Virus record (IMG/VR): IMGVR_UViG_3300040815_002027 | Length of the DNA: 64,000 bases | Origin: a virus | Direction: 5' to 3' (one strand) | In this document: piece after piece, positions 1 to 64,000 of the stretch | Layout: each line of letters starts with the position of its first letter | Position numbering within the stretch: the stretch's first letter is position 1 | Translations under genes and position numbers: made by a program | The notes under the pieces: generated by a model | Databases searched by the model: none | Seen by the model: only the letters and a program-made list of their open reading frames with translations | What the model was told of the DNA's origin: nothing

Positions 1-534
1 GAAATAAATAAAAAAATACAAGCTATAAGAGATACTGTAGATAACTGTCCGTCTGTGTATCTGATTCATGGACAGTTATCAGACCAACAAATGAATGGTT
101 TGTATAACCATCATAAAGTAAAAGCGATGGTTAGTTTTACTAAAGGTGAAGGATTTGGTAGACCTTTATTGGAGTTTACAGCTACTGGTAAGCCTGTTAT
201 TGCTTCTGGATGGTCAGGACAAATGGATTTCTTAGACAGTAATATGTCCTACTTACTTCCAGGAGATTTAACTCAAGTACACAAGTCTGTAGTCAATAAG
301 TGGTTTATGCAAGAGGCACGATGGTTTACTGTTAACTATGCCTATGCTATTAAAATATTACAGTCTATAGAAAAGAATTACTCTGAGGTTTTAAAGAGGT
401 CTGAAGAACAGAGAAAGCACACGCTATCTAACTTTACTTTTGATAAAATGTCAAGTAAACTGCATCATATACTTGACAGTATTCCTGTTACTAAAGAAGT
501 TCCTTTAACACTTCCTAAATTAAAAAAGATATAA
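1..534 (+). CDS. Glycosyltransferase (GT-B/GT4-like), C-terminal part; 5' truncated by window
   Basis: Frame open from base 1; TKGEGFGRPLLEF..GKPVIASGWSGQMDF is the GT4 E-x7-E region. Confidence 0.8.
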   Translation, partial: EINKKIQAIRDTVDNCPSVYLIHGQLSDQQMNGLYNHHKVKAMVSFTKGEGFGRPLLEFTATGKPVIASGWSGQMDFLDSNMSYLLPGDLTQVHKSVVNKWFMQEARWFTVNYAYAIKILQSIEKNYSEVLKRSEEQRKHTLSNFTFDKMSSKLHHILDSIPVTKEVPLTLPKLKKI

Positions 535-1011
535 ATGGAAAATAGATTTACTTTTGATGAAATATCTCCTATAACTAATAATTTATGTGTTCTAGTAGAT
601 AAGGATTCGTCTACTGGATTATGGTCAAAACTATGTACAGAGTCTGGTTATACTACTAACTCTTTTTTAGTAGAAGGCTCAAAGACTTTAGAAGAGTTAA
701 AGGAAAAGATACCTAAGTTTGTGTACGAATTAATCAAATATGATAAAGGGTATGCCTGGGTATTATCTATGAACTCTACTAGTAAGGCTAGTATGTTCCC
801 TATATTAGACACGAACACTTCAGATTATAAATGGCAAGTAGTTCCTTTTAAGATGCTTAATGAGGAGGAGTCTAAAAACTATCCTAATCCAGATAAGCCA
901 GGAGAGTTTTACAATACTGTAGTCGATTTTGAGAATGCTTCTACTTTTGATAAAGATAAGTTTCTGGAAGCTTTTGATCAGTTTATGTTAATATCTAAAG
1001 AAGATGAGTAG
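535..1011 (+). CDS. Hypothetical phage protein
   Basis: 158-aa ORF tightly coupled to both neighbours. Confidence 0.6.
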   Translation: MENRFTFDEISPITNNLCVLVDKDSSTGLWSKLCTESGYTTNSFLVEGSKTLEELKEKIPKFVYELIKYDKGYAWVLSMNSTSKASMFPILDTNTSDYKWQVVPFKMLNEEESKNYPNPDKPGEFYNTVVDFENASTFDKDKFLEAFDQFMLISKEDE

Positions 1012-1768
1012 TACTATAAGTTTCCTAGTTACAGTTTGTGACGAGTTTAGGGAGTTAGATCGACTACTAAAGCAGCTTTCTACTGGAAAAAGTGCGGGAG
1101 ATGAAATAGTAGTAGTCTACGATTCTAATAAAGTAACAGACGATGTAAAAGAAATTCTTGTTAATTTTGATAATAAGATAGATAAGTATTCCTATCTTCC
1201 TTTTGACTTTAAAGGAAACTTTTCAGATTATAAGAACTTCGGAAATAGTTTATGTAAGAATGATTGGATATTCCAAATAGATGCAGACGAGTACCTGTCC
1301 TTACACTTATATACTAATCTTCACAATATTATAAATGTAAATGAGCCTTCTAATATAGATCTTATAGCTATACCTAGAGTTAATATAGTTAAAGGTATAA
1401 CACAAAAGCATATAGACTCTTGGGGATGGTTTATAGGTAGAGACGAGAACTACGCAGACTCAGATGAGTACGATACTTCTTCAGAGTCTTATAAGTTTCT
1501 TAAGGATAACGGCTTTATAATATCTGAGCATAATCACGCTGATAATATTAATGTAGTTAGGTATTACTGTCCTATAATAAACTATCCTGACTATCAGACT
1601 AGACTTTACAAGAATAAAGAAGGGATAAAATGGGATGGCAAACTTCATGAAAGAGTTGTAGGCTCTAACAACTTTGCCAGAATACCTGTAGATAATGATT
1701 TAGATATACTTCACTTTAAAGATATAGATAGACAAGAAAGGCAGAATAATTACTATAATACATTATAA
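1004..1768 (+). CDS. Glycosyltransferase family 2
   Basis: ISFLVTVCDE N-terminus; WIFQIDADE DxD motif; YPDYQTRLYKN..W.GKLHE. Confidence 0.85.
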   Translation: MSSTISFLVTVCDEFRELDRLLKQLSTGKSAGDEIVVVYDSNKVTDDVKEILVNFDNKIDKYSYLPFDFKGNFSDYKNFGNSLCKNDWIFQIDADEYLSLHLYTNLHNIINVNEPSNIDLIAIPRVNIVKGITQKHIDSWGWFIGRDENYADSDEYDTSSESYKFLKDNGFIISEHNHADNINVVRYYCPIINYPDYQTRLYKNKEGIKWDGKLHERVVGSNNFARIPVDNDLDILHFKDIDRQERQNNYYNTL

Positions 1769-1769
1769 T

Positions 1770-2627
1770 ATGGTTTTTTGGAGAACTTTTGGTAATGCTT
1801 TACATCCTATTAAACATGTGGATAAGTTAGGATTTTCTATAAAAGATCCATTTTATATACCAAATTTTTATTTAGAAGAGCAGTATTTTATTGTATTAAG
1901 GACCTGTATGGGAGTTGGGGATTGGGGCATTATTTCTGCAATGCCTAGAAAGCTCAAAGAAAAATATCCTAATTGTAAAGTTTTTATTCCTAATAAGGAT
2001 CTTCTTTCTCATCTATTTGTACACTTAAAAGATAATTGGGATTCTTGGGATAACCCTTTTAACGTATCTGAAGTAGTCTTTAAGAATAATCCATACGTTG
2101 ACGACTTTATAGATTACTTTTCTGAAGAGGTATTTAATGACCATTATAGAATTTATACTGAAGAAGAGGAGCCTTTACTAAAGCAGATTCTTAGGTTCTG
2201 GCAGTTTCGAGAAGATGAGATGCAAGATTTAGATCCAGAGATTTACTGGACAGACGAAGAAAAAAGTTTGGGGGATGCTATAATAAACCAACACACTGGA
2301 ACTAATGACTTCTTTACAGTATTAATATCTAATAGGTATAAGGAAGAGGAGCTGCCTATAATACAAAATAAGATAAATGAGTTAAACACATTTAACTATC
2401 CTGCTTATTACTGGTTTTCTAATCCTAATATTAATTTAAACTTTAAAAAAGCTTTAGATTTAAGGCATGTGGATATAAGAGTACAGATGTATATAAAGTC
2501 TAAAGCTAAGTTTAACATAGGAAATCAAACAGGAGTACACGATACTATAGCACGTTACGCTCCTACCTATACTATTCCTAGAGGTGATCTAGGTTCCAAT
2601 ATTATAAATTCTCAAATATATTTTTAA
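1770..2627 (+). CDS. Putative glycosyltransferase (GT9-like)
   Basis: GVGDWGIISAMPRKLKEKYP, FKNNPYVD and IGNQTGVHD resemble heptosyltransferase-like motifs; cluster context. Confidence 0.5.
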   Translation: MVFWRTFGNALHPIKHVDKLGFSIKDPFYIPNFYLEEQYFIVLRTCMGVGDWGIISAMPRKLKEKYPNCKVFIPNKDLLSHLFVHLKDNWDSWDNPFNVSEVVFKNNPYVDDFIDYFSEEVFNDHYRIYTEEEEPLLKQILRFWQFREDEMQDLDPEIYWTDEEKSLGDAIINQHTGTNDFFTVLISNRYKEEELPIIQNKINELNTFNYPAYYWFSNPNINLNFKKALDLRHVDIRVQMYIKSKAKFNIGNQTGVHDTIARYAPTYTIPRGDLGSNIINSQIYF

Positions 2628-3211
2628 TGTACAATCCTAAAACTATCTTGGATACTATTCCAGATAAATTTGATTCAAAGACGACTACTTCTAAGAGATT
2701 TAAGACAGACTTGTATAACTTTATAGTGAAGAATGGTGTCAAAAGCATATTAGAGATAGGATCTTCAGTAGGGCATACAGCTTATTTTTTAGGTCACTTT
2801 GTAGATACGTTTTCTTGTGTGGAGCTTGATAGGTCTAGAGTTGATAGAATAAATAAGTTATGTGAAAACTTAGATAGTGTCGTATGTTATAGAAAAGATG
2901 TTTATAGAGATGCTTGGGGTTTTAAGTATCATGATATGATTATAATAGACTGTGTTCATTATTATAAGCATGTTAAAAGTGATATAGAGAATGCTCTTAA
3001 ACTTAAGCCTATCTACTTAGTTTTTGACGATTATGGTTTAATACCAGAAGTTAAAAGAGCAGTAGATGAGTATGTTGACAGATCTATTTTACAGGTAGAG
3101 TTAAAAGTAGGTCATCCTATGTCTACAGAGTTCTATATGTGTAAGTCAGAAAATATTACTAAAGATAAAAGGTTAGCAGACTCTGAGGGTATAATATGTA
3201 AAGTATTATGA
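2627..3211 (+). CDS. Class I SAM-dependent methyltransferase (Methyltransf_24-like)
   Basis: ILEIGSSVG motif I; IIIDCVH..DIENAL; VFDDYG. Confidence 0.8.
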   Translation: MYNPKTILDTIPDKFDSKTTTSKRFKTDLYNFIVKNGVKSILEIGSSVGHTAYFLGHFVDTFSCVELDRSRVDRINKLCENLDSVVCYRKDVYRDAWGFKYHDMIIIDCVHYYKHVKSDIENALKLKPIYLVFDDYGLIPEVKRAVDEYVDRSILQVELKVGHPMSTEFYMCKSENITKDKRLADSEGIICKVL

Positions 3212-3912
3212 AAGTAGCTATATATACGTCCATATTCGGAAATTACGACAATTTAATAGAAGATCAATTACAGTTAGATGGCGTTGATTATATTTGTTTT
3301 ACTGATGCTGATATTAAATCAAGAACTTGGAGAGTAGTCAAATCTTTGCCTATATATAATGATGCTAATAGGAATGCAAAAAAGTATAAGGTACTTCCTC
3401 ATAGGTACTTAAAAGACTATCAGTATAGTATATGGATAGACGGTAACATAAAAGTTGTCGGAGATGTAAGAGAACTGATAGATGATTCTTTACATAAAGT
3501 CTTCGATCATAATCAAACTATCCTAGATGCTAGAAACTGTTTATACGAGGAAGCTAACGCTATACTACAGAAAGGGCAAGAGAATATGAGAATAACTCCT
3601 CATAGAGGTAAGTTAAACTATAAAGATAATCCTAAATTAATAACACAACAAGTATCCAGGTACTTAAAAGAAGGGTATCCTAGCAATAACGGTCTTGCTA
3701 CTAATCCTATAATATTAAGGCGGCATAAAGAAAAGGAGGTGGTTGATGTTATGGAAAGTTGGTGGGAAGAAATAAAGTACAATTCTAAGAGAGATCAGTT
3801 AAGTTTTGATTATATATGTTGGAAGAAGAATTTTAAGTATTCTTTATTATTAGGAGATTCTAGAGATAATGAATTTTTTAAATCTATGGGTAAACATACA
3901 GGTAAAAAGTAA
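3208..3912 (+). CDS. DUF616/TOD1-MUCI70-like glycosyltransferase
   Basis: YTSIFGNYD, YICFTD, KVLPHRY..SIWIDG, RDQLSF. Confidence 0.8.
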   Translation: MKVAIYTSIFGNYDNLIEDQLQLDGVDYICFTDADIKSRTWRVVKSLPIYNDANRNAKKYKVLPHRYLKDYQYSIWIDGNIKVVGDVRELIDDSLHKVFDHNQTILDARNCLYEEANAILQKGQENMRITPHRGKLNYKDNPKLITQQVSRYLKEGYPSNNGLATNPIILRRHKEKEVVDVMESWWEEIKYNSKRDQLSFDYICWKKNFKYSLLLGDSRDNEFFKSMGKHTGKK

Positions 3913-3915
3913 ACA

Positions 3916-4521
3916 ATGAAGATATACGAATACAAAGATTACGATCACTATAGAGATTCTCAAATAGAAGCAAATAAGAAAAAGATAAAAAATTCTTATG
4001 TAGATAAGAACTCTATAAAATATTTAATAGATTATTATAGTAATAGGTTTGGTAGGAGAGCTAATAAGATTCTTTGTCATGGTACAAGGAGAGGTTTAGA
4101 GCAGGAATACTTTAAGAAGTTTTTAGGTAAAGATATAGATATACTTGGTACAGAGATAAGCGACAATGCTAAAGATTACCCCAACACTATTCAATGGGAT
4201 TTCCATAAGTCACAAGAATCTTGGCGTTCCTATTATGACATAGTATATTCTAATTCTTTTGACCATTCTTATAAACCAGCAGAATGTTTAGATGAGTGGA
4301 TGTCTTGTATCAATTCTGAAGGTATTTGTATTATAGAGTATAGTCCAATATGTGATACAATTCTCAATAAGGTAGATTGTTTTTCTGGATCTTTACAGGA
4401 TTACAAAGAACTTATAGGAACTAAATATAATTTTGACATACTTACTAATGATGGCATCAAAGATGACGGATTAACTTGGAGAGGTCTTAGGTATTTTTTT
4501 ATAATCACAAATAAGTTATGA
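3916..4521 (+). CDS. Putative SAM-dependent methyltransferase
   Basis: LCHGTRRGLE, WDFH, YDIVYSNSFDHS. Confidence 0.6.
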   Translation: MKIYEYKDYDHYRDSQIEANKKKIKNSYVDKNSIKYLIDYYSNRFGRRANKILCHGTRRGLEQEYFKKFLGKDIDILGTEISDNAKDYPNTIQWDFHKSQESWRSYYDIVYSNSFDHSYKPAECLDEWMSCINSEGICIIEYSPICDTILNKVDCFSGSLQDYKELIGTKYNFDILTNDGIKDDGLTWRGLRYFFIITNKL

Positions 4522-5282
4522 GTAAAAATATAATATTTATACCAGCTATTGATGCGGGGAGAAATAGACATAATGCTTATAAGTATAGCATACAGTCATG
4601 GAAAAATTGGGCAGATAAGAATAATTCTGAAGTTATTGTGTGGGAAAATGCTTTATATCCTTGGAGCGAAATGACTATACCTTGGCAGAGATATTATCTA
4701 TTTGATATGCTTGAGAATAATAAAATAGATTATGATCAAGTTCTGATGGTAGACTCTGATACTATAGTACACCCAGATACGCCTAACTTTTTTGAATATA
4801 CAACAGATTATAGTGCAGTTATGGATTGTGGATGTTGGGAATGGACAGGTAGAAGTATAAGGCATTATGCCAATTTATTTGATAATTTTAAGTTGGAAAG
4901 AGGTTATTATTTTAATGGAGGATTTCAAATAGTAAATGAATCTAATAAGGAGTTCTTTAAACTTGTTTTAGAATTTTATAAGACCAATAAGAGTATCTTA
5001 CTAGAAAAACAGAAAGCTGGATTGGGTACTGATCAAACTTGCGTTAACTATTTAACGCAGATGTCTGGGGTTAAAGTTGAAATTCTTCCAGCTACTTTTA
5101 ATTTGCATAGTCTATCCTTAAAGAATCTAATAAATTTAGGTCAACCCTGGCCTGCTGATAGTTTAGAGAATCTTTATGAGCAAGGATGGGTATATCACTT
5201 TAACTCTATACCTAAAAACTCTTTAAATAGGAATACTGATTATTTTTTGGAAAGAGCATATAGAGAGCTTTGGTCTAAATAA
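4518..5282 (+). CDS. GT-A glycosyltransferase (GT8/GT34-like)
   Basis: VDSD DxD; YFNGGF; DQTCVNY; VYHF. Confidence 0.75.
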   Translation: MSKNIIFIPAIDAGRNRHNAYKYSIQSWKNWADKNNSEVIVWENALYPWSEMTIPWQRYYLFDMLENNKIDYDQVLMVDSDTIVHPDTPNFFEYTTDYSAVMDCGCWEWTGRSIRHYANLFDNFKLERGYYFNGGFQIVNESNKEFFKLVLEFYKTNKSILLEKQKAGLGTDQTCVNYLTQMSGVKVEILPATFNLHSLSLKNLINLGQPWPADSLENLYEQGWVYHFNSIPKNSLNRNTDYFLERAYRELWSK

Positions 5283-5293
5283 AATTTACAAAT

Positions 5294-6271
5294 ATGAGAA
5301 TAGCATGGTTTTCTGAAGCAGGGTTTAACAGTTCTAATACACCAAGGGACTTTCCTAATATGCGTACAGAGTATGCTTGGTATGTTGCTCAAAATGCACA
5401 CCATTATAATATAGCTACTTTACCAGAACTTAAAGACAATAGTTTTGATTTAGGTATTATAATCATACCAAAAAAACTAGCTGCTTATGCTAATATTGAT
5501 ATTATCGGGAATCTAAGGAGAACTTGTAAAAAGTATGCCTTTATGCAAGAAGGTGCTTCTTGGTATTTCCAAGAATTACACATAGGAGAAACTTTTCTTT
5601 ACTATGACATTATGGTAAATGCAGATTTCTTTTTAGCACATAACATAAAAGATTTAATGTATTATCAGTCTCTCTTGGAGAAAAAAGGATACATTAACCC
5701 TACCCTAATGATAGAGGATTCTATAAAAGACATATCTAATGTAGAAAGGGAGGGGGTTATTATAGGAGGTAATATCGGACATTACTATGGAGGATTCAAT
5801 TCTTTAGTTGTAGGTTTGCATATTGCGGATAAAGTGTATGCTCCTCAAATGGGTAGGATGAAGCCTGAAGAACGTAGTATAACTCAAATAGAGCATCTTC
5901 CTTACACGGAATGGGTTGAGTGGGTACATAACCTTAATAAGTTTAAATATGCCGTTCATATGAACCCTAACACTATTGCAGGAACTTTTAATCTTAACTG
6001 TGCTTATTTAGGAATACCTTGTATTGGGAATATAGATGCTGATACTCAAAGAATGTGTTTTCCTGAACTTTCGATGGATGCAGAAGATATTATAGGTGCT
6101 AAGATGCTTTTAGAAAAGTTGCGAGATGACAAAGATTTCTATCAAGAAATATCTGAAACTGCTAAAGATAATTACAAGAGATATTTTTCGGAAGAAGCGT
6201 ACAAAGTAAATTGGAATAATATTTTAAAACAACAATTCGATTATGAAGATTTCCCTAATACAGCCAAGTAG
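5294..6271 (+). CDS. Putative GT-B glycosyltransferase
   Basis: C-terminal GTFNLNCAYLGIPCIG and ..AKDNYKRYFS pattern; cluster context. Confidence 0.6.
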   Translation: MRIAWFSEAGFNSSNTPRDFPNMRTEYAWYVAQNAHHYNIATLPELKDNSFDLGIIIIPKKLAAYANIDIIGNLRRTCKKYAFMQEGASWYFQELHIGETFLYYDIMVNADFFLAHNIKDLMYYQSLLEKKGYINPTLMIEDSIKDISNVEREGVIIGGNIGHYYGGFNSLVVGLHIADKVYAPQMGRMKPEERSITQIEHLPYTEWVEWVHNLNKFKYAVHMNPNTIAGTFNLNCAYLGIPCIGNIDADTQRMCFPELSMDAEDIIGAKMLLEKLRDDKDFYQEISETAKDNYKRYFSEEAYKVNWNNILKQQFDYEDFPNTAK

Positions 6272-7451
6272 GAATAATTTAAAATATTTAAAGTGGTCTT
6301 ATAATGCTATAAGAAAGAACCAAGGCAAACATGATGTTCAGATTTGTGTGGCAGATGATGCATCTACAGATGGAACTTGGGAGTGGTGTATGCAAATAAT
6401 GCACACAGACTCTAACTTCAATGCGATACGAAACGAAGGACCTAAGAGATTAGGACATACTATTTTGTATGATAAATTGATCAAAGAGGTAGCAATTCAC
6501 GATATTTGTATGATATATCACGCAGACATGTACCTTGCTCCAGGTGCATTAGATGCAATAGAAAGTTATATTAAAGAAAAAACTATTGTTTCCTTAACAA
6601 GAGTAGAGCCTCCTTTACACCCAGATGGGCCAGAAAAGGTTCTTGTTGATTTTGGAACAGAACCTGAAGACTTCAATGAAAATATGTTTCTAGATTGGCT
6701 GTCTAATAAGTATACTCCTAAATCTGACAAAGGTTTTACCTTTGGAGTTTTTGCTCCTTGGGCATTTTACAAGAAAGATTTTTTAGAGATTGGAGGTCAT
6801 GATCCATTATATGCTCCACAGTCCAAAGAAGATTCAGATATCTTTAATAGATTTAAACTTAATAATGTAAAATTTATACAGACTTGGAGAGGAGTCGTAT
6901 ACCACATGACTTGTAGAGGTTCTAGATTTAATCCTACTATAACACAGGTAGGTACAGCTTCTGATGAATGGATGAGGCAGAATATAAAGAGTTCAAGAAA
7001 CTTTATTAGAAAGTGGGGACATTTTGTAAAGCATGATGAATATATGATGCCTATTGTTCCTTCTAAATATATGGTAGTTATAAAACTTATTAACTGTACA
7101 AGTATAAAATTACTATCTGCTTTAGAACCTTGGTGTTCAAAAATATTTACAGATTTCTCTGACTGGGAATCTTATGTTAAATCTGAACAAATTAATACTT
7201 CTTTTGATATGTCTAAAAGAGTATATCCTATAAATAGTATGATTCCTCAATCTGTAAAAGGACTTTTTCTTACAGTAGATGCTCATAATTTTTCTGATGA
7301 AGATTTTTTAGGCATACAAGAACTTTCTATGATAATTGATAATGCTAAAAAAGATTCTAATGATTTAGAAGGACAGATTTTTTCTTTAGGTAATATTAAA
7401 GTATATGTAAATGATTTAACTACTTATGAAAATTTATTAATAAAACTATAG
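6243..7451 (+). CDS. Glycosyltransferase family 2
   Basis: ISLIQPSRN, VADDASTDGT, HADM, IGGHD..EDSD. Confidence 0.85.
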   Translation: MKISLIQPSRNNLKYLKWSYNAIRKNQGKHDVQICVADDASTDGTWEWCMQIMHTDSNFNAIRNEGPKRLGHTILYDKLIKEVAIHDICMIYHADMYLAPGALDAIESYIKEKTIVSLTRVEPPLHPDGPEKVLVDFGTEPEDFNENMFLDWLSNKYTPKSDKGFTFGVFAPWAFYKKDFLEIGGHDPLYAPQSKEDSDIFNRFKLNNVKFIQTWRGVVYHMTCRGSRFNPTITQVGTASDEWMRQNIKSSRNFIRKWGHFVKHDEYMMPIVPSKYMVVIKLINCTSIKLLSALEPWCSKIFTDFSDWESYVKSEQINTSFDMSKRVYPINSMIPQSVKGLFLTVDAHNFSDEDFLGIQELSMIIDNAKKDSNDLEGQIFSLGNIKVYVNDLTTYENLLIKL

Positions 7452-7943
7452 ATGGGCTACGTAACTAAGTATAAAAAGGTAGAAAATAGATTTAAGCAAG
7501 ATGTATTATCTTATTTTAAAGATAAATGTAACATTACAGAGGCTACTGAGTATGAAGATATATACGGCCATTGGGATTTAGAAGTGACTGATTCTGATTC
7601 TTTTATAGGTAAAGTAGATGTAAAGGCATTAAAAAAGAGGCGGAGAAGCGACCCTTCAGTAGATGATTCTATACATTGGGTAGAACTTCAAAATGTAAAT
7701 GGAGATGCTGGTTGGTTGTTTGGTCTTGCAGATAATATAGCTTTTGAAACTTTAACAGAGTGGCTTATTGTCAGCAGGACTGCTTTGATTGATTCATTAA
7801 AATCTAGTATTTTTAAGGAGTTTGTTGACACTCCAGAGATATATAGAATGTATAGAAGAAAAGGTAGAAATGATGTTATTGTTCTTGTTCCTACAAAAGA
7901 TCTAAAGATATTAAGTAACTTAGAGATTCCTAAAATTAACTAG
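7452..7943 (+). CDS. PD-(D/E)xK-fold nuclease-like phage protein
   Basis: E..HWD...VDVK catalytic-like pattern; WVELQNVNG.AGWL. Confidence 0.55.
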   Translation: MGYVTKYKKVENRFKQDVLSYFKDKCNITEATEYEDIYGHWDLEVTDSDSFIGKVDVKALKKRRRSDPSVDDSIHWVELQNVNGDAGWLFGLADNIAFETLTEWLIVSRTALIDSLKSSIFKEFVDTPEIYRMYRRKGRNDVIVLVPTKDLKILSNLEIPKIN

Positions 7944-7973
7944 TATATTCTTATATTTATATAAAACAGTCTT

Positions 7974-8351
7974 ATGTCTAAATACTTTGATATTAATATG
8001 ATTGATGATTATCTTGACTTAGGTCTTAAGTTTAAGGTCTATGTTGATGGTGACTATCTAGTAGTGAATGATCCTTGGGATTTAATAAACGATAAGGTAG
8101 GGATAGGTTATGATTCTAAGGGAGATTCTGTAAAGTTTGAGTATATGGACATAGACCACGTTATGATAGGAAGTATTATAATGTCTAAAGAAGACTTAAT
8201 AAAATTAGAAAAACCCGATAATGAGTCAGATGATACCGAGCAACAGGGAGGAGAAGAAGCTCCTGCTGAAGAGCCTGCTGGAGATGAAACAGAACAACCA
8301 GCTGAAGAGCCTACTGGAGCAGAAGAGGAGCAGCCAGAACAGCCTGCTTAA
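7974..8351 (+). CDS. Hypothetical protein with acidic Glu/Pro tail
   Basis: Follows TATTTATA motif at 7954; tail overlaps next ORF. Confidence 0.65.
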   Translation: MSKYFDINMIDDYLDLGLKFKVYVDGDYLVVNDPWDLINDKVGIGYDSKGDSVKFEYMDIDHVMIGSIIMSKEDLIKLEKPDNESDDTEQQGGEEAPAEEPAGDETEQPAEEPTGAEEEQPEQPA

Positions 8352-10200
8352 TGAGGCTGAGCTAAATGAAATATCTAGAAAAGATATAGTAACAGGAGTA
8401 ACTGTTGCAGCATTATCTATTATGCCTTACATATCTAAGGCACAGGCTCAAACCCCAGTAAAAGATCCTGATAAGACTGAAGTAGTACAGCCTCCTACTC
8501 GAACAGATAAGTTGAGAAACTTTATTATGAGAGCCTATTCCTATTATAAGGACAATCAAAATGTAGACATCACAGACTGGATTAAGGAGAAGTACCCAGC
8601 AAAGTATGAAAAGTGGTTTAAAAATACAGGTCAAGAGCGATATGTAGTAGATGATTCTCATTTTTTAGATCCTAAAAAGTGGATGACTTTAAGTGATGAG
8701 CTTAAGAACGCCCTTTCTATGACATTATATAATAAGGGAGTGGCTGATAAGTTTATACGAACGGAGGCTCCTGGAGAAGTGGTGGCGATTATTAAGTATG
8801 ATGATAAAGGTTATAAAATAACACCTGTGACTTCTGGCGATCCTTTTAAGATGCCTAAAAATACTATAGGGTTTATAGAAGAAAAGACTCCCTTTCAAAA
8901 AGCATTTGCAGCTGCTATGAAAAAGTATAAGGAAGCTGTGAAAAGAGGGGATAAGGATGCAGATCCTTATTTTGAGTTTAATGGCAAGCTTTATAAGTTA
9001 GAGTATGGCGGGGTAGATAAACCAGGCTATTACAGGAGTGTGGATATACCTGCTACTAAAGATAGTATGCCTTCAGGGCATTTGAATGAAAAAAAAAGAA
9101 AAAAATATAGCAAGAGTAGCACAAGTCTTCACAATTGGTTTAAAAAAGAAGATTGGGTAAGGATAAATACTTCTGGAGAAATAACTGGTCCTTGTGGTAC
9201 TATGAAGGATAAGAGTAAACCTAGTAGATGTCTTCCTAGAGCTAAGGCAAATAGCCTATCAAAAAGTGAGCGAGCTGCGACAGCAAAGAAGAAAAAAGAG
9301 GGCGGGAAGAAAGGAAAGCAGTTTGTTTCTAATACTAAAAAAGCTAAAGTAAGAAAGGAAGTAGTATCTCCTAACGATCCTGTATTTAATTCTTTTAACC
9401 AGAATGATACTTTATCTAAAGATATATTTGATAATAGTAAGGTAATGCATGAGTCTATAAGAACTAGACTTATTGAGATTGCTAATATGTTTGTAAAATA
9501 TTTAGAGATACCTTTAGAGATTAAAGATATAAGACTTACAGGATCTTTAGCTAACTTTAACTGGTCTACTTACTCAGATGTAGATTTACACATAATAGTA
9601 GACTTTGATGAACTTTCAGATAAAGCAGATTTATTAAAAAAGTTCTTTGATTCTAAAAAGTCTATATGGAATGATACTTATGATATTAAAATAAAAGGAT
9701 ATGATGTAGAACTTTATGTTCAAGATATAGATGAAGTACATACAGCTTCTGGCGTATATTCTGTAACTGATAATAAATGGATAGCAGAACCTTCCGCAGA
9801 AGAAATATCAATAGATTCTAAAAAAGTTTACGATAAGACTAATGAGTACTCTAAAAGAATAGATGCTTTAGAAAAATCTAAAGATGATCCTGAAGTTATT
9901 ATAAGTTTAATAGACTCGCTTAAAGATAAAATAAAGAAGTTTAGAAAATCTGGTTTAGAGAAAGGGGGAGAGTACTCCTATGAGAATTTAGTCTTTAAGT
10001 CTTTAAGAAGATTAGGAGAGATAGAACGTCTTGTTAAGTTGAAAGTAGACTTAACAAATAAAGAGTATTCTATAAACGAGAAGAAGGATGATAGATGCAC
10101 TAGAATAGCAAAGAGAAAGTATGAAGAGTGGCCTTCTGCTTATGCTTCTGGAGCTGTTGTTAGGTGCAGACAAGGGAAAATTTGGAAAGGAGAAAAATAA
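8221..10200 (+). CDS. Multi-module (polyprotein-like) protein with a Pol-beta-type nucleotidyltransferase domain; start may be 8284
   Basis: LTGSLANFNWSTYSDVDLH (GS..DxD) plus VELYVQD; Cys/Lys-rich modules; modules separated by LNE/INE/RKE. Confidence 0.7.
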   Translation: MSQMIPSNREEKKLLLKSLLEMKQNNQLKSLLEQKRSSQNSLLNEAELNEISRKDIVTGVTVAALSIMPYISKAQAQTPVKDPDKTEVVQPPTRTDKLRNFIMRAYSYYKDNQNVDITDWIKEKYPAKYEKWFKNTGQERYVVDDSHFLDPKKWMTLSDELKNALSMTLYNKGVADKFIRTEAPGEVVAIIKYDDKGYKITPVTSGDPFKMPKNTIGFIEEKTPFQKAFAAAMKKYKEAVKRGDKDADPYFEFNGKLYKLEYGGVDKPGYYRSVDIPATKDSMPSGHLNEKKRKKYSKSSTSLHNWFKKEDWVRINTSGEITGPCGTMKDKSKPSRCLPRAKANSLSKSERAATAKKKKEGGKKGKQFVSNTKKAKVRKEVVSPNDPVFNSFNQNDTLSKDIFDNSKVMHESIRTRLIEIANMFVKYLEIPLEIKDIRLTGSLANFNWSTYSDVDLHIIVDFDELSDKADLLKKFFDSKKSIWNDTYDIKIKGYDVELYVQDIDEVHTASGVYSVTDNKWIAEPSAEEISIDSKKVYDKTNEYSKRIDALEKSKDDPEVIISLIDSLKDKIKKFRKSGLEKGGEYSYENLVFKSLRRLGEIERLVKLKVDLTNKEYSINEKKDDRCTRIAKRKYEEWPSAYASGAVVRCRQGKIWKGEK

Positions 10201-10209
10201 TACTATTAG

Positions 10210-10593
10210 ATGAAACTTAAATTATTACTAGAACAACTTACCGAAGAGAGAGTAAATATATTAGAGGAGTTTGTAGACTACTGTACAAAAGAACTTAAAA
10301 TACAGAGACCTACTATGAAGTTAGTAAACTCTCAAAATTTTGCGAAGAAGTACAGAACCTTTGGACAATACTCCCCACAGGATAATACTTTAAAAGTATA
10401 TGTTTATAATAGAAACTTAGCTGATATACTTAGAACTATAGCACATGAATTAGTACACCATAAGCAGATGGGTAAAGGACAATTAGTCCCTGGAGCTGGA
10501 GAGACTGGTTCTCCCCAGGAAAATGAGGCCAATTCTTTGGCTGGAGTCTTACTAAGACATTACGGTAAAATTAATCCAAATATTTACGAATAA
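10210..10593 (+). CDS. HExxH zinc metallopeptidase-like protein with MKLKLLLE leader
   Basis: RTIAHELVHHKQ plus ENEAN. Confidence 0.7.
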   Translation: MKLKLLLEQLTEERVNILEEFVDYCTKELKIQRPTMKLVNSQNFAKKYRTFGQYSPQDNTLKVYVYNRNLADILRTIAHELVHHKQMGKGQLVPGAGETGSPQENEANSLAGVLLRHYGKINPNIYE

Positions 10594-10669
10594 TTTATTA
10601 TACTTTACCATAGTTGAATATAATTTAGTATATTTGTACCAGTTATTAATTTTTAAAAATAAAATATTT

Positions 10670-10867
10670 ATGGAATTTTATTTAGTTAAGTTTAAAGAAC
10701 AGTACGACACCGACAAAGGACCTAAATGGAGTACAAAGCAGTACTTGGTCAATGCAGTAAGCGTGGGAGATGCGGAAGCAAAGACAACTGAAAATCTTTC
10801 ACAACATGGTATTGAGTTTATGATAGTCTCTGTCTCTAAGAGTCCTATAGAAGAAATACTACAGTAA
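10670..10867 (+). CDS. DUF4494-like small protein
   Basis: QYLVNAVSVGDAEAK..I.SVSKSPIEE; ATG at 10670 lies after a TATATTTG element. Confidence 0.55.
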   Translation: MEFYLVKFKEQYDTDKGPKWSTKQYLVNAVSVGDAEAKTTENLSQHGIEFMIVSVSKSPIEEILQ

Positions 10868-11082
10868 TGTTTAGATCATTTTCAGAACCTTTAAAAGATT
10901 CACAAGGATCTATTTCATCAAAGAGGGTGGTTACTATAACCACTCTCTTGTTGATAGTCTTTTGTGTTTTTCTAGATTTGTTTACGTCCTTTAAAGTCTC
11001 AGAGTATATCTTTGACGGGTTAATGTGGATTGTTTTATCTGGTATGGGATTTATATCATCAGAAAAATTCGCTAAAAAATGA
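10867..11082 (+). CDS. Small two-TM membrane protein (holin-like?)
   Basis: SSKR followed by two hydrophobic segments. Confidence 0.45.
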   Translation: MFRSFSEPLKDSQGSISSKRVVTITTLLLIVFCVFLDLFTSFKVSEYIFDGLMWIVLSGMGFISSEKFAKK

Positions 11083-11453
11083 CAGAATCAGAATTAGTAA
11101 AAGATATTTTAGAGAAAGATATGTCCAAGATAATAAGTGTAGAGGACATACCTTGGCCGAAAAGATATTCAGATAAAGATAAGTACTATTTTTTATCTGA
11201 TTTAAAAGATTGTTATGAGCATATAGAAAACTATGATATGTGTAATTACATATCAAACTTAATTGTAAAACTAGGATTCGATGAAGAAGAGGATTTTTAA
11301 TAAAAAACTATCAGTAATAACGTTAGGCGTTAGTAAAGTGTGTATCCTATATACAGTAGATAGAAATAGTGGCAGACCAGTTAGTGCTGATCTGTTTTCT
11401 TTATTTTGGTTTCCGTTGTTATATGTATACTCTAAAACATTAAACTTATTTTT

Positions 11454-11684
11454 ATGAGTAGTTACTGCTTGAGACTGGAAACTTCTAAACAGATAGATGT
11501 TAATGTTATGACTCTTGTACTATGTACATACCTTCCTGTACCAGAGTCTCAAGCTGAACAAATATCAATGCTACTAAACAGAAACAAATCTATAGAGATT
11601 TTTACAGGGTATAGTAAATCTGATTTGGAAAAATACCAAAAGATCTTGAGTAAAAATGTTAAATGTGATATAATAAAAATTTAA
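11454..11684 (+). CDS. ClpS-like adaptor (degenerate)
   Basis: VLCTYL...QAEQISMLLNRNKSIEIFTG follows the ClpS helix pattern. Confidence 0.4.
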   Translation: MSSYCLRLETSKQIDVNVMTLVLCTYLPVPESQAEQISMLLNRNKSIEIFTGYSKSDLEKYQKILSKNVKCDIIKI

Positions 11685-11690
11685 ACTGTT

Positions 11691-12215
11691 ATGCATAATA
11701 GCAAAGCATACGAATTGTCAGAGGCTAAAATAAGGTATGCAATGGCTAATACTAAGTCAAATAGACAGGCGGCCAACTTTTTGAATGTTGCTTTTAATAC
11801 CTATAAAAAGTACGCAAGCATATATATCGACAAGGAGACTAGTAAGTCTCTATACGATCTTCATAAGAATATAGGACTAAAAGGAGGAAGAAAAGGTATA
11901 AGATCTCCCCAGGGTGGCCATGTAACTTCTATGGAGATAATAGAAGGTAAATTTCCTAAATACCCTCCAGGAAAACTAAAAGACAAACTACTACAGGACG
12001 GTCTATTAGAAGCTAAGTGCTATAATGAACTTTGTACTTTTAACAAAAATCCAGAGGAGAGGATAAAAGATAATAGCATACCTTTAAGACTAGACTGGAA
12101 AGATGGCGACATGACAAACCATAAACTAGATAACTTACAGTTACTATGCTATAACTGTTACTTCCTACAGGTAGGTAACTTGAATGGTAATATGAAAAAA
12201 TTTGAAGATTTGTAA
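11691..12215 (+). CDS. HTH + HNH-like endonuclease
   Basis: AANFLNVAFNTYKKYA HTH; C..C...LDWKDGDMTNHKLDNLQLLCYNC with W at the first HNH His position. Confidence 0.65.
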   Translation: MHNSKAYELSEAKIRYAMANTKSNRQAANFLNVAFNTYKKYASIYIDKETSKSLYDLHKNIGLKGGRKGIRSPQGGHVTSMEIIEGKFPKYPPGKLKDKLLQDGLLEAKCYNELCTFNKNPEERIKDNSIPLRLDWKDGDMTNHKLDNLQLLCYNCYFLQVGNLNGNMKKFEDL

Positions 12216-12565
12216 TGGAAGATATTTCTGACTTATATAGAAAACTAGGAGTAGTTGAGTATAACATCACCATATATACGGAGACTTTAAGACAACTACA
12301 AGAGACTAAAGAAACTATTTTATTAGAGATAGATAAACTAGAAGCTAAAAAAATAAAAGATGAAGGTGACAATATGGACAAGGCTGAATAATGTAAGGTA
12401 CATACATGAAGGTACTTGTGAGTATAGTTGGTTTATTAAAAACCCTACACAAGCCGATGCTGTACAGTTAGAGATTGATTATGATACTTTTTTTAATCTT
12501 TTAGATAATTTTGAGCATTATTTAGTTTTGTTTTGACTATTTATATAGTAGATACGTTTAACAAA

Positions 12566-13432
12566 ATGAGTTTAAAGAAAATAGTAAAAGAAGCCTTACA
12601 GGATAAGGATCTTTTTAAGAAGAATCTTTCTAAGATACAGTCTACTACTATAGATGCCAATGAGATGCCTAAAGGTATCACATCGTTCCCTAATGAGTTT
12701 AGGTTGGTTTTTGTCGATGCTCATTTAGCATTATTAAAACACTTTAAGAAAAAATATAAACTAAGAGGAGAGAAAGCTAGAGTGGAGAACTTAATGGATC
12801 AGTTAGGGGCGGAGAAACATGTTAGAATAAGCAGTTTGTATCCTCCATTTAAGATACTAAGAAAATCTGTACTTAACGCAAAGGGAGAGAACCAAGGTAG
12901 ACTTGCCAGAGTATTTCAGTACAAAAATAAGTTTATACCTTTAGATAGAGAGGACTTTCATATTATGGCTATAGATGCTATAGAGAATGATAAGTTATTA
13001 GGACCTTGTTCTGTTGTCGATTTATCTGATAGTACCAGAGAAGATATTGGGAATCCTTTGGGTGATATGACCAGGATGGAAAGAGTCTACCAGTTCTTGG
13101 AGATACCTAAAGAAGACGAAGTAAAAGATGAGCCAGACTTATACGATAAGGAAGGAGGAAAGTTGACTAAAAAACAGATAGACTTATTTAATAGACCTGG
13201 GGATGATGCTAGTGTAGATATAGGCTTTAAGAATCCTATCGACACTACAGCAAGCATACAAGGTTTAGACGATCTTGATAACTACGCTCATAAAGTAAGA
13301 GCTACTCTATTAATGATAAACAGAGCTAAGGCTACTCTAAAGAGAACTAAAGATCCTAAAAAGAAACGTAATATTATATCTAGTTTGAAGAAATGGCAAA
13401 ACTATAAAAATAGACTAATAGATAAACAATGA
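12566..13432 (+). CDS. Hypothetical protein with MSLKKIVKE leader
   Basis: ATG 12566 downstream of TATTTATA at 12538. Confidence 0.6.
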   Translation: MSLKKIVKEALQDKDLFKKNLSKIQSTTIDANEMPKGITSFPNEFRLVFVDAHLALLKHFKKKYKLRGEKARVENLMDQLGAEKHVRISSLYPPFKILRKSVLNAKGENQGRLARVFQYKNKFIPLDREDFHIMAIDAIENDKLLGPCSVVDLSDSTREDIGNPLGDMTRMERVYQFLEIPKEDEVKDEPDLYDKEGGKLTKKQIDLFNRPGDDASVDIGFKNPIDTTASIQGLDDLDNYAHKVRATLLMINRAKATLKRTKDPKKKRNIISSLKKWQNYKNRLIDKQ

Positions 13433-13833
13433 AAAAATTTATAGAAATACTAAAGTACGGGGATACTGAACCTTTAGAAATTGTTTTAGCTATTGTTCTC
13501 ATAGGACAGTTATGCCATCCTTCTCCTTCCATATTCTGCTGGCATAGTATACTGCCAGAGTATTATTATTTTTTAGGAGCATTGTCAGGAGCTGGTATGC
13601 TTTTTGGTAATATGTTAGGAAGTTTACAGGTTAGGAAGTGGAGTTCTAATATAGGCTTTGTTGTTATTCTAGGTATAATCGTCATATCTGCTTACAATGG
13701 TTTTACAGGTTTGCAGATGTACATAATATTGTTTGTTGAGTTTTTAGCATTGTTTTGGGTCACTTGGAGATGCAGTACATTAGAGGTTTTGCACCATTTA
13801 AAGACTTCCAAAACTCAAAAACAAAATGGATGA
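13429..13833 (+). CDS. Multi-TM membrane protein
   Basis: About four hydrophobic segments. Confidence 0.55.
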   Translation: MKKFIEILKYGDTEPLEIVLAIVLIGQLCHPSPSIFCWHSILPEYYYFLGALSGAGMLFGNMLGSLQVRKWSSNIGFVVILGIIVISAYNGFTGLQMYIILFVEFLALFWVTWRCSTLEVLHHLKTSKTQKQNG

Positions 13834-14140
13834 GAACTTATATACGGTATTAATAACTCTTATAACAGTTGCAGGTTCTGCGGGTGCGTGGAAATTTTAT
13901 GAGTCTAAACTAAAACTAAGAAGTAGAATAAGAGACTTAGATGTCAAAGAAGGTGTTTTGTTTAGAGAAGATTTGAGAGAAAGGGTTTCTCTATTAGAGA
14001 GTAAATTAGAAGAAAAAGAGCGGGAGAAAGAAGAACTACAAAACCAAATATCAGACTTAAAAACACAACTAGCTGAATATAAAGTAAGGTTAGAGTACTT
14101 AGAGAAAGACAATAGAAGGTTAAAGAATGCTAATAATTGA
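13826..14140 (+). CDS. TM plus coiled-coil protein
   Basis: N-terminal hydrophobic helix; heptad-rich C-terminus. Confidence 0.55.
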   Translation: MDENLYTVLITLITVAGSAGAWKFYESKLKLRSRIRDLDVKEGVLFREDLRERVSLLESKLEEKEREKEELQNQISDLKTQLAEYKVRLEYLEKDNRRLKNANN

Positions 14141-14780
14141 AGTAAATTTTAAGAAAAGAGAGTATATAGGATCTGGAGCAGAAGGAGATGTTTATGATTT
14201 TACTACAAAATCAGGTAAACTTCCAAGTGGTGTTATAAAGTTATATAATTTAGGAAGTTATAGCGGAGGTCTAAGAAGACTTCAGACTAAATACGAAACT
14301 CAGAGCAAGTACCCAGAATTGTTTGCAAGAGTATATAGAATCAGGCCTGGCAGTAAAAACCCTAACACTGCTTATGTTGTTATGGAAAAACTTGATACAA
14401 CTAGGATATCAAAAGCTATAGAGGCTCTTCAGAGTAGTATAAAAAAAATAATTAAAGACAATACATCTACTTTAAAGTTTACCGAGCCTTATAAGAGTTT
14501 ATATAATAGGTATAGGAGTGATTTTTTAGGAGGTATGTATGAGGAAATAGTAGAAGACGGCAATACTGATTTTATAGATTTTATAAAAGAGAATTTACCT
14601 ACTTCACAGTTAAATGTTTTAAGTAAACTAGAAGAGTATATCTATAAGATAAAAAATATAGCTAAAGATTTATTCGATAAATTTGAGTTTTTAGATGTTC
14701 ACTCAAATAATATAGGCATAGACACTAGTGGGAACATTAAGATGTTTGACTTTGTTACTTTATCAGATGTAAAAAACTAA
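14127..14780 (+). CDS. Protein kinase-like (ePK/APH fold)
   Basis: IGSGAEGDVY, VIK, VMEKL, DVHSNNI, MFDF. Confidence 0.75.
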   Translation: MLIIEVNFKKREYIGSGAEGDVYDFTTKSGKLPSGVIKLYNLGSYSGGLRRLQTKYETQSKYPELFARVYRIRPGSKNPNTAYVVMEKLDTTRISKAIEALQSSIKKIIKDNTSTLKFTEPYKSLYNRYRSDFLGGMYEEIVEDGNTDFIDFIKENLPTSQLNVLSKLEEYIYKIKNIAKDLFDKFEFLDVHSNNIGIDTSGNIKMFDFVTLSDVKN

Positions 14781-14787
14781 TTAAAAT

Positions 14788-15150
14788 ATGACACACCCAA
14801 AATCTGAACTTTACAACTATAAATGTAAATTACTTAGAGTAATTGATGGAGACACTATTGAGTGCGATGTTGATTTAGGTTTCTATACTTGGAGGAAAGT
14901 AATCCTGAGACTAGCTGATATAGATGCTCCTGAAATTAGAACTAAAGACTTACAAGAGAAAGAAGCAGGACTAAAGACTGCTTATATTTTAGAATTAAAA
15001 CTATTAGAGGAAAATCCAGAAGGTATTTTCTATATTAAATCTAACGGTGTTGATTCCTTTGGTAGGTCTATTGCTACTATCTTTACAGAGACTGGAGATG
15101 ACATCAATATGTATCTTTTGGAGTCAGGCAATGCAAAAGAATGGAAATAA
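14788..15150 (+). CDS. Thermonuclease (SNase family)
   Basis: RVIDGDT, RLADIDAPE, DSFGR. Confidence 0.9.
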   Translation: MTHPKSELYNYKCKLLRVIDGDTIECDVDLGFYTWRKVILRLADIDAPEIRTKDLQEKEAGLKTAYILELKLLEENPEGIFYIKSNGVDSFGRSIATIFTETGDDINMYLLESGNAKEWK

Positions 15151-15174
15151 TTTTTTAATTTAAATTTAATAGAT

Positions 15175-15342
15175 ATGAATGACAAAGCAAAAGGTTTAGG
15201 AGACACTGTAGAAAAAATCGCTAAAGCAACTGGTATGGACAAAGTTGCTAACAGTGTCGCTAAGGCTATGGGAAAAGAAGATTGCGGTTGCGGTAAAAGA
15301 AAAGAACAACTGAATCAAATATTCCCTTACAAGAATAAGTAG
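15175..15342 (+). CDS. Small conserved-type phage protein (55 aa; not in ORF track)
   Basis: MNDKAKGLGDTVEKIAKATG...DCGCGKRKEQLNQIFPY. Confidence 0.7.
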   Translation: MNDKAKGLGDTVEKIAKATGMDKVANSVAKAMGKEDCGCGKRKEQLNQIFPYKNK

Positions 15343-15479
15343 TCTAGTTTTAAACTACTTTGAATATAACCTGCCATGCCTCTCGTAAAACGGTTCTTTT
15401 GGCCAAAGGATATAGAAGCACACTTTGGCAGGTTTTCTCTTTTTAGGTATATTTATAGATGTACCTAAAACTTAAAAAC

Positions 15480-16427
15480 ATGTCTAATAAAGTATCCGTA
15501 CCGCCTTATATAATAAATGTACTTAACCCTATACTTCCTTTTTCGCAAACTGTTGATTGGGGATTAAAAAAACTAGGTATAGAAGACTTACATAAAAAAG
15601 GATATACAGGTAAGGGAGTAAAGATTGGTATCATAGACTCTGGTTGTGATTTATCTCATCCTGATCTTAAAATAGCTTCTTCGCAAGATTTTACAGGGTC
15701 AGGAACTCCTGAAGACTCTTCTGGTCATGGTACTCATGTTGCAGGTATAATAGCAGCACAAGGCAATAATCACGGTGTATTAGGTGTAGCTCCAGATTCT
15801 GAGATACATATATTTAAAGGACTTGATGGAGGCAGTGGGAATCTAAAGAGTATTACGTCCGCTTTAGATGCAGCCATAAATTCTGGAATGGATATAATAA
15901 ATATGTCTTTAGGTACTCCTTCTGATTCTAAAACACTGCATAAACTGATAAAAAAAGCTAAAGATAAAGGTATTATAGTAGTGGTAGCTTCTGGTAATAC
16001 AGGTAAGGATGAGGATTTTTATCCTGCATCTTATGAAGAGTGTGTAGCTGTTGGTGCTATTGATAATAGTTTTCAAGTAGCTTATTTTACAACATTTGGA
16101 GACCAGTTAGATGTGGTATCTCCAGGCGCAAAAATACTAAGTACGCACTTAAATGGAGGTTATGCAGTTCTATCTGGCACTTCTATGGCAGCACCTTTTG
16201 TCACTGGCTGTTTAGCTTTGATGAAGGAAGCAGGAATAGAACTAACTTATGAGACTATAACTAAATCTACTATAGACATAGAAGATCCTAGCTTCGACAT
16301 AAAGTCAGGGTATGGGATCTTAGATCCTAAGATACTCATACTAAATACTAAAACAGAAGTTAAAAGCGATACTAAATCTTTTAACTTATTTTCTAATTTT
16401 TTTTGCAAAAAAAAGAAATCTATTTGA
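15480..16427 (+). CDS. Subtilisin-family (S8) serine protease
   Basis: IIDSG, HGTHVAG, SGN, GTSMAAP catalytic motifs. Confidence 0.95.
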   Translation: MSNKVSVPPYIINVLNPILPFSQTVDWGLKKLGIEDLHKKGYTGKGVKIGIIDSGCDLSHPDLKIASSQDFTGSGTPEDSSGHGTHVAGIIAAQGNNHGVLGVAPDSEIHIFKGLDGGSGNLKSITSALDAAINSGMDIINMSLGTPSDSKTLHKLIKKAKDKGIIVVVASGNTGKDEDFYPASYEECVAVGAIDNSFQVAYFTTFGDQLDVVSPGAKILSTHLNGGYAVLSGTSMAAPFVTGCLALMKEAGIELTYETITKSTIDIEDPSFDIKSGYGILDPKILILNTKTEVKSDTKSFNLFSNFFCKKKKSI

Positions 16428-16483
16428 ATTGTAAAAAAATGTTACTATATTGCACTCCAAAGTTACGATTAAATAAAAAAGTT

Positions 16484-17251
16484 ATGGAATATTCAAAAAG
16501 TATATTTTCTTTGTTCGTATTCATTATGGGCTATTTAATAGGCTCTTATACACGAATGCCTAGCAGTGTGGCTTCTGAACCTACAACTACTATGTCTATT
16601 GTAGCTCCTCAAAAAGTTGGGGGAGAAGACCTACCAAAAGATAACTACATAGAAAAAGTAAATGACATAAAAGTAAAAAGTACTTTTAGTCAAGACCTAA
16701 ACAGTATTTTAGCAAAAGCTTATGAGAAGGATAGTATTCATGCTTACTATATTAATAGGTATGCTAAACTAGCTTTAATAGAAAAAGACTTATACGGATT
16801 TCCTGCATCAGTTAAACTAGCACAGTTTTTAGTTGAAGGAGGTTATGATGAGAAAAACCCTAACGGATCCAGGTTAGTCTTTGAAGGTAATAACCCTTTT
16901 GGTATAAAGTATTACGGTAATAATATACCTAAAAGAGTAGACAATTGGGAAGATTTGGCTTTTGTTAATGACTATGTACTTGCAAAAGATGATTGTCCAG
17001 ATAAGTGTAAGTTTATAAAGTTTAAAGGTATCTGGCACTCTTTTAGGTATCATAGCAAGTTTATGGTAGGGACTAAGAACGAGCCTTCTCATTATATGAG
17101 GTATGTGGGTAAAGGAGATTGGAAAGATTGGTTAGATGCTATAGACAAAGGAAACTATGCTACCTCTAATAACTATAAGAACTTACTATATCAAGTTATA
17201 ACTCAATATAACTTGTACCTATTAGATAATCACCAAAATGAAGGTATATGA
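16484..17251 (+). CDS. GH73 glucosaminidase-like peptidoglycan hydrolase with N-terminal TM
   Basis: PASVKLAQFLVEGG, NNPFGIK, YATSNNY. Confidence 0.8.
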   Translation: MEYSKSIFSLFVFIMGYLIGSYTRMPSSVASEPTTTMSIVAPQKVGGEDLPKDNYIEKVNDIKVKSTFSQDLNSILAKAYEKDSIHAYYINRYAKLALIEKDLYGFPASVKLAQFLVEGGYDEKNPNGSRLVFEGNNPFGIKYYGNNIPKRVDNWEDLAFVNDYVLAKDDCPDKCKFIKFKGIWHSFRYHSKFMVGTKNEPSHYMRYVGKGDWKDWLDAIDKGNYATSNNYKNLLYQVITQYNLYLLDNHQNEGI

Positions 17252-18601
17252 AAACTTTTGTAACTAAGTATACAACACCTAATGATCTTACAGAATGGTC
17301 TGGTCCTAATATTGTAGCACCTGATGTTAAGTCTGCTAAAAAGCATTTAGAGAAGTTAAGAGAAAACTATCCTACTATAGAATTGGTAGGGGAGTTAGTA
17401 GAGATTTTGGAGGAAGGGAAAGAAGGAAAACAGATTTTACACGATTAAATTTTTATTTTATGAAAAAGTTATTATTTTTGTTATCATTAGTTATGTTTAT
17501 GTCATCTTGTTCTGTGTATCCATCTTTAAGCAGTAACTTTAATGTTCCTCTTTCTGATAAGGTAGATTCTAGAATAAACGTAAACGCATCTAATAGATAT
17601 CTTAGTACAGATTTTAATATATCCATTAGAGGTAAACGTTCTACTTCTAATATAAGAATACCTGTTACTTTTAATAAATAATAATTATTATGAATCCATT
17701 TAATTTGTTTTTAACACTAGACTCCTCAGAAGAAAACTTCAAATCAGCTATGAAGTTAGAGGAGATTTTTAAATCTACTACAGAGAATCTAGAGAGCGGT
17801 TCTTTAGATAGTGATGACATCTTAATGACAGTATGTTATGCTTTAGTAGTTTACTACATTAATGCTTATACAGAAGGTATTTTGTATAGGGGAGAAGATC
17901 CAGCAGATGAACATACTTATAAGACCTTATTAGATATTGCAGAGGCCGTGTCAAAAAGATCTGAAGATTTAGAATACGATGTAGAAATTCTCACAAATTT
18001 GGCGGAGCTGAGAATAGCAGAACTTCATATAGTTAAATATTCCTATAATAGAAAGACAACAAGTATAGCATAATGCAATTAGTTATAGATAACTCAGACT
18101 TTTCTAAGAAAGGTATATTAGATGCCTTATATAACTACTCAGAAGGTATTAAAGAAGAGATGTACACTCAAGTATGTGGGCTAGTATACACTACTATGTT
18201 AAATAAGGTTATAGATAATTCTAAACATACTTTTACTTTTGAGAAAGGAGACTCAGATAACCTTTACATAAAAATTATAATGATAGAAATATATGCAAGA
18301 GGATAATATTTTTTTTATAGAGGATGAATTTATGGACTCTGATTTCATAATCAAGTCGAGAAGGTTTCATGAGTTCCTACTAAAAAATATATCCGATAAC
18401 ATAGAAAGTGGATTATACGGTACTCTTGAGTTTACTTTTATATCTAGTACCGATTATGTTATAGAAGGGAAGCTGCCTAAAGAAGGTTACAGTAAGAGTT
18501 TACAGACTAGTTTAGATTACTTTGTTAGTGAGGAGTTATATGAGTATGCTGCTAAATGTAAAAAGATATTAGATAAACTAAATAATTTACAAAATGATTG
18601 A
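17248..18601 (+). CDS. Five small hypothetical genes (17248, 17460 lipoprotein-like, 17690, 18073, 18293)
   Basis: Contiguous ORFs; lipobox-like MSSC in 17460; UVR-like YEYAAKCK in 18293. Confidence 0.55.
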
Positions 18602-18902
18602 AGAATTTGATACATTGATGGATCATGTAATAAGTTGGGCAGAAGCAAAGGATTTAATAAAAAAAGAAAATGCCACTAAGCAAATGTTAAAGGTAGTAGA
18701 AGAAGTAGGAGAAACTGCTGGAGCATTGGCCAAAGGAAAAGAAGATGCTATTAAAGATGGTATTGGAGATTCTTTTGTAACTTTAATTATATTAGCAAAA
18801 CAGTTAGGATATGAACCTAATGAGTGCTTGTCTAAAGCCTGGTATGAAATAAGAAACCGTACAGGTAAAACAGTTAATGGTGTATTTGTAAAAGACGAAT
18901 AA
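18594..18902 (+). CDS. MazG-like NTP pyrophosphohydrolase
   Basis: KVVEEVGE..DGIGD; RTGKTVNGVFVKD. Confidence 0.85.
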   Translation: MIEEFDTLMDHVISWAEAKDLIKKENATKQMLKVVEEVGETAGALAKGKEDAIKDGIGDSFVTLIILAKQLGYEPNECLSKAWYEIRNRTGKTVNGVFVKDE

Positions 18903-18946
18903 ATAGTTTATATTTGTAAAAGTTTTAATCATTAAAAATAATTATT

Positions 18947-19504
18947 ATGTCACAAATTGGATTTGGATCTAACAACGGAGTTGGGAGAAAATTAATTACA
19001 TTGAACATTAAAGACTTGCCCCCTCTTTTTGAACTAAAGGAGAAGGTGGACGATTCCTGGCAAACTACGGATAAGACTAACGAGATCGCTGGTTATTTGC
19101 AAAACGTACAAGTTTTAACCAAAACTAGTGATAAGTATGGAGATAAAAAGCAGGTAGTTTTAGATATGGATTTAGGAGATTTTCTTGCACGAGTTAGAGT
19201 TAACTTAAACTCTGTAGGTAAAGAGATTCTTAACAGAATGTCAAATTCTGATGACCTAAAAGGTTCTGTTTTAAAGATGAGAGTTTATGTTGATAAGAAG
19301 AACTATCCTAGTATTGTATGTTATAAGGATGATGAGATTATGCAATGGGGACTTACTACTGATCAAGTTAAATTAAATTTTGCACAAGAAGGTTTTTGGG
19401 TTTCTTTATATGAAACTAAAATTAGACCTCAATTTGATTCTACGGTAGTAACTGAAGAAGCTACTAGTGATTTAGATGACTTTATGAAAAATGTTAAACT
19501 GTGA
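18947..19504 (+). CDS. Hypothetical, possibly ssDNA-binding protein
   Basis: Beta-rich body and acidic DLDDF tail; weak. Confidence 0.35.
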   Translation: MSQIGFGSNNGVGRKLITLNIKDLPPLFELKEKVDDSWQTTDKTNEIAGYLQNVQVLTKTSDKYGDKKQVVLDMDLGDFLARVRVNLNSVGKEILNRMSNSDDLKGSVLKMRVYVDKKNYPSIVCYKDDEIMQWGLTTDQVKLNFAQEGFWVSLYETKIRPQFDSTVVTEEATSDLDDFMKNVKL

Positions 19505-20000
19505 CAATAGGCAAAGCTTTTGAATCTCAAATTAAGAATAATTTGCCAGCAACAGAGCAAGGTATTAGGGTTTTAATTAACCCTATATACCACTCTGGTA
19601 GAAAGATAAATGCTGGCGATATTGCTTTATGGGCTAAATTAAGAGAAGAAGATGGCTCTACGACTATAGTACTTATACATCCAGATGATATAAAGATGTA
19701 CTCTTTAGATAGAAAAGTTAAAAAAGTAGATCCAGACCTTCCTTGCATTGTTCTGAAAAATAAAAAATAAGTTATGTTATATTCAATATACGCAAGTCTT
19801 TGCGGTAAAGTGTATCTAGAGGAGTATACGGACCACGTTAAAGCGTACTCCAGATACTCGCAGTTATCTTATAAATTAGAAAAACTATCAAAAAATAAGT
19901 TAGAGATTAGTGATCTCTCTCACGAACTTTCTGAGAATTTAGACAAGCACTGTACGTCTTCTTTAGGTTTTGTTCACTGTGAGAAATTTGAGGGAGATTT

Positions 20001-20717
20001 ATGAAAACAGTAGTTCTTGGAGATATACACGGTTTAGGTGTATGGGAGTTAATAGTAGCTAAAGAATCTCCTGATAGAGTTATTTTCTTAGGGGACTATT
20101 TCGACTCTACAGAAGTAAGTACTTCTCAGCAAATAAATAACTACAATAAAATAGTAGAGTTTAAAAAAAGTGGCGGAGCAGACATAATAATGCTAGTAGG
20201 AAATCACGACTTTCATTATCTTCCTTACATAGACACAGACGATATAAGTGGTTTTCAGAGTCACAGTGAAGATGTGTTAAAGGAACTTGTAGGAAGTACT
20301 TTAAACAATCTTACAATGTGCTATAAACAAGGTAACTACTTATTCACACATGCAGGAGTTTCAGATAATTTCTTACTAAAAGCACAAATAAATTATAGTA
20401 GAGACACAATAGATTCTTCTATTAATACTTTATTTTTGAGTAATCCTCATATATTTGATTTTGATGAAGATTGTGAAGATGCTTCTGGAGATAATAAGGA
20501 GCAGTCCTGTATATGGATACGTCCTAGAAGTCTTATGAATAATTCTCATACTATAAAAAAAGACTATATTCAAATTGTAGGGCATACTACACAAAAGAGA
20601 GTAGATGTAAAAGGAGTAGCTACAGATGGGAGGTTCTATTTTTTAGATACTTTAAGAACTTCTGGACAGTACGGTATTATTGAGTTTAACAATATTACTT
20701 TTAACTCGTATAAATAA
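20001..20717 (+). CDS. Calcineurin-like metallophosphoesterase
   Basis: GDIHG, GDYFD, GNHD, THAG, GHT. Confidence 0.9.
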   Translation: MKTVVLGDIHGLGVWELIVAKESPDRVIFLGDYFDSTEVSTSQQINNYNKIVEFKKSGGADIIMLVGNHDFHYLPYIDTDDISGFQSHSEDVLKELVGSTLNNLTMCYKQGNYLFTHAGVSDNFLLKAQINYSRDTIDSSINTLFLSNPHIFDFDEDCEDASGDNKEQSCIWIRPRSLMNNSHTIKKDYIQIVGHTTQKRVDVKGVATDGRFYFLDTLRTSGQYGIIEFNNITFNSYK

Positions 20718-20723
20718 TAGGTT

Positions 20724-22010
20724 ATGAACTACTATAAGATAAAAAGAAAACAAGTAAAGCGTGATGCTGAAGAATCTTATTACTACGGCACTTCTATAGT
20801 ATATAGGATGTATCCTAATAAGAAGCAGGAGGAGTGGTTAACTGAGATAGGCAACAAATGTCGGGGAGCTTATAACAAACTGGTAGAAGAGTTCTGCCAA
20901 AATCCAGATAAACCCAGGAACTTACCTGGAACTTCTTTAAAGGAGATTAATAGGCTTAGACATTATTTAAAAGAGTTTGACTGGTTAGATGATGTTCCTT
21001 CTATATTTTTGTATAATGTTTGTAATAATTTTATTAAAGGAGTTGATAACTTTTATACTCAAATTAAAAAGAATAAAAAGATATTAGAGAAAGATCCTTA
21101 TGCTACAGTTAGAAAAACAAGTCCCCCTAAAAAGAAAAAGTCTTATAGAGACCTGCATTTTGGGTCTAATAACTCAACTATAGAAAGAAGCACTGCTATT
21201 GACTATGACAACAATAGATATTATTGTTTTACGAAAACATTAAAAAGATTAGGTATTAGTGATTCTTTTAAGATAAAATGTCACAAGAAGTTTTATAATA
21301 GCAAAATAAAAAGAGTTTCTTTTATGAGGGACAGTTCTATGTGTTGGTATGTGTCTTTTGGTTTGGAGCTTCCGCAAATAGATAGGTATGATAAAATTTA
21401 TGTACCTAAAGATAATAGTTTAGGTATAGACTTGGGTGTAAAAACCGCAGCTACTACTTCTGATGGGGTAAAATTTCACCCTCCAGTAGAGCAGATAAAA
21501 AAGTTGGAGAAGAAGATAGATGTTTTAAATAAAGTTATTAGCAGGAAACAAAGATTAGATAAAAAGAATTACTGGAAGAGTAATAACTATAGTAGGGTGT
21601 TGGAGAAGAAGTACAGAATACAGAAAAAGATAAATAACATAAGAGCTAATTATAACGAGTATGTATCTCATGTTCTTACCAAAGGAGAGTATAATAAGAT
21701 TCAGATGGAAGATCTTAAGTTAAATTTTATGGTAGAAAAAAGGAAGAAGAAGTTTGGTATGAGTAGATCGGCAACTCGTTTAGGTTTGGGAAGTTTAACT
21801 AATAAGATAAAATCTAAATCTCAGGTAAGAGGTATAGAGTTTAATAAAATAAATCCTGCAAACACAACTAAGTATTGTAGTAATTGTGGACATATAGAGA
21901 ACAGTTTAACTCTTAATACAAGAGAGTGGACGTGTCCTAGATGTGGTGTTGACCACGATAGAGATATAAATGCTGCAAAAAATATTCAAAAAAGTTTGGA
22001 TATTAGATAA
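20724..22010 (+). CDS. tnpB: CRISPR-associated TnpB/Cas12f-like RNA-guided nuclease (428 aa)
   Basis: YRMYPNKKQ N-terminus; RuvC-I GIDLG, RuvC-II MEDL, Zn finger CSNCG/CPRCG, RuvC-III DRDINAAKNI; adjacent array. Confidence 0.92.
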   Translation: MNYYKIKRKQVKRDAEESYYYGTSIVYRMYPNKKQEEWLTEIGNKCRGAYNKLVEEFCQNPDKPRNLPGTSLKEINRLRHYLKEFDWLDDVPSIFLYNVCNNFIKGVDNFYTQIKKNKKILEKDPYATVRKTSPPKKKKSYRDLHFGSNNSTIERSTAIDYDNNRYYCFTKTLKRLGISDSFKIKCHKKFYNSKIKRVSFMRDSSMCWYVSFGLELPQIDRYDKIYVPKDNSLGIDLGVKTAATTSDGVKFHPPVEQIKKLEKKIDVLNKVISRKQRLDKKNYWKSNNYSRVLEKKYRIQKKINNIRANYNEYVSHVLTKGEYNKIQMEDLKLNFMVEKRKKKFGMSRSATRLGLGSLTNKIKSKSQVRGIEFNKINPANTTKYCSNCGHIENSLTLNTREWTCPRCGVDHDRDINAAKNIQKSLDIR

Positions 22011-22026
22011 AAGGTTTGTAGATTTA
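21995..22026 (+). promoter_or_regulatory. Bacteroidota-type promoter for the tracrRNA/array
   Basis: TTTG (21995) - 20 nt - TAGATTTA (22019), one mismatch to TAnnTTTG. Confidence 0.5.
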
Positions 22027-22029
22027 CGA

Positions 22030-22245
22030 TCTAAGTAAGTTCATTGAAATAATCGCCCGTGTGTAGCGGGTTTAAAGGCTTGCAGATATAGCGTCAACCC
22101 CTTCTTTGCTACGCAAGTGGTAAAGTCGCTCAAAATCTTTCTTTAAAATGAAAGCGAGAGGCCGAGAGGACGCTAGGCGGCTAATGTCGAAAGACATAAC
22201 GTGTGAGAACACACGAAATATCTTTTAAATTGTAGCCTTTGTATA
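22030..22245 (+). ncRNA. omegaRNA-derived tracrRNA-like scaffold with 3' anti-repeat
   Basis: Stems CCCG/CGGG (22056-70), TAGCGTC/GACGCTA (22089-95/22169-75), ATGTC-GAAA-GACAT (22184-97), CGTGTG/CACACG (22200-15); 22216-35 is 17/20 identical to the repeat reverse complement. Confidence 0.75.
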
Positions 22246-22250
22246 GTTAG

Positions 22251-22921
22251 GGTGTATACCACCACAATTTGAAAGGTGTTTACAACTAATGTTAGACAAA
22301 AAAATAAGTATAGCTTGGTATATAGCACCACAGTTTGAAAGGTATTTACAACGGAAACTTAGGTTACCTACTATCTGCTGAAGGTGTATACCACCACAGT
22401 TTGAAAGGTATTTACAACGAAAACTTAGGTTACCTACTATCTGCTGAAGGTGTATACCACCACATTTTGAAAGGTATTTACAACCAAATGAAGAACGATG
22501 CACAATAAGATGTAGGTGTATAGCACCACAATTTGAAAGGTGTTTACAACAGATCTAAAAGAAGAAGCAGAAAAACTTTCAGTGTATACCACCACAATTT
22601 GAAAGGTATTTACAACTAGTACCTATAGTATCAAAGTTAAATCAGAGGTGTATACCACCACAGTTTGAAAGGTATTTACAACTTATGTTATGAAGGTAGT
22701 ACTCCTTATATTGGTGTATACCACCACAATTTGAAAGGTATTTACAAACGGTGTCTCTTTAGCATCATAATTTTAAAACTGTTTACAACATAGCGACATC
22801 AATGTCGTTACCATAGATGGCTGTATACCACCACAATTTTAAAACTGTTTACAACATAGCGACATCAATGTCGTTACCATAGATGGCTGTATACCACCAC
22901 AATTTTAAAACTGTTTACAAC
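22251..22921 (+). CRISPR. CRISPR array: 11 repeats of 36 bp (consensus GGTGTATACCACCACAATTTGAAAGGTATTTACAAC), nine 30-bp spacers
   Basis: Repeats start at 22251, 22317, 22383, 22449, 22515, 22581, 22647, 22713, 22754 (degenerate), 22820, 22886; 66-bp period except a 5-bp gap at 22749-53. Confidence 0.96.
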
Positions 22922-22938
22922 ATTAAAAAATCAAAGTT

Positions 22939-23334
22939 ATGAAAAGAATTAGTTTAGTTTTAGTATTACTGTTATCAGCATATCTTGGGTATTCACAAAA
23001 AGGCCAGGATATTGTCTCTTTAGAAGAGATCTTAGAAACTATAAACACTGGCTTGGAAGATCAAGCCTTTGAAAAATTACGGCAAGAAGCACACTCCAAA
23101 GAAGATAACGTTATCTTTAATGTAAAGTATCTATATCCTAATGTATGTTACAGACAACTAATAACTAAAGCAACAGGACAGAAGCTTTATATACAGGTAG
23201 CTTGTGATGCTATACACGCTAAGAATGGTCTTACTTTTAAAGAAGAAGAGGCGTATGAAAGATACCAGTTTCTTATAAAGAACAAACGTAAATTTGATAG
23301 ATTAGATAGAAGAATAGAAAGAATGCACAATTAA
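22939..23334 (+). CDS. Exported hypothetical protein
   Basis: Signal-peptide-like MKRISLVLVLLLSAYLGYS. Confidence 0.6.
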   Translation: MKRISLVLVLLLSAYLGYSQKGQDIVSLEEILETINTGLEDQAFEKLRQEAHSKEDNVIFNVKYLYPNVCYRQLITKATGQKLYIQVACDAIHAKNGLTFKEEEAYERYQFLIKNKRKFDRLDRRIERMHN

Positions 23335-23525
23335 CACTATGAAAAACTTTTTGGAGAGGTAACTACTGCCTCTCCTTTTTAAATTTTAACTATGAAGATA
23401 CAAACATTCACAAATGCAAATACCTTTTATCTTATTCCAACCTTCTATATTAAGGAGGATTGTGATTATTCTTTAAACTTTACCTGGCTTCATTTTGGAG
23501 TATGTGTAGAAATAATAAAATGTAA

Positions 23526-24854
23526 ATGACACCAAAAGAAAAAGCAGAAGACCTTGTTAACCAATTCAGAATGATATTAATGGCTGAAGATACTGACTGT
23601 GGTAATGAAATACTTTGCACTTCGATAGCAATTAAGAATGCGTTAATATGTGCAGATGAAGTCTTGATGCGAGTGCCTCATAAAGACGTAGCTAATTGGA
23701 TTGCAGATGATTTGGCTGTTAAATATTGGATTGATGTAAAAATGGAATTAAGACAAATGTAATTATAAGAAAAAGCAAAAGAATTAATTGTAAGTATTAG
23801 TCACGATTCGTTTGTAGGAGCATCTTTGAACGCTTCACAAGTTAAGCACATTGTATTTATACATTTAAATAATATGATTGCTGAACTACAGAGTGTTGAG
23901 AATATTTATGAACTTGATATGAAGGGTACTATATCTTATTGGATGAGAGTTAAGGGAGAAGTAATAAAACTATAACCTAAATTACAAATATATGCTAGAA
24001 TCTATACTTGAAAATTACTATGAAGAAGAGTTCTTAAAAGCTGATGGATTTGATGATGCTATTATAGGAGTAGAAGAAAACTCTATGAGACTTATCTATT
24101 CAGTTAAAAAGTGTTTAGAGATCTTACAGACTGATATGGATGAGATAGATGCTATGGAGTACTTTACTTATAATGTAAGTGGAGCTTATATGGGAGAAAA
24201 GACTCCTATCTGGTGTTGTGATTTATTTGAAGATTAACTATAGACTATGAAAAAATTAATAAAAGAGGTACTTAGTAGTTTTGACTTTGAAAAAGTACAT
24301 AAGACTATGACATTTTTAAATTGGACTTGGTATTTTAAAGAAGTACCAAATTTACTTAAGTTGAAAAGTACAGCACAAGAATTGTTAGAAGAGGCTTGTG
24401 GTAGGTGTTTAGAAAGTAAAAAAACAAGTCGTGACATACCTTATATTATTATGACAGGTGGGTTTAGAGTAGAGGCATACCCTAACAAAAAGAGAACAAA
24501 GATTAAAAAGTTAAAATTAGACTTTATATTAACTACATCTTTTGATTATAGATGATGAATATTTAATAAAATTTCGACATAACTTATATTAAGCAAAAAA
24601 TTATGAGTAAAGACAAAAACATTGTGTTGGCATTTAATATTATCAATGCAGTTAGGGATAATAATTGGGAGGAAATGTTGAAATTATTTCCAGAGGGTGT
24701 AGAGCATAGAACGTATAAATACGATAGCATAGAATGTTTTACAGATTGGGAACATTACCAAGATTATGCAAGATATGTAGCACCTGCACGAGATATAATG
24801 AAAGAAAAATGTCTGGACAAAGCACTTGAGTGTCTTAATGTGTATGATAAGTAA
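23526..24854 (+). CDS. Small hypothetical phage genes (23526, 23992, 24247, 24603)
   Basis: MTPKEKAEDL and LKADGFDDAIIG starts are typical of aquatic-phage small proteins. Confidence 0.55.
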
Positions 24855-24872
24855 TTCAAAAAATCTATACAA

Positions 24873-25490
24873 ATGAATACAGTAGAGTTGATTGGGTATT
24901 ATGGTAGTGATTTAACCCACGCACAAAGTGCCTGGACCAGTACAAGTAGAGATTTGAGTGATGAGAAGTTATCGAGAGTTCCTGCCCTTCTTAAAATGTT
25001 GGCAGAAAATGGACATCATACTCCGTTTGAAAAAAGTACACTACACTTTTTAGTTACTGTCGACCAGGCATCTCATATCCATTTATTAAAACATCGTATA
25101 GGTGTGAGCATCAATGGGGAGAGTGCAAGGTATAAAGAACTTAAAGAAGATAAAACATATATACCTCAAGACTTTCCAAAAGAATGGCAAGGTAAGTTAG
25201 AGGTGTTTTCTCAAGCATCAAACAACTTATACCATAAGTGCCTGGAAGAACTTACGCCAATACTTGGTAGGAAAAGAGCAAAGGAATCAGCAAGATTTTT
25301 TAAGACATTTAATAGTCAGATTACTATGGATGTTTCTTTTAATTGGAGAAGTTTTTACCACTTCTTATCTTTAAGAAATAAACCTGATGCTCAAAAAGAA
25401 ATACAAGAGATTGCACAGCAGATGTTAGATTTGGTTCTTGATATAGAAGGCAATCCATTTAAAAATACGATTATAGCTTTTGGGTTATAA
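24873..25490 (+). CDS. thyX: Flavin-dependent thymidylate synthase
   Basis: GHHTPFE; KHR..SINGESARY variant of RHRx7SxR; NWRS..FL.LR...AQKEI. Confidence 0.9.
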   Translation: MNTVELIGYYGSDLTHAQSAWTSTSRDLSDEKLSRVPALLKMLAENGHHTPFEKSTLHFLVTVDQASHIHLLKHRIGVSINGESARYKELKEDKTYIPQDFPKEWQGKLEVFSQASNNLYHKCLEELTPILGRKRAKESARFFKTFNSQITMDVSFNWRSFYHFLSLRNKPDAQKEIQEIAQQMLDLVLDIEGNPFKNTIIAFGL

Positions 25491-25544
25491 CCCTAAACTT
25501 ATACTTAGACTTAAAAGTTTTTAGGGGTATAACCATAAAAATAC

Positions 25545-25671
25545 AACAAGGAGGTGAGTACGCTTTAGTTGAGAGGTAGAGTGGATTAATTGCCGAAAAA
25601 GGGTTTGTAGTAGGTAGACGTTCCTCATTGCACTCAACAAGAAACCCTGAAACACCCAAAGCCTCCTTGTT
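25545..25671. ncRNA. Candidate structured RNA, possibly pseudoknotted
   Basis: 10-bp closing stem AACAAGGAGG/CCTCCTTGTT; crossing pairs GTTGAG/CTCAAC and AGGGTTT/AAACCCT. Confidence 0.4.
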
Positions 25672-25705
25672 TTTTGTTTACTATATTTATATATAAAGTA
25701 AAGAT

Positions 25706-26248
25706 ATGAAAGATTCGAGAAAGCTTTTAGCAACCATTGCAAAGGGATATTTGAGTGAAGAATTAAATCATAATATAGATGGGATAATAGCATATCATAG
25801 AAGCCCCAAAAAATTTTATGATTTTAAATTGTCAAATGTTAGTTCTGACAGTAATAGACAGAGATATGGGTGGGGGTTATATTTTTCAAACAGTATTCCA
25901 AATACGCAATATGGTGATTATTTATATCAAGTAAGTCTTTTTAAAAATAAGAAACAGTATGTTTTAATTGATTTAAAACAACCAGTTGAAGGACTTATAG
26001 TTAATAGGATTGTAGAAGCACTTAATCATTATAACAAAAAATCTGATGAAGTTGTTGAGTTTGCTTATAATGGATTTTTGTTTTATAAAACGTTATCAAG
26101 AATTTTAGGTGGTGATAAAAACGCATCTTTGTTTTTATCTAAAAATGGTATAGATGGGTTACTAAATAAAATAACTAAAAATTGGCACGATTATATATTA
26201 TTCAATGACGATAATATAATAATTGATGAGATTAAATATGACCCATAA
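25706..26248 (+). CDS. ADP-ribosyltransferase-like (PolyVal-type) domain with MKDSRK leader
   Basis: AYHRSP..F, YGWGLYFS, GIDG. Confidence 0.55.
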   Translation: MKDSRKLLATIAKGYLSEELNHNIDGIIAYHRSPKKFYDFKLSNVSSDSNRQRYGWGLYFSNSIPNTQYGDYLYQVSLFKNKKQYVLIDLKQPVEGLIVNRIVEALNHYNKKSDEVVEFAYNGFLFYKTLSRILGGDKNASLFLSKNGIDGLLNKITKNWHDYILFNDDNIIIDEIKYDP

Positions 26249-26376
26249 AAATAAAACAAAAAGAATGTTACGATGAAAATTAATACGAAGATGAAACGTA
26301 GCATTGCATATAACTGTTTGTTAATCCAATATGCTTCTGGCTATGTTTTGCAACTATTTATTAATAAAGTAAAGGT

Positions 26377-26871
26377 ATGAAAGATTCGAGAAAGCTTTTA
26401 GTAACCATTGCAAGAGGGTATTTAAATGAAAATATTGAAGATTATTCAAAATGGAAACGTAAAAATGTAACTTTGCGTGGAATGAAAGAATTAGGTAAAG
26501 CAAATGAAGTATATGGTTCTTTTGGAAAAGGATTATATACAGTACCTTTAAGTAATAAAGCAATGGCAAAACAATATGGTAAAATATATTTTGTTGTAAA
26601 TGGGATACCAAGAAAACCAAAAATTGTTGATTCATTAAATAATGCTGAATTGTTAAGACAAAAATTAATTAATGATTTTTGTAAAAAACATAACGAAGAT
26701 TATAGTCCTCGTTTTTTTGAATCAAATACAACTATGGAAGATGAAATGTTAAAGTTGGGTTATGATGGTCTTATAATAAAAGGTAGAGAGATGGTTAACT
26801 ACACCCCAAAGGATATTAAATATTTTAAAAATGAAAATGATTTACAACGTTACTATGAAGCACTTTCATAG
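26377..26871 (+). CDS. ART-like domain with MKDSRK leader
   Basis: LRG, FGKGLYT, GYDGLII..EMV. Confidence 0.5.
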   Translation: MKDSRKLLVTIARGYLNENIEDYSKWKRKNVTLRGMKELGKANEVYGSFGKGLYTVPLSNKAMAKQYGKIYFVVNGIPRKPKIVDSLNNAELLRQKLINDFCKKHNEDYSPRFFESNTTMEDEMLKLGYDGLIIKGREMVNYTPKDIKYFKNENDLQRYYEALS

Positions 26872-26949
26872 TATTGGTGCTAAATTATTACTTAACCCAA
26901 TCTCTAAAAGCATCTATTTCGATGCCTTTAAAAATTAAATAAAAAAGTT

Positions 26950-27537
26950 ATGAAAATAGTAGAAAACACAGTTACAGCCATTATGGTTATTTTTGTTTTG
27001 GTATTTCTTTATTTCTTTATGTCTGCCCAAAAAAGTGTGGGAGAAGAACCTAAAACAGAACAAGTCTCTCACGATGTCATTCTAAATTCTGTGCGAGAAG
27101 TAATCTCCCTAACAGTAATAGAAGCAAACTTTACAGAGATATATACTAAAGAAGACTATTGGAAGTTAGATCTATCTCCTTTCAGAAAGAAGATGGTAGT
27201 TAAAGTAAAAGCTAATGTAGGTATAGGGTATGATCTAAATGAGTTATATATAGATGTAGATAGAGAATCTAAAACTATATTAGTATTAAGAATGCCTTCT
27301 CCCAAACTTTTGTATATAGATGATACATTGGAGTATTTTGATATATCTGAAGGATATTTTAATTGGTTTGACCCAGGAGATTACACAGAGATAGACAGAG
27401 AGACAAGAGATAAGATAGAGTCTATGGTAACTAATAGTAGTCTTTTTACTGATGCAGACATAAAATTATTTGAAAATTTAAAAATAATTCGTAACTTAGC
27501 ATCCGAGATGGGATGGACAGTAGTTATAAAGGATTGA
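26950..27537 (+). CDS. DUF4230 family membrane-anchored protein
   Basis: N-terminal TM; KVKANVGIGYDL; MPSPKLL. Confidence 0.75.
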   Translation: MKIVENTVTAIMVIFVLVFLYFFMSAQKSVGEEPKTEQVSHDVILNSVREVISLTVIEANFTEIYTKEDYWKLDLSPFRKKMVVKVKANVGIGYDLNELYIDVDRESKTILVLRMPSPKLLYIDDTLEYFDISEGYFNWFDPGDYTEIDRETRDKIESMVTNSSLFTDADIKLFENLKIIRNLASEMGWTVVIKD

Positions 27538-27567
27538 TACTCTCGTTTATATTTATAGTAAAAGCTA

Positions 27568-28062
27568 ATGAAACTTACAAAACTTTTAGAGACAGTTAGG
27601 GAAGATTTCGTAAATGAAGATATTAACCGTGATAAGTCAAGGAAAGTGTTGTTTGTTGATGGACACGGGAAACAAATTGTTTACGATGATGGTGCTTTTA
27701 GGATTGCTGTTGATGATAAAGATGATGCACTATATGTAACTTTATGGCATAAAGAAGATGTGAAAGGTAAAGAGTATTGGGTTAAACGTGGGTACATAGA
27801 TGCTTGGAAGAGTAAAATGAACTTTAAAGATAGAAGTGGTACTTATTTATCTATTCGTTCAATAGAAATTGAGAATAAATATAGAAATAAGGGGTACGGC
27901 ACAAAGTTATACAAAGCTCTATTTGATTTTTCAGCAAATGATGTTAAAGGTGTTTATTCTTACTTACCAAATAGGGTTAATAAAAAACAAGTGCCTAAAA
28001 TATATAATAAATTAGGTGCTATTACTGATGGTGATTACCAATTTATTGAGTTTAGTAATTAG
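27568..28062 (+). CDS. GNAT acetyltransferase with MKLTKLLE leader
   Basis: IENKYRNKGYGTKLY acetyl-CoA motif A. Confidence 0.75.
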   Translation: MKLTKLLETVREDFVNEDINRDKSRKVLFVDGHGKQIVYDDGAFRIAVDDKDDALYVTLWHKEDVKGKEYWVKRGYIDAWKSKMNFKDRSGTYLSIRSIEIENKYRNKGYGTKLYKALFDFSANDVKGVYSYLPNRVNKKQVPKIYNKLGAITDGDYQFIEFSN

Positions 28063-28110
28063 TGATAAAACAAAAGTATTTAAAATATTAATTAATTAAA
28101 AGTTACAAAA

Positions 28111-31100
28111 ATGAATTACAAAGGTTTTGATGTACAGATTGAGATTAAGCAGTACAAAAATGGGGGAGATGCTATCTATCTAATAGATAAGCAGGACCAT
28201 TCACCAGTAGCAGTAGCAACAAGTTGGATTGAAGGTTTAGAACCTGATGAGTTAGCCATTAAAGATTATAGTGAGAATGAAGGTATATATAGATGGTTAG
28301 TAGACAATAATATTGTTACTCCATCCGTTAGAATGCTTTATGGATTTCCTATTTGTAAATTAGTTAACAATTAAATAAAAAAAGTTATGGAAAAGCAAAT
28401 TAAAAACTTAATCGAATTAGCAGAGCAGTATTACCAATATGCCATAGAAGAAGATTTCCCAAGTGGACACACCTGGTTACAGACAGACTATGGGGAGGTT
28501 GGGGTATACTTATCCACTTACAGTAGAAGAGATTACTCAGTGAAATTCGATGGCGAAGTGGAGGTTGCAGGATATGCAAATAGAATAGCAATGGGATTTA
28601 CTGCCACTTCAGAAACTTTAGAGAAATTATATAATAACTTTTCAAAATATCTTAAAACTGAAAAAGATAAGATTCAAGAACAAGTAGCAGTCCAAAGAGC
28701 TGAGAAGATAAAAAATTTGGAAGAAGAACTATCAAGATTAAAAAACTTATGAATAGGTTCACTTTCTTAAAAGTCTATAACTCTCCATTTAAGCCATTCC
28801 TACCTAAGTTATATATAGGTAGGATGACTATTGGAGTACCTTACTTTTATTCTCGTAAAAAAGTAGGGTTTGACCTTGTAGGCTTAGGTTATAAGACAAA
28901 GTGGTCAGATACTGACTATAGGTTCGAGTATAATCCTATATGGTCATTTACATTTTATAAGTGGCAGATTGCTTTAATCTTTGCACCTATTGAATGTAAC
29001 TATTATTGGCAGGCTTGGTTGTACTACTTTTACAATACTAAAGGTACGAAGGAAGAAAGGATAAGAGAATGTAAGAAGGAGTATCCACTTAAAATTACAG
29101 TAAGTGGTGTAAAGGATGGGAGGAGGTATGAGTATAGTTACGATGCGTATGATAAAGTTTTAAAATCGTAAAAATTATGGAAAACGAAGAAGTAAAAAAC
29201 AACGAAAAATATTCAATACCAATCTATGAGAATGGTGTGAAAACTGAATGGACTATTGATGGTGTAATAGGTGATGAAAAATATTTTGAGTTGTTGAAAT
29301 ATGGAAATGGTAAAGATTTACCTGATATGGTTAATGTTGGCGTAAAGAAATAATTTTTATATTTTATAACTTTTTGTTAATTCAAGTTTTTAAACATAAA
29401 ATTATGGAAAGAAATATAAGCGAAACACCCGAAAAATGGGTAATATTAAAACTACCAAATAATTACTATAAAGTTTTTGGAACTTGGGCTGGTGGTTATT
29501 TATATGGTGACAGATATAGATTAAATTCTGGAATTAGTAAAGTAGAACAAGACGAAAACTTTTATTATTTTATTGGATTTAGTGGAAGTTGCTATAAGTG
29601 TCACAAAAAAGGATATGGAACAGCGACATCTTACGGGTTAGGTGTTTTAAATAAAATAATAGAACAAGGAAACGGACAGATTGAGTTAATGGAAGATGCT
29701 GACGATTGGATAAATGTGGTATAACTATTTATTAATTAAAGTTTTAAACCTATCGAAATCGATGCCTTTAATAAATTACTAACAATTAAATTTTTAAAAT
29801 TATGAAAATGTATTATTACAATCCAAACAATTATAGTGCTGAATTTTTCGTTATGGCTGAAAACAAAACAAAAGCACATGAATACTTATTAAAACATTTA
29901 GAAAATAAGATTGTATCTGAAAGTTGCTATGCTGAGATGTATCAAGAAGATTTAGAAATATGGAAAAAAGTAAATCCCTTGGATATTAAAACATTTCCAG
30001 GTAAATATACTTTGGATGAACATGAAATTGGTTCAGTTATCGAATCTGAAATTGCTTAGTGGTTGCACTTTCGTAGCATTGTGTATAACTATTTGTTAAT
30101 CCAAGGTTTTAAACCCATCGAAATTAAGGGGTTTGTAAATTAAAAACAGATAAAATGGAATTAAAAAGAGTTATTGAAACATTAGAAAAACATCAAGAGT
30201 GGAGGCGTGACCAAAACGTACCACCAAAAGTAGAAATGCAAAGCCCTATTGAAATAGGAGCAGCTATTGATTATGCAATAAGCGAGTTAAAAAAATTGCG
30301 TTTATCTGATGTTGTAAAATCGTTGCCTAAAGACACAGACGGATGCAATATAAACAGTGTTAGCAACTATTTTCACTGCCAAAGAGAAGAAGAGATGGAA
30401 AGTAAATGTCAAACACAATGTGAACACTGTAAAGAATATTACAAACCATTAGAGCAATAATATTACTGCCAACGTTTTGGCTATGTGCCGTATGACGATA
30501 GGAATATGGACATATAGCCGTTGTTGTGCATAGTAGCGGATTAATTAACTAAAGTTTGAATAAATGAAATTACAATTCTTAACAATCGAAATTGATGGAA
30601 AATGCTTTGACTTACCAAAGGATATGCAGATTCCGCAGAAAGGTAGCACTGTATTTATTGAGGGTAAAACAGGGATAGTTGAAAACATTCACTACCATAT
30701 AGTAGACGGAAAAGTACACATGATAAGCATTTTTGCTACGAAAGGGTAGCTATTATGCACAACTATTTGTTAATCCAAGTTATTAAGATAAAAAACAATA
30801 AAAGATGAAAAAGTACAGAATTACAATTAGAACCAGTTTTGGGTCATTTGAGATTGATGACATTGAAGCACAAGATGAGGATGAGGCATTTGATAAGGCT
30901 TGTGAAGAGGCTAAAAAAGAAATTGATTGTGCAAAACTGGATGAAGTTTATGAGTACGATTCTTAATGGTGCATAACGGTACAGTATAACAGTAGTGCGG
31001 ATAATTAAAAACAATAATATGGATAAGTACACGAAAAAAGCGGTGTTTAGTTACTTAAAGAAGTATGACCACATAGCAAACGAAGAGGACTTTATAGAAG

Positions 31101-32625
31101 TTACTGAATGGAAAAACGGTGAAGGATTTGATGTAGAGATAGTTGGAAAATTAAGTACAAGGTTTCAATTAACTTGGGGTGAATACACCGCTTTGAAGAA
31201 GTTGGTTAAAAAACTTGATGGTTAGCATTACTGTTATACATTGTTGTAGTGTCGTTTTAATGCACTACAACGGCTACAGGTATGGCAATGTAATTTTACG
31301 GATTTGAAACACGGAAATTAATTATGGACAAGATAGATAGATTAAAGCAATTACTTCTGACACACAGAACAGAAGATATAAGCAAATTAACATTTGAAGA
31401 AAGGATTGATTTTGACGATGCGTTTGCACAAGAGATAGTAAAATTATTTGCTATACCTGATGTTATAGAGCCGAAGGGAAAGTTAAAATGCGAATGTAAA
31501 GATGAGTGGATGGAAGATGTTATTTATGTTCAGTGTAGTAAGTGTGGTGAAAAGTACTAACGCATTTTAATTCTCTATAACTATTTGTTAATCCAAGTTA
31601 TAAAAATAAGGAACATTGGCAAATAAAAATAAAGACCTTAAATTAGTAAAAGTTGGTACTGTTCGAAAACATATGGATGCGCATTTTAGAGATGAAATCA
31701 GCTACTCTGAAGCAGTTAATAGAATAAATAAAGAAGCAAATAAAAATATGAGAAATATGAAAGCAAAATTAACATTTATACTGCCAGAAGATAGGTACGA
31801 ATATGACATGGCAGTCAATGGAAGCAATTGGCATCACGTTGCTTGGGAGATGTACCAATACTTGAGAGGCAAAACTAAATATGCACCAGATGATGCTCAT
31901 GAGGAGTACACTCAAGCAATGTCTGATTGTAAGGATAAGTTGTTTGAAATTATGCGAGAAAACGGAGTAGATTTTGACTTATGAGAAAATCAAAGTTTGA
32001 CATATCATCACAAAAACCTTTGAGTTTTAGAATCAAAGAGTTTTTTAGAAGCCTACTTTTTTGGAAAGGTAGACAGAAAGGTGTGATTCATACCCGTAAT
32101 ATTATATTGGATGATTTCCGATATAAGGATGATTTCCGATACATCTTTTTTCCAAAAGATTTTGCTGAGAAATATGGATATTTGGGTACTTCTGTTTGGA
32201 ATGAGGATAGTGTTTATTTCAAAGCACTTTATCCACTTGTTCTTGCATTAGATTATGAAGCAAAACCAAAATGGTGTCCAAGATGGTTTCTTCGTTTTCT
32301 TGATGTATTTGGTTCTGATAGGTCAGTCGTTAGAGTTAGGAATTTGAGATTGCACAATTTACAAACAAAACTAACCAAAGGAATTGCATTTGTAGATTGG
32401 AAAACAAAATGGAGTGATTACGATTTAAGAATCAGTATCCATGCACCTTCTCACTTACAAGATTTGGCTTCAGCCATTGAAGAAAAGTTTTATTCTAAAG
32501 GTAGACAGAAAGAGTTAGTAAAACAAATCAAACAGTTAGACCCAAATGCCTCTATAATATGGGGGAGTATAAAACGGTTAGAAGAACAATTAGAGAAGTT
32601 AGAAAATAAGGTTGTAGACTTATAA
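28111..32625 (+). CDS. Run of about 14 small hypothetical genes, many in cassette-like units (includes 29177-29353 and 30805-30966, absent from ORF track)
   Basis: Same-strand short ORFs, several ending at AAC-type boundary sites. Confidence 0.6.
30464..30530. repeat. attC-like hairpin
   Basis: TGCCAAC-GTTTT-GGCTATGTGCCGTAT..ATATGGCATATAGCC-GTT-GTTGTGC. Confidence 0.6.
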
Positions 32626-32661
32626 TACCTATAAATAAGGTTGTAGACTTATAATACCTAT
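32604..32661 (+). repeat. Perfect 29-bp tandem duplication
   Basis: AAATAAGGTTGTAGACTTATAATACCTAT x2 across the stop of 31981..32625. Confidence 0.9.
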
Positions 32662-32714
32662 AATTGTGAATAACTACGATAAGTTTATTGTATATTTATA
32701 TATAAACAGAATTA

Positions 32715-33419
32715 ATGAAAGACTTAAGAAAATTCTTATCTACAACTGCGAAACAGTATTTGAATGAACAAGCATCATTAGAAAATGTGAAACTAAATGA
32801 TAATTTTTGGGAATGGTTTGGTAATAGTAAAGTTGTTGATAAAGATGGGAATCCAATGATTTGTTATCATGGAACACCAAAAGGTGGTTTTACTGAATTT
32901 AAACCAAAAACTGGTTATAAAGGTAAATCAAAACAACAAGTTGATTTAGGTTCGCATTTTTCAATTGATAAAGAATATGCTTCAGGATATGCTGGTGATA
33001 AAAAAACATCAAAAGTTTATGAATCATTTTTGAGAATAGAAAATCCGTTATATACTAATCAAATGTTTTATAGAGAGGATAATGAAAAATTATTTCTCAA
33101 TTATTTGAATTTTATAACCAAAACATTCAAATTAAAATTAGGTGGTGATTACTACTATAACAAAAATGGAGATAAGCAAAATGAACCACAAAATATTATG
33201 CTCAATAGTTTTTTGATTGATAAAATACCATCAAATAAACTTTATAATAGTTTAATAGAATTTGGTTTTGATGGTGTTTTTCACGAACCATATAATAGGG
33301 AGGGGTTGAGTCATTTTAAAAAACATCCATTGGCATACATAATTATAGAACCGAACCAAGTTAAATCAATTGATAATGATGGTAGTTGGGATGTAAATGA
33401 TAATAATATTTATTCTTAA
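32715..33419 (+). CDS. ART-PolyVal-like protein with MKDLRKF..YLNE leader
   Basis: FWEWFGNSKVVDKDGNPMICYHGT; GFDGV; EPNQVKSIDNDGSWD. Confidence 0.7.
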   Translation: MKDLRKFLSTTAKQYLNEQASLENVKLNDNFWEWFGNSKVVDKDGNPMICYHGTPKGGFTEFKPKTGYKGKSKQQVDLGSHFSIDKEYASGYAGDKKTSKVYESFLRIENPLYTNQMFYREDNEKLFLNYLNFITKTFKLKLGGDYYYNKNGDKQNEPQNIMLNSFLIDKIPSNKLYNSLIEFGFDGVFHEPYNREGLSHFKKHPLAYIIIEPNQVKSIDNDGSWDVNDNNIYS

Positions 33420-33550
33420 TTTTGTGTGGTGGAGAAAAAGTAAAACAAAAAGATTATAATCACGAAACTTAATACGAAGCACAAACGTAGCATTGCATAT
33501 AACTAATCGCTATCCGCATATTTATGGTGGATATACAACAAAAACAAATT

Positions 33551-34294
33551 ATGAAAACAGTTATATTAGGAGACATCCACGGAACAAATTATTGGCAAAC
33601 TATAATAAACTTCGAGAAACCTGATAGAGTTGTGTTCGTAGGAGATTATTTTGATTCTTTTGATATTCCTTACGATAAGCAGATAGATAACTTCCTGGAC
33701 CTCATAGAGTACAAGGAAAAAAGTGGGGGAGAAGTCATACTACTAATAGGTAACCACGACTATCATTATCTACCCTATATAAACGACACATATACATCAG
33801 GCTATCAATCTAAATATGCTCATTTAATAAAACAAGTAGTAGAAACTAACTTACACCATCTACAGATAGCCTATCAGTTTGATGACTTTCTAATAACACA
33901 TGCAGGAGTAAGTGAAGAGTTTATGGATAATAACTTTGATAAGTGGTCTGAGGAAACTATAGTAGAACATCTTAATGATTTATTTAAATATAAACCTAAT
34001 AAGTTTTTATTTAATGGTCTTGACCCTTATGGAGACGATACTTACCAGTCTCCTATATGGATAAGACCTAAAAGTCTTATGAGAGCAAACAAGACATCAG
34101 AACTAAAGAGAAGGTATGTTCAAGTAGTAGGGCATACTCAAGTAAAGGAAATTGATACGAAGGGAGGTGCTACGGGAGGAAGGTATTATTTTATCGACTG
34201 CTTATCTACGAGTGGGCAGTATATGATCGTAGATGAAGATTCGTTTATTAATTTTAAAAGTTATAGAGATTATGATAAAGAAGATACTGAGTAA
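33551..34294 (+). CDS. Metallophosphoesterase (paralog of 20001..20717)
   Basis: GDIHG, GDYFD, GNHD, THAG, GHT; shared KG.AT.GR.YF.D. Confidence 0.9.
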   Translation: MKTVILGDIHGTNYWQTIINFEKPDRVVFVGDYFDSFDIPYDKQIDNFLDLIEYKEKSGGEVILLIGNHDYHYLPYINDTYTSGYQSKYAHLIKQVVETNLHHLQIAYQFDDFLITHAGVSEEFMDNNFDKWSEETIVEHLNDLFKYKPNKFLFNGLDPYGDDTYQSPIWIRPKSLMRANKTSELKRRYVQVVGHTQVKEIDTKGGATGGRYYFIDCLSTSGQYMIVDEDSFINFKSYRDYDKEDTE

Positions 34295-35063
34295 AGTTTG
34301 GAATTCAAAAATAATTTGTATATTGTTGCACACCAGGATAAAGATAAAGGACTTTCCTTATGAGATAGATCCTGTAACACAACGGCCCTACGGTAGGTAT
34401 AAGTGTAAAATTTGCGGGAGAAGATACCTTGCCAATAATAGATTCGATTGGTATCAAATAGATATAAAGAAGAAACATAAATAAACTAATTATAGAATGA
34501 ACATAGGCGTACTAAAACATAACGAGACTGGATGGTACATCGAAACTCCAGATAGAGACTATAAACTACATCCTGAAGAAGAGAAGGTCTGTAACATGTA
34601 TGTAGACTATTCTATAGACTGGATAGGAAAAACTGTAGAGTTCCGTATAAAGAAAGATAAAAAAATATCCTATGCTATTACAGAAAAGTTTGTAAAATAG
34701 AAAATAAAGATTTATATTAGCGTTTATGAAACACATTAAGCAAGCGTTACGACTATTACTACTATGTTGGCTTATTGTATTTCTATTATTTATATTATTA
34801 ATTAACTTAAATTAAAAGGTTATGGCATTATTTTTTTTCGGTTTGGGAGCAGGAGTTTCTCTGTCGTTGGTTTTATCGTTTATTGGTATAAGGTCTTTAA
34901 TTTTATCTAAAAAGAACAGCTCTTCTATAGAGGTGTTAGAGAATGACATTAGTTACAAGCTATCTATGATGCAAAAGCAGATAGCCAGACTTAAGTAAGA
35001 TTTTATGTGGGGACAAACTGTCCCCATTTGTTTTGAACTTTAATTTTAATAAAATAATTAACT

Positions 35064-35552
35064 ATGAATTTATTTTTTTTCCTTGTTGGTGTTAGCTGTT
35101 GCTTAATAGTTCTTCTCATTATCAACGCTGTTATTTTGCGAAACGATATAAATAGACTTAGGAAATCAGCATACAGAATGGAGAAGATGATTGAAGATGT
35201 TAATAATTCTTCGGACACTATGGCTATAACGTTAGAGAATAGACAAGATCGTTTAGCAGAAAGTCTCTCTCGCAGAATAGATGATTTGATTGCTACTGTA
35301 GATGCTAATGAAAAAGATCTCTACAGAGCCTTATCGAACAAAGAGTGTGACATCGATACCAGATTTAATTCTAGTATAAATGGTATTTACACTTCTTTAA
35401 AAGATATAGAAAATGTTGTTGATAACAACTCCAAAGAGGTTTATAACTCTTTAGATAAGTTAGAAGACAGGTTTGATAATAGGATAGATACTGCTATGAA
35501 AATCTTTTATGAAGATTTACAAAGTCTAGAAGGTTCTATTGATAAGGCTTAA
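35064..35552 (+). CDS. TM-anchored coiled-coil protein
   Basis: N-terminal hydrophobic helix; heptad repeats. Confidence 0.55.
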   Translation: MNLFFFLVGVSCCLIVLLIINAVILRNDINRLRKSAYRMEKMIEDVNNSSDTMAITLENRQDRLAESLSRRIDDLIATVDANEKDLYRALSNKECDIDTRFNSSINGIYTSLKDIENVVDNNSKEVYNSLDKLEDRFDNRIDTAMKIFYEDLQSLEGSIDKA

Positions 35553-37212
35553 TACTCATGCTTTTTTTATACGTGGGAGGCTAGTCCTCCTACTTTTTAA
35601 ATTTAAATTATGATTAATACGTTACAATACTATTCTGAAAAATCTAAGTTTTTAGTATTCAAATACCATAGAGTAATTTTTGATGATCTACTTTTTAAAG
35701 GCTGGTCTGCGCATAATAATTATAGAGAGGTTTTATCTTTATACATCTATCTTATGAATGTTTACTTTAGAGTCCCTTTAAACTTATTAGCATCTACTCT
35801 TCCGATTGAGGAGTGTAGGTGTAAACTATATCTGGATAGTATTAAGATTTCATATATAACTAAAATATCTGAAAAATTAGACAATTATTCTGAACAGTAT
35901 GATATAACTTTAGCTAAGTTGTTTAAGTAGCCCAAACAAACTCTTCGCATCTTAGTTTGTTTTTAAATGTTTTTTTGTGAAAGGGTGAGGTAAAGTTCTC
36001 ACCCTATTTAGAATCCAAAAAAGTTGCCGAGAAGCCCTAATGAAAAATATACATACACTACAACTACATAATAAACTAATAATAGATAATAACACTTCAG
36101 TACTAAAAGTACCCAATGGACTAATATATACTATAAAGACAATAGAAACTATAACTAATACTAAAGATAATTCTAAATACACTATAACAAATACTAATAT
36201 AGTGTATGTACCTTATACTAATAACACTGATACTATAACAAATAAGGATACAGATAATAAACCTAACCCAGATATAGATCTACCAGATAGTCAATACACT
36301 ATAATATAACTTTATTATGTTTATCAAACTAAAATGATTGTTAAATTAAATACATACACTATAACTAATAGGTTATTTTATAGTATATATACACTATAAT
36401 ATATAACTACAAAGTATACGTTAGTCTTTCGTTTTTACAGGCTTCTCACTTAGGTGGGAGGCCTTTTTATTTATAACCCTAAAGGGTGGAGGTGGGAAGG
36501 ATTACAAAACGCATTCTAAAGGTTTACAAAATGTTTATCAAACTGGGGTGTCAAATTGGGGAGGTAGGTGCATATTTGCCCTGTCTTTTTCTCGACCCTC
36601 CATTTTTTTCCTACCAAATTTTATTTGGCCTGGGCTGGCCATCCTTCCTGGTTGATCTTCACCTGCCTGGTGGGTGGAGGACCTGGTCTGGTAGGAAATG
36701 CTTATAAGGGTCTACCTCATATCTATTTGTTTTGCGTGTTTGGTCAACCAGGGTCTGGTTGGAATAACTTATTTTTGAAAAAAGTTGGGAAAATATTTGG
36801 AGATGTGGGTGAGGTTATATTATCTTTGTGGAACTTTAAGCAAGGGGGGAGTCCTTCCTCCCGTTTCCATGTTTTAAGTTTTAGTTGATTAATGATTTTG
36901 GGGCCTCCTCTTTAACTAGGGGAGGCTTTCTTTTTATAACTCCAGAAGCTTATAAGGATGTTTCTGTATACTGGATTGTTTGCGTGTTTGACCAACCAGG
37001 CCTGGCAGGCTGGTAAGTTTGGTGTGAAGTTAGTAGGCGGCTTGGATCCTTAAGTTCAGTATAAAGTTAAACTACCTATTATATAAGGTGTAGTATACTA
37101 TATACACTATATACTATAAAGTTATTTTTTTTTAAAAAAGTTGCAGCGAGGTATTGTGTAATTAAAAACTTACTTATATATTTGCGACATCGTTAATCAC
37201 TAAAATAGAAAT

Positions 37213-40200
37213 ATGATGAAAAAGATCAGGGTAACAAATGAAGAACTATTCTACGGTAAGAATGTAGAAGTATTTACTGAGAACTTAAATGTAGGTACTA
37301 TTAGAGGTAGGTTTATTGGTACTGGACATTTACGCATTGTATGGGATGGGGACTCTATGGTAAGTTCTGGTGAGTTTGGGAGGGATGATTTTGAGGAGGA
37401 CTTTGGGTTTGTGTTTGAGGTGGAGAAAAATCCTAAAGAGGAGCAGTACTTTATACTGAGGGATATCCAGAGGTCTGGGTATAATGTAGTAACGTGTGGA
37501 GATTGTGGCACGGTTAATCTTGTTAGGTTTTCTGATGGAGACTTTTACAAGTGCCATAAATGTGGGTTTGATGATGACAGTAGTTCTTTTCCAGATTTAT
37601 TTTATTAATTAATTTAAAACTTAAATATTATGACAAAGACAAAGATGTGTTCATTGGTAAAGTTAAACAACCTTATCTACAACTTTACCAAAGTTATTCC
37701 TTCCCTAAAGGAGCAGTACCTTCACTTTCATTATGATATATCTACGGATACAATATCTCTATTAGAGATTAATGGTGGAAAGCCTATGGAGGGAGATGAT
37801 ATGTCTATAAGGTTTTCTGAGGAGGGTGATTTGTATGAGATTACTGTAACTGGGGATAAGTCCTTTTGTAATACGGTAGGTGATGTATTAAATCATATAG
37901 AGAATTGGTTTGCATAATAACTTGTTTTATATCTGGAATTGGTGATGAACCTCTCCCCAACTTTTGGTGGAGGGGTTTTTTTATGCTTATAAGGATCTAC
38001 CTTATATCTATTTGTTTTGCGTGTTTGCCCAACCAGGGAAGGTCTGGCCTGGTTAGTTTACTTTGAAGTTATTATAGAGCTGGTTAGTTTACTATAAACT
38101 TATTATATGTAGATCTACTTTAAAGTTATTTTTTTTGAAAAAAGTTGGGGTGAGGTATTGCGTAATTAAAAACTTACCTATATATTTGCAACATCATTAA
38201 TCATTAAAACAAAAAATTATGAAAGCTTTTGTAGTATTAATCCTAGTTGAAGGTTCATTAGTAGAGCCAAGAAAGACTTGTGAATTCCTTGAAGGAACTA
38301 AATTTGATATCGGAGGTTCAGTTCAAGCCACATCTACTGACGTATTGAACAAGGTTCTGTTTGAATTAGGTCTAAATGATTCTGATGGCATAGGAGTGCT
38401 TTCAATTTCAGACTTTATGGACAGGTTTAATGACCAAGAATTAAACCCAGATGACTACTTTATGTCTTATGTGTATGCTTAGTATTGTGTAATTAAAAAC
38501 TTTCCCCTATATTTGCAATCATTAATTAACTTTAAACTAAACAATATGGAAAACTTACAAATGATAAATATGTTAGACTTTCTGTTTGATATGTTAGAGC
38601 ATTACCCAGACTTCCCAAATTATTCAGAAGCAAAACAGTTATCTGTTCTTACAAAGCATATAAACTATCAAGATGGTCATACTAAATTAAATTTACAGTA
38701 TGATTATATAGGAGAAGCATCAGATGATTACTATAAAGTTATATTTGATATGAGTGATTTTGGTGAGGTATTTAAGTATGCAGATGAAGAGGTTTTATCT
38801 GAAATAAAAAGTAGTGAAGAGTTTAAGAGTAATAATAAGTATTTTATGTTTAATGGTAAAGGTATAGTATCTAATGATGATATTACTGTGTTAGGTTTTG
38901 ACTCTAAAAAGATTGCACAGTACATATTAGAAGAGTATCATAATTTTATATGTTAGCATAGTTTCGGATAGTATGTTTGAGCCTCTCCGCCAGATTTTGG
39001 TTGGAGGGGTTTTTTTATGCTTATAAGGATCTACCTTATACCTATCTGTTTTGCGTGTTTGCCCAACAGAGCTGGCTGATCTGTAAGTTTACTTTGAAGT
39101 TATTATATGTACTGGGTAGTTTACTGTAAACTTATTATATATAGGTTTAATAAAAAGTTATTTTTTTTTCAAAAAAGTTTGCGGAGAAGAAATAAAAAAC
39201 TATATTTGCAGAACATTAATCATTAAAACATAACAAACATGAACAATTACGATTTCTTTTTATTCACAAAACTAGTGGATGTAAGATTCCCCAACAATAA
39301 GGATTCTTACGATGAGTTGTACGATACCTTATCTATGGCTTATAACTCTTTTCTATCAAGTAAGTATAACGACTTTGATAAAGGAGTTTATGAGTGTATA
39401 GAAGAATACTTGGAAGATGAGGACTTACCATTCAGACAATGTACAAAGACTGGTAGTTACATTGTAGAGGGGTATATGGTCAATCACAATTTAATGTCGT
39501 ACGGAGATATCGAATACTATGCTTCAGAAGAAGATTTAGTAGAAAGATTGAAGGAAACTTATCCTGAAATTTCAGATAAGGAAGAACTACTGGCTACTGC
39601 CTATGAAGATGAGTATTACTGTTGGACACAATTTAATAATTAACTTTAAACTAAAACTATTATGGAAGATTTCAAATTAATCAATGTACTGGAACTGGCT
39701 TCTGAACTAGCAGATATGAAAGTTAGAGAAATTATGGTAAACTTTTCAGATATTTACATTGAAGATAGTGATGGAAGTACAAGGTATACTGAAGAGGCTC
39801 AAGACCTATTTAACGAGTGGTACGATTCCTACACTGAACTAATACAATCTATTTAACTTTAAACTAAAACTATTATGGACAAATTACTTAAATCTGAAAT
39901 TGACAAAGCAAAAAAACTTTTAAAAGACAATGGCTACCAAACGTATAACTTGTGGCACATTGACGATGTATTGGATGAAGAAGGGCTTTTAGAGGATGGC
40001 GATAAGATGGAGATACTGGAAGAAGCACTCACAAATGAATGGGTTATAGAACAAATTTTTTTTATTATAAACGACATTAGAGATAGGTATATTGAAGAAG
40101 TTAAAAACAAAAAAGCATGAGAAGGAAGTATTTAAATAGAGTAACAGAAAGTGATTTTATAAACTGGTACTTTAGCGATTCAGAAGACTTGACCGAATTT

Positions 40201-40368
40201 GCAAAAGGTATTATTGATGAACTGGCAGAGACTGGTAAATGTAACTTGACTGTAAAGAAAGTATTTGATAACTGTGGGTATATACCCTCACACATTTGCG
40301 AGTCTAAACTGGATGGGGAAGAATACCAACCGCACGAAGTTAGACTGGTAAAAGATATTTCTAATTAA
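37213..40368 (+). CDS. Small acidic early-type hypothetical genes (37213 with Zn ribbon, 37630, 38219, 38546, 39239, 39662, 39875, 40117)
   Basis: Each unit preceded by a TATATTTG promoter; CGDCG/CHKCG in 37213. Confidence 0.65.
39178..39208 (+). promoter_or_regulatory. Bacteroidota sigma-A promoter (near-identical copies at 40638, 41607, 42664, 43697)
   Basis: TTTG-N19-TATATTTG matches the -33/-7 consensus. Confidence 0.85.
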
Positions 40369-40702
40369 AAGTAAAAAAGTTAGGGGAGAGTGTATAATAA
40401 TTAAAAACTTTCCCCTATATTTGCAGAACATTAATTAACCATAAAAACTTAAAGTTATGAAAGTAGCAAGACCCAAGACAGAAAAATGGCATAATGACCA
40501 AGAAGGTGATTGCAGAAAACCTATTGATAGAGATGGAAGTAAAAAATCATATTATAAAAAAGGATGGTGGAAAAGATATGATAGAAAGAAGTTTTTCCGC
40601 AATATTAACAAGTGGTTTGGATAATTACCGCTAAAAGTTTGCGGAGAAGAAATAAAAAACTATATTTGCAGAACATTAATTAACAACTAAAAATTTAAAA
40701 CT

Positions 40703-41362
40703 ATGCCAAACTGGTGTTCAAATTACGTAACGATTTACGGAGAAGATTTCTCCAAAGTAAAAGATTTACTTTTAACTAAAACTGATGATGATGGTCTTTT
40801 CGAGCATACTGTAGGTATTGTAAAGGAAGGCTATTTAAGAGATGAAAAGTATAAAAATTTAGGAGAGGTTATGCTTGATAACAAATACTTTAACTGGTAC
40901 GACCACAACATAAACGAGTATGGTACAAAGTGGGATGTTAATGAGATTTCATTTGATGTTTTTGCCGACCCATCTGATGAGCATATTTCCTTTAGTTTTG
41001 AGTCCGCTTGGTCTCCTCCTTTAGAATGGGCAAGAAAACTGTCAGATAAGTTTAAAGTAATTGTGGTAATAGAGTATGCTGAAAATGGTTGTGATTTTGG
41101 AGGTAGGTCAATATTTGAGAATGGAGATGAAAAGGAATTTGCACAATACACATACCTTAACTGGATGTTAGTTGATGATACGAGTGGAACTAGGTTTATG
41201 GAGGAAATAGAGTACATAACATCTCATATGGACAAAGATGAGTTTGAAGAGTATAAGCAGGATATTATAGAGTCTGCTGAAGAACAGTTAGACTCTACTT
41301 TTGTAAAGACTGTTGTGGATGTATTTGATGAAATAGAAAAGAGTATGTTTGAAGAATCTTAA
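40703..41362 (+). CDS. DUF1281/YubB ferredoxin-like domain protein
   Basis: MPNWCSN; WYD..I..YGTKWD; FESAWSPP; Y.E.G.DF.G. Confidence 0.8.
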   Translation: MPNWCSNYVTIYGEDFSKVKDLLLTKTDDDGLFEHTVGIVKEGYLRDEKYKNLGEVMLDNKYFNWYDHNINEYGTKWDVNEISFDVFADPSDEHISFSFESAWSPPLEWARKLSDKFKVIVVIEYAENGCDFGGRSIFENGDEKEFAQYTYLNWMLVDDTSGTRFMEEIEYITSHMDKDEFEEYKQDIIESAEEQLDSTFVKTVVDVFDEIEKSMFEES

Positions 41363-41670
41363 TAGTAATAGGTTATGTTTTAGAGTGCCTCTCCCCCGCT
41401 TTTGGAGGAGGGGTTTTTTTGTGCTTATAAGGATGATCCGATATACCTACTAGTTTGCGTGTTGTGTGAACTGGTTGAACGTATTTGTAAGTTTATTTTA
41501 AAGTTATTGTACATACTATATGTTTACTTTTAAGTTATTATATGTATTATATGTTTACTGTAAAGTTATTCTGTTTACTTTTAATTTATTTTTTTTTGTA
41601 GAAAAGTTTGCGGAGAAGAAACAAAAAACTATATTTGCAGAACATTAATCAACATTAAAAACTTAAAGTT

Positions 41671-42391
41671 ATGGAAACTTACAAAAAGATTGGTAATTAC
41701 ACATTCAAGTTAACATCAAAATACAATATTGGTGATGAAATTTTTTATCAGAATATGAAATGGAGTTATAAAGATGAGAAAAATATCATTACAAAAGAAA
41801 AGGCAAAAATAGTTGATATGTATGATTATGGTAATAAAAATTGGGGAACACTAAATGTTAGAGTTATACCTGAAAGAAAAGAATTGTGGGATAAGGATGG
41901 TGGTAGGTGGATTAGTGAAAATGATATTATTTCAAAGGTGGGTGGGTAAAAATTATTGCACATAACTATTTGTTAACCCAAGTTTAAACTTAATACCAAT
42001 GAAACTAACATTCAGTATTTTAATTATCTTTATATCTTTAACTGTACATTCACAGTCCAGAAGATTCACTTTAGATAAAAGTAATTTAGCAACAGTACAA
42101 AGTAACAATATTAATCAACCAACAAAACAATCTACTATGAAGTTATTCATCGCAATCGAAGAAGGAAGGAACCTACGTTCCAGATTCATTACAAGCTTGG
42201 AAATTATTGCTAGAAATGAAATTGAAGCTAGAAAAATTATCAGAGAGTATAATCGTTATGTATTTGATAATAAGTTAAAAGTAAAAGAATTGAACAGACC
42301 TATCATTTGTGAAGTAACTATGACTGGTGCATTTGAACACCATAAGAACTCTACTAGAGGGTTTTATAACCCTACTACAGAAGTACAGTAA
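41671..42391 (+). CDS. Two hypothetical genes (41671..41949, 41999..42391)
   Basis: First ends at a cassette boundary site at 41963. Confidence 0.55.
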
Positions 42392-42512
42392 AGATATATT
42401 CACTCACTCTGTATAAAGGTGCTACATTAATTTGTAGTGCCTTTTTTTATGCTTATAAGGATGATCCTTTATACCTATTAGTTTGCGTGTTTGATGAAGT
42501 GACCAGTCAGTA

Positions 42513-42636
42513 TATATGTTTATTGTAAAGTTATTCTGTATACTATATGTTTACTTTTAAGTTATTCTGTATACTATATGTTTACTTTTAAGTTATTCTG
42601 TATACTATATGTTTACTTTTAAGTTATTCTGTATAC
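42513..42636 (+). repeat. Four tandem 31-bp repeats TATATGTTTACTTTTAAGTTATTCTGTATAC
   Basis: Copies at 42513, 42544, 42575, 42606; related arrays near 38055, 39085, 41490, 43570, 44450. Confidence 0.9.
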
Positions 42637-42725
42637 TTTTAAGTTATTTTTTTTGCAGAAAAGTTTGCGGTGATGAAATAAAAAACTATATTTGCAGAAC
42701 ATTAATCATTCTAAAACAACACAAT

Positions 42726-43448
42726 ATGAAAAGTTTAACGTTTTTATCAGCCAATCAAAAAGTTGTAAATGTCATTGCATTAAATAAAACTAAAAATGGC
42801 AAAATAACTACACCGAATAAATTAATACTACAAACCTATCACTTTGATATTGAGCAAATAAATTTTGCCAAACAAGGTGGTAAAGGTATTAATTTAGATA
42901 CTGGATTTCTTAATCCTAAATTAACTGAAAATAATTGTTTGAGCTGTCCTTTAAGATTTGGCGGTTGTTATACACATCACGGTATCCAGCCTGTAGGCCA
43001 TTTATCTATGTTACGTAGATTGGCTAAATTAGATAAAATACCTCAATATTCTGTTGATACCATTAACCAATCTTTAGCAATGTTACAATTAACTACAAAT
43101 AAATACATTAGGTTTGGCAGTTATGGGTGTCCAACAAATTTACCCTTTAATTTGGTACAATTATTAGCCGAAAATGCTAATAACTATACGGGATATACGC
43201 ATGAATGGCACAATCCTAAAAACTACAAATATATGGCTTATTTTATGGCTTCTACTCACCAAAGTGACCCTATATTCAGTAGCAAATTAGCCAATGATTT
43301 GGGTTTTAGAACATTTGAGATAGACGGAAAAGTTAATACCGTCCAATGTCCACATTCAACCAACAAAGATATTAAATGTGACAAATGTGGTTTATGTAGC
43401 GGATATAAAGGTAAAGGAAAAACAAATATAGGTATCCCAAAACACTAG
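42726..43448 (+). CDS. Cys-rich phage protein (gp88-like, possible Fe-S)
   Basis: CLSCPL..GCY, IRFGSYG.P, TGYTHEW, FMAST, CP...CDKCGLC. Confidence 0.6.
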   Translation: MKSLTFLSANQKVVNVIALNKTKNGKITTPNKLILQTYHFDIEQINFAKQGGKGINLDTGFLNPKLTENNCLSCPLRFGGCYTHHGIQPVGHLSMLRRLAKLDKIPQYSVDTINQSLAMLQLTTNKYIRFGSYGCPTNLPFNLVQLLAENANNYTGYTHEWHNPKNYKYMAYFMASTHQSDPIFSSKLANDLGFRTFEIDGKVNTVQCPHSTNKDIKCDKCGLCSGYKGKGKTNIGIPKH

Positions 43449-45075
43449 GTTTAGATTGATTAATTAGTTTAACGGCCTGGCAATAAGTTAGGCCGTTTTT
43501 TTTATGCTTATAAGGATGATCCTTTATACCTATTTATTTGCGTGTTTGATTAATTACTAATTAGTGTTTATGTTTACTTTTAAGTTATTATACACACTAT
43601 ATGTTTATTGTAAAGTTATTCTATATAGTATATGTTTACTTTTAAGTTATTCTATATAGTATATGTTTACTTTTAAGTTATTTTTTTCTAGAAAATTTTG
43701 CGGTGATGAAATAAAAAACTATATTTGCAAAAGATTAATTAACAATTAAAACTTATTAAAATGAGGAATTTAAAATTGCACGAAATTATTGAAAGGTCTG
43801 AATCGCTTGTGGAAATTAGCTATAAAGACGTTGCACCAAAAGTAAAACAATTAAAAACTTACTACGGTACTAAAGTTTTCTTTTTGGCTACATTTGTTAG
43901 CAATGCTATTCAAGGTGGTATTGTTGTCCCAATAGATTATATAAATGAAGCAATAGATGAAATAGCACTACTACATTCAGAAGATAATGAGGAATTTGAA
44001 TATTTAAAAGAATTATACAGTCACCAAACAGTATTATTATAATTAATTAACAATTAAAACTTATTATTATGCCGTACTCAATTGAAGATACTATGGAAAT
44101 TTACCTGTTAAATAATGAAACAGGCGAAGAATGTACTTTTAAAGTAGATTTCAACTATTACTATGACGAAGGTAGATATCACAGTGCGTGGGAAGATAGT
44201 TATCCTGCTGAAGAATGTCTGGAAGTTACATGGGTTGAAAATGAAGAAAATTTGCCCGACTGGGTAACTGAGGAAATGATATATAATGAGGTGGAAAATA
44301 ACTTACACTGTTATTAATATCATAGAAAAATAGTGTTAAAATAGGGTAACATTAATTTGTTATCCTATTTTTTTTCTTATAAGGAAGACCTAATATGCGT
44401 ACTTGTTTGCGTGTTTGACCAATTGACTGGTTGACTGGATCTATTTTTATATGTTTACTTTAAAGTTATTCTGTATACTATATGTTTACTTTAAAGTTAT
44501 TCTGTATACTATATGTTTACTTTTAACTTATTATTACTATCAAAATAACTTTTTAGTAAAAAAAATTAACTTGATATTGAAATAAAAACTATCTTTGTAT
44601 CGTATTAATTAATAACTAAAACAACACAACATGGAATTTTTAAAAGAATTCGAATTGCAAGGATTTACTTACCACCTAGTTTTACACTGCGAAAAAACAT
44701 ACTTTTTTTTCGCTGGACTATTTTTTGAGGCTAACGGTTTTGAGTCTCAAATAACCGTTGAAAATTACATTTTATCATTATTAAATTAATTAACTATGCT
44801 AAACTTAATCAAGCTCGTATTTTTGGTTTTAATTGGTATTGCATTATTGTATATTGATGCGGTTATAAAAATACCACAATTAAAACTTATTGCATCATTT
44901 CCTTTTATGACAGTGGGAATATATCTAATTATCCTATTCCTTTTCCCTAAATTGGAAAAGCGGATAATTGGCTAACTTTTTTTTAATTGGGTGAAAATTT
45001 TTTCATCCAATTATTCTTTATTTCAAATTTATTTATATCTTTGCTATCATTTTAAACTTTAAAAATTTTCAAAAC

Positions 45076-45864
45076 ATGGAAAAAGTAATTTCAAAAGACG
45101 AATTAATTAAGATTTGTCCAGCAGTAATTTCAAAGCAATCACCATCAGTTAAAAGCCGTTATGTTCATATTAACACTATGGACGTTATTGAGCAAGTATT
45201 AAACAGTGGCAATTGGGATATTACCAAAGCAATTGGTAAGGACCAATACGGTTACCATCAAGTTATCTTGACTCAAAACGATAGTTTTGAGAACACTGAC
45301 AAATTAGGAAAATTGTTTCCTCAAATTAAAGTAATTTCGTCTCATGACGGTACAACAAAATTTCAGATGCTTATGGGTATTTTTAGACTCATTTGTGATA
45401 ACGGTTTAGTTGCACCGATGAAAAATACTTCAGAAGCAAATACCGTAAAACATATTGGCATAGACACTGATTATGTTAACGGGGTAATCGAAAATACTTT
45501 ATCTAACGGTTACGGTATTATTGGGAAAATTTCTAAAATGAGGAACACTGATATTTTTGAGGATGCAAAAATAGACCTTATTAACACCGCACTATTGACT
45601 AAAGGTAGGGTACATGAAAATGAGGCTAGTAACTTTATTTCAAAGTTAAATACCGAAACCTACAAATCTATTTGTGAAATAAATAGACCACAGGATGCGG
45701 GAAATAATATTTGGAATGTTTTTAATACCGTTCAAGAAAATGTGCTACGTGGTAATTATACGGTTTACGGGGAAAAGAATAGAAAGGCTAGACCTGTTAC
45801 TGATTTTCGACTAAACGACCGTATTAATACAGCTATGTTTGAAAAGGTATTAGAACTAGTATAA
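45076..45864 (+). CDS. DUF932/DUF945 family protein
   Basis: RYVHINT, SSHDGT..FQ..GIFRLICDNGL, WNVFNTVQEN. Confidence 0.85.
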   Translation: MEKVISKDELIKICPAVISKQSPSVKSRYVHINTMDVIEQVLNSGNWDITKAIGKDQYGYHQVILTQNDSFENTDKLGKLFPQIKVISSHDGTTKFQMLMGIFRLICDNGLVAPMKNTSEANTVKHIGIDTDYVNGVIENTLSNGYGIIGKISKMRNTDIFEDAKIDLINTALLTKGRVHENEASNFISKLNTETYKSICEINRPQDAGNNIWNVFNTVQENVLRGNYTVYGEKNRKARPVTDFRLNDRINTAMFEKVLELV

Positions 45865-45888
45865 CATTAAAATAGTCTAGCATTAAGA

Positions 45889-45921
45889 TAGGGTAACATT
45901 AATTTGTTACCCTATTTTTTT
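45889..45921 (+). terminator. Intrinsic terminator with ACATTAATTTGT core (related copies near 42417, 44341, 46635)
   Basis: TAGGGTAACATTAATTTGTTACCCTA plus T-run; stems covary between copies. Confidence 0.8.
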
Positions 45922-46148
45922 ATCTTATAAGGACGGTATAATATGTATATTTATTTGCGTGTTTGACCTATTTTAAAGCGGTTTTTTTAGACGTTTTTTT
46001 GTTGACTGGGATTGTTCCCTATTGAGTAAAAAAAAGTCCTGAAATTAGCCTTAAAATAGCCTTGTAAAAAAAATGAAAAAAAATTAACTTGATATTGAAA
46101 TAAAAACTATCTTTGTGGAAATTAATTTTTTAACTAAACTTAACTATC

Positions 46149-46616
46149 ATGAAAAATTTAAAAGAACTTTTAGATTATTTGCACAAATTAATCGTACTGG
46201 AAAACCGCTCAAATGTCGGCTTTGTATGGATAGGGAAAACGTCCATTGCTAACTTAAATAAGTTAGGCAAAGAACTTTATCCTGAGGGAATAACTAAGGT
46301 GCAAAAGACTAAGGCTAATATTGCTAATAAAATTAGCCGTCATTTTGATAAAGTTAATGAGCCGTTAAAAGGTATTGGTACATGGGGAAAAAGGATACAT
46401 GCTGGACGTGTTGACCACAAAGAAGCAAGTTATATTGAAGTTTTCAGTGCGAAAAATGAGTATCAATATTTTTGCAATGCTACGGGCAATGAATTAAATT
46501 TTGCTGAAATTAAGCAATACCTATCTTTAAGACAGCCAACAGCACATAAATATAGACGTTTTAAATTGGATGCAAATGTAGATTTTGTTTCCTTTGCAGG
46601 AAAGCGATTTAAATAG
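46149..46616 (+). CDS. Hypothetical early protein
   Basis: Own TATCTTTG promoter element and terminator. Confidence 0.6.
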   Translation: MKNLKELLDYLHKLIVLENRSNVGFVWIGKTSIANLNKLGKELYPEGITKVQKTKANIANKISRHFDKVNEPLKGIGTWGKRIHAGRVDHKEASYIEVFSAKNEYQYFCNATGNELNFAEIKQYLSLRQPTAHKYRRFKLDANVDFVSFAGKRFK

Positions 46617-47028
46617 CCTATAATTTAGTTTAAATAGGGGACTACATTAATTTGTAGTCCCTTTTTTTGTGCCTATCTTATTCTAATAGGCTATTTAGAC
46701 GTCAAATTTTAGACGTTTTTTTATTTTAGGTATATTACTATCATATTGATACAAGTATCGAAATTTCGCCTTAAAATAGGCAATTAGACCATCCAGAATA
46801 TTATACTATTATTTAAGTGTTTTACGAAATTATATTTTATAATTTAAAAGTATAATTTAGCCAAAGTATAATATAATAATATAATTTGGTATTATACGTG
46901 TATGGCGAAATTATATTTGGGGGTTAGGTTTCTTGGCGATATAAAATTTGGTGGAGGGTGGCCTGGCGCAGACTCGTTTTTATATCGAGGTCAAAATTTT
47001 TTACTGGGAAAAGTGTTTATCAAACTGG

Positions 47029-47126
47029 ACCTACCTCCCTACCTCCCTACCAACCCTATCCTTCCATCCTACCTACCCACCTACCTACCATCCTACCAAC
47101 CTACCTACCAACCTACCAACCCATCA
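47029..47126. repeat. 98-nt G-free (CCTA/CCAA)n low-complexity tract
   Basis: No G on the + strand from 47029 to 47126. Confidence 0.9.
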
Positions 47127-47282
47127 GTCTACTTAGTCATATACCTCCAGCCTTACTCTTTGTATCAAACATAAAGGATCGAAAAAAGTTGGGGGGAGAC
47201 TCTAAAAAATTATTTGCCTAAAAAGTAAATATTTATATAAGAATAGTATTTTAAAAAAATTCCGCAAAAAAAATTTTTTCCT

Positions 47283-47915
47283 GTGAGACTAGTTTCCCTA
47301 CTTCCTATTAGAGAGTCTGTAACTTCCAAGTTTTCTTCTATGATCAAGTCTAATCCAGGGCTTATTACAAAGACTTTACTACCCACTTCAGTTCTTATGT
47401 TAATACCTTTATTAGCTAATAGTAGGAGTGTTAAGTATTTGGTTCCAGATCATAAAGACACTTTGTTAAGTTTTTGGCGAAGGTCTATTAAGTATTTAGG
47501 AAGTAGTGTAATTTCTATAAAGGAGTATGATATAGACTTGGATAAGTTAACTCCAGAAATTGTTGGCGAGATGTCTGCATCTTCTGTTGATATTATAACA
47601 GCCAGGGTAATCTTAGATTTGCTTTCCAAAGATATTTTAACAAAAGTTAAGGTTAGATCAGATAAGGTAAGAAAAGCTGTGTCGTATTTGGTAAAGGATA
47701 TTACCAATTTAAAGGATATTGACGATAGTGCTATAGATGCGTATTTAGAGTCTTTAAGGGATGGGAGTAATACTTTTTCTTATAATGGCATTCAGTATAA
47801 TACCTATTTAGAAGATAGTCCTATTCAGATTGCAAAAGCAGAATTAAGTGATAAGGCAAGTGATCATAAAAAAGTTGGCGAGATGGTAGACGAATTAGAA
47901 AAACTGTTAAAATGA
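47283..47915 (+). CDS. Hypothetical protein, first gene of the late-type block
   Basis: After TATTTATA at 47230; GTG start. Confidence 0.55.
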   Translation: MRLVSLLPIRESVTSKFSSMIKSNPGLITKTLLPTSVLMLIPLLANSRSVKYLVPDHKDTLLSFWRRSIKYLGSSVISIKEYDIDLDKLTPEIVGEMSASSVDIITARVILDLLSKDILTKVKVRSDKVRKAVSYLVKDITNLKDIDDSAIDAYLESLRDGSNTFSYNGIQYNTYLEDSPIQIAKAELSDKASDHKKVGEMVDELEKLLK

Positions 47916-48565
47916 TAAAACTAAAAGACATACTTTTAGAGGTTAGTAAGGTGTTTTATCACGGCACTCCAGATTCCAGGCAGATATCAAAACAAGCTGG
48001 TTTTGAAAGAAAGACAAAAACTATAAACTATATAGAGGATTTGGATAGATACAAAGAATTACAAAGACAGCTTAAGGATACAGACTATGCTAATATAGGA
48101 CAGATAGGTAAAGAGATAAAGTCTTTAGAAAAAAAACATACTTTTAGATCTCCTATATTTTTAACAGATACTCTTTCAGTTGCAAAGACATATAGTAAGA
48201 AGCCTGCCTGGGGTAGTCAGAATAGTACCCCTAAAGTGTATAAGGTAAAGACCAGTCCTTCAAAGATATTAACCTTAGATATAAAAGGTAAGAGGTTTGA
48301 TTTTTTAGATGTAGGTTTAGTTGCAGGTGCGTTTAAAAGTGCGGGAGAAGATACTAACACCTTCCATAATTTATTACAAAAGTATGAGTACTATCAGTTA
48401 GGTAACATAGAAGGAGTACCTACAGACTCTTTAGTGGCTATTGCAGACGAGTTAGGCTTTGACTGTATTGATGTTTTAAATGCAGAGGATAGTTATAATG
48501 TAGGAAACAAATTATCAACAATAAGAATTATGTTGGAACCAAACGATATAAATATTATAAGATGA
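47912..48565 (+). CDS. ART-PolyVal-like protein with MIKLKDILLE leader
   Basis: FYHGT, IFLTD..VAKTY, GFDCI. Confidence 0.6.
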   Translation: MIKLKDILLEVSKVFYHGTPDSRQISKQAGFERKTKTINYIEDLDRYKELQRQLKDTDYANIGQIGKEIKSLEKKHTFRSPIFLTDTLSVAKTYSKKPAWGSQNSTPKVYKVKTSPSKILTLDIKGKRFDFLDVGLVAGAFKSAGEDTNTFHNLLQKYEYYQLGNIEGVPTDSLVAIADELGFDCIDVLNAEDSYNVGNKLSTIRIMLEPNDINIIR

Positions 48566-49581
48566 TTAAATTAAAAAACATTGTAGAGAGTATCTTAAAA
48601 GAAAGAATATCAGATATAGTATACCACGCTACGTATCTTAATAAAGGCCTAAGCATATTAAAACAAGATGCTTTTGTTTTAGCTACTGTAACTGGTACTA
48701 AATCTGAAAAAGAAAAAAATAAAGGTAAAAACTACTATATGTCTTTAGCAAGATCTATGAGCAGTGGTTATAATCTTTTTAGAAATGCTAGACAAATTAT
48801 ATTTTTTAAACTTGATGGAAAATTGTTGGGAAATAACTTAAAAGGAGGTCCTATAGATTATTGGGATGGTATGCATATGATGAATATAAGTAATATGACA
48901 AATAAAGAAATGGAAGATAGAATATTCTCGGATAAACCTAAAATAGAAAATGCTTCTAAATATATAGAAGAGGTATATATTTTTTTAGGAGAAAAAAAAT
49001 TTAAAATGAATAAAGATGAAAAAGGTATACCTACTGGTACATATACATCCTGGTATGAATTGGAAAATATGTTATCAGATAATACAAAAAACATTATATT
49101 ACAAATACTTGTACTACTAAAAAAAAGAGGCATACCTTTTTACATATACTTTAATAAATCAGATTTATTATCAAACAATAAGAAAAATGCCGTCAATTTT
49201 AAACAACTTAATTTAGGAGATAGAAAAGGTAATTTAGAATACAGTTATGACCGCTCAGATGTAAATAAATATAGGTATTTGGAAAAATCTCAATTATTAA
49301 TATACTTATATTATTTTAACAATATAAATAAAATTAAAAACATTGTTCCAAAACACTATAAAGATATTGTAAAATCTAAAGTATACGATATAACTAAGTT
49401 ACATAAAAACGATTTTCTAATGAGTGAGTATATTAGAAGTTTAAAAGGTGAGATCCACAATGAAAAATCTAAAAACAACAACTATATTAATAGGCTCAAT
49501 AAAATAATGAGAGATGAAAAATTAACTAATTTAGAAGACCTTGTTACCTTAATATCAAAAAAATGGGATAAAATATTATGA
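48562..49581 (+). CDS. Leader-bearing protein with ART-like H-S-E pattern; paralog of 57482..58504
   Basis: VYHAT, YYMSLARS, LDG, EMEDR. Confidence 0.5.
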   Translation: MIKLKNIVESILKERISDIVYHATYLNKGLSILKQDAFVLATVTGTKSEKEKNKGKNYYMSLARSMSSGYNLFRNARQIIFFKLDGKLLGNNLKGGPIDYWDGMHMMNISNMTNKEMEDRIFSDKPKIENASKYIEEVYIFLGEKKFKMNKDEKGIPTGTYTSWYELENMLSDNTKNIILQILVLLKKRGIPFYIYFNKSDLLSNNKKNAVNFKQLNLGDRKGNLEYSYDRSDVNKYRYLEKSQLLIYLYYFNNINKIKNIVPKHYKDIVKSKVYDITKLHKNDFLMSEYIRSLKGEIHNEKSKNNNYINRLNKIMRDEKLTNLEDLVTLISKKWDKIL

Positions 49582-50063
49582 TTAAATTAAAACAAATACT
49601 AAACACCTTAACAGAATCATTAGAAAGATTACAATTCTCAAACTGGGAGATTCCTGACTTAAAGCAGCTTAAGCTAGAGTTTAAGGTAGAGCATCAGCTA
49701 AAAAGAAATAACTTTTTTGAAAGTGAAGAAGATTTCTTAGAAAGAGTAGATAAAGGTGAGATAATAACAATAACAGAGCAAGATGATAGAAGTATATCTT
49801 ATAGATCAAGAACAAAGAGCTTTGATCAGCTACATAATCTTATAAGAAGTTACGCTTCTTATCCAGAGTTTAGAAATGAGGATACTTTAAAAAATATTTA
49901 CAAAGGTTTTAGAGAAGGTAAGGCTATGGATTTACCTATTGTAATTGAGTTTAGTAACGGAGCAAGAAGAATATTCTCTGGAAATACAAGATTAGATGTA
50001 GCCTTTCAGTTAGGGGTTACTCCTGTAAAGGTTCTTCTTATAAAGTCTGACCGAGAATATTAA
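49578..50063 (+). CDS. ParB/Srx-like domain protein with MIKLKQIL leader
   Basis: LPIVI..IFSGNTRL. Confidence 0.55.
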   Translation: MIKLKQILNTLTESLERLQFSNWEIPDLKQLKLEFKVEHQLKRNNFFESEEDFLERVDKGEIITITEQDDRSISYRSRTKSFDQLHNLIRSYASYPEFRNEDTLKNIYKGFREGKAMDLPIVIEFSNGARRIFSGNTRLDVAFQLGVTPVKVLLIKSDREY

Positions 50064-50115
50064 TATCCGCTGCGTATTTTGTGGCGGAGAAGTATATTTA
50101 TATTAAAACAACAGT

Positions 50116-51216
50116 ATGAACAAACAACTTATTAAAGAAGAAATCGCCAAAATACAGAGAATTGCAGAGGTAAAACAGCAATTAGACGGCAAATATGAGT
50201 ATCCTTCCTATACAAATGAGCAAATTGAGGTCTTAAAGGAGGGTTTTTTAGACAAAATGAAGGCTAAGTTTAAGGATAAGTTTACATATGATCCTAACGT
50301 AAAAGCTATCTATTCTTATATAAAAGGTGGCGGAAAAGGCAATTTAAGGCTTCAAAACTACCCTTATGGTACATTTCCACCTGAATTGAAGAAAGTTGGC
50401 GGCAATTTTACTGTATCTTCTTCTAAAATAGAGGAGTTTTCTCCTAAAATGCAGATAGATGGAGATTTAACTGTTATGAAAACAGATATAAAGAATTTAG
50501 GAAAAGACTTAACTATTAAGAATGACCTAGCTATTATAAACTGTACTAACTTAAATGTATTTCCTAATAAGATTTTTGTTGGGGGAAGTATTGCAATCAA
50601 GGACACTCCGATAAAATCTTGGCCCAAAACTATATCAAAGATCAACGGTAATCTAGGATTATATAAAACAGATGTAGCTGAACTACCTTCAGGTCTATCT
50701 GTAAACGGAGTTCTAGATTTAAGAGACACTCCGATAAAGAAGATTCCAGATAATTTATTTGTAGCAGATAGTTTGTATGTGACTGGATGTCCTAATCTTA
50801 AGGGTGTATTCAGTTTTGGAAAAAATATTAGAGTAGATAAGAATGTTCATTTAAAGAAGACTCCTTTGATGAAGAGCTTAAGTACTCAGGATGATGTAAA
50901 AAGTTTTGTTGAAGCTACTGGTATGCAAGTAGGTGCGATACACTACGGTAAAAAATATCCTGTTGCTTTTAATGCTGGAAAAAAATCAAAGAAGGTAACA
51001 GCAGACATTGGAGGTAAGATCAGAGCTAAGCGAACAGCTCAAGGAGGTGGAGGGTTTGGCGGACAACTTGGAGCAGGTGGTAGAGCTGCTGGTGGAAGTA
51101 GAAAGAAGAGTATCTTCAACATCTTCAGAGAAAGTTTAAAAGAGGCTGAATATAGTCCAGAGGAGTTAAAGGAGATCGAAGGTGCTATTTCTATCTTACA
51201 AAAATATGATGCCTAA
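50116..51216 (+). CDS. Leucine-rich-repeat protein
   Basis: About 22-aa LP.xLxVxGxLDLxxT repeats; Gly-rich tail. Confidence 0.7.
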   Translation: MNKQLIKEEIAKIQRIAEVKQQLDGKYEYPSYTNEQIEVLKEGFLDKMKAKFKDKFTYDPNVKAIYSYIKGGGKGNLRLQNYPYGTFPPELKKVGGNFTVSSSKIEEFSPKMQIDGDLTVMKTDIKNLGKDLTIKNDLAIINCTNLNVFPNKIFVGGSIAIKDTPIKSWPKTISKINGNLGLYKTDVAELPSGLSVNGVLDLRDTPIKKIPDNLFVADSLYVTGCPNLKGVFSFGKNIRVDKNVHLKKTPLMKSLSTQDDVKSFVEATGMQVGAIHYGKKYPVAFNAGKKSKKVTADIGGKIRAKRTAQGGGGFGGQLGAGGRAAGGSRKKSIFNIFRESLKEAEYSPEELKEIEGAISILQKYDA

Positions 51217-51770
51217 TGAACATATTAAAGGTAAGTAAGAATAAGCCTTTAGTAGATGCTATTGCCAACAGACATCCTATATCTTTTATGTATTATGGAG
51301 ACAAGAACAGAGATGTACTTGTAGGTAAGAGGCAGTACGCTGAACCTGTTGCTATAGGAATCTCAAAAAAAGGCAATCTTATGATAAGATGTTACATAGA
51401 GCCTCCAACCAAGTCTAAGTCAGGCTATAAGAGGAGTTACTGGAGAACTTATTTAGTCTCTGGTATGAGAGGTGTGGTTGTTATGAAATCTAAAACTTTT
51501 GATTTAACAAGACCATTATATAATGGTGGAGGGGATGATAGGACTATGGTAACTACACTGTTTTCTAATGAGCCTGGTGCTGATCCGTACAGAACTCCAA
51601 AACAGATTCAGGCTGATGAGAAAAAGAAGCAAAGAGAAAAGGACACTCAGATTTCAGATAAGATAAAGAAGTCTATACAAGATAAGGTTAAAAAAGCAAG
51701 AGGGAACTTGAGTGCGAGGGATAAGGCCTTTATCAAACAGCAACAAGAAAAGTTAAAAAGAAAAAGATGA
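51216..51770 (+). CDS. WYL-like domain protein
   Basis: AIANRHPISFMY..R..EPVAIG..LMIRCY..WRTYLVSGM. Confidence 0.65.
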   Translation: MNILKVSKNKPLVDAIANRHPISFMYYGDKNRDVLVGKRQYAEPVAIGISKKGNLMIRCYIEPPTKSKSGYKRSYWRTYLVSGMRGVVVMKSKTFDLTRPLYNGGGDDRTMVTTLFSNEPGADPYRTPKQIQADEKKKQREKDTQISDKIKKSIQDKVKKARGNLSARDKAFIKQQQEKLKRKR

Positions 51771-52372
51771 CAAAGCTATCTGAGTTAAAAAAAGAAACGC
51801 TTTTAAATACTGAAGAGTATTATGAGGTAGCTAAGGCTATAAGAGCTGGCAAACCTATAGACTTTTATTACTCACAAAAAAGTTCAGTATCTCCTTTATA
51901 CTGGGCTGGTCCTGGTGCTGGACCTGAAGCTTCAAAAAGAATAACCGTCCAACCCTATGCTTTAGGTATATCTAATAAGTATACTGGATCTGGAGTCTTT
52001 ATGTTGGCAATGATAAGAAAAGGAGAAACCTTTAGTATGTCCAACACAGGAATTTGGAGAACTTATTATTTACATAGAATGGCAGATATAGAGCAGTCTT
52101 CTGAAAGGTGGGTAACGCCTAATAAAAGACCGCCAGATGATAAATTATTTAAAAATATAGGAGATATAACAATGGTACACAGAGAATTAAACAGCATACC
52201 TCAAGATGACACTCTAGATACAGACGTAGACTATGAGATAAGCGAAGCTGAAGAAGCGGATATTAAAAACCTACAAAAAGATGTAGAGGAGTTTAGTAAG
52301 AATAAGGAGAAGATAAAGACAAAGTTATCTGATATTGCCAAACAACTTTTAGGAGATAAAGACAAGAAATGA
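51767..52372 (+). CDS. WYL-like domain protein (paralog)
   Basis: AIRAGKPIDFYY..RITVQPYALG..WRTYYLHRM. Confidence 0.6.
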   Translation: MTKLSELKKETLLNTEEYYEVAKAIRAGKPIDFYYSQKSSVSPLYWAGPGAGPEASKRITVQPYALGISNKYTGSGVFMLAMIRKGETFSMSNTGIWRTYYLHRMADIEQSSERWVTPNKRPPDDKLFKNIGDITMVHRELNSIPQDDTLDTDVDYEISEAEEADIKNLQKDVEEFSKNKEKIKTKLSDIAKQLLGDKDKK

Positions 52373-52935
52373 TAAAGATATTACTTTTTACATTTGCCCC
52401 CATCTTTTTGATGGCACAAGATAACTCTCTATTTTATAGTTTTGGCTTTTATATGAACGATGTAAGAGACTTAGATGGGAGAACTCCTATATCTTTAGAG
52501 ATAGGTGCTGATATGGACACTTACACTGCGTCTTTGCAATCAGATGTAAGAAGAGGAAAGACTTACATAGGGAATTATGTTTCTAACTCTGATCCTGTTA
52601 GTATAGACACCAGGTATGTAATTAATGGTAAGATAAATAAGAATCATTTATTAGGAGGGTATGGGCAGTTTACAACAACTGCAATGGCCATAGATGGAGC
52701 TGCCATAGGATTATCTTATAGGTATATAAATAAGCCTACAAAAGTTTTTTCTTTTTTTGCCGACTTTTTTTTGCCTGTATTAGGCTATAACAAAATAAGA
52801 AAGTGGAACCCTGTTGACGAGCGTGTAAATAGTATTATCTTTGGACATAACCTTAATCCTGCCTACAAAGCCAGGAACACAGAAATTAGGTTTAAAGTAG
52901 GATTAGTAATTAGAAACTTTATAAATGAAAGATAA
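52369..52935 (+). CDS. Exported beta-strand-rich protein (paralog of 55323..55955)
   Basis: Signal peptide; shares GKTY, GGYGQ, DG.A.G and E.RF.VG with 55323. Confidence 0.55.
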   Translation: MIKILLFTFAPIFLMAQDNSLFYSFGFYMNDVRDLDGRTPISLEIGADMDTYTASLQSDVRRGKTYIGNYVSNSDPVSIDTRYVINGKINKNHLLGGYGQFTTTAMAIDGAAIGLSYRYINKPTKVFSFFADFFLPVLGYNKIRKWNPVDERVNSIIFGHNLNPAYKARNTEIRFKVGLVIRNFINER

Positions 52936-54255
52936 AGAAGAAATGTCTCCACAAGAGAAAAAGATGGAGATGTTAAAAAAACATTACAAGTCTTTACCTC
53001 TTCCTAAAGTAAGAGATATACAGGCGCAGTTAAAAAGAAAGTCTAAAAGATACCAGGACTTAGGTACAAAAGTTCCTAAAGATGTCACGTCTTTACAAAG
53101 AACATTAACTTATATTATCAGAGCAAAAGAAGCAGAAGCTATAGAAAAAGGTGCGGTGAAGGAAAGCATTGATTATGGGGTTTTAAAGGATCTAATAACA
53201 AGTAGGATAAAGGTAAAGCCTTTAAAAAAAGTAAAACAGTCTATTTTTCCAAATGCTATAGATGTTTGGAAGTTATCAGAAAATATTTACTTAAAGACTA
53301 CAGACGATAATAACCTAGTATTATTTAGTATGTCTGCTGATGATAATTTAAAACTTAAGTACAAAGAGTTGAAAAAAATTGGCGGAGATGAAGATCTCTC
53401 TAACTTTTTAAATTTAGCAAAAAGAAAAAAAGTATGAAACAAAACACTTTTTACAAATTATATGATAAGTTAATATTAGAAACTATAAGCATCCTATCAG
53501 AATCTCAGTTAGACCAATTAAAGGCAACTTTTGTTGGGGAAGGAGAATTAGACAAACCTGTTAAGATAGGAGGCAAAAAAGAGAAAGGCAAAAAAATGTC
53601 GGAAGATGTTTGGAATAAAATCTCTAATTTAACTGTATCTCGTGCTAATAAGGATAATACCAAATTAAAAGATTTACCTCAATATTTTATCTGGTTGTTA
53701 AAAATGGTAGCAGCAGAAAAACTCCCAAAGGAAGATATAGACCAATTTGGAGATTCCAGTTTTGGAAAAGGTCTTATATCCAGGTTTATTAGTAAAAAGA
53801 TAGCAAAGTATCTAAAACAAAGAGATATAACAAAGTATAGTAATATAGAGGATTTAAGAACTGACGTAGCTGATGCAGAAGACCAATTACCCTACGAGTA
53901 TGAACAAGGAGAAAATTTAGTGCCTAAAGAAGGTATAGATGAGTTAAAACAAGTTGGAGTAGACCTTATAGGTACTGTTGCAGGATATCAATGCTTTAAA
54001 GTATCTCAAGGAAATGATAGTGAAGAGACTTTTAAAGTATATACTAAATATTTGGCAAAATGTGCAAGTGGGGATATCACTTTAGATATTTGTACTATGA
54101 GAAATTATGATAGTTTTAAAAAGTACATAAAAAATGAAGATTATTATATATTCTTTAACACTAATGATAAAAAAGCACCTTACCAGTTTGGATACGGTAG
54201 TCAGCAGTTTCACGATGTAGGAAATAGAAGTGTCATTGCCGCTGATTATGAATAA
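52925..54255 (+). CDS. Two hypothetical proteins (52925..53437, 53434..54255)
   Basis: Coupled ORFs; no firm motif. Confidence 0.55.
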
Positions 54256-54266
54256 AGTATAGGATA

Positions 54267-54881
54267 ATGAAAAAACACATATTACAATTTTTTAAATTTT
54301 TAAAAGATAAGGAAGGTAAATCAGCTCCCTTAAAACTCAAGCTCTTAGACCCACAAACTTTTGGTAAACCCACAAAAAATCAGTTAAATGTAAAAGGTGA
54401 CTTAAATTTAAGTAAGACAAATATAAAGGAACTACCTCAAGGACTACAGGTGAGTGGGGATTTAGATTTAAGCGGTTGCACATCTCTTACAAAACTTCTA
54501 CAAGGACTACAGGTGGGTGGGAGTTTAGATTTACAAGGCTGTACTTCTCTAAAAGAACTACCTCAAGACCTTAAGGTGGGTGACGGTATAAATTTAATGG
54601 ATTGCACATCTCTTAAAGAATTACCACAAGACCTTTATGTGGGTGAAGATTTAGATTTAGAAGGTTGCACATCGCTTAAAGAACTCCCACAAGGACTACA
54701 GGTGGGTTGGAGTTTAAATTTAATGGATTGCACATCTTTAAAAGAACTTCCACAAGGTCTTAAGGTGATTGATAATTTATGGTTAGTAAACACACCTATA
54801 GCAGATAAATACTCAAAAGAAGAGATAAAAAAGATGATAGAAGATGGGGGAGGATTTGTTGAAGGTGAAATTAATGTATAA
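54267..54881 (+). CDS. LRR protein, 22-aa repeats
   Basis: (GCTSLKELPQGLQVGxxLxL)n, 66-bp DNA period. Confidence 0.85.
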   Translation: MKKHILQFFKFLKDKEGKSAPLKLKLLDPQTFGKPTKNQLNVKGDLNLSKTNIKELPQGLQVSGDLDLSGCTSLTKLLQGLQVGGSLDLQGCTSLKELPQDLKVGDGINLMDCTSLKELPQDLYVGEDLDLEGCTSLKELPQGLQVGWSLNLMDCTSLKELPQGLKVIDNLWLVNTPIADKYSKEEIKKMIEDGGGFVEGEINV

Positions 54882-55306
54882 TGAAAAAACACATAGCACA
54901 ATTCTTTAAATTTTTAGAGGATAAGGAAGGTAAGCCTGCTCCGTTAAGACTCAAGCTCTTAGATCCTCAAACATGGGGTAAACCTACGAAGGAAGATTTA
55001 AACGTTAAAGGTGATTTAGATTTATCAGAAACAAACATAAAAGAGCTTCCACAAGGACTTAAGGTAGATAAGAATTTATGGCTAGATGGTTGTACATCGC
55101 TTGAAAAACTACCCCAAGGTCTTAAGGTGGGGTGGCTTTTAGATTTAACAGATTGCACCTCCCTTGAAAAACTACCCCAAGGACTTGAGGTGGGTATGGG
55201 TTTAAATTTAACAAACACACCCATAGCACAAAAATACTCAAAAGAAGAAATACGAAAAATGATCGAGCGTGGAGGTAAATCTGTTAAAGGTCAAATTATT
55301 ATATAA
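54881..55306 (+). CDS. LRR protein, shorter paralog
   Basis: Same N- and C-caps, three fewer repeats. Confidence 0.85.
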   Translation: MKKHIAQFFKFLEDKEGKPAPLRLKLLDPQTWGKPTKEDLNVKGDLDLSETNIKELPQGLKVDKNLWLDGCTSLEKLPQGLKVGWLLDLTDCTSLEKLPQGLEVGMGLNLTNTPIAQKYSKEEIRKMIERGGKSVKGQIII

Positions 55307-55322
55307 TGGAAAAACACAAATT

Positions 55323-55955
55323 ATGAAACAGATTATAACAACATTCCTACTACTATTAGGAATCACAACCTATTCTCAAACAGGGTGCTATACTTTTCCT
55401 TCAAGTACAAGATCATCGGTAGGTGTTTTAAAACTTGGAGCAGGTATTATGCCATTTATGATGCAAGACAATGACCAGCTTCCTATTAGAATGTTTATGA
55501 TGGAGATGGAGTATAAAACTTGGGGAGGAGGAGTTCAACTTGATGCGAGATCAGGTAAGACATATCTATCAAAAACATTTCCCTATGCTCCTTCCATATC
55601 TATGGATTCAAGACTCTACGGCTATCATAATATGAATGATAATGTATCTATAGGAGGATACGGACAGATTAACTCTACAAGTATGTGGGTGGATGGATGT
55701 GCTTTGGGAGGACTCCTACGATACTCACAAGACTTTAAGAACGTTGGTATGTTTGGACAAGTACAACTACCTTTCTTTAGTATGCAAAGAAGACCTCCCT
55801 CAACGGTAGCAAATGGGATGGAGCATCAAAAACTATATTGGTTTGGTATTCCTGAAAATTTTGGGCAAGATGACTTTCACAAAACAAGACCATCAGAATA
55901 TAGATTTACAGTTGGAGTATATATAAGAATAAACAGTAGAATATATCCATATTAA
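55323..55955 (+). CDS. Exported beta-strand-rich protein
   Basis: MKQIITTFLLLLGITTYSQ signal; paralog of 52369. Confidence 0.55.
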   Translation: MKQIITTFLLLLGITTYSQTGCYTFPSSTRSSVGVLKLGAGIMPFMMQDNDQLPIRMFMMEMEYKTWGGGVQLDARSGKTYLSKTFPYAPSISMDSRLYGYHNMNDNVSIGGYGQINSTSMWVDGCALGGLLRYSQDFKNVGMFGQVQLPFFSMQRRPPSTVANGMEHQKLYWFGIPENFGQDDFHKTRPSEYRFTVGVYIRINSRIYPY

Positions 55956-55968
55956 TAAACCCAGCCTT

Positions 55969-56469
55969 ATGATTAAACTAAAGGAAATATATAATACATA
56001 TATCATTTCAGAATTTACAAAATCTGATTATATAGAAATACCTTATGGTAAAGATGATGGTATAGATTATGATACTTTAGAGGATGAAGGGTTAGAAGAT
56101 TATGAAGATGATATACTTGACCAAATAGATACCTTAGAAAAAGAGTCTGGAATACATTTTACAAGAGATAGGTTTATAGATACAATATTATTTCATAAAA
56201 AAGATAATAAGGTAGTTGGAGTGTTATACTATTCTGATGATACTGATAAATTTACCTTTGATGTAATAGTCTCTAAAGATTATAGAAATAAAGGAATAGC
56301 TTCTTATTTAGTTAAATTGGCTTTAGATTTTTATAACTTTGATACAGAAATGTTTAATAATAAAATAGAAGTAGATGCAGTTAATCCGATTATGGCTAAT
56401 TTACTAAAAACTAAATTTAATTTTAAAGTAAAAGAAAAACTACCTGGTAGAGAAATACTCACACGATAA
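55969..56469 (+). CDS. GNAT acetyltransferase with MIKLKEI leader
   Basis: VSKDYRNKGIASYLV; AVNP. Confidence 0.75.
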   Translation: MIKLKEIYNTYIISEFTKSDYIEIPYGKDDGIDYDTLEDEGLEDYEDDILDQIDTLEKESGIHFTRDRFIDTILFHKKDNKVVGVLYYSDDTDKFTFDVIVSKDYRNKGIASYLVKLALDFYNFDTEMFNNKIEVDAVNPIMANLLKTKFNFKVKEKLPGREILTR

Positions 56470-56480
56470 GACAACTAATT

Positions 56481-57059
56481 ATGATTAAACTAAAGCCACT
56501 TGTAGAAGGTATTTTAAAAGAAAGATATGATATTTCCAAATACGACAATATGTTAAAACAAAAATATGATATAGATTATTCAGACTTAAATTATTTAGGA
56601 AGTGGAGACTTTGGTGAAGCATATTCTGATGATGAAGGGAAGGTCTTTAAGTTTACAAGTTCTAAAAGCGAGGCATCATTAGCAAAAGAAATATTGAAAA
56701 GTAACTCAAAGTATGATGCCTTTGCAGATATCTACGATGTAGTAGATTTAGATAATAGAGTGACACTCATAGTACAAGAAGAATTAGAAGAAGACAGTTC
56801 TATAGAAGATATGTACTATCAAGTAGAAAATATATTAGCTAATCAAGAACTTCCTATACAGTATATACATAATTTAGATTATGATGAATTAGACGAAGAA
56901 ATTGATTCAGAGTTAGAAAAATTTATTAACGATTTAGAAGATATAGTTAGGTCGTATAGAATGTTAGGTATAGAAGCCTCTGATATACGCCCAGAAAATA
57001 TGGGATATGATAAATCAGGTAAACTAAAAGCATTTGATATAGATGATAAAAATAAGTAA
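56481..57059 (+). CDS. Kinase-like protein with MIKLKPLVEGILKE leader
   Basis: LGSGDFGEAY, VFK, E, DIRPENMG, AFD. Confidence 0.75.
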   Translation: MIKLKPLVEGILKERYDISKYDNMLKQKYDIDYSDLNYLGSGDFGEAYSDDEGKVFKFTSSKSEASLAKEILKSNSKYDAFADIYDVVDLDNRVTLIVQEELEEDSSIEDMYYQVENILANQELPIQYIHNLDYDELDEEIDSELEKFINDLEDIVRSYRMLGIEASDIRPENMGYDKSGKLKAFDIDDKNK

Positions 57060-57060
57060 G

Positions 57061-57489
57061 ATGATTAAACTAAGACAACTATTAAAAGAAGCCAAGAAGA
57101 AACTCTATCCTTGTCCTAAACCAACAAAGGATTTAAAACTTAATACAAAGAATAGAAACAAGGCTATTAAAGCAGACCACATTAAGTATGGTCCTTTAAA
57201 CGTAGATAAGCCAGGAAACTTTTGGAAACAAATAGCAAAGTTTTGGAACACAGAAGAAGATGCAGCAAAGTCTTCTTTATGCGGTAACTGTGCTGCATTT
57301 GATGTATCTCCAAGAATGAAGCAGTGTATGCCTGGAGAACTACAAGATGATGATGGAGAGTTAGGATATTGTTGGATGCACCACTTTAAGTGCCACTCTG
57401 CAAGGACTTGTAGAACTTGGGCGAAGGGTGGACCTATAAAAACAGATGATGTATCTGAAACTTGGCAAAATCAAAAATCAGATGACTAA
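57061..57489 (+). CDS. Cys/His-rich protein with MIKLRQLLKE leader
   Basis: CGNCAAFD, GYCWMHHFKCHSARTCRTW. Confidence 0.6.
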   Translation: MIKLRQLLKEAKKKLYPCPKPTKDLKLNTKNRNKAIKADHIKYGPLNVDKPGNFWKQIAKFWNTEEDAAKSSLCGNCAAFDVSPRMKQCMPGELQDDDGELGYCWMHHFKCHSARTCRTWAKGGPIKTDDVSETWQNQKSDD

Positions 57490-58504
57490 ATTAAAGATAT
57501 TATTAGAACAAGTATTAAAAGAGCGTATAACTGATAAAGTGTATCATATAACTACTATAGAAAATGCTCTAAATATCTTACAATCAGATTCTTTTAAAGC
57601 ATCTAAAGTGTATGCTAAAGACAAAGAAAAGGAGATAAACCCAGAAGGTTATGATTATTATATGTCTACTGCCAGGGTAAGAAATAGTATTTATATTAAA
57701 GATCACGCATCCTCATTCTCTGAAGTTATGTTTGTATTAGATGGTAATAAGTTAAATCAGAATTTCAAAGGAAGAGCTGTGAATTATCACGCAGGTAGTT
57801 CACATTCGCCTACAAGAAGGTATTCAGAAGATGAAGATAGAGTGTTTTTGAAAAAACCCTTTATAAAAAACTTCTCAAAATATATAAAAAGAGTAGATAT
57901 ATTTATTAAAGAATCTACAAATAGTAATAATATTAATTGGATAGCGGCTAGAAAAATTATTTTAAAATGTAAAAAATATAATATAGACTATTTAATATTT
58001 AATAAAAGGGGAGATTTTATAAAAGGAGACAAAAAATTATCTATCCCTTTTGAAGATGTTAAAGGCTATATGAAAGGAGACTTACCAAAACGTAGACCTT
58101 TTCTAGATACTTTAGATAGAAAAGAGAAACAGTATGTAACATCTTTTATATTTCTATACCATTCTAAGTCTTTATATGATTTCTATGTTAAAAATAAAAC
58201 AAAAGGCTATCCTTATATTTTTCCTAATAATAATTTAAAACCAGAAGAGTTAAAAAAATGGATAAGCAATCCTAAGAATAAGGCTGATTTATTATCATCT
58301 CTAGTACGTGTACTAGACGAGTTTGGTGATATAACAAGCTATTCATTCTTTTTTAGTATACGTGATAAAGATAATACACACAAAAGAATAAGTGATGCTA
58401 TAGAAAAAATATTTAGAACAGAAAGAGTAAGAAGTTTAGATGATAAGTTAGAGTCTAAAATAATAAACAAGTGGAAAGATATATTAGATAATTATATAGA
58501 ATAA
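57482..58504 (+). CDS. Leader-bearing ART-like protein (paralog of 48562)
   Basis: VYHIT, YYMSTARV, LDG, EDEDR. Confidence 0.5.
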   Translation: MTKLKILLEQVLKERITDKVYHITTIENALNILQSDSFKASKVYAKDKEKEINPEGYDYYMSTARVRNSIYIKDHASSFSEVMFVLDGNKLNQNFKGRAVNYHAGSSHSPTRRYSEDEDRVFLKKPFIKNFSKYIKRVDIFIKESTNSNNINWIAARKIILKCKKYNIDYLIFNKRGDFIKGDKKLSIPFEDVKGYMKGDLPKRRPFLDTLDRKEKQYVTSFIFLYHSKSLYDFYVKNKTKGYPYIFPNNNLKPEELKKWISNPKNKADLLSSLVRVLDEFGDITSYSFFFSIRDKDNTHKRISDAIEKIFRTERVRSLDDKLESKIINKWKDILDNYIE

Positions 58505-58505
58505 G

Positions 58506-59603
58506 ATGACTAAATTAAAGATATTATTAGAACAAGTTTTAAAAGAGCGTATAACTGATGAAGTCTATCACCTGACTACCACACGAAGAGCTTTGTCTAT
58601 TTTAGAGTCAGATACTTTTAAAGCATCTACTGTATTTGGAACATATTTAGATACGAAACAATTAATTAGAGAAATATTAAAGGAGAAAACAATTAATAAT
58701 TTGGGATTAATGACCCAAATATTATATCATGGCACAAAGTATGAATTTGATAAATTTGATTTAAATTTTTTTAATAGTGGTTCTGGAGATGGTGGATGGC
58801 TAGGTTATGGTATTTATTTAACTAATGATTATGAATATGCTGAATCATATGGTAATGTTTTGGAGTGTAAGATTAATATTAAAACCCCATATATTATTTC
58901 AGAATTTAGTTATAGTAGAAGTCCAGAAAAATTAGCCAATGAATTAGGTGTTAAAAATGCTAGAGAAATTACAAAAAAATTAATAAAAGAGGGCTATGAT
59001 TCAGTTGTTTTAACCTATCCAGATAAAGGTTACACTAAAGACGATGAATATAGTGAATTTATAGAGATATGCGTTTTTAATCCAAATGATATTCAAATAA
59101 TGAATAATTTAAATGAACAACAAATATCCTTACATAAAAGTGAGTTGTTTGCCTTAGAAGATGATATACTAAAAAACATTCCAGATGGTTACTTATATCA
59201 TGGTTCAAATAACATATCTTACTTTAATGATACGTCTGATATAGATACATCAAACAATACGGTTAATGCTAAAAGTAAATATTTATTTTTAACACCAAAC
59301 AAGTTAACAGCATTCAATTATTCTACAATAAATAATGGTATGAATGTTAAAATAAGTGATAAAAGTGGTGTTTTATCGTTTGCTTTAAAAAAAGCTAAAG
59401 GTAAGAAATTAACATCAAACGAACTAAAATATAGTAATATGGTTGAGTTTGAAGAGATATTAGATTATTACAAAAACAAAGGCTATGATTATGTGATAAT
59501 AGTACCAGATGGTAGAAACTATGCTATACTAAATCCTAGTATATTAAAAATAGTAAGTAAAACATATACATATGATATTATTAATAATCAAACTATAAAT
59601 TAA
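58506..59603 (+). CDS. Chimeric protein: duplicated N-terminus plus two ART-PolyVal-like domains
   Basis: First ~42 aa copy 57482; LYHGT..GYGIYLT..GYDSV and LYHGS..LFLT..GYDYV. Confidence 0.65.
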   Translation: MTKLKILLEQVLKERITDEVYHLTTTRRALSILESDTFKASTVFGTYLDTKQLIREILKEKTINNLGLMTQILYHGTKYEFDKFDLNFFNSGSGDGGWLGYGIYLTNDYEYAESYGNVLECKINIKTPYIISEFSYSRSPEKLANELGVKNAREITKKLIKEGYDSVVLTYPDKGYTKDDEYSEFIEICVFNPNDIQIMNNLNEQQISLHKSELFALEDDILKNIPDGYLYHGSNNISYFNDTSDIDTSNNTVNAKSKYLFLTPNKLTAFNYSTINNGMNVKISDKSGVLSFALKKAKGKKLTSNELKYSNMVEFEEILDYYKNKGYDYVIIVPDGRNYAILNPSILKIVSKTYTYDIINNQTIN

Positions 59604-59695
59604 AATCCAAGATAATAAAAAAGTGGAAAGATATATTAGATAATTATATAGAAAAGCAAAACTAAGATATATTTATACATAAAACCTATTCTATA

Positions 59696-60118
59696 ATGAA
59701 AACTCACAAACTAAAAGTAACTCTTAACGAGATAAAAAGAATGCAAGAATTGGCAGGAATACAGACTTTAAAAGAGTCGATGTCTAATAACCAAAATATA
59801 GAAGTTATTGTAAATTTTAAAAAATCACAATTAGAATTTTATGACCCAGAAGAACACGATTTAATTGGGTCTTTTGAGTTTGAACCTCTTGCGAATGGGA
59901 CTATTGATACTGACAAAACAGGTATCTTAGATTTATTTAAAAATGATTATAGTTTTAATATCTTAATAAAAGGTATAGATTATGAAGGTAAAGAACTAAG
60001 AAATTTAGAAATGGACGATGTTATAAGGAATCCTAAAGACCTTATGGATACATTAAACGATGCTGTTCTTGATTACGATAGTATGATGAATCTTGATGCT
60101 ATGGGAAAACTTGGTTAA
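59696..60118 (+). CDS. Hypothetical protein with LNEIKRMQELAGI..LKE leader
   Basis: After TATTTATA at 59670. Confidence 0.6.
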   Translation: MKTHKLKVTLNEIKRMQELAGIQTLKESMSNNQNIEVIVNFKKSQLEFYDPEEHDLIGSFEFEPLANGTIDTDKTGILDLFKNDYSFNILIKGIDYEGKELRNLEMDDVIRNPKDLMDTLNDAVLDYDSMMNLDAMGKLG

Positions 60119-60162
60119 TATAAAAACTACATACTTATACACAAACAAACAATTTAAACATT

Positions 60163-60753
60163 ATGAAATTACACAGTTTATTTTTTATTTTAATGTTATC
60201 TCTTTTTAGTTGTTCAACTGAGGGAGATGTAGACACAACAGAACAGGAAGGAAAAGATACAGTAATTGTAGATGTTCCTACAGGAGATGTGGTTGATGCT
60301 CCTGTTGTTTCCGCTCCTATAAAAAAGAAGAAGCCAGTTTTAAAACAAGAAGACTTGCCTAAATCTCCAGATGGTAGTGTTGTAGAAATGTCTACAGAAG
60401 AAGTAGAGGAGTCAGTAGTAACTCCTCCTATCTTTTTTGACTGTGAGCTTAAAAAAAGAGAAAGATCTCAGATGAGATGCTCAGAAAAGTATTTACAGTC
60501 TTATGTAGAAGAGCATATTGAGTTTGAAGCAGAACAAGGAGTAGAACATTATGCTTCTGTTAAGTTTAGTATTAGAGCTAACGGATCAACAGGAACCGTA
60601 ACTATTTTAGGCACTAGTGACGATCAGTTCGGTGCAGCTGTTGTAAAAGTTATAAAAAAACTCAATGTAGATGGTCTTATGTGGACTCCAGCTTATAAAG
60701 ACGGAGAAGCTATTAATTATGACTATTATACTGAGTTTGAGATAAAGTATTAA
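60163..60753 (+). CDS. Lipoprotein with TonB C-terminal domain
   Basis: Lipobox LFSC; VKFSIRANGS..V.IL..AVVKVIKKL..WTPAYKDGEAI. Confidence 0.7.
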   Translation: MKLHSLFFILMLSLFSCSTEGDVDTTEQEGKDTVIVDVPTGDVVDAPVVSAPIKKKKPVLKQEDLPKSPDGSVVEMSTEEVEESVVTPPIFFDCELKKRERSQMRCSEKYLQSYVEEHIEFEAEQGVEHYASVKFSIRANGSTGTVTILGTSDDQFGAAVVKVIKKLNVDGLMWTPAYKDGEAINYDYYTEFEIKY

Positions 60754-60972
60754 TATTTAGTGTATTTTTAGTAACTTAAAGGAGACTTACAGTAATGTTT
60801 GTCTCCTTTTTTTATATTTATATTAAAGTATTATTATGATTATAGAGAGTCCGCTCCCGCTAATTTTACTGTATACATTTCTGTTTATTATAGTAGGATA
60901 TGGTATAAAGTTTCATCAAGATGGTGTTACTTTTAAAGATTTGTACCGTAGTTTAAAAGATAAGTTTAGAAA

Positions 60973-62619
60973 ATGAAACACCAAGAAAAATATATAAAAC
61001 TTATATTAGAGAATCTTTCTAGTATTAATAATTTAGAAGAAGATATAACAGCAGGAAGAGCTGTAGTATACCATAGAACAGGTAATGATGCAACGGTAAA
61101 AGGGGTATCAACAAATGGATATAGGGTAGGAGTCGGAGCTTATTATGGTGCTGGAATCTATACTTGCTATGAATTAGAATCTCAACTAAGATCAGAAATG
61201 AAGAATAGTTACGGCAGTATTTTAATTGAAAATAAAGTAAGAACTTTAGATGATTTTATAATTTTTGACTATGATATAGCTAAAAAGATATACAAATCAA
61301 ACTACACCTTGGATAAGCAACTTCAAAAAATTCTAGGTAACGAGTGGAGTAAGTATAAGAACAATAAATACTTAAAAGAAATAATAGAGTCTACAGAAAA
61401 AGCTCAAGGAGGATTTACTTCCAATGTAGCTCAAGCGTTTTATAATAGTTTCAGTGAAACTATAGTGAGAAAATGTAGGGGCATGATTATGTATGGGCGA
61501 AAGGATGGAAAAACATTATTAGCTTATGATGCCAAAAATATAGTACCTATAAGATACTCTTTAGATGATGGTAAAACCTGGAAAAATGTTTTAACTAAAG
61601 ATTTTTATAAACACATAAAAAAGTTAAACCCTAAACCTAAAGATGCAGGAATTTCTCATGATATTTCGAATTTAGATAGGGGGGTATTCGCTCCTGCTGA
61701 TAGGTTTAAGAAATTATCTGATTATGATAAAAATAGATTTATAGATATAATTATACAAAAAAAATTAAACTCTATACCGAAAGAGTACGCTGAGTATCTT
61801 CCAAAAGAATCTAGGGATAAATATGTAAACTATATTTTAAAAATAGCAACACTAAAAGACCCCAATTTTAGTATAACTGCTTCTGATTTTTTAAATTGGC
61901 CAAAAGACATACAAGACAAGTTTTTGGATGGGATTATCAAACTAAATTTTAACTCTGATACTGAAACTTATGCAACTTTTACGGGTATGTCTGAGTTAAG
62001 TGGAAGCGATTTTGTTAAACTTGATAAAAAAACTAGAAATAATCTAAATAGACTATTTACTAAATATCCTAATTTTAGAAAGGTATCTATAGAGCAGATA
62101 AAATCTATGAATTTTGACCAACTAAAAGATATATTTGTTAAGAAAAAGCACGAATTTAACGGTTTAGAAACAAGGCCAGATTTAATAAAAATAATCCCAG
62201 AACCATTACAAATTTTATGGGTTAAGCAGTATAATGGTACTTTTGGTAATGAGATCCTAAATGCTATTAAGTCTGTAAGAGTAAAAAAGTATATAGCAGA
62301 TAAATTATCTGAAAAAAGCGATAGGATACCATCTAGTATATGGAGGTATTTTACCACAGAACAAAGAAGAGAGTATATAAATAGCATTGTTGAGCGTAAT
62401 AATACTACAAAGTACCCAGTAATATTACCAGCTGAAGTTCTTTCTGATAAGGAAAATAAATACTATATAGACAATGTATTAGAAATTGGAGATAAACTAC
62501 CAGTTAACTATTTTGATAAGCTCCCACAAAACTTAAAAGACTATTATTCTGAAAAATATAATTCAAAAAATAAGTTAAAAAATATTGCAGAAATATTTAT
62601 CAAGAAATATAAGAAATAA
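60973..62619 (+). CDS. Large protein with N-terminal ART-like motif and helical repeats
   Basis: VVYHRT, YYGAGIYT. Confidence 0.5.
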   Translation: MKHQEKYIKLILENLSSINNLEEDITAGRAVVYHRTGNDATVKGVSTNGYRVGVGAYYGAGIYTCYELESQLRSEMKNSYGSILIENKVRTLDDFIIFDYDIAKKIYKSNYTLDKQLQKILGNEWSKYKNNKYLKEIIESTEKAQGGFTSNVAQAFYNSFSETIVRKCRGMIMYGRKDGKTLLAYDAKNIVPIRYSLDDGKTWKNVLTKDFYKHIKKLNPKPKDAGISHDISNLDRGVFAPADRFKKLSDYDKNRFIDIIIQKKLNSIPKEYAEYLPKESRDKYVNYILKIATLKDPNFSITASDFLNWPKDIQDKFLDGIIKLNFNSDTETYATFTGMSELSGSDFVKLDKKTRNNLNRLFTKYPNFRKVSIEQIKSMNFDQLKDIFVKKKHEFNGLETRPDLIKIIPEPLQILWVKQYNGTFGNEILNAIKSVRVKKYIADKLSEKSDRIPSSIWRYFTTEQRREYINSIVERNNTTKYPVILPAEVLSDKENKYYIDNVLEIGDKLPVNYFDKLPQNLKDYYSEKYNSKNKLKNIAEIFIKKYKK

Positions 62620-62641
62620 TGCAAAAGCTAAAAGAAAATAA

Positions 62642-63346
62642 ATGATAAACTTCTGTAACTATACCTGGATAACAAAAGAAAGATGGGGAGAAGTACATCC
62701 AGATAAACCTTATGTCTGGTATGATAGTGATAGTGTTGTGCAGAATAGTAGTACAGAGATAAGTTTAATATCTAAATATAAGCCAAAGTATTTTGAACAT
62801 ATAGGAAGAACTGCTCAAATGGCAGTAGGGTTATTATCTTCTACCGAAAAATTTGGGTATGGTAGATTTGATCTTGAAGCAAAGCTTCCAAACCTACCTT
62901 ATAGTTGGCCCGCCTTTTGGATGTGGTCTTGGTCAGATTGGCCGCCAGAAATAGATGTATTTGAAGGGTATAGTGATAAGAAAGGAAGGTACGATTTATC
63001 GTTATGGTCTAAAATATTTAATAATATATTCTATAAAGTAGAATCAAATATACACATTAAAGATAGAGATACTAAATGGGATATAGGAGGAAGACCTCAC
63101 TTTTTTGGTCATAGGGACCCAAGATATAATTTTAACAAATATTCAGTTATATGGACACCGAGATTGATATCTTTTTACTATAATGATACTTTAGTCAGAA
63201 AAGTAGAGGACGGTAGAGTTTTACAGTTAGTAAATGGTCATAAAATGAACGTGATTATAAACACGAGCTGTTACAGATACCATAAAGATCATCTCAAAAA
63301 TGTGGGGGAGATGAAAATAAAAAACTTTAAGTACACAAGTTTATAA
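62642..63346 (+). CDS. Glycoside hydrolase family 16
   Basis: FGYGRF..EAKLP, WPAFWM, EIDVFE catalytic ExDxxE. Confidence 0.88.
   Translation: MINFCNYTWITKERWGEVHPDKPYVWYDSDSVVQNSSTEISLISKYKPKYFEHIGRTAQMAVGLLSSTEKFGYGRFDLEAKLPNLPYSWPAFWMWSWSDWPPEIDVFEGYSDKKGRYDLSLWSKIFNNIFYKVESNIHIKDRDTKWDIGGRPHFFGHRDPRYNFNKYSVIWTPRLISFYYNDTLVRKVEDGRVLQLVNGHKMNVIINTSCYRYHKDHLKNVGEMKIKNFKYTSL

Positions 63347-64000: not shown

What the first reader, a model, noticed from the sequence alone, without database searches (positions are those of the whole stretch)
30155..31560. ORFs read through cassette junctions, giving combinatorial fusion proteins
Seen: 31324..31560 crosses the arm'-GTT junction as KLFAIPDVIEPK. 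30155..30460 has the analogous TTGCGTTTATCTG-AT-GTT junction read as KLRLSDVVKSL. Both encode D-V at GAT GTT and are followed by a short Cys-rich module. Inference: recombination at G|TT keeps frame and swaps C-terminal modules, so the system would shuffle protein domains as well as genes.
Basis: partly seen in the sequence, partly recalled or inferred. Interest (0 to 1): 0.7.

Follow-up and report, generated by a model that had tools for sequence, protein, structure and literature searches.

The report
Phage genes spliced at hairpin joints
Two small genes of an uncultured Bacteroidota-type phage are each assembled from separately swappable, hairpin-bounded DNA pieces whose joint lies inside the gene in a fixed reading frame, so related phages carry dozens of different pairings of protein front and back halves.

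Summary
ORF A (30155-30460) and ORF B (31324-31560) each read through a GAT GTT joint, and Cys-rich tails follow.

The proposed test came out positive. In metagenomes the front half of A is joined to more than 30 unrelated back halves, and the front half of B to about 10. A's Cys module sits behind more than 100 unrelated front halves, including B's.

The joint is a nucleic-acid element, not a protein motif:
- The junction peptide (IPDV, IHNV, IPNV, LGSV) is the in-frame translation of the right arm of a sense-strand hairpin.
- The left arm of that hairpin lies in the 5'UTR.
- The arms covary, with six double compensatory changes in B's relatives.

Back halves are GTT...AAC pieces with their own covarying arms. 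The TAA stop is often built into the 3' arm.

Similarity between phages breaks exactly at these GTT/AAC ends.

The anatomy is integron- or attC-like. However, no integrase, other recombinase or reverse transcriptase is encoded in the 85.5-kb record, which is about 47% complete. Both hairpin feet act as break points, and cargo also sits inside hairpin loops. The enzymology is therefore open.

The scan has met the same kind of thing on other phage DNA (e1-5374805, e1-5354608, e1-5319330).

I rate it a new variant of a known kind.

The parts
30155..30460 (+). ORF A, 101 aa: a composite gene made of N module A, a short middle piece and a Cys module
30155..30313 (+). N module A (residues 1-53), a two-helix hairpin. 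It also occurs alone as a 55-58 aa protein in other phages
30296..30313 (+). Joint 1 of ORF A, read as LRLSDV and ending in GTT. In a second group of relatives this joint is the right arm of a hairpin of the common family, with its left arm upstream of the start
30311..30358 (+). Middle piece VVKSLPKDTDGCNINS. It is shared with 82-aa relatives that carry a different tail, and similarity to them ends after the TGC codon at about 30346
30359..30473 (+). Cys-module piece, GTT...AAC, 115 nt (1 mod 3). It starts at the in-frame GTT AGC (V69 S70). Its arms are degenerate here but form perfect 9-nt arms in L089 and L090
30471..30525 (+). Empty AAC...GTT hairpin, the only copy of the conserved hairpin family in the window
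30523..30763 (+). GTT...AAC piece carrying gene 30564-30749. Its 15-bp arms have one G:T
30976..31245 (+). AAC...GTT piece carrying gene 31019-31225, with a helix of 21 pairs. A relative (L081) diverges exactly at 30978
31243..31271 (+). Empty GTT...AAC mini-hairpin
31269..31464 (+). AAC...GTT piece carrying the 5'UTR, start codon and N module of ORF B. It is shared at about 97% identity, as a unit and with exactly these ends, with phages that show no other DNA similarity in 27-34 kb
31272..31299 (+). Left arm of the ORF B N-module hairpin, in the 5'UTR
31438..31464 (+). Right arm of the same hairpin, translated as VKLFAIPDV. It covaries with the left arm in L083, L086 and L088
31324..31560 (+). 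ORF B, 78 aa: a composite gene made of N module B plus a CxC...CxxC tail
31462..31581 (+). GTT...AAC piece carrying the C module of ORF B. The arms are 31462-31492 and 31561-31581 (9 + 10 bp with a bulge)
31579..31599 (+). Conserved 21-nt AAC...GTT motif. There are 7 copies in the window, including 30087-30108 and 30761-30781, and relatives regain similarity exactly here

Best explanation
ORF A and ORF B are composite genes built from separately exchangeable DNA pieces. Each piece is closed by a pair of complementary arms that fold on the sense strand and end in the fixed trinucleotides AAC and GTT.

One class (AAC...GTT) is a conserved hairpin. It can be empty (about 50 nt), or it can hold a 5'UTR, a start codon and a protein front half in its loop. 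Its right arm is then translated and gives the junction peptide (hydrophobic-x-I/L-x-x-V), and the closing GTT is the Val codon.

The other class (GTT...AAC) holds the back half. It opens in phase with GTT (often GTT AGC) and often closes with a TAA stop built into its 3' arm.

Because phase is fixed at both ends, any front piece can be joined to any back piece and still give one open frame.

Shown here:
- the anatomy of the pieces;
- the covariation of the arms;
- the fixed reading phase;
- the independent assortment of halves;
- breaks in similarity at the piece ends.

Inferred: new joints are made by a strand- and structure-specific reaction on folded single-stranded DNA at the hairpin feet. 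This would resemble integron attC recombination or HUH/IS200-type peel-and-paste. The enzyme would act in trans and is not encoded in the 85.5 kb at hand.

I put about 0.9 on the composite-gene and exchange picture, and about 0.4 on this particular enzymology.
For: Assortment:
- N module A is 75-92% identical across 143 proteins that carry about 35 or more unrelated tails. N module B has 14 proteins with 10 tails.
- The Cys module of ORF A has 287 clusters at 50% identity with over 100 unrelated partners. It also occurs as a free-standing gene, and behind N module B (P0102).

Nucleic-acid nature of the joint:
- In B's relatives, three double compensatory changes in L086 and three in L083 keep the 5'UTR-to-codon pairing while the peptide changes from IPDV to IPNV or IHNV. 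Single changes in L088 give only G:T.
- Two further unrelated front halves (L089, L090) sit in the same kind of hairpin, with 12 and about 23 pairs across the whole module.

Back-half pieces:
- The 5' arm matches its own 3' end better than the 3' ends of 17 other modules. None of 20000 permutations reached the observed value.
- The triplet next to GTT AGC covaries with the triplet before GCT AAC.
- The stop is TAA-C in 24 of 31 piece types, against 8% of ORFs in the genome.

Breaks in similarity:
- Window 31269-31464 is the only DNA shared with L010-L016.
- L081 diverges at 30978 and rejoins at 31576.
- L005 homology starts at 30086.
- Ten or more pairs break right after the AAC of the 3' arm, followed by at least 7 unrelated continuations.

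Structure:
- The hairpin family has 7 of 15 pairs with compensatory changes, and G:U is kept at fixed columns.
- All 31 model hits lie on the gene strand.
- The sense strand folds 71 kcal/mol better than the antisense strand over 30060-31620, and the fold recovers the arms.

Precedent: attC clusters without an integrase occur on virulent phages, including a Polaribacter phage, and are recombined by IntI1 (PMC9892861).
Against: - No tyrosine or serine recombinase, Y1 transposase, reverse transcriptase, RecA, RecT or Erf is found in the record, though only about 47% of the genome is held.
- In the A family the breaks are spread from -13 to +36 nt around GTT. This fits crossing-over anywhere in a conserved linker.
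- The same arms hold unrelated cargo, which homologous double crossovers in the arms would also give.
- Back-half pieces and the hairpin that follows them are not inherited together. An integron that cuts only at G|TT would not give this.
- The better-folding strand is the sense strand, and G:U-type pairs fit an RNA role as well as a DNA role.
- Perfect GTT..AAC repeats are not enriched genome-wide.
Confidence: 0.45

Rival explanations
1. PeSL-like route. The hairpins are primarily RNA elements of the polycistronic early transcript, serving processing, stability or RNase III-type sites. Pieces are swapped by the phage's ordinary recombination or copy-choice, using the short conserved arms (6-25 nt) as homology. 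The fixed GTT/AAC ends are simply the conserved closing pairs of the RNA helices.
For: - G:U pairs are kept at fixed columns, and single changes give G:T, not A:C.
- All 31 hairpins are co-oriented with the genes.
- Breaks are spread within the conserved linker.
- The same arms surround unrelated cargo.
- No recombinase gene is seen.
- PeSL elements of T4-type phages set the precedent: recombination between conserved stem-loop motifs, without a dedicated enzyme, makes mini-circles and swaps ORFans (PMC2839356, PMC4122927).
Against: - Unrelated sequences are joined at the very same trinucleotide in many independent combinations. In some of these the only shared letters are 3-6 nt, which is very short for homology-driven exchange.
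- A helix that starts in mid-ORF and ends at the stop codon has no obvious RNA role, and RNase III cutting there would sever the fused message.
- The hairpins have no promoter or U-tract.
- No RecA, RecT or Erf is seen in the record.
Confidence: 0.35
2. True integron cassette array (CALIN). Exchange occurs only at G|TT of attC sites and is carried out by a host or phage IntI.
For: - AAC and GTT are invariant at the hairpin feet (12 of 12).
- The arms GCTAAC/GTTAGC are one letter from the attC core consensus as I recall it (own knowledge).
- The layout of unpaired spacer plus inner stem resembles the R box, spacer and L box.
- Phage CALINs are published and are active with IntI1 (PMC9892861).
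Against: - No intI in 85.5 kb.
- Breaks at the AAC foot are as common as at GTT, and a back-half piece and the following hairpin separate freely.
- Genes with their own start sit inside the hairpin loop.
- Cargo is half a protein, not a whole promoterless gene.
- The sense strand, not the bottom strand, is the structured one.
Confidence: 0.1
3. The joint is a protein-level feature, such as a conserved linker, a protease site or a leader-core boundary as in RiPP precursors or polymorphic toxins. The DNA conservation would merely follow from that.
For: The architecture of a conserved front half plus hypervariable, often Cys-rich tails resembles leader/core peptides and CdiA/Rhs-type C-terminal swapping (own knowledge). 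The motif L-x-[LI]-x-x-V recurs.
Against: - The peptide changes (IPDV, IHNV, IPNV, MPDV, LGSV) exactly as needed to keep pairing with an untranslated upstream arm.
- The same arm sequence occurs untranslated in empty intergenic hairpins.
- The 3' arm lies at or beyond the stop codon.
- Front halves exist alone.
Confidence: 0.03
4. Invertible segments (shufflon, or Mu G-segment type). The inverted repeats let an invertase flip the piece to present an alternative tail.
For: Inverted repeats lie inside the ORF and at its end, and both piece ends have the same phase. The reverse strand is open in a few pieces (L020, L023 and L030 families).
Against: - No cargo is ever found in the opposite orientation among 76 loci.
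- Most reverse frames carry stops.
- There is no invertase gene.
Confidence: 0.02
5. Artefact. The N/C combinations are chimeric metagenome assemblies at a repeated sequence, and the arm matches in the window are chance.
For: Most relatives come from short metagenomic contigs. Genome-wide counts of perfect repeats are at chance.
Against: - Many combinations recur on several contigs and samples: P0103 on 23 contigs, P0070 on 18, P0088 on 14.
- Frames stay open.
- Arms match their own partner and covary.
- Syntenic long contigs L005 and L081 show clean replacements.
Confidence: 0.03

Closest known systems
Integron attC sites, cassette arrays and CALINs, including CALINs on virulent phages (PMC9892861)
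   Same: - Imperfect single-strand hairpins closed by AAC...GTT.
- An unpaired spacer plus an inner stem.
- Cargo flanked by GTT-arm ... arm'-AAC.
- All elements co-oriented.
- Conserved sites around unrelated cargo.
- Mosaic breaks at the core.
   Different: - No integrase is seen.
- Both feet act as break points.
- Cargo, with its start codon, can sit inside the hairpin loop.
- The core lies inside ORFs in a fixed phase, so half-proteins rather than whole genes are shuffled.
- The sense strand is the structured one.
PeSL mobile regulatory cassettes of T4-type phages (Arbiol et al. 2010, PMC2839356; Comeau et al. 2014, PMC4122927)
   Same: - Conserved stem-loop elements between small orphan genes in a plastic region of a large virulent phage.
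- Breakpoints of insertions and replacements lie at the elements.
- No dedicated recombinase is known.
   Different: - PeSLs are direct repeats made of an early promoter plus a terminator, and they are strictly intergenic.
- Here there is no promoter or U-tract.
- The arms flank the cargo as inverted repeats.
- The arms are translated.
Phage Mu G / P1 C invertible segments and the R64 shufflon (own knowledge)
   Same: An ORF reads through a recombination site, and a constant front half is joined in frame to alternative back halves.
   Different: Those systems work by inversion within one genome by a resident invertase. Here there are no inverted copies and no invertase, and the variants are spread across a phage population.
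Rickettsia palindromic elements and other MITEs inserted in frame (own knowledge; review PMC10969869 listed, not read)
   Same: Palindromic repeat elements are translated as part of host proteins.
   Different: Those add a passive peptide insert to an existing gene. Here the element is the joint at which whole modules are exchanged.
IS200/IS605 and REP/RAYT single-strand hairpin elements (own knowledge)
   Same: - Strand-specific imperfect hairpins with wobble pairs.
- Short fixed sequences at the cleavage points on both sides.
- Orientation bias.
- The phage carries a TnpB whose array repeats end like the 3' arms.
   Different: No Y1 transposase is found, and no guide-sequence pairing was tested. 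This is a resemblance only.

Membership tests
Integron / CALIN | Integron integrase (tyrosine recombinase) next to the array. Not required for a CALIN | tested here: not met
   PF00589 has no match in the 85.5-kb record. The record is about 47% complete.
Integron / CALIN | attC: an imperfect hairpin of 57-141 nt with core sites ...AAC and GTT... at its feet | tested here: inconclusive
   AAC and GTT are invariant in 12 of 12 hairpins of 45-57 nt. The flanking letters differ from the RYYY/RRRY consensus by one position (own knowledge of the consensus).
Integron / CALIN | Score above threshold with an attC covariance model (IntegronFinder or HattCI) | not testable with these tools
   That model is not at hand. 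Rfam has no hit.
Integron / CALIN | A cassette is one promoterless whole gene followed by its attC, with exchange only at G|TT | tested here: not met
   Cargo is half an ORF, or sits in the hairpin loop with its own start. Breaks occur at the AAC foot as well.
Integron / CALIN | Recombination by IntI on the folded bottom strand | not testable with these tools
   In silico, the sense strand is the better folded.
PeSL (T4-type) | Sigma-70-like early promoter plus terminator stem-loop in one intergenic motif | tested here: not met
   Promoter-like and terminator-like sites are not enriched in 29300-31700. The hairpins lack a T-run.
PeSL (T4-type) | Indel and replacement breakpoints between related phages lie at the motif | tested here: met
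Invertible segment / shufflon | The segment is found in both orientations, and an invertase gene is present | tested here: not met
   No minus-strand matches of any cargo. No PF00239 or PF00589.
IS200/IS605 or REP/RAYT | Y1 (HUH) transposase | tested here: not met
   PF01797 has no match. TnpB alone is present at 20724-22010.
Known RNA family (Rfam 15) | Match to a curated covariance model | tested here: not met
   Only chance-level hits in 24000-36000.
Known protein family for the modules | Pfam or PHROG match, or a solved fold | tested here: not met
   No Pfam or PHROG match for ORF A or ORF B. No PDB fold match. The Atlas gives only unnamed clusters.

The most novel reading that the evidence does not exclude
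Virulent phages of Bacteroidota carry a dedicated, strand-specific recombination system, served by an enzyme not yet identified. It treats every hairpin-closed piece as a movable unit, cutting at both the AAC and the GTT foot. It has evolved a fixed codon phase and a built-in stop, so that it routinely shuffles half-proteins. That would make it a natural domain-shuffling device, distinct from integrons, PeSLs and shufflons.
Probability: 0.3. Interest if true: 0.9.

Novelty: new variant of a known kind. Interest (0 to 1): 0.78.

Why it matters
If this holds, it shows that protein sequence at a domain boundary can be dictated by a nucleic-acid hairpin. It also shows that phages exchange not only genes but protein halves at standard, phase-locked joints. 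This would be a natural combinatorial library of small early proteins, probably host-takeover or anti-defence factors.

It makes an old idea, Botstein's modular evolution with linker sequences, testable at nucleotide resolution. It also offers a possible window on how integron-type cassettes arise.

In practice, it warns annotators that such small ORFs are chimeras whose halves must be classified separately.

Tried and rejected
- Direct comparison of ORF A with ORF B gave only a weak C-terminal match, so they are not paralogues.
- Megablast of 28-36 kb against GenBank phages found nothing.
- Genome-wide counting of perfect 9-bp GTT..AAC or AAC..GTT inverted repeats gave no enrichment over dinucleotide shuffles. 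I dropped this as a test.
- The inverton, dual-coding idea failed. Reverse frames are mostly closed and no inverted copies exist.
- A local hairpin in ORF A (30295-30313 with 30332-30349, 17 pairs in the MFE fold) is not kept in relatives whose left side differs. I treat it as unsupported.
- The 8+3-bp pairing of A's joint with 30145-30154 does not covary in the second group of relatives.
- A joint alignment of N and C fragments for folding was misaligned by MAFFT (A4) and was discarded. The modules were folded separately instead.
- Fold searches of both modules in the PDB found nothing. The Atlas search gave only unnamed clusters.
- The hairpin model finds only one empty copy in the window.
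- Searches for reverse transcriptase, RecA, RecT and Erf in the record were all negative.
Full report
**Setting**

The window is bases 3404-67403 of an 85.5-kb IMG/VR virus record, about 47% complete. It has 31% G+C, and all long ORFs lie on the + strand. It has no close relative among GenBank phages.

Its few recognisable genes are a TnpB, a glycosyltransferase, a subtilase and an ART-PolyVal protein. The promoter style at 36-44 kb fits a large phage of Bacteroidota. The finding lies in a run of small ORFs at 26-33 kb.

**Observation**

Both ORFs exist as described.
- ORF A (30155-30460, 101 aa) reads LRLSDV across 30296-30313, with GAT GTT at 30308-30313.
- ORF B (31324-31560, 78 aa) reads FAIPDV, with GAT GTT at 31459-31464.
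- Both continue into Cys-rich tails.
- Neither ORF has a Pfam or PHROG match.
- The two are not paralogues.

**The proposed test is positive**

For ORF A, 98 relatives keep residues 1-50 at 75-92% identity, but most match only 50-60% of the query. For ORF B the pattern is the same. Reading the sequences, and 64 further metagenomic loci fetched with their DNA, gives these counts:
- N module A is joined to roughly 35 or more unrelated tails among 143 proteins.
- N module B is joined to 10 tails among 14 proteins.
- N module A also occurs alone as a 55-58 aa protein (L064, L069, L078).

In the other direction:
- The tail of ORF A occurs behind six other front halves.
- A profile of its Cys core (C-x9-C-x3-C-x-H-C) finds 287 clusters at 50% identity.
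- Those clusters have over 100 unrelated partners. The core is sometimes at the N terminus, sometimes internal, and sometimes a free-standing gene.
- One member sits behind N module B (P0102, hhalign probability 96%).

**The joint is a nucleic-acid element**

Several lines of evidence show this.

First, phages L010-L016 share with the window only 31269-31464 within 27-34 kb, at about 97% identity. This shared unit begins exactly at an AAC and ends exactly at the GTT of Val47.

Second, the two ends of this unit are complementary. Stretch 31272-31299 in the 5'UTR pairs with 31438-31464, codons 39-47, over 25 pairs.

Third, this pairing is maintained by evolution:
- In L086, three positions have changed on both sides.
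- In L083, three others have changed on both sides.
- In L088, two single changes give G:T only.
- Meanwhile the peptide changes from IPDV to IPNV, IHNV or MPDV.

The peptide follows the helix, not the reverse.

Fourth, two unrelated front halves (L089, L090) lie in the same kind of hairpin, with 12 and about 23 pairs spanning the whole module. The front halves of P0013 and P0109 do so as well.

Fifth, the same arms occur untranslated as an empty hairpin of about 50 nt between genes:
- Twelve distinct copies align with AAC and GTT invariant.
- Seven of 15 pairs show compensatory double changes.
- G:U is kept at fixed columns.
- A covariance model finds 31 copies in 76 loci, all on the gene strand, and one in the window at 30471-30525.
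- Rfam has no such family.

Read in the phase where GTT is a codon, the right arms of empty hairpins give I-A-S-V, I-F-S-V and I-G-S-V. That is the junction motif. In a second group of N-module-A loci, the joint LRLGSV is the right arm of this family, and its left arm lies about 40 nt upstream of the start.

**Back halves are pieces of the complementary class**

Unrelated tails behind N module A open with GTT AGC and very often close with GC TAA C. This is the reverse complement of the opening, with the stop codon inside the arm. The next triplet covaries: TTT with AAA, AAT with ATT, GAA with TTC, GTT with AAC, AAC with GTT.

Supporting numbers:
- Across 18 distinct tails, the 5' arm matches its own 3' end better than any permuted assignment (0 of 20000).
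- The stop is TAA-C in 24 of 31 piece types, against 8% of ORFs in this genome.
- Mismatches within arms are G:T three times as often as A:C (12 against 4).

In the window:
- ORF B's tail is such a piece (31462-31581, arms 9 + 10 bp).
- Genes 30564 and 31019 are enclosed in the same way, by 15 and 21 pairs.
- A fold of the sense strand of 30060-31620 recovers these helices.
- That fold is 71 kcal/mol more stable than the antisense strand.

ORF A has two in-frame joints, V53 and V69. The Cys module starts at the second (GTT AGC at 30359). Its arms are degenerate here but are perfect 9-mers in L089 and L090.

**Breaks in similarity sit at the piece ends**

- A 98%-identical relative (L005) becomes similar exactly at the AAC of the 21-nt motif at 30087.
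- L081 keeps the Cys tail but has another front half. It diverges at 30978, the C of an AAC, and rejoins at 31576.
- Among loci that share a tail, similarity ends directly after the AAC of the 3' arm in ten or more different pairs. At least seven unrelated continuations follow.
- Similarity also ends directly after the GTT of the 21-nt motif.

Against a single cut site, the breaks within the N-A linker are spread from -13 to +36 nt. One reason is that many tails share further letters (AGC, TCGTT). Another is that a middle mini-piece (VVKSLPKDTDGC) is itself exchangeable.

**What it is not**

- It is not an inverton. No cargo is found inverted, and most reverse frames are closed.
- It is not a PeSL in the strict sense. 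There is no promoter or terminator signal, and the arms are inverted, not direct, repeats.
- It is not a peptide-level linker, given the covariation with untranslated arms.
- It is unlikely to be an assembly artefact. Combinations recur on many contigs, and arms match their own partners.

**Mechanism**

The layout equals that of an integron array: GTT-arm, cargo, arm'-AAC, hairpin, GTT. AAC/GTT cores, an unpaired spacer and an inner stem are all present. attC clusters without an integrase are known on virulent phages, including one infecting Polaribacter, and are substrates of IntI1 (PMC9892861).

Several features depart from integrons:
- No integrase, or any other recombinase, reverse transcriptase or strand-annealing protein, is in the half-genome at hand.
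- The AAC foot is a break point as often as the GTT foot, so a tail and the hairpin behind it separate freely.
- Genes with their own start codon lie inside the hairpin loop.
- The sense strand is the folded one.

I therefore commit only weakly, at about 0.4, to a structure- and strand-specific single-strand DNA reaction at both feet, of integron or HUH type and acting in trans.

The main rival, at about 0.35, is that the hairpins serve the transcript and that the pieces are exchanged by short-homology recombination, as proposed for PeSLs (PMC2839356).

The descriptive core stands at about 0.9 whichever enzyme is involved. That core is: composite genes, translated arms, fixed phase, a built-in stop and free assortment.

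**Function of the proteins**

This remains unknown.
- N module A folds as a two-helix hairpin (pLDDT 83).
- The Cys module folds as a small knot with four Cys and one His invariant, presumably metal-binding (pLDDT 75).
- Neither matches a solved structure.

**Relation to earlier notes of this scan**

First readers described the same tiling in this genome. Follow-ups on three other phage genomes reached a similar picture. I took from them only the lead to the CALIN paper. Everything above was tested here.

Noticed in passing
window 20724-22930: A TnpB gene (428 aa) is followed by a structured RNA-like stretch and an array of 36-nt repeats with spacers of about 30 nt. The repeats end in the same letters (..TTTACAAC) as several 3' arms of the GTT...AAC pieces. 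This hints at a possible link between the piece ends and an IS200/605-type right end.
   Followed up: partly
window 26314, 29370, 29725, 30089, 30763, 31581, 41966: A 21-nt motif that itself starts with AAC and ends with GTT occurs seven times, always just after a stop codon. Relatives regain or lose similarity exactly at it. It is not a Bacteroidota -7/-33 promoter by eye, and its role is unknown.
   Followed up: partly
window 36600-43800: Units of about 1 kb each carry a strong terminator-like hairpin, a palindromic CTTATAAG motif, 31-nt tandem repeats and a Bacteroidota-type promoter (TTTG ... TAnnTTTG). This looks like an early-gene island of another design.
   Followed up: no
P0003 (151 aa, metagenome): In one relative, the N-terminal part of the homologue of window ORF 31616-31984 is fused in frame to N module A plus the Cys tail. 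This is a three-part chimera joined at a different point (KAKL | IDILEKHQ).
   Followed up: no
P0001 (130 aa, metagenome): This relative carries a partial internal duplication of N module A, joined at a short shared peptide (PIEI). It is either a real recombinant or an assembly chimera.
   Followed up: no
window 30359-30460 and 287 protein clusters: The module F-[YH]-C-Q-R-x2-E-x4-C-x2-Q-C-x-H-C-K-E-Y-Y-K-P-L-E is a widespread, unnamed mini-domain of about 35 aa. It is found at N-terminal, C-terminal or internal positions of small proteins, in proteins of up to 519 aa. There is no Pfam family and no PDB fold match.
   Followed up: partly
window 25684-25759, 26355-26430, 32693-32768: Three genes (starting at 25706, 26377 and 32715) share a nearly identical upstream region and first 18 codons, then diverge. 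This is another case of shared heads on different bodies. The 32715 gene is absent from relative L005.
   Followed up: no
L039:654-764 and L044:2702-2786: The hairpin model also hits two copies with enlarged loops (111 and 85 nt). These may be intermediates between empty hairpins and gene-carrying ones.
   Followed up: no
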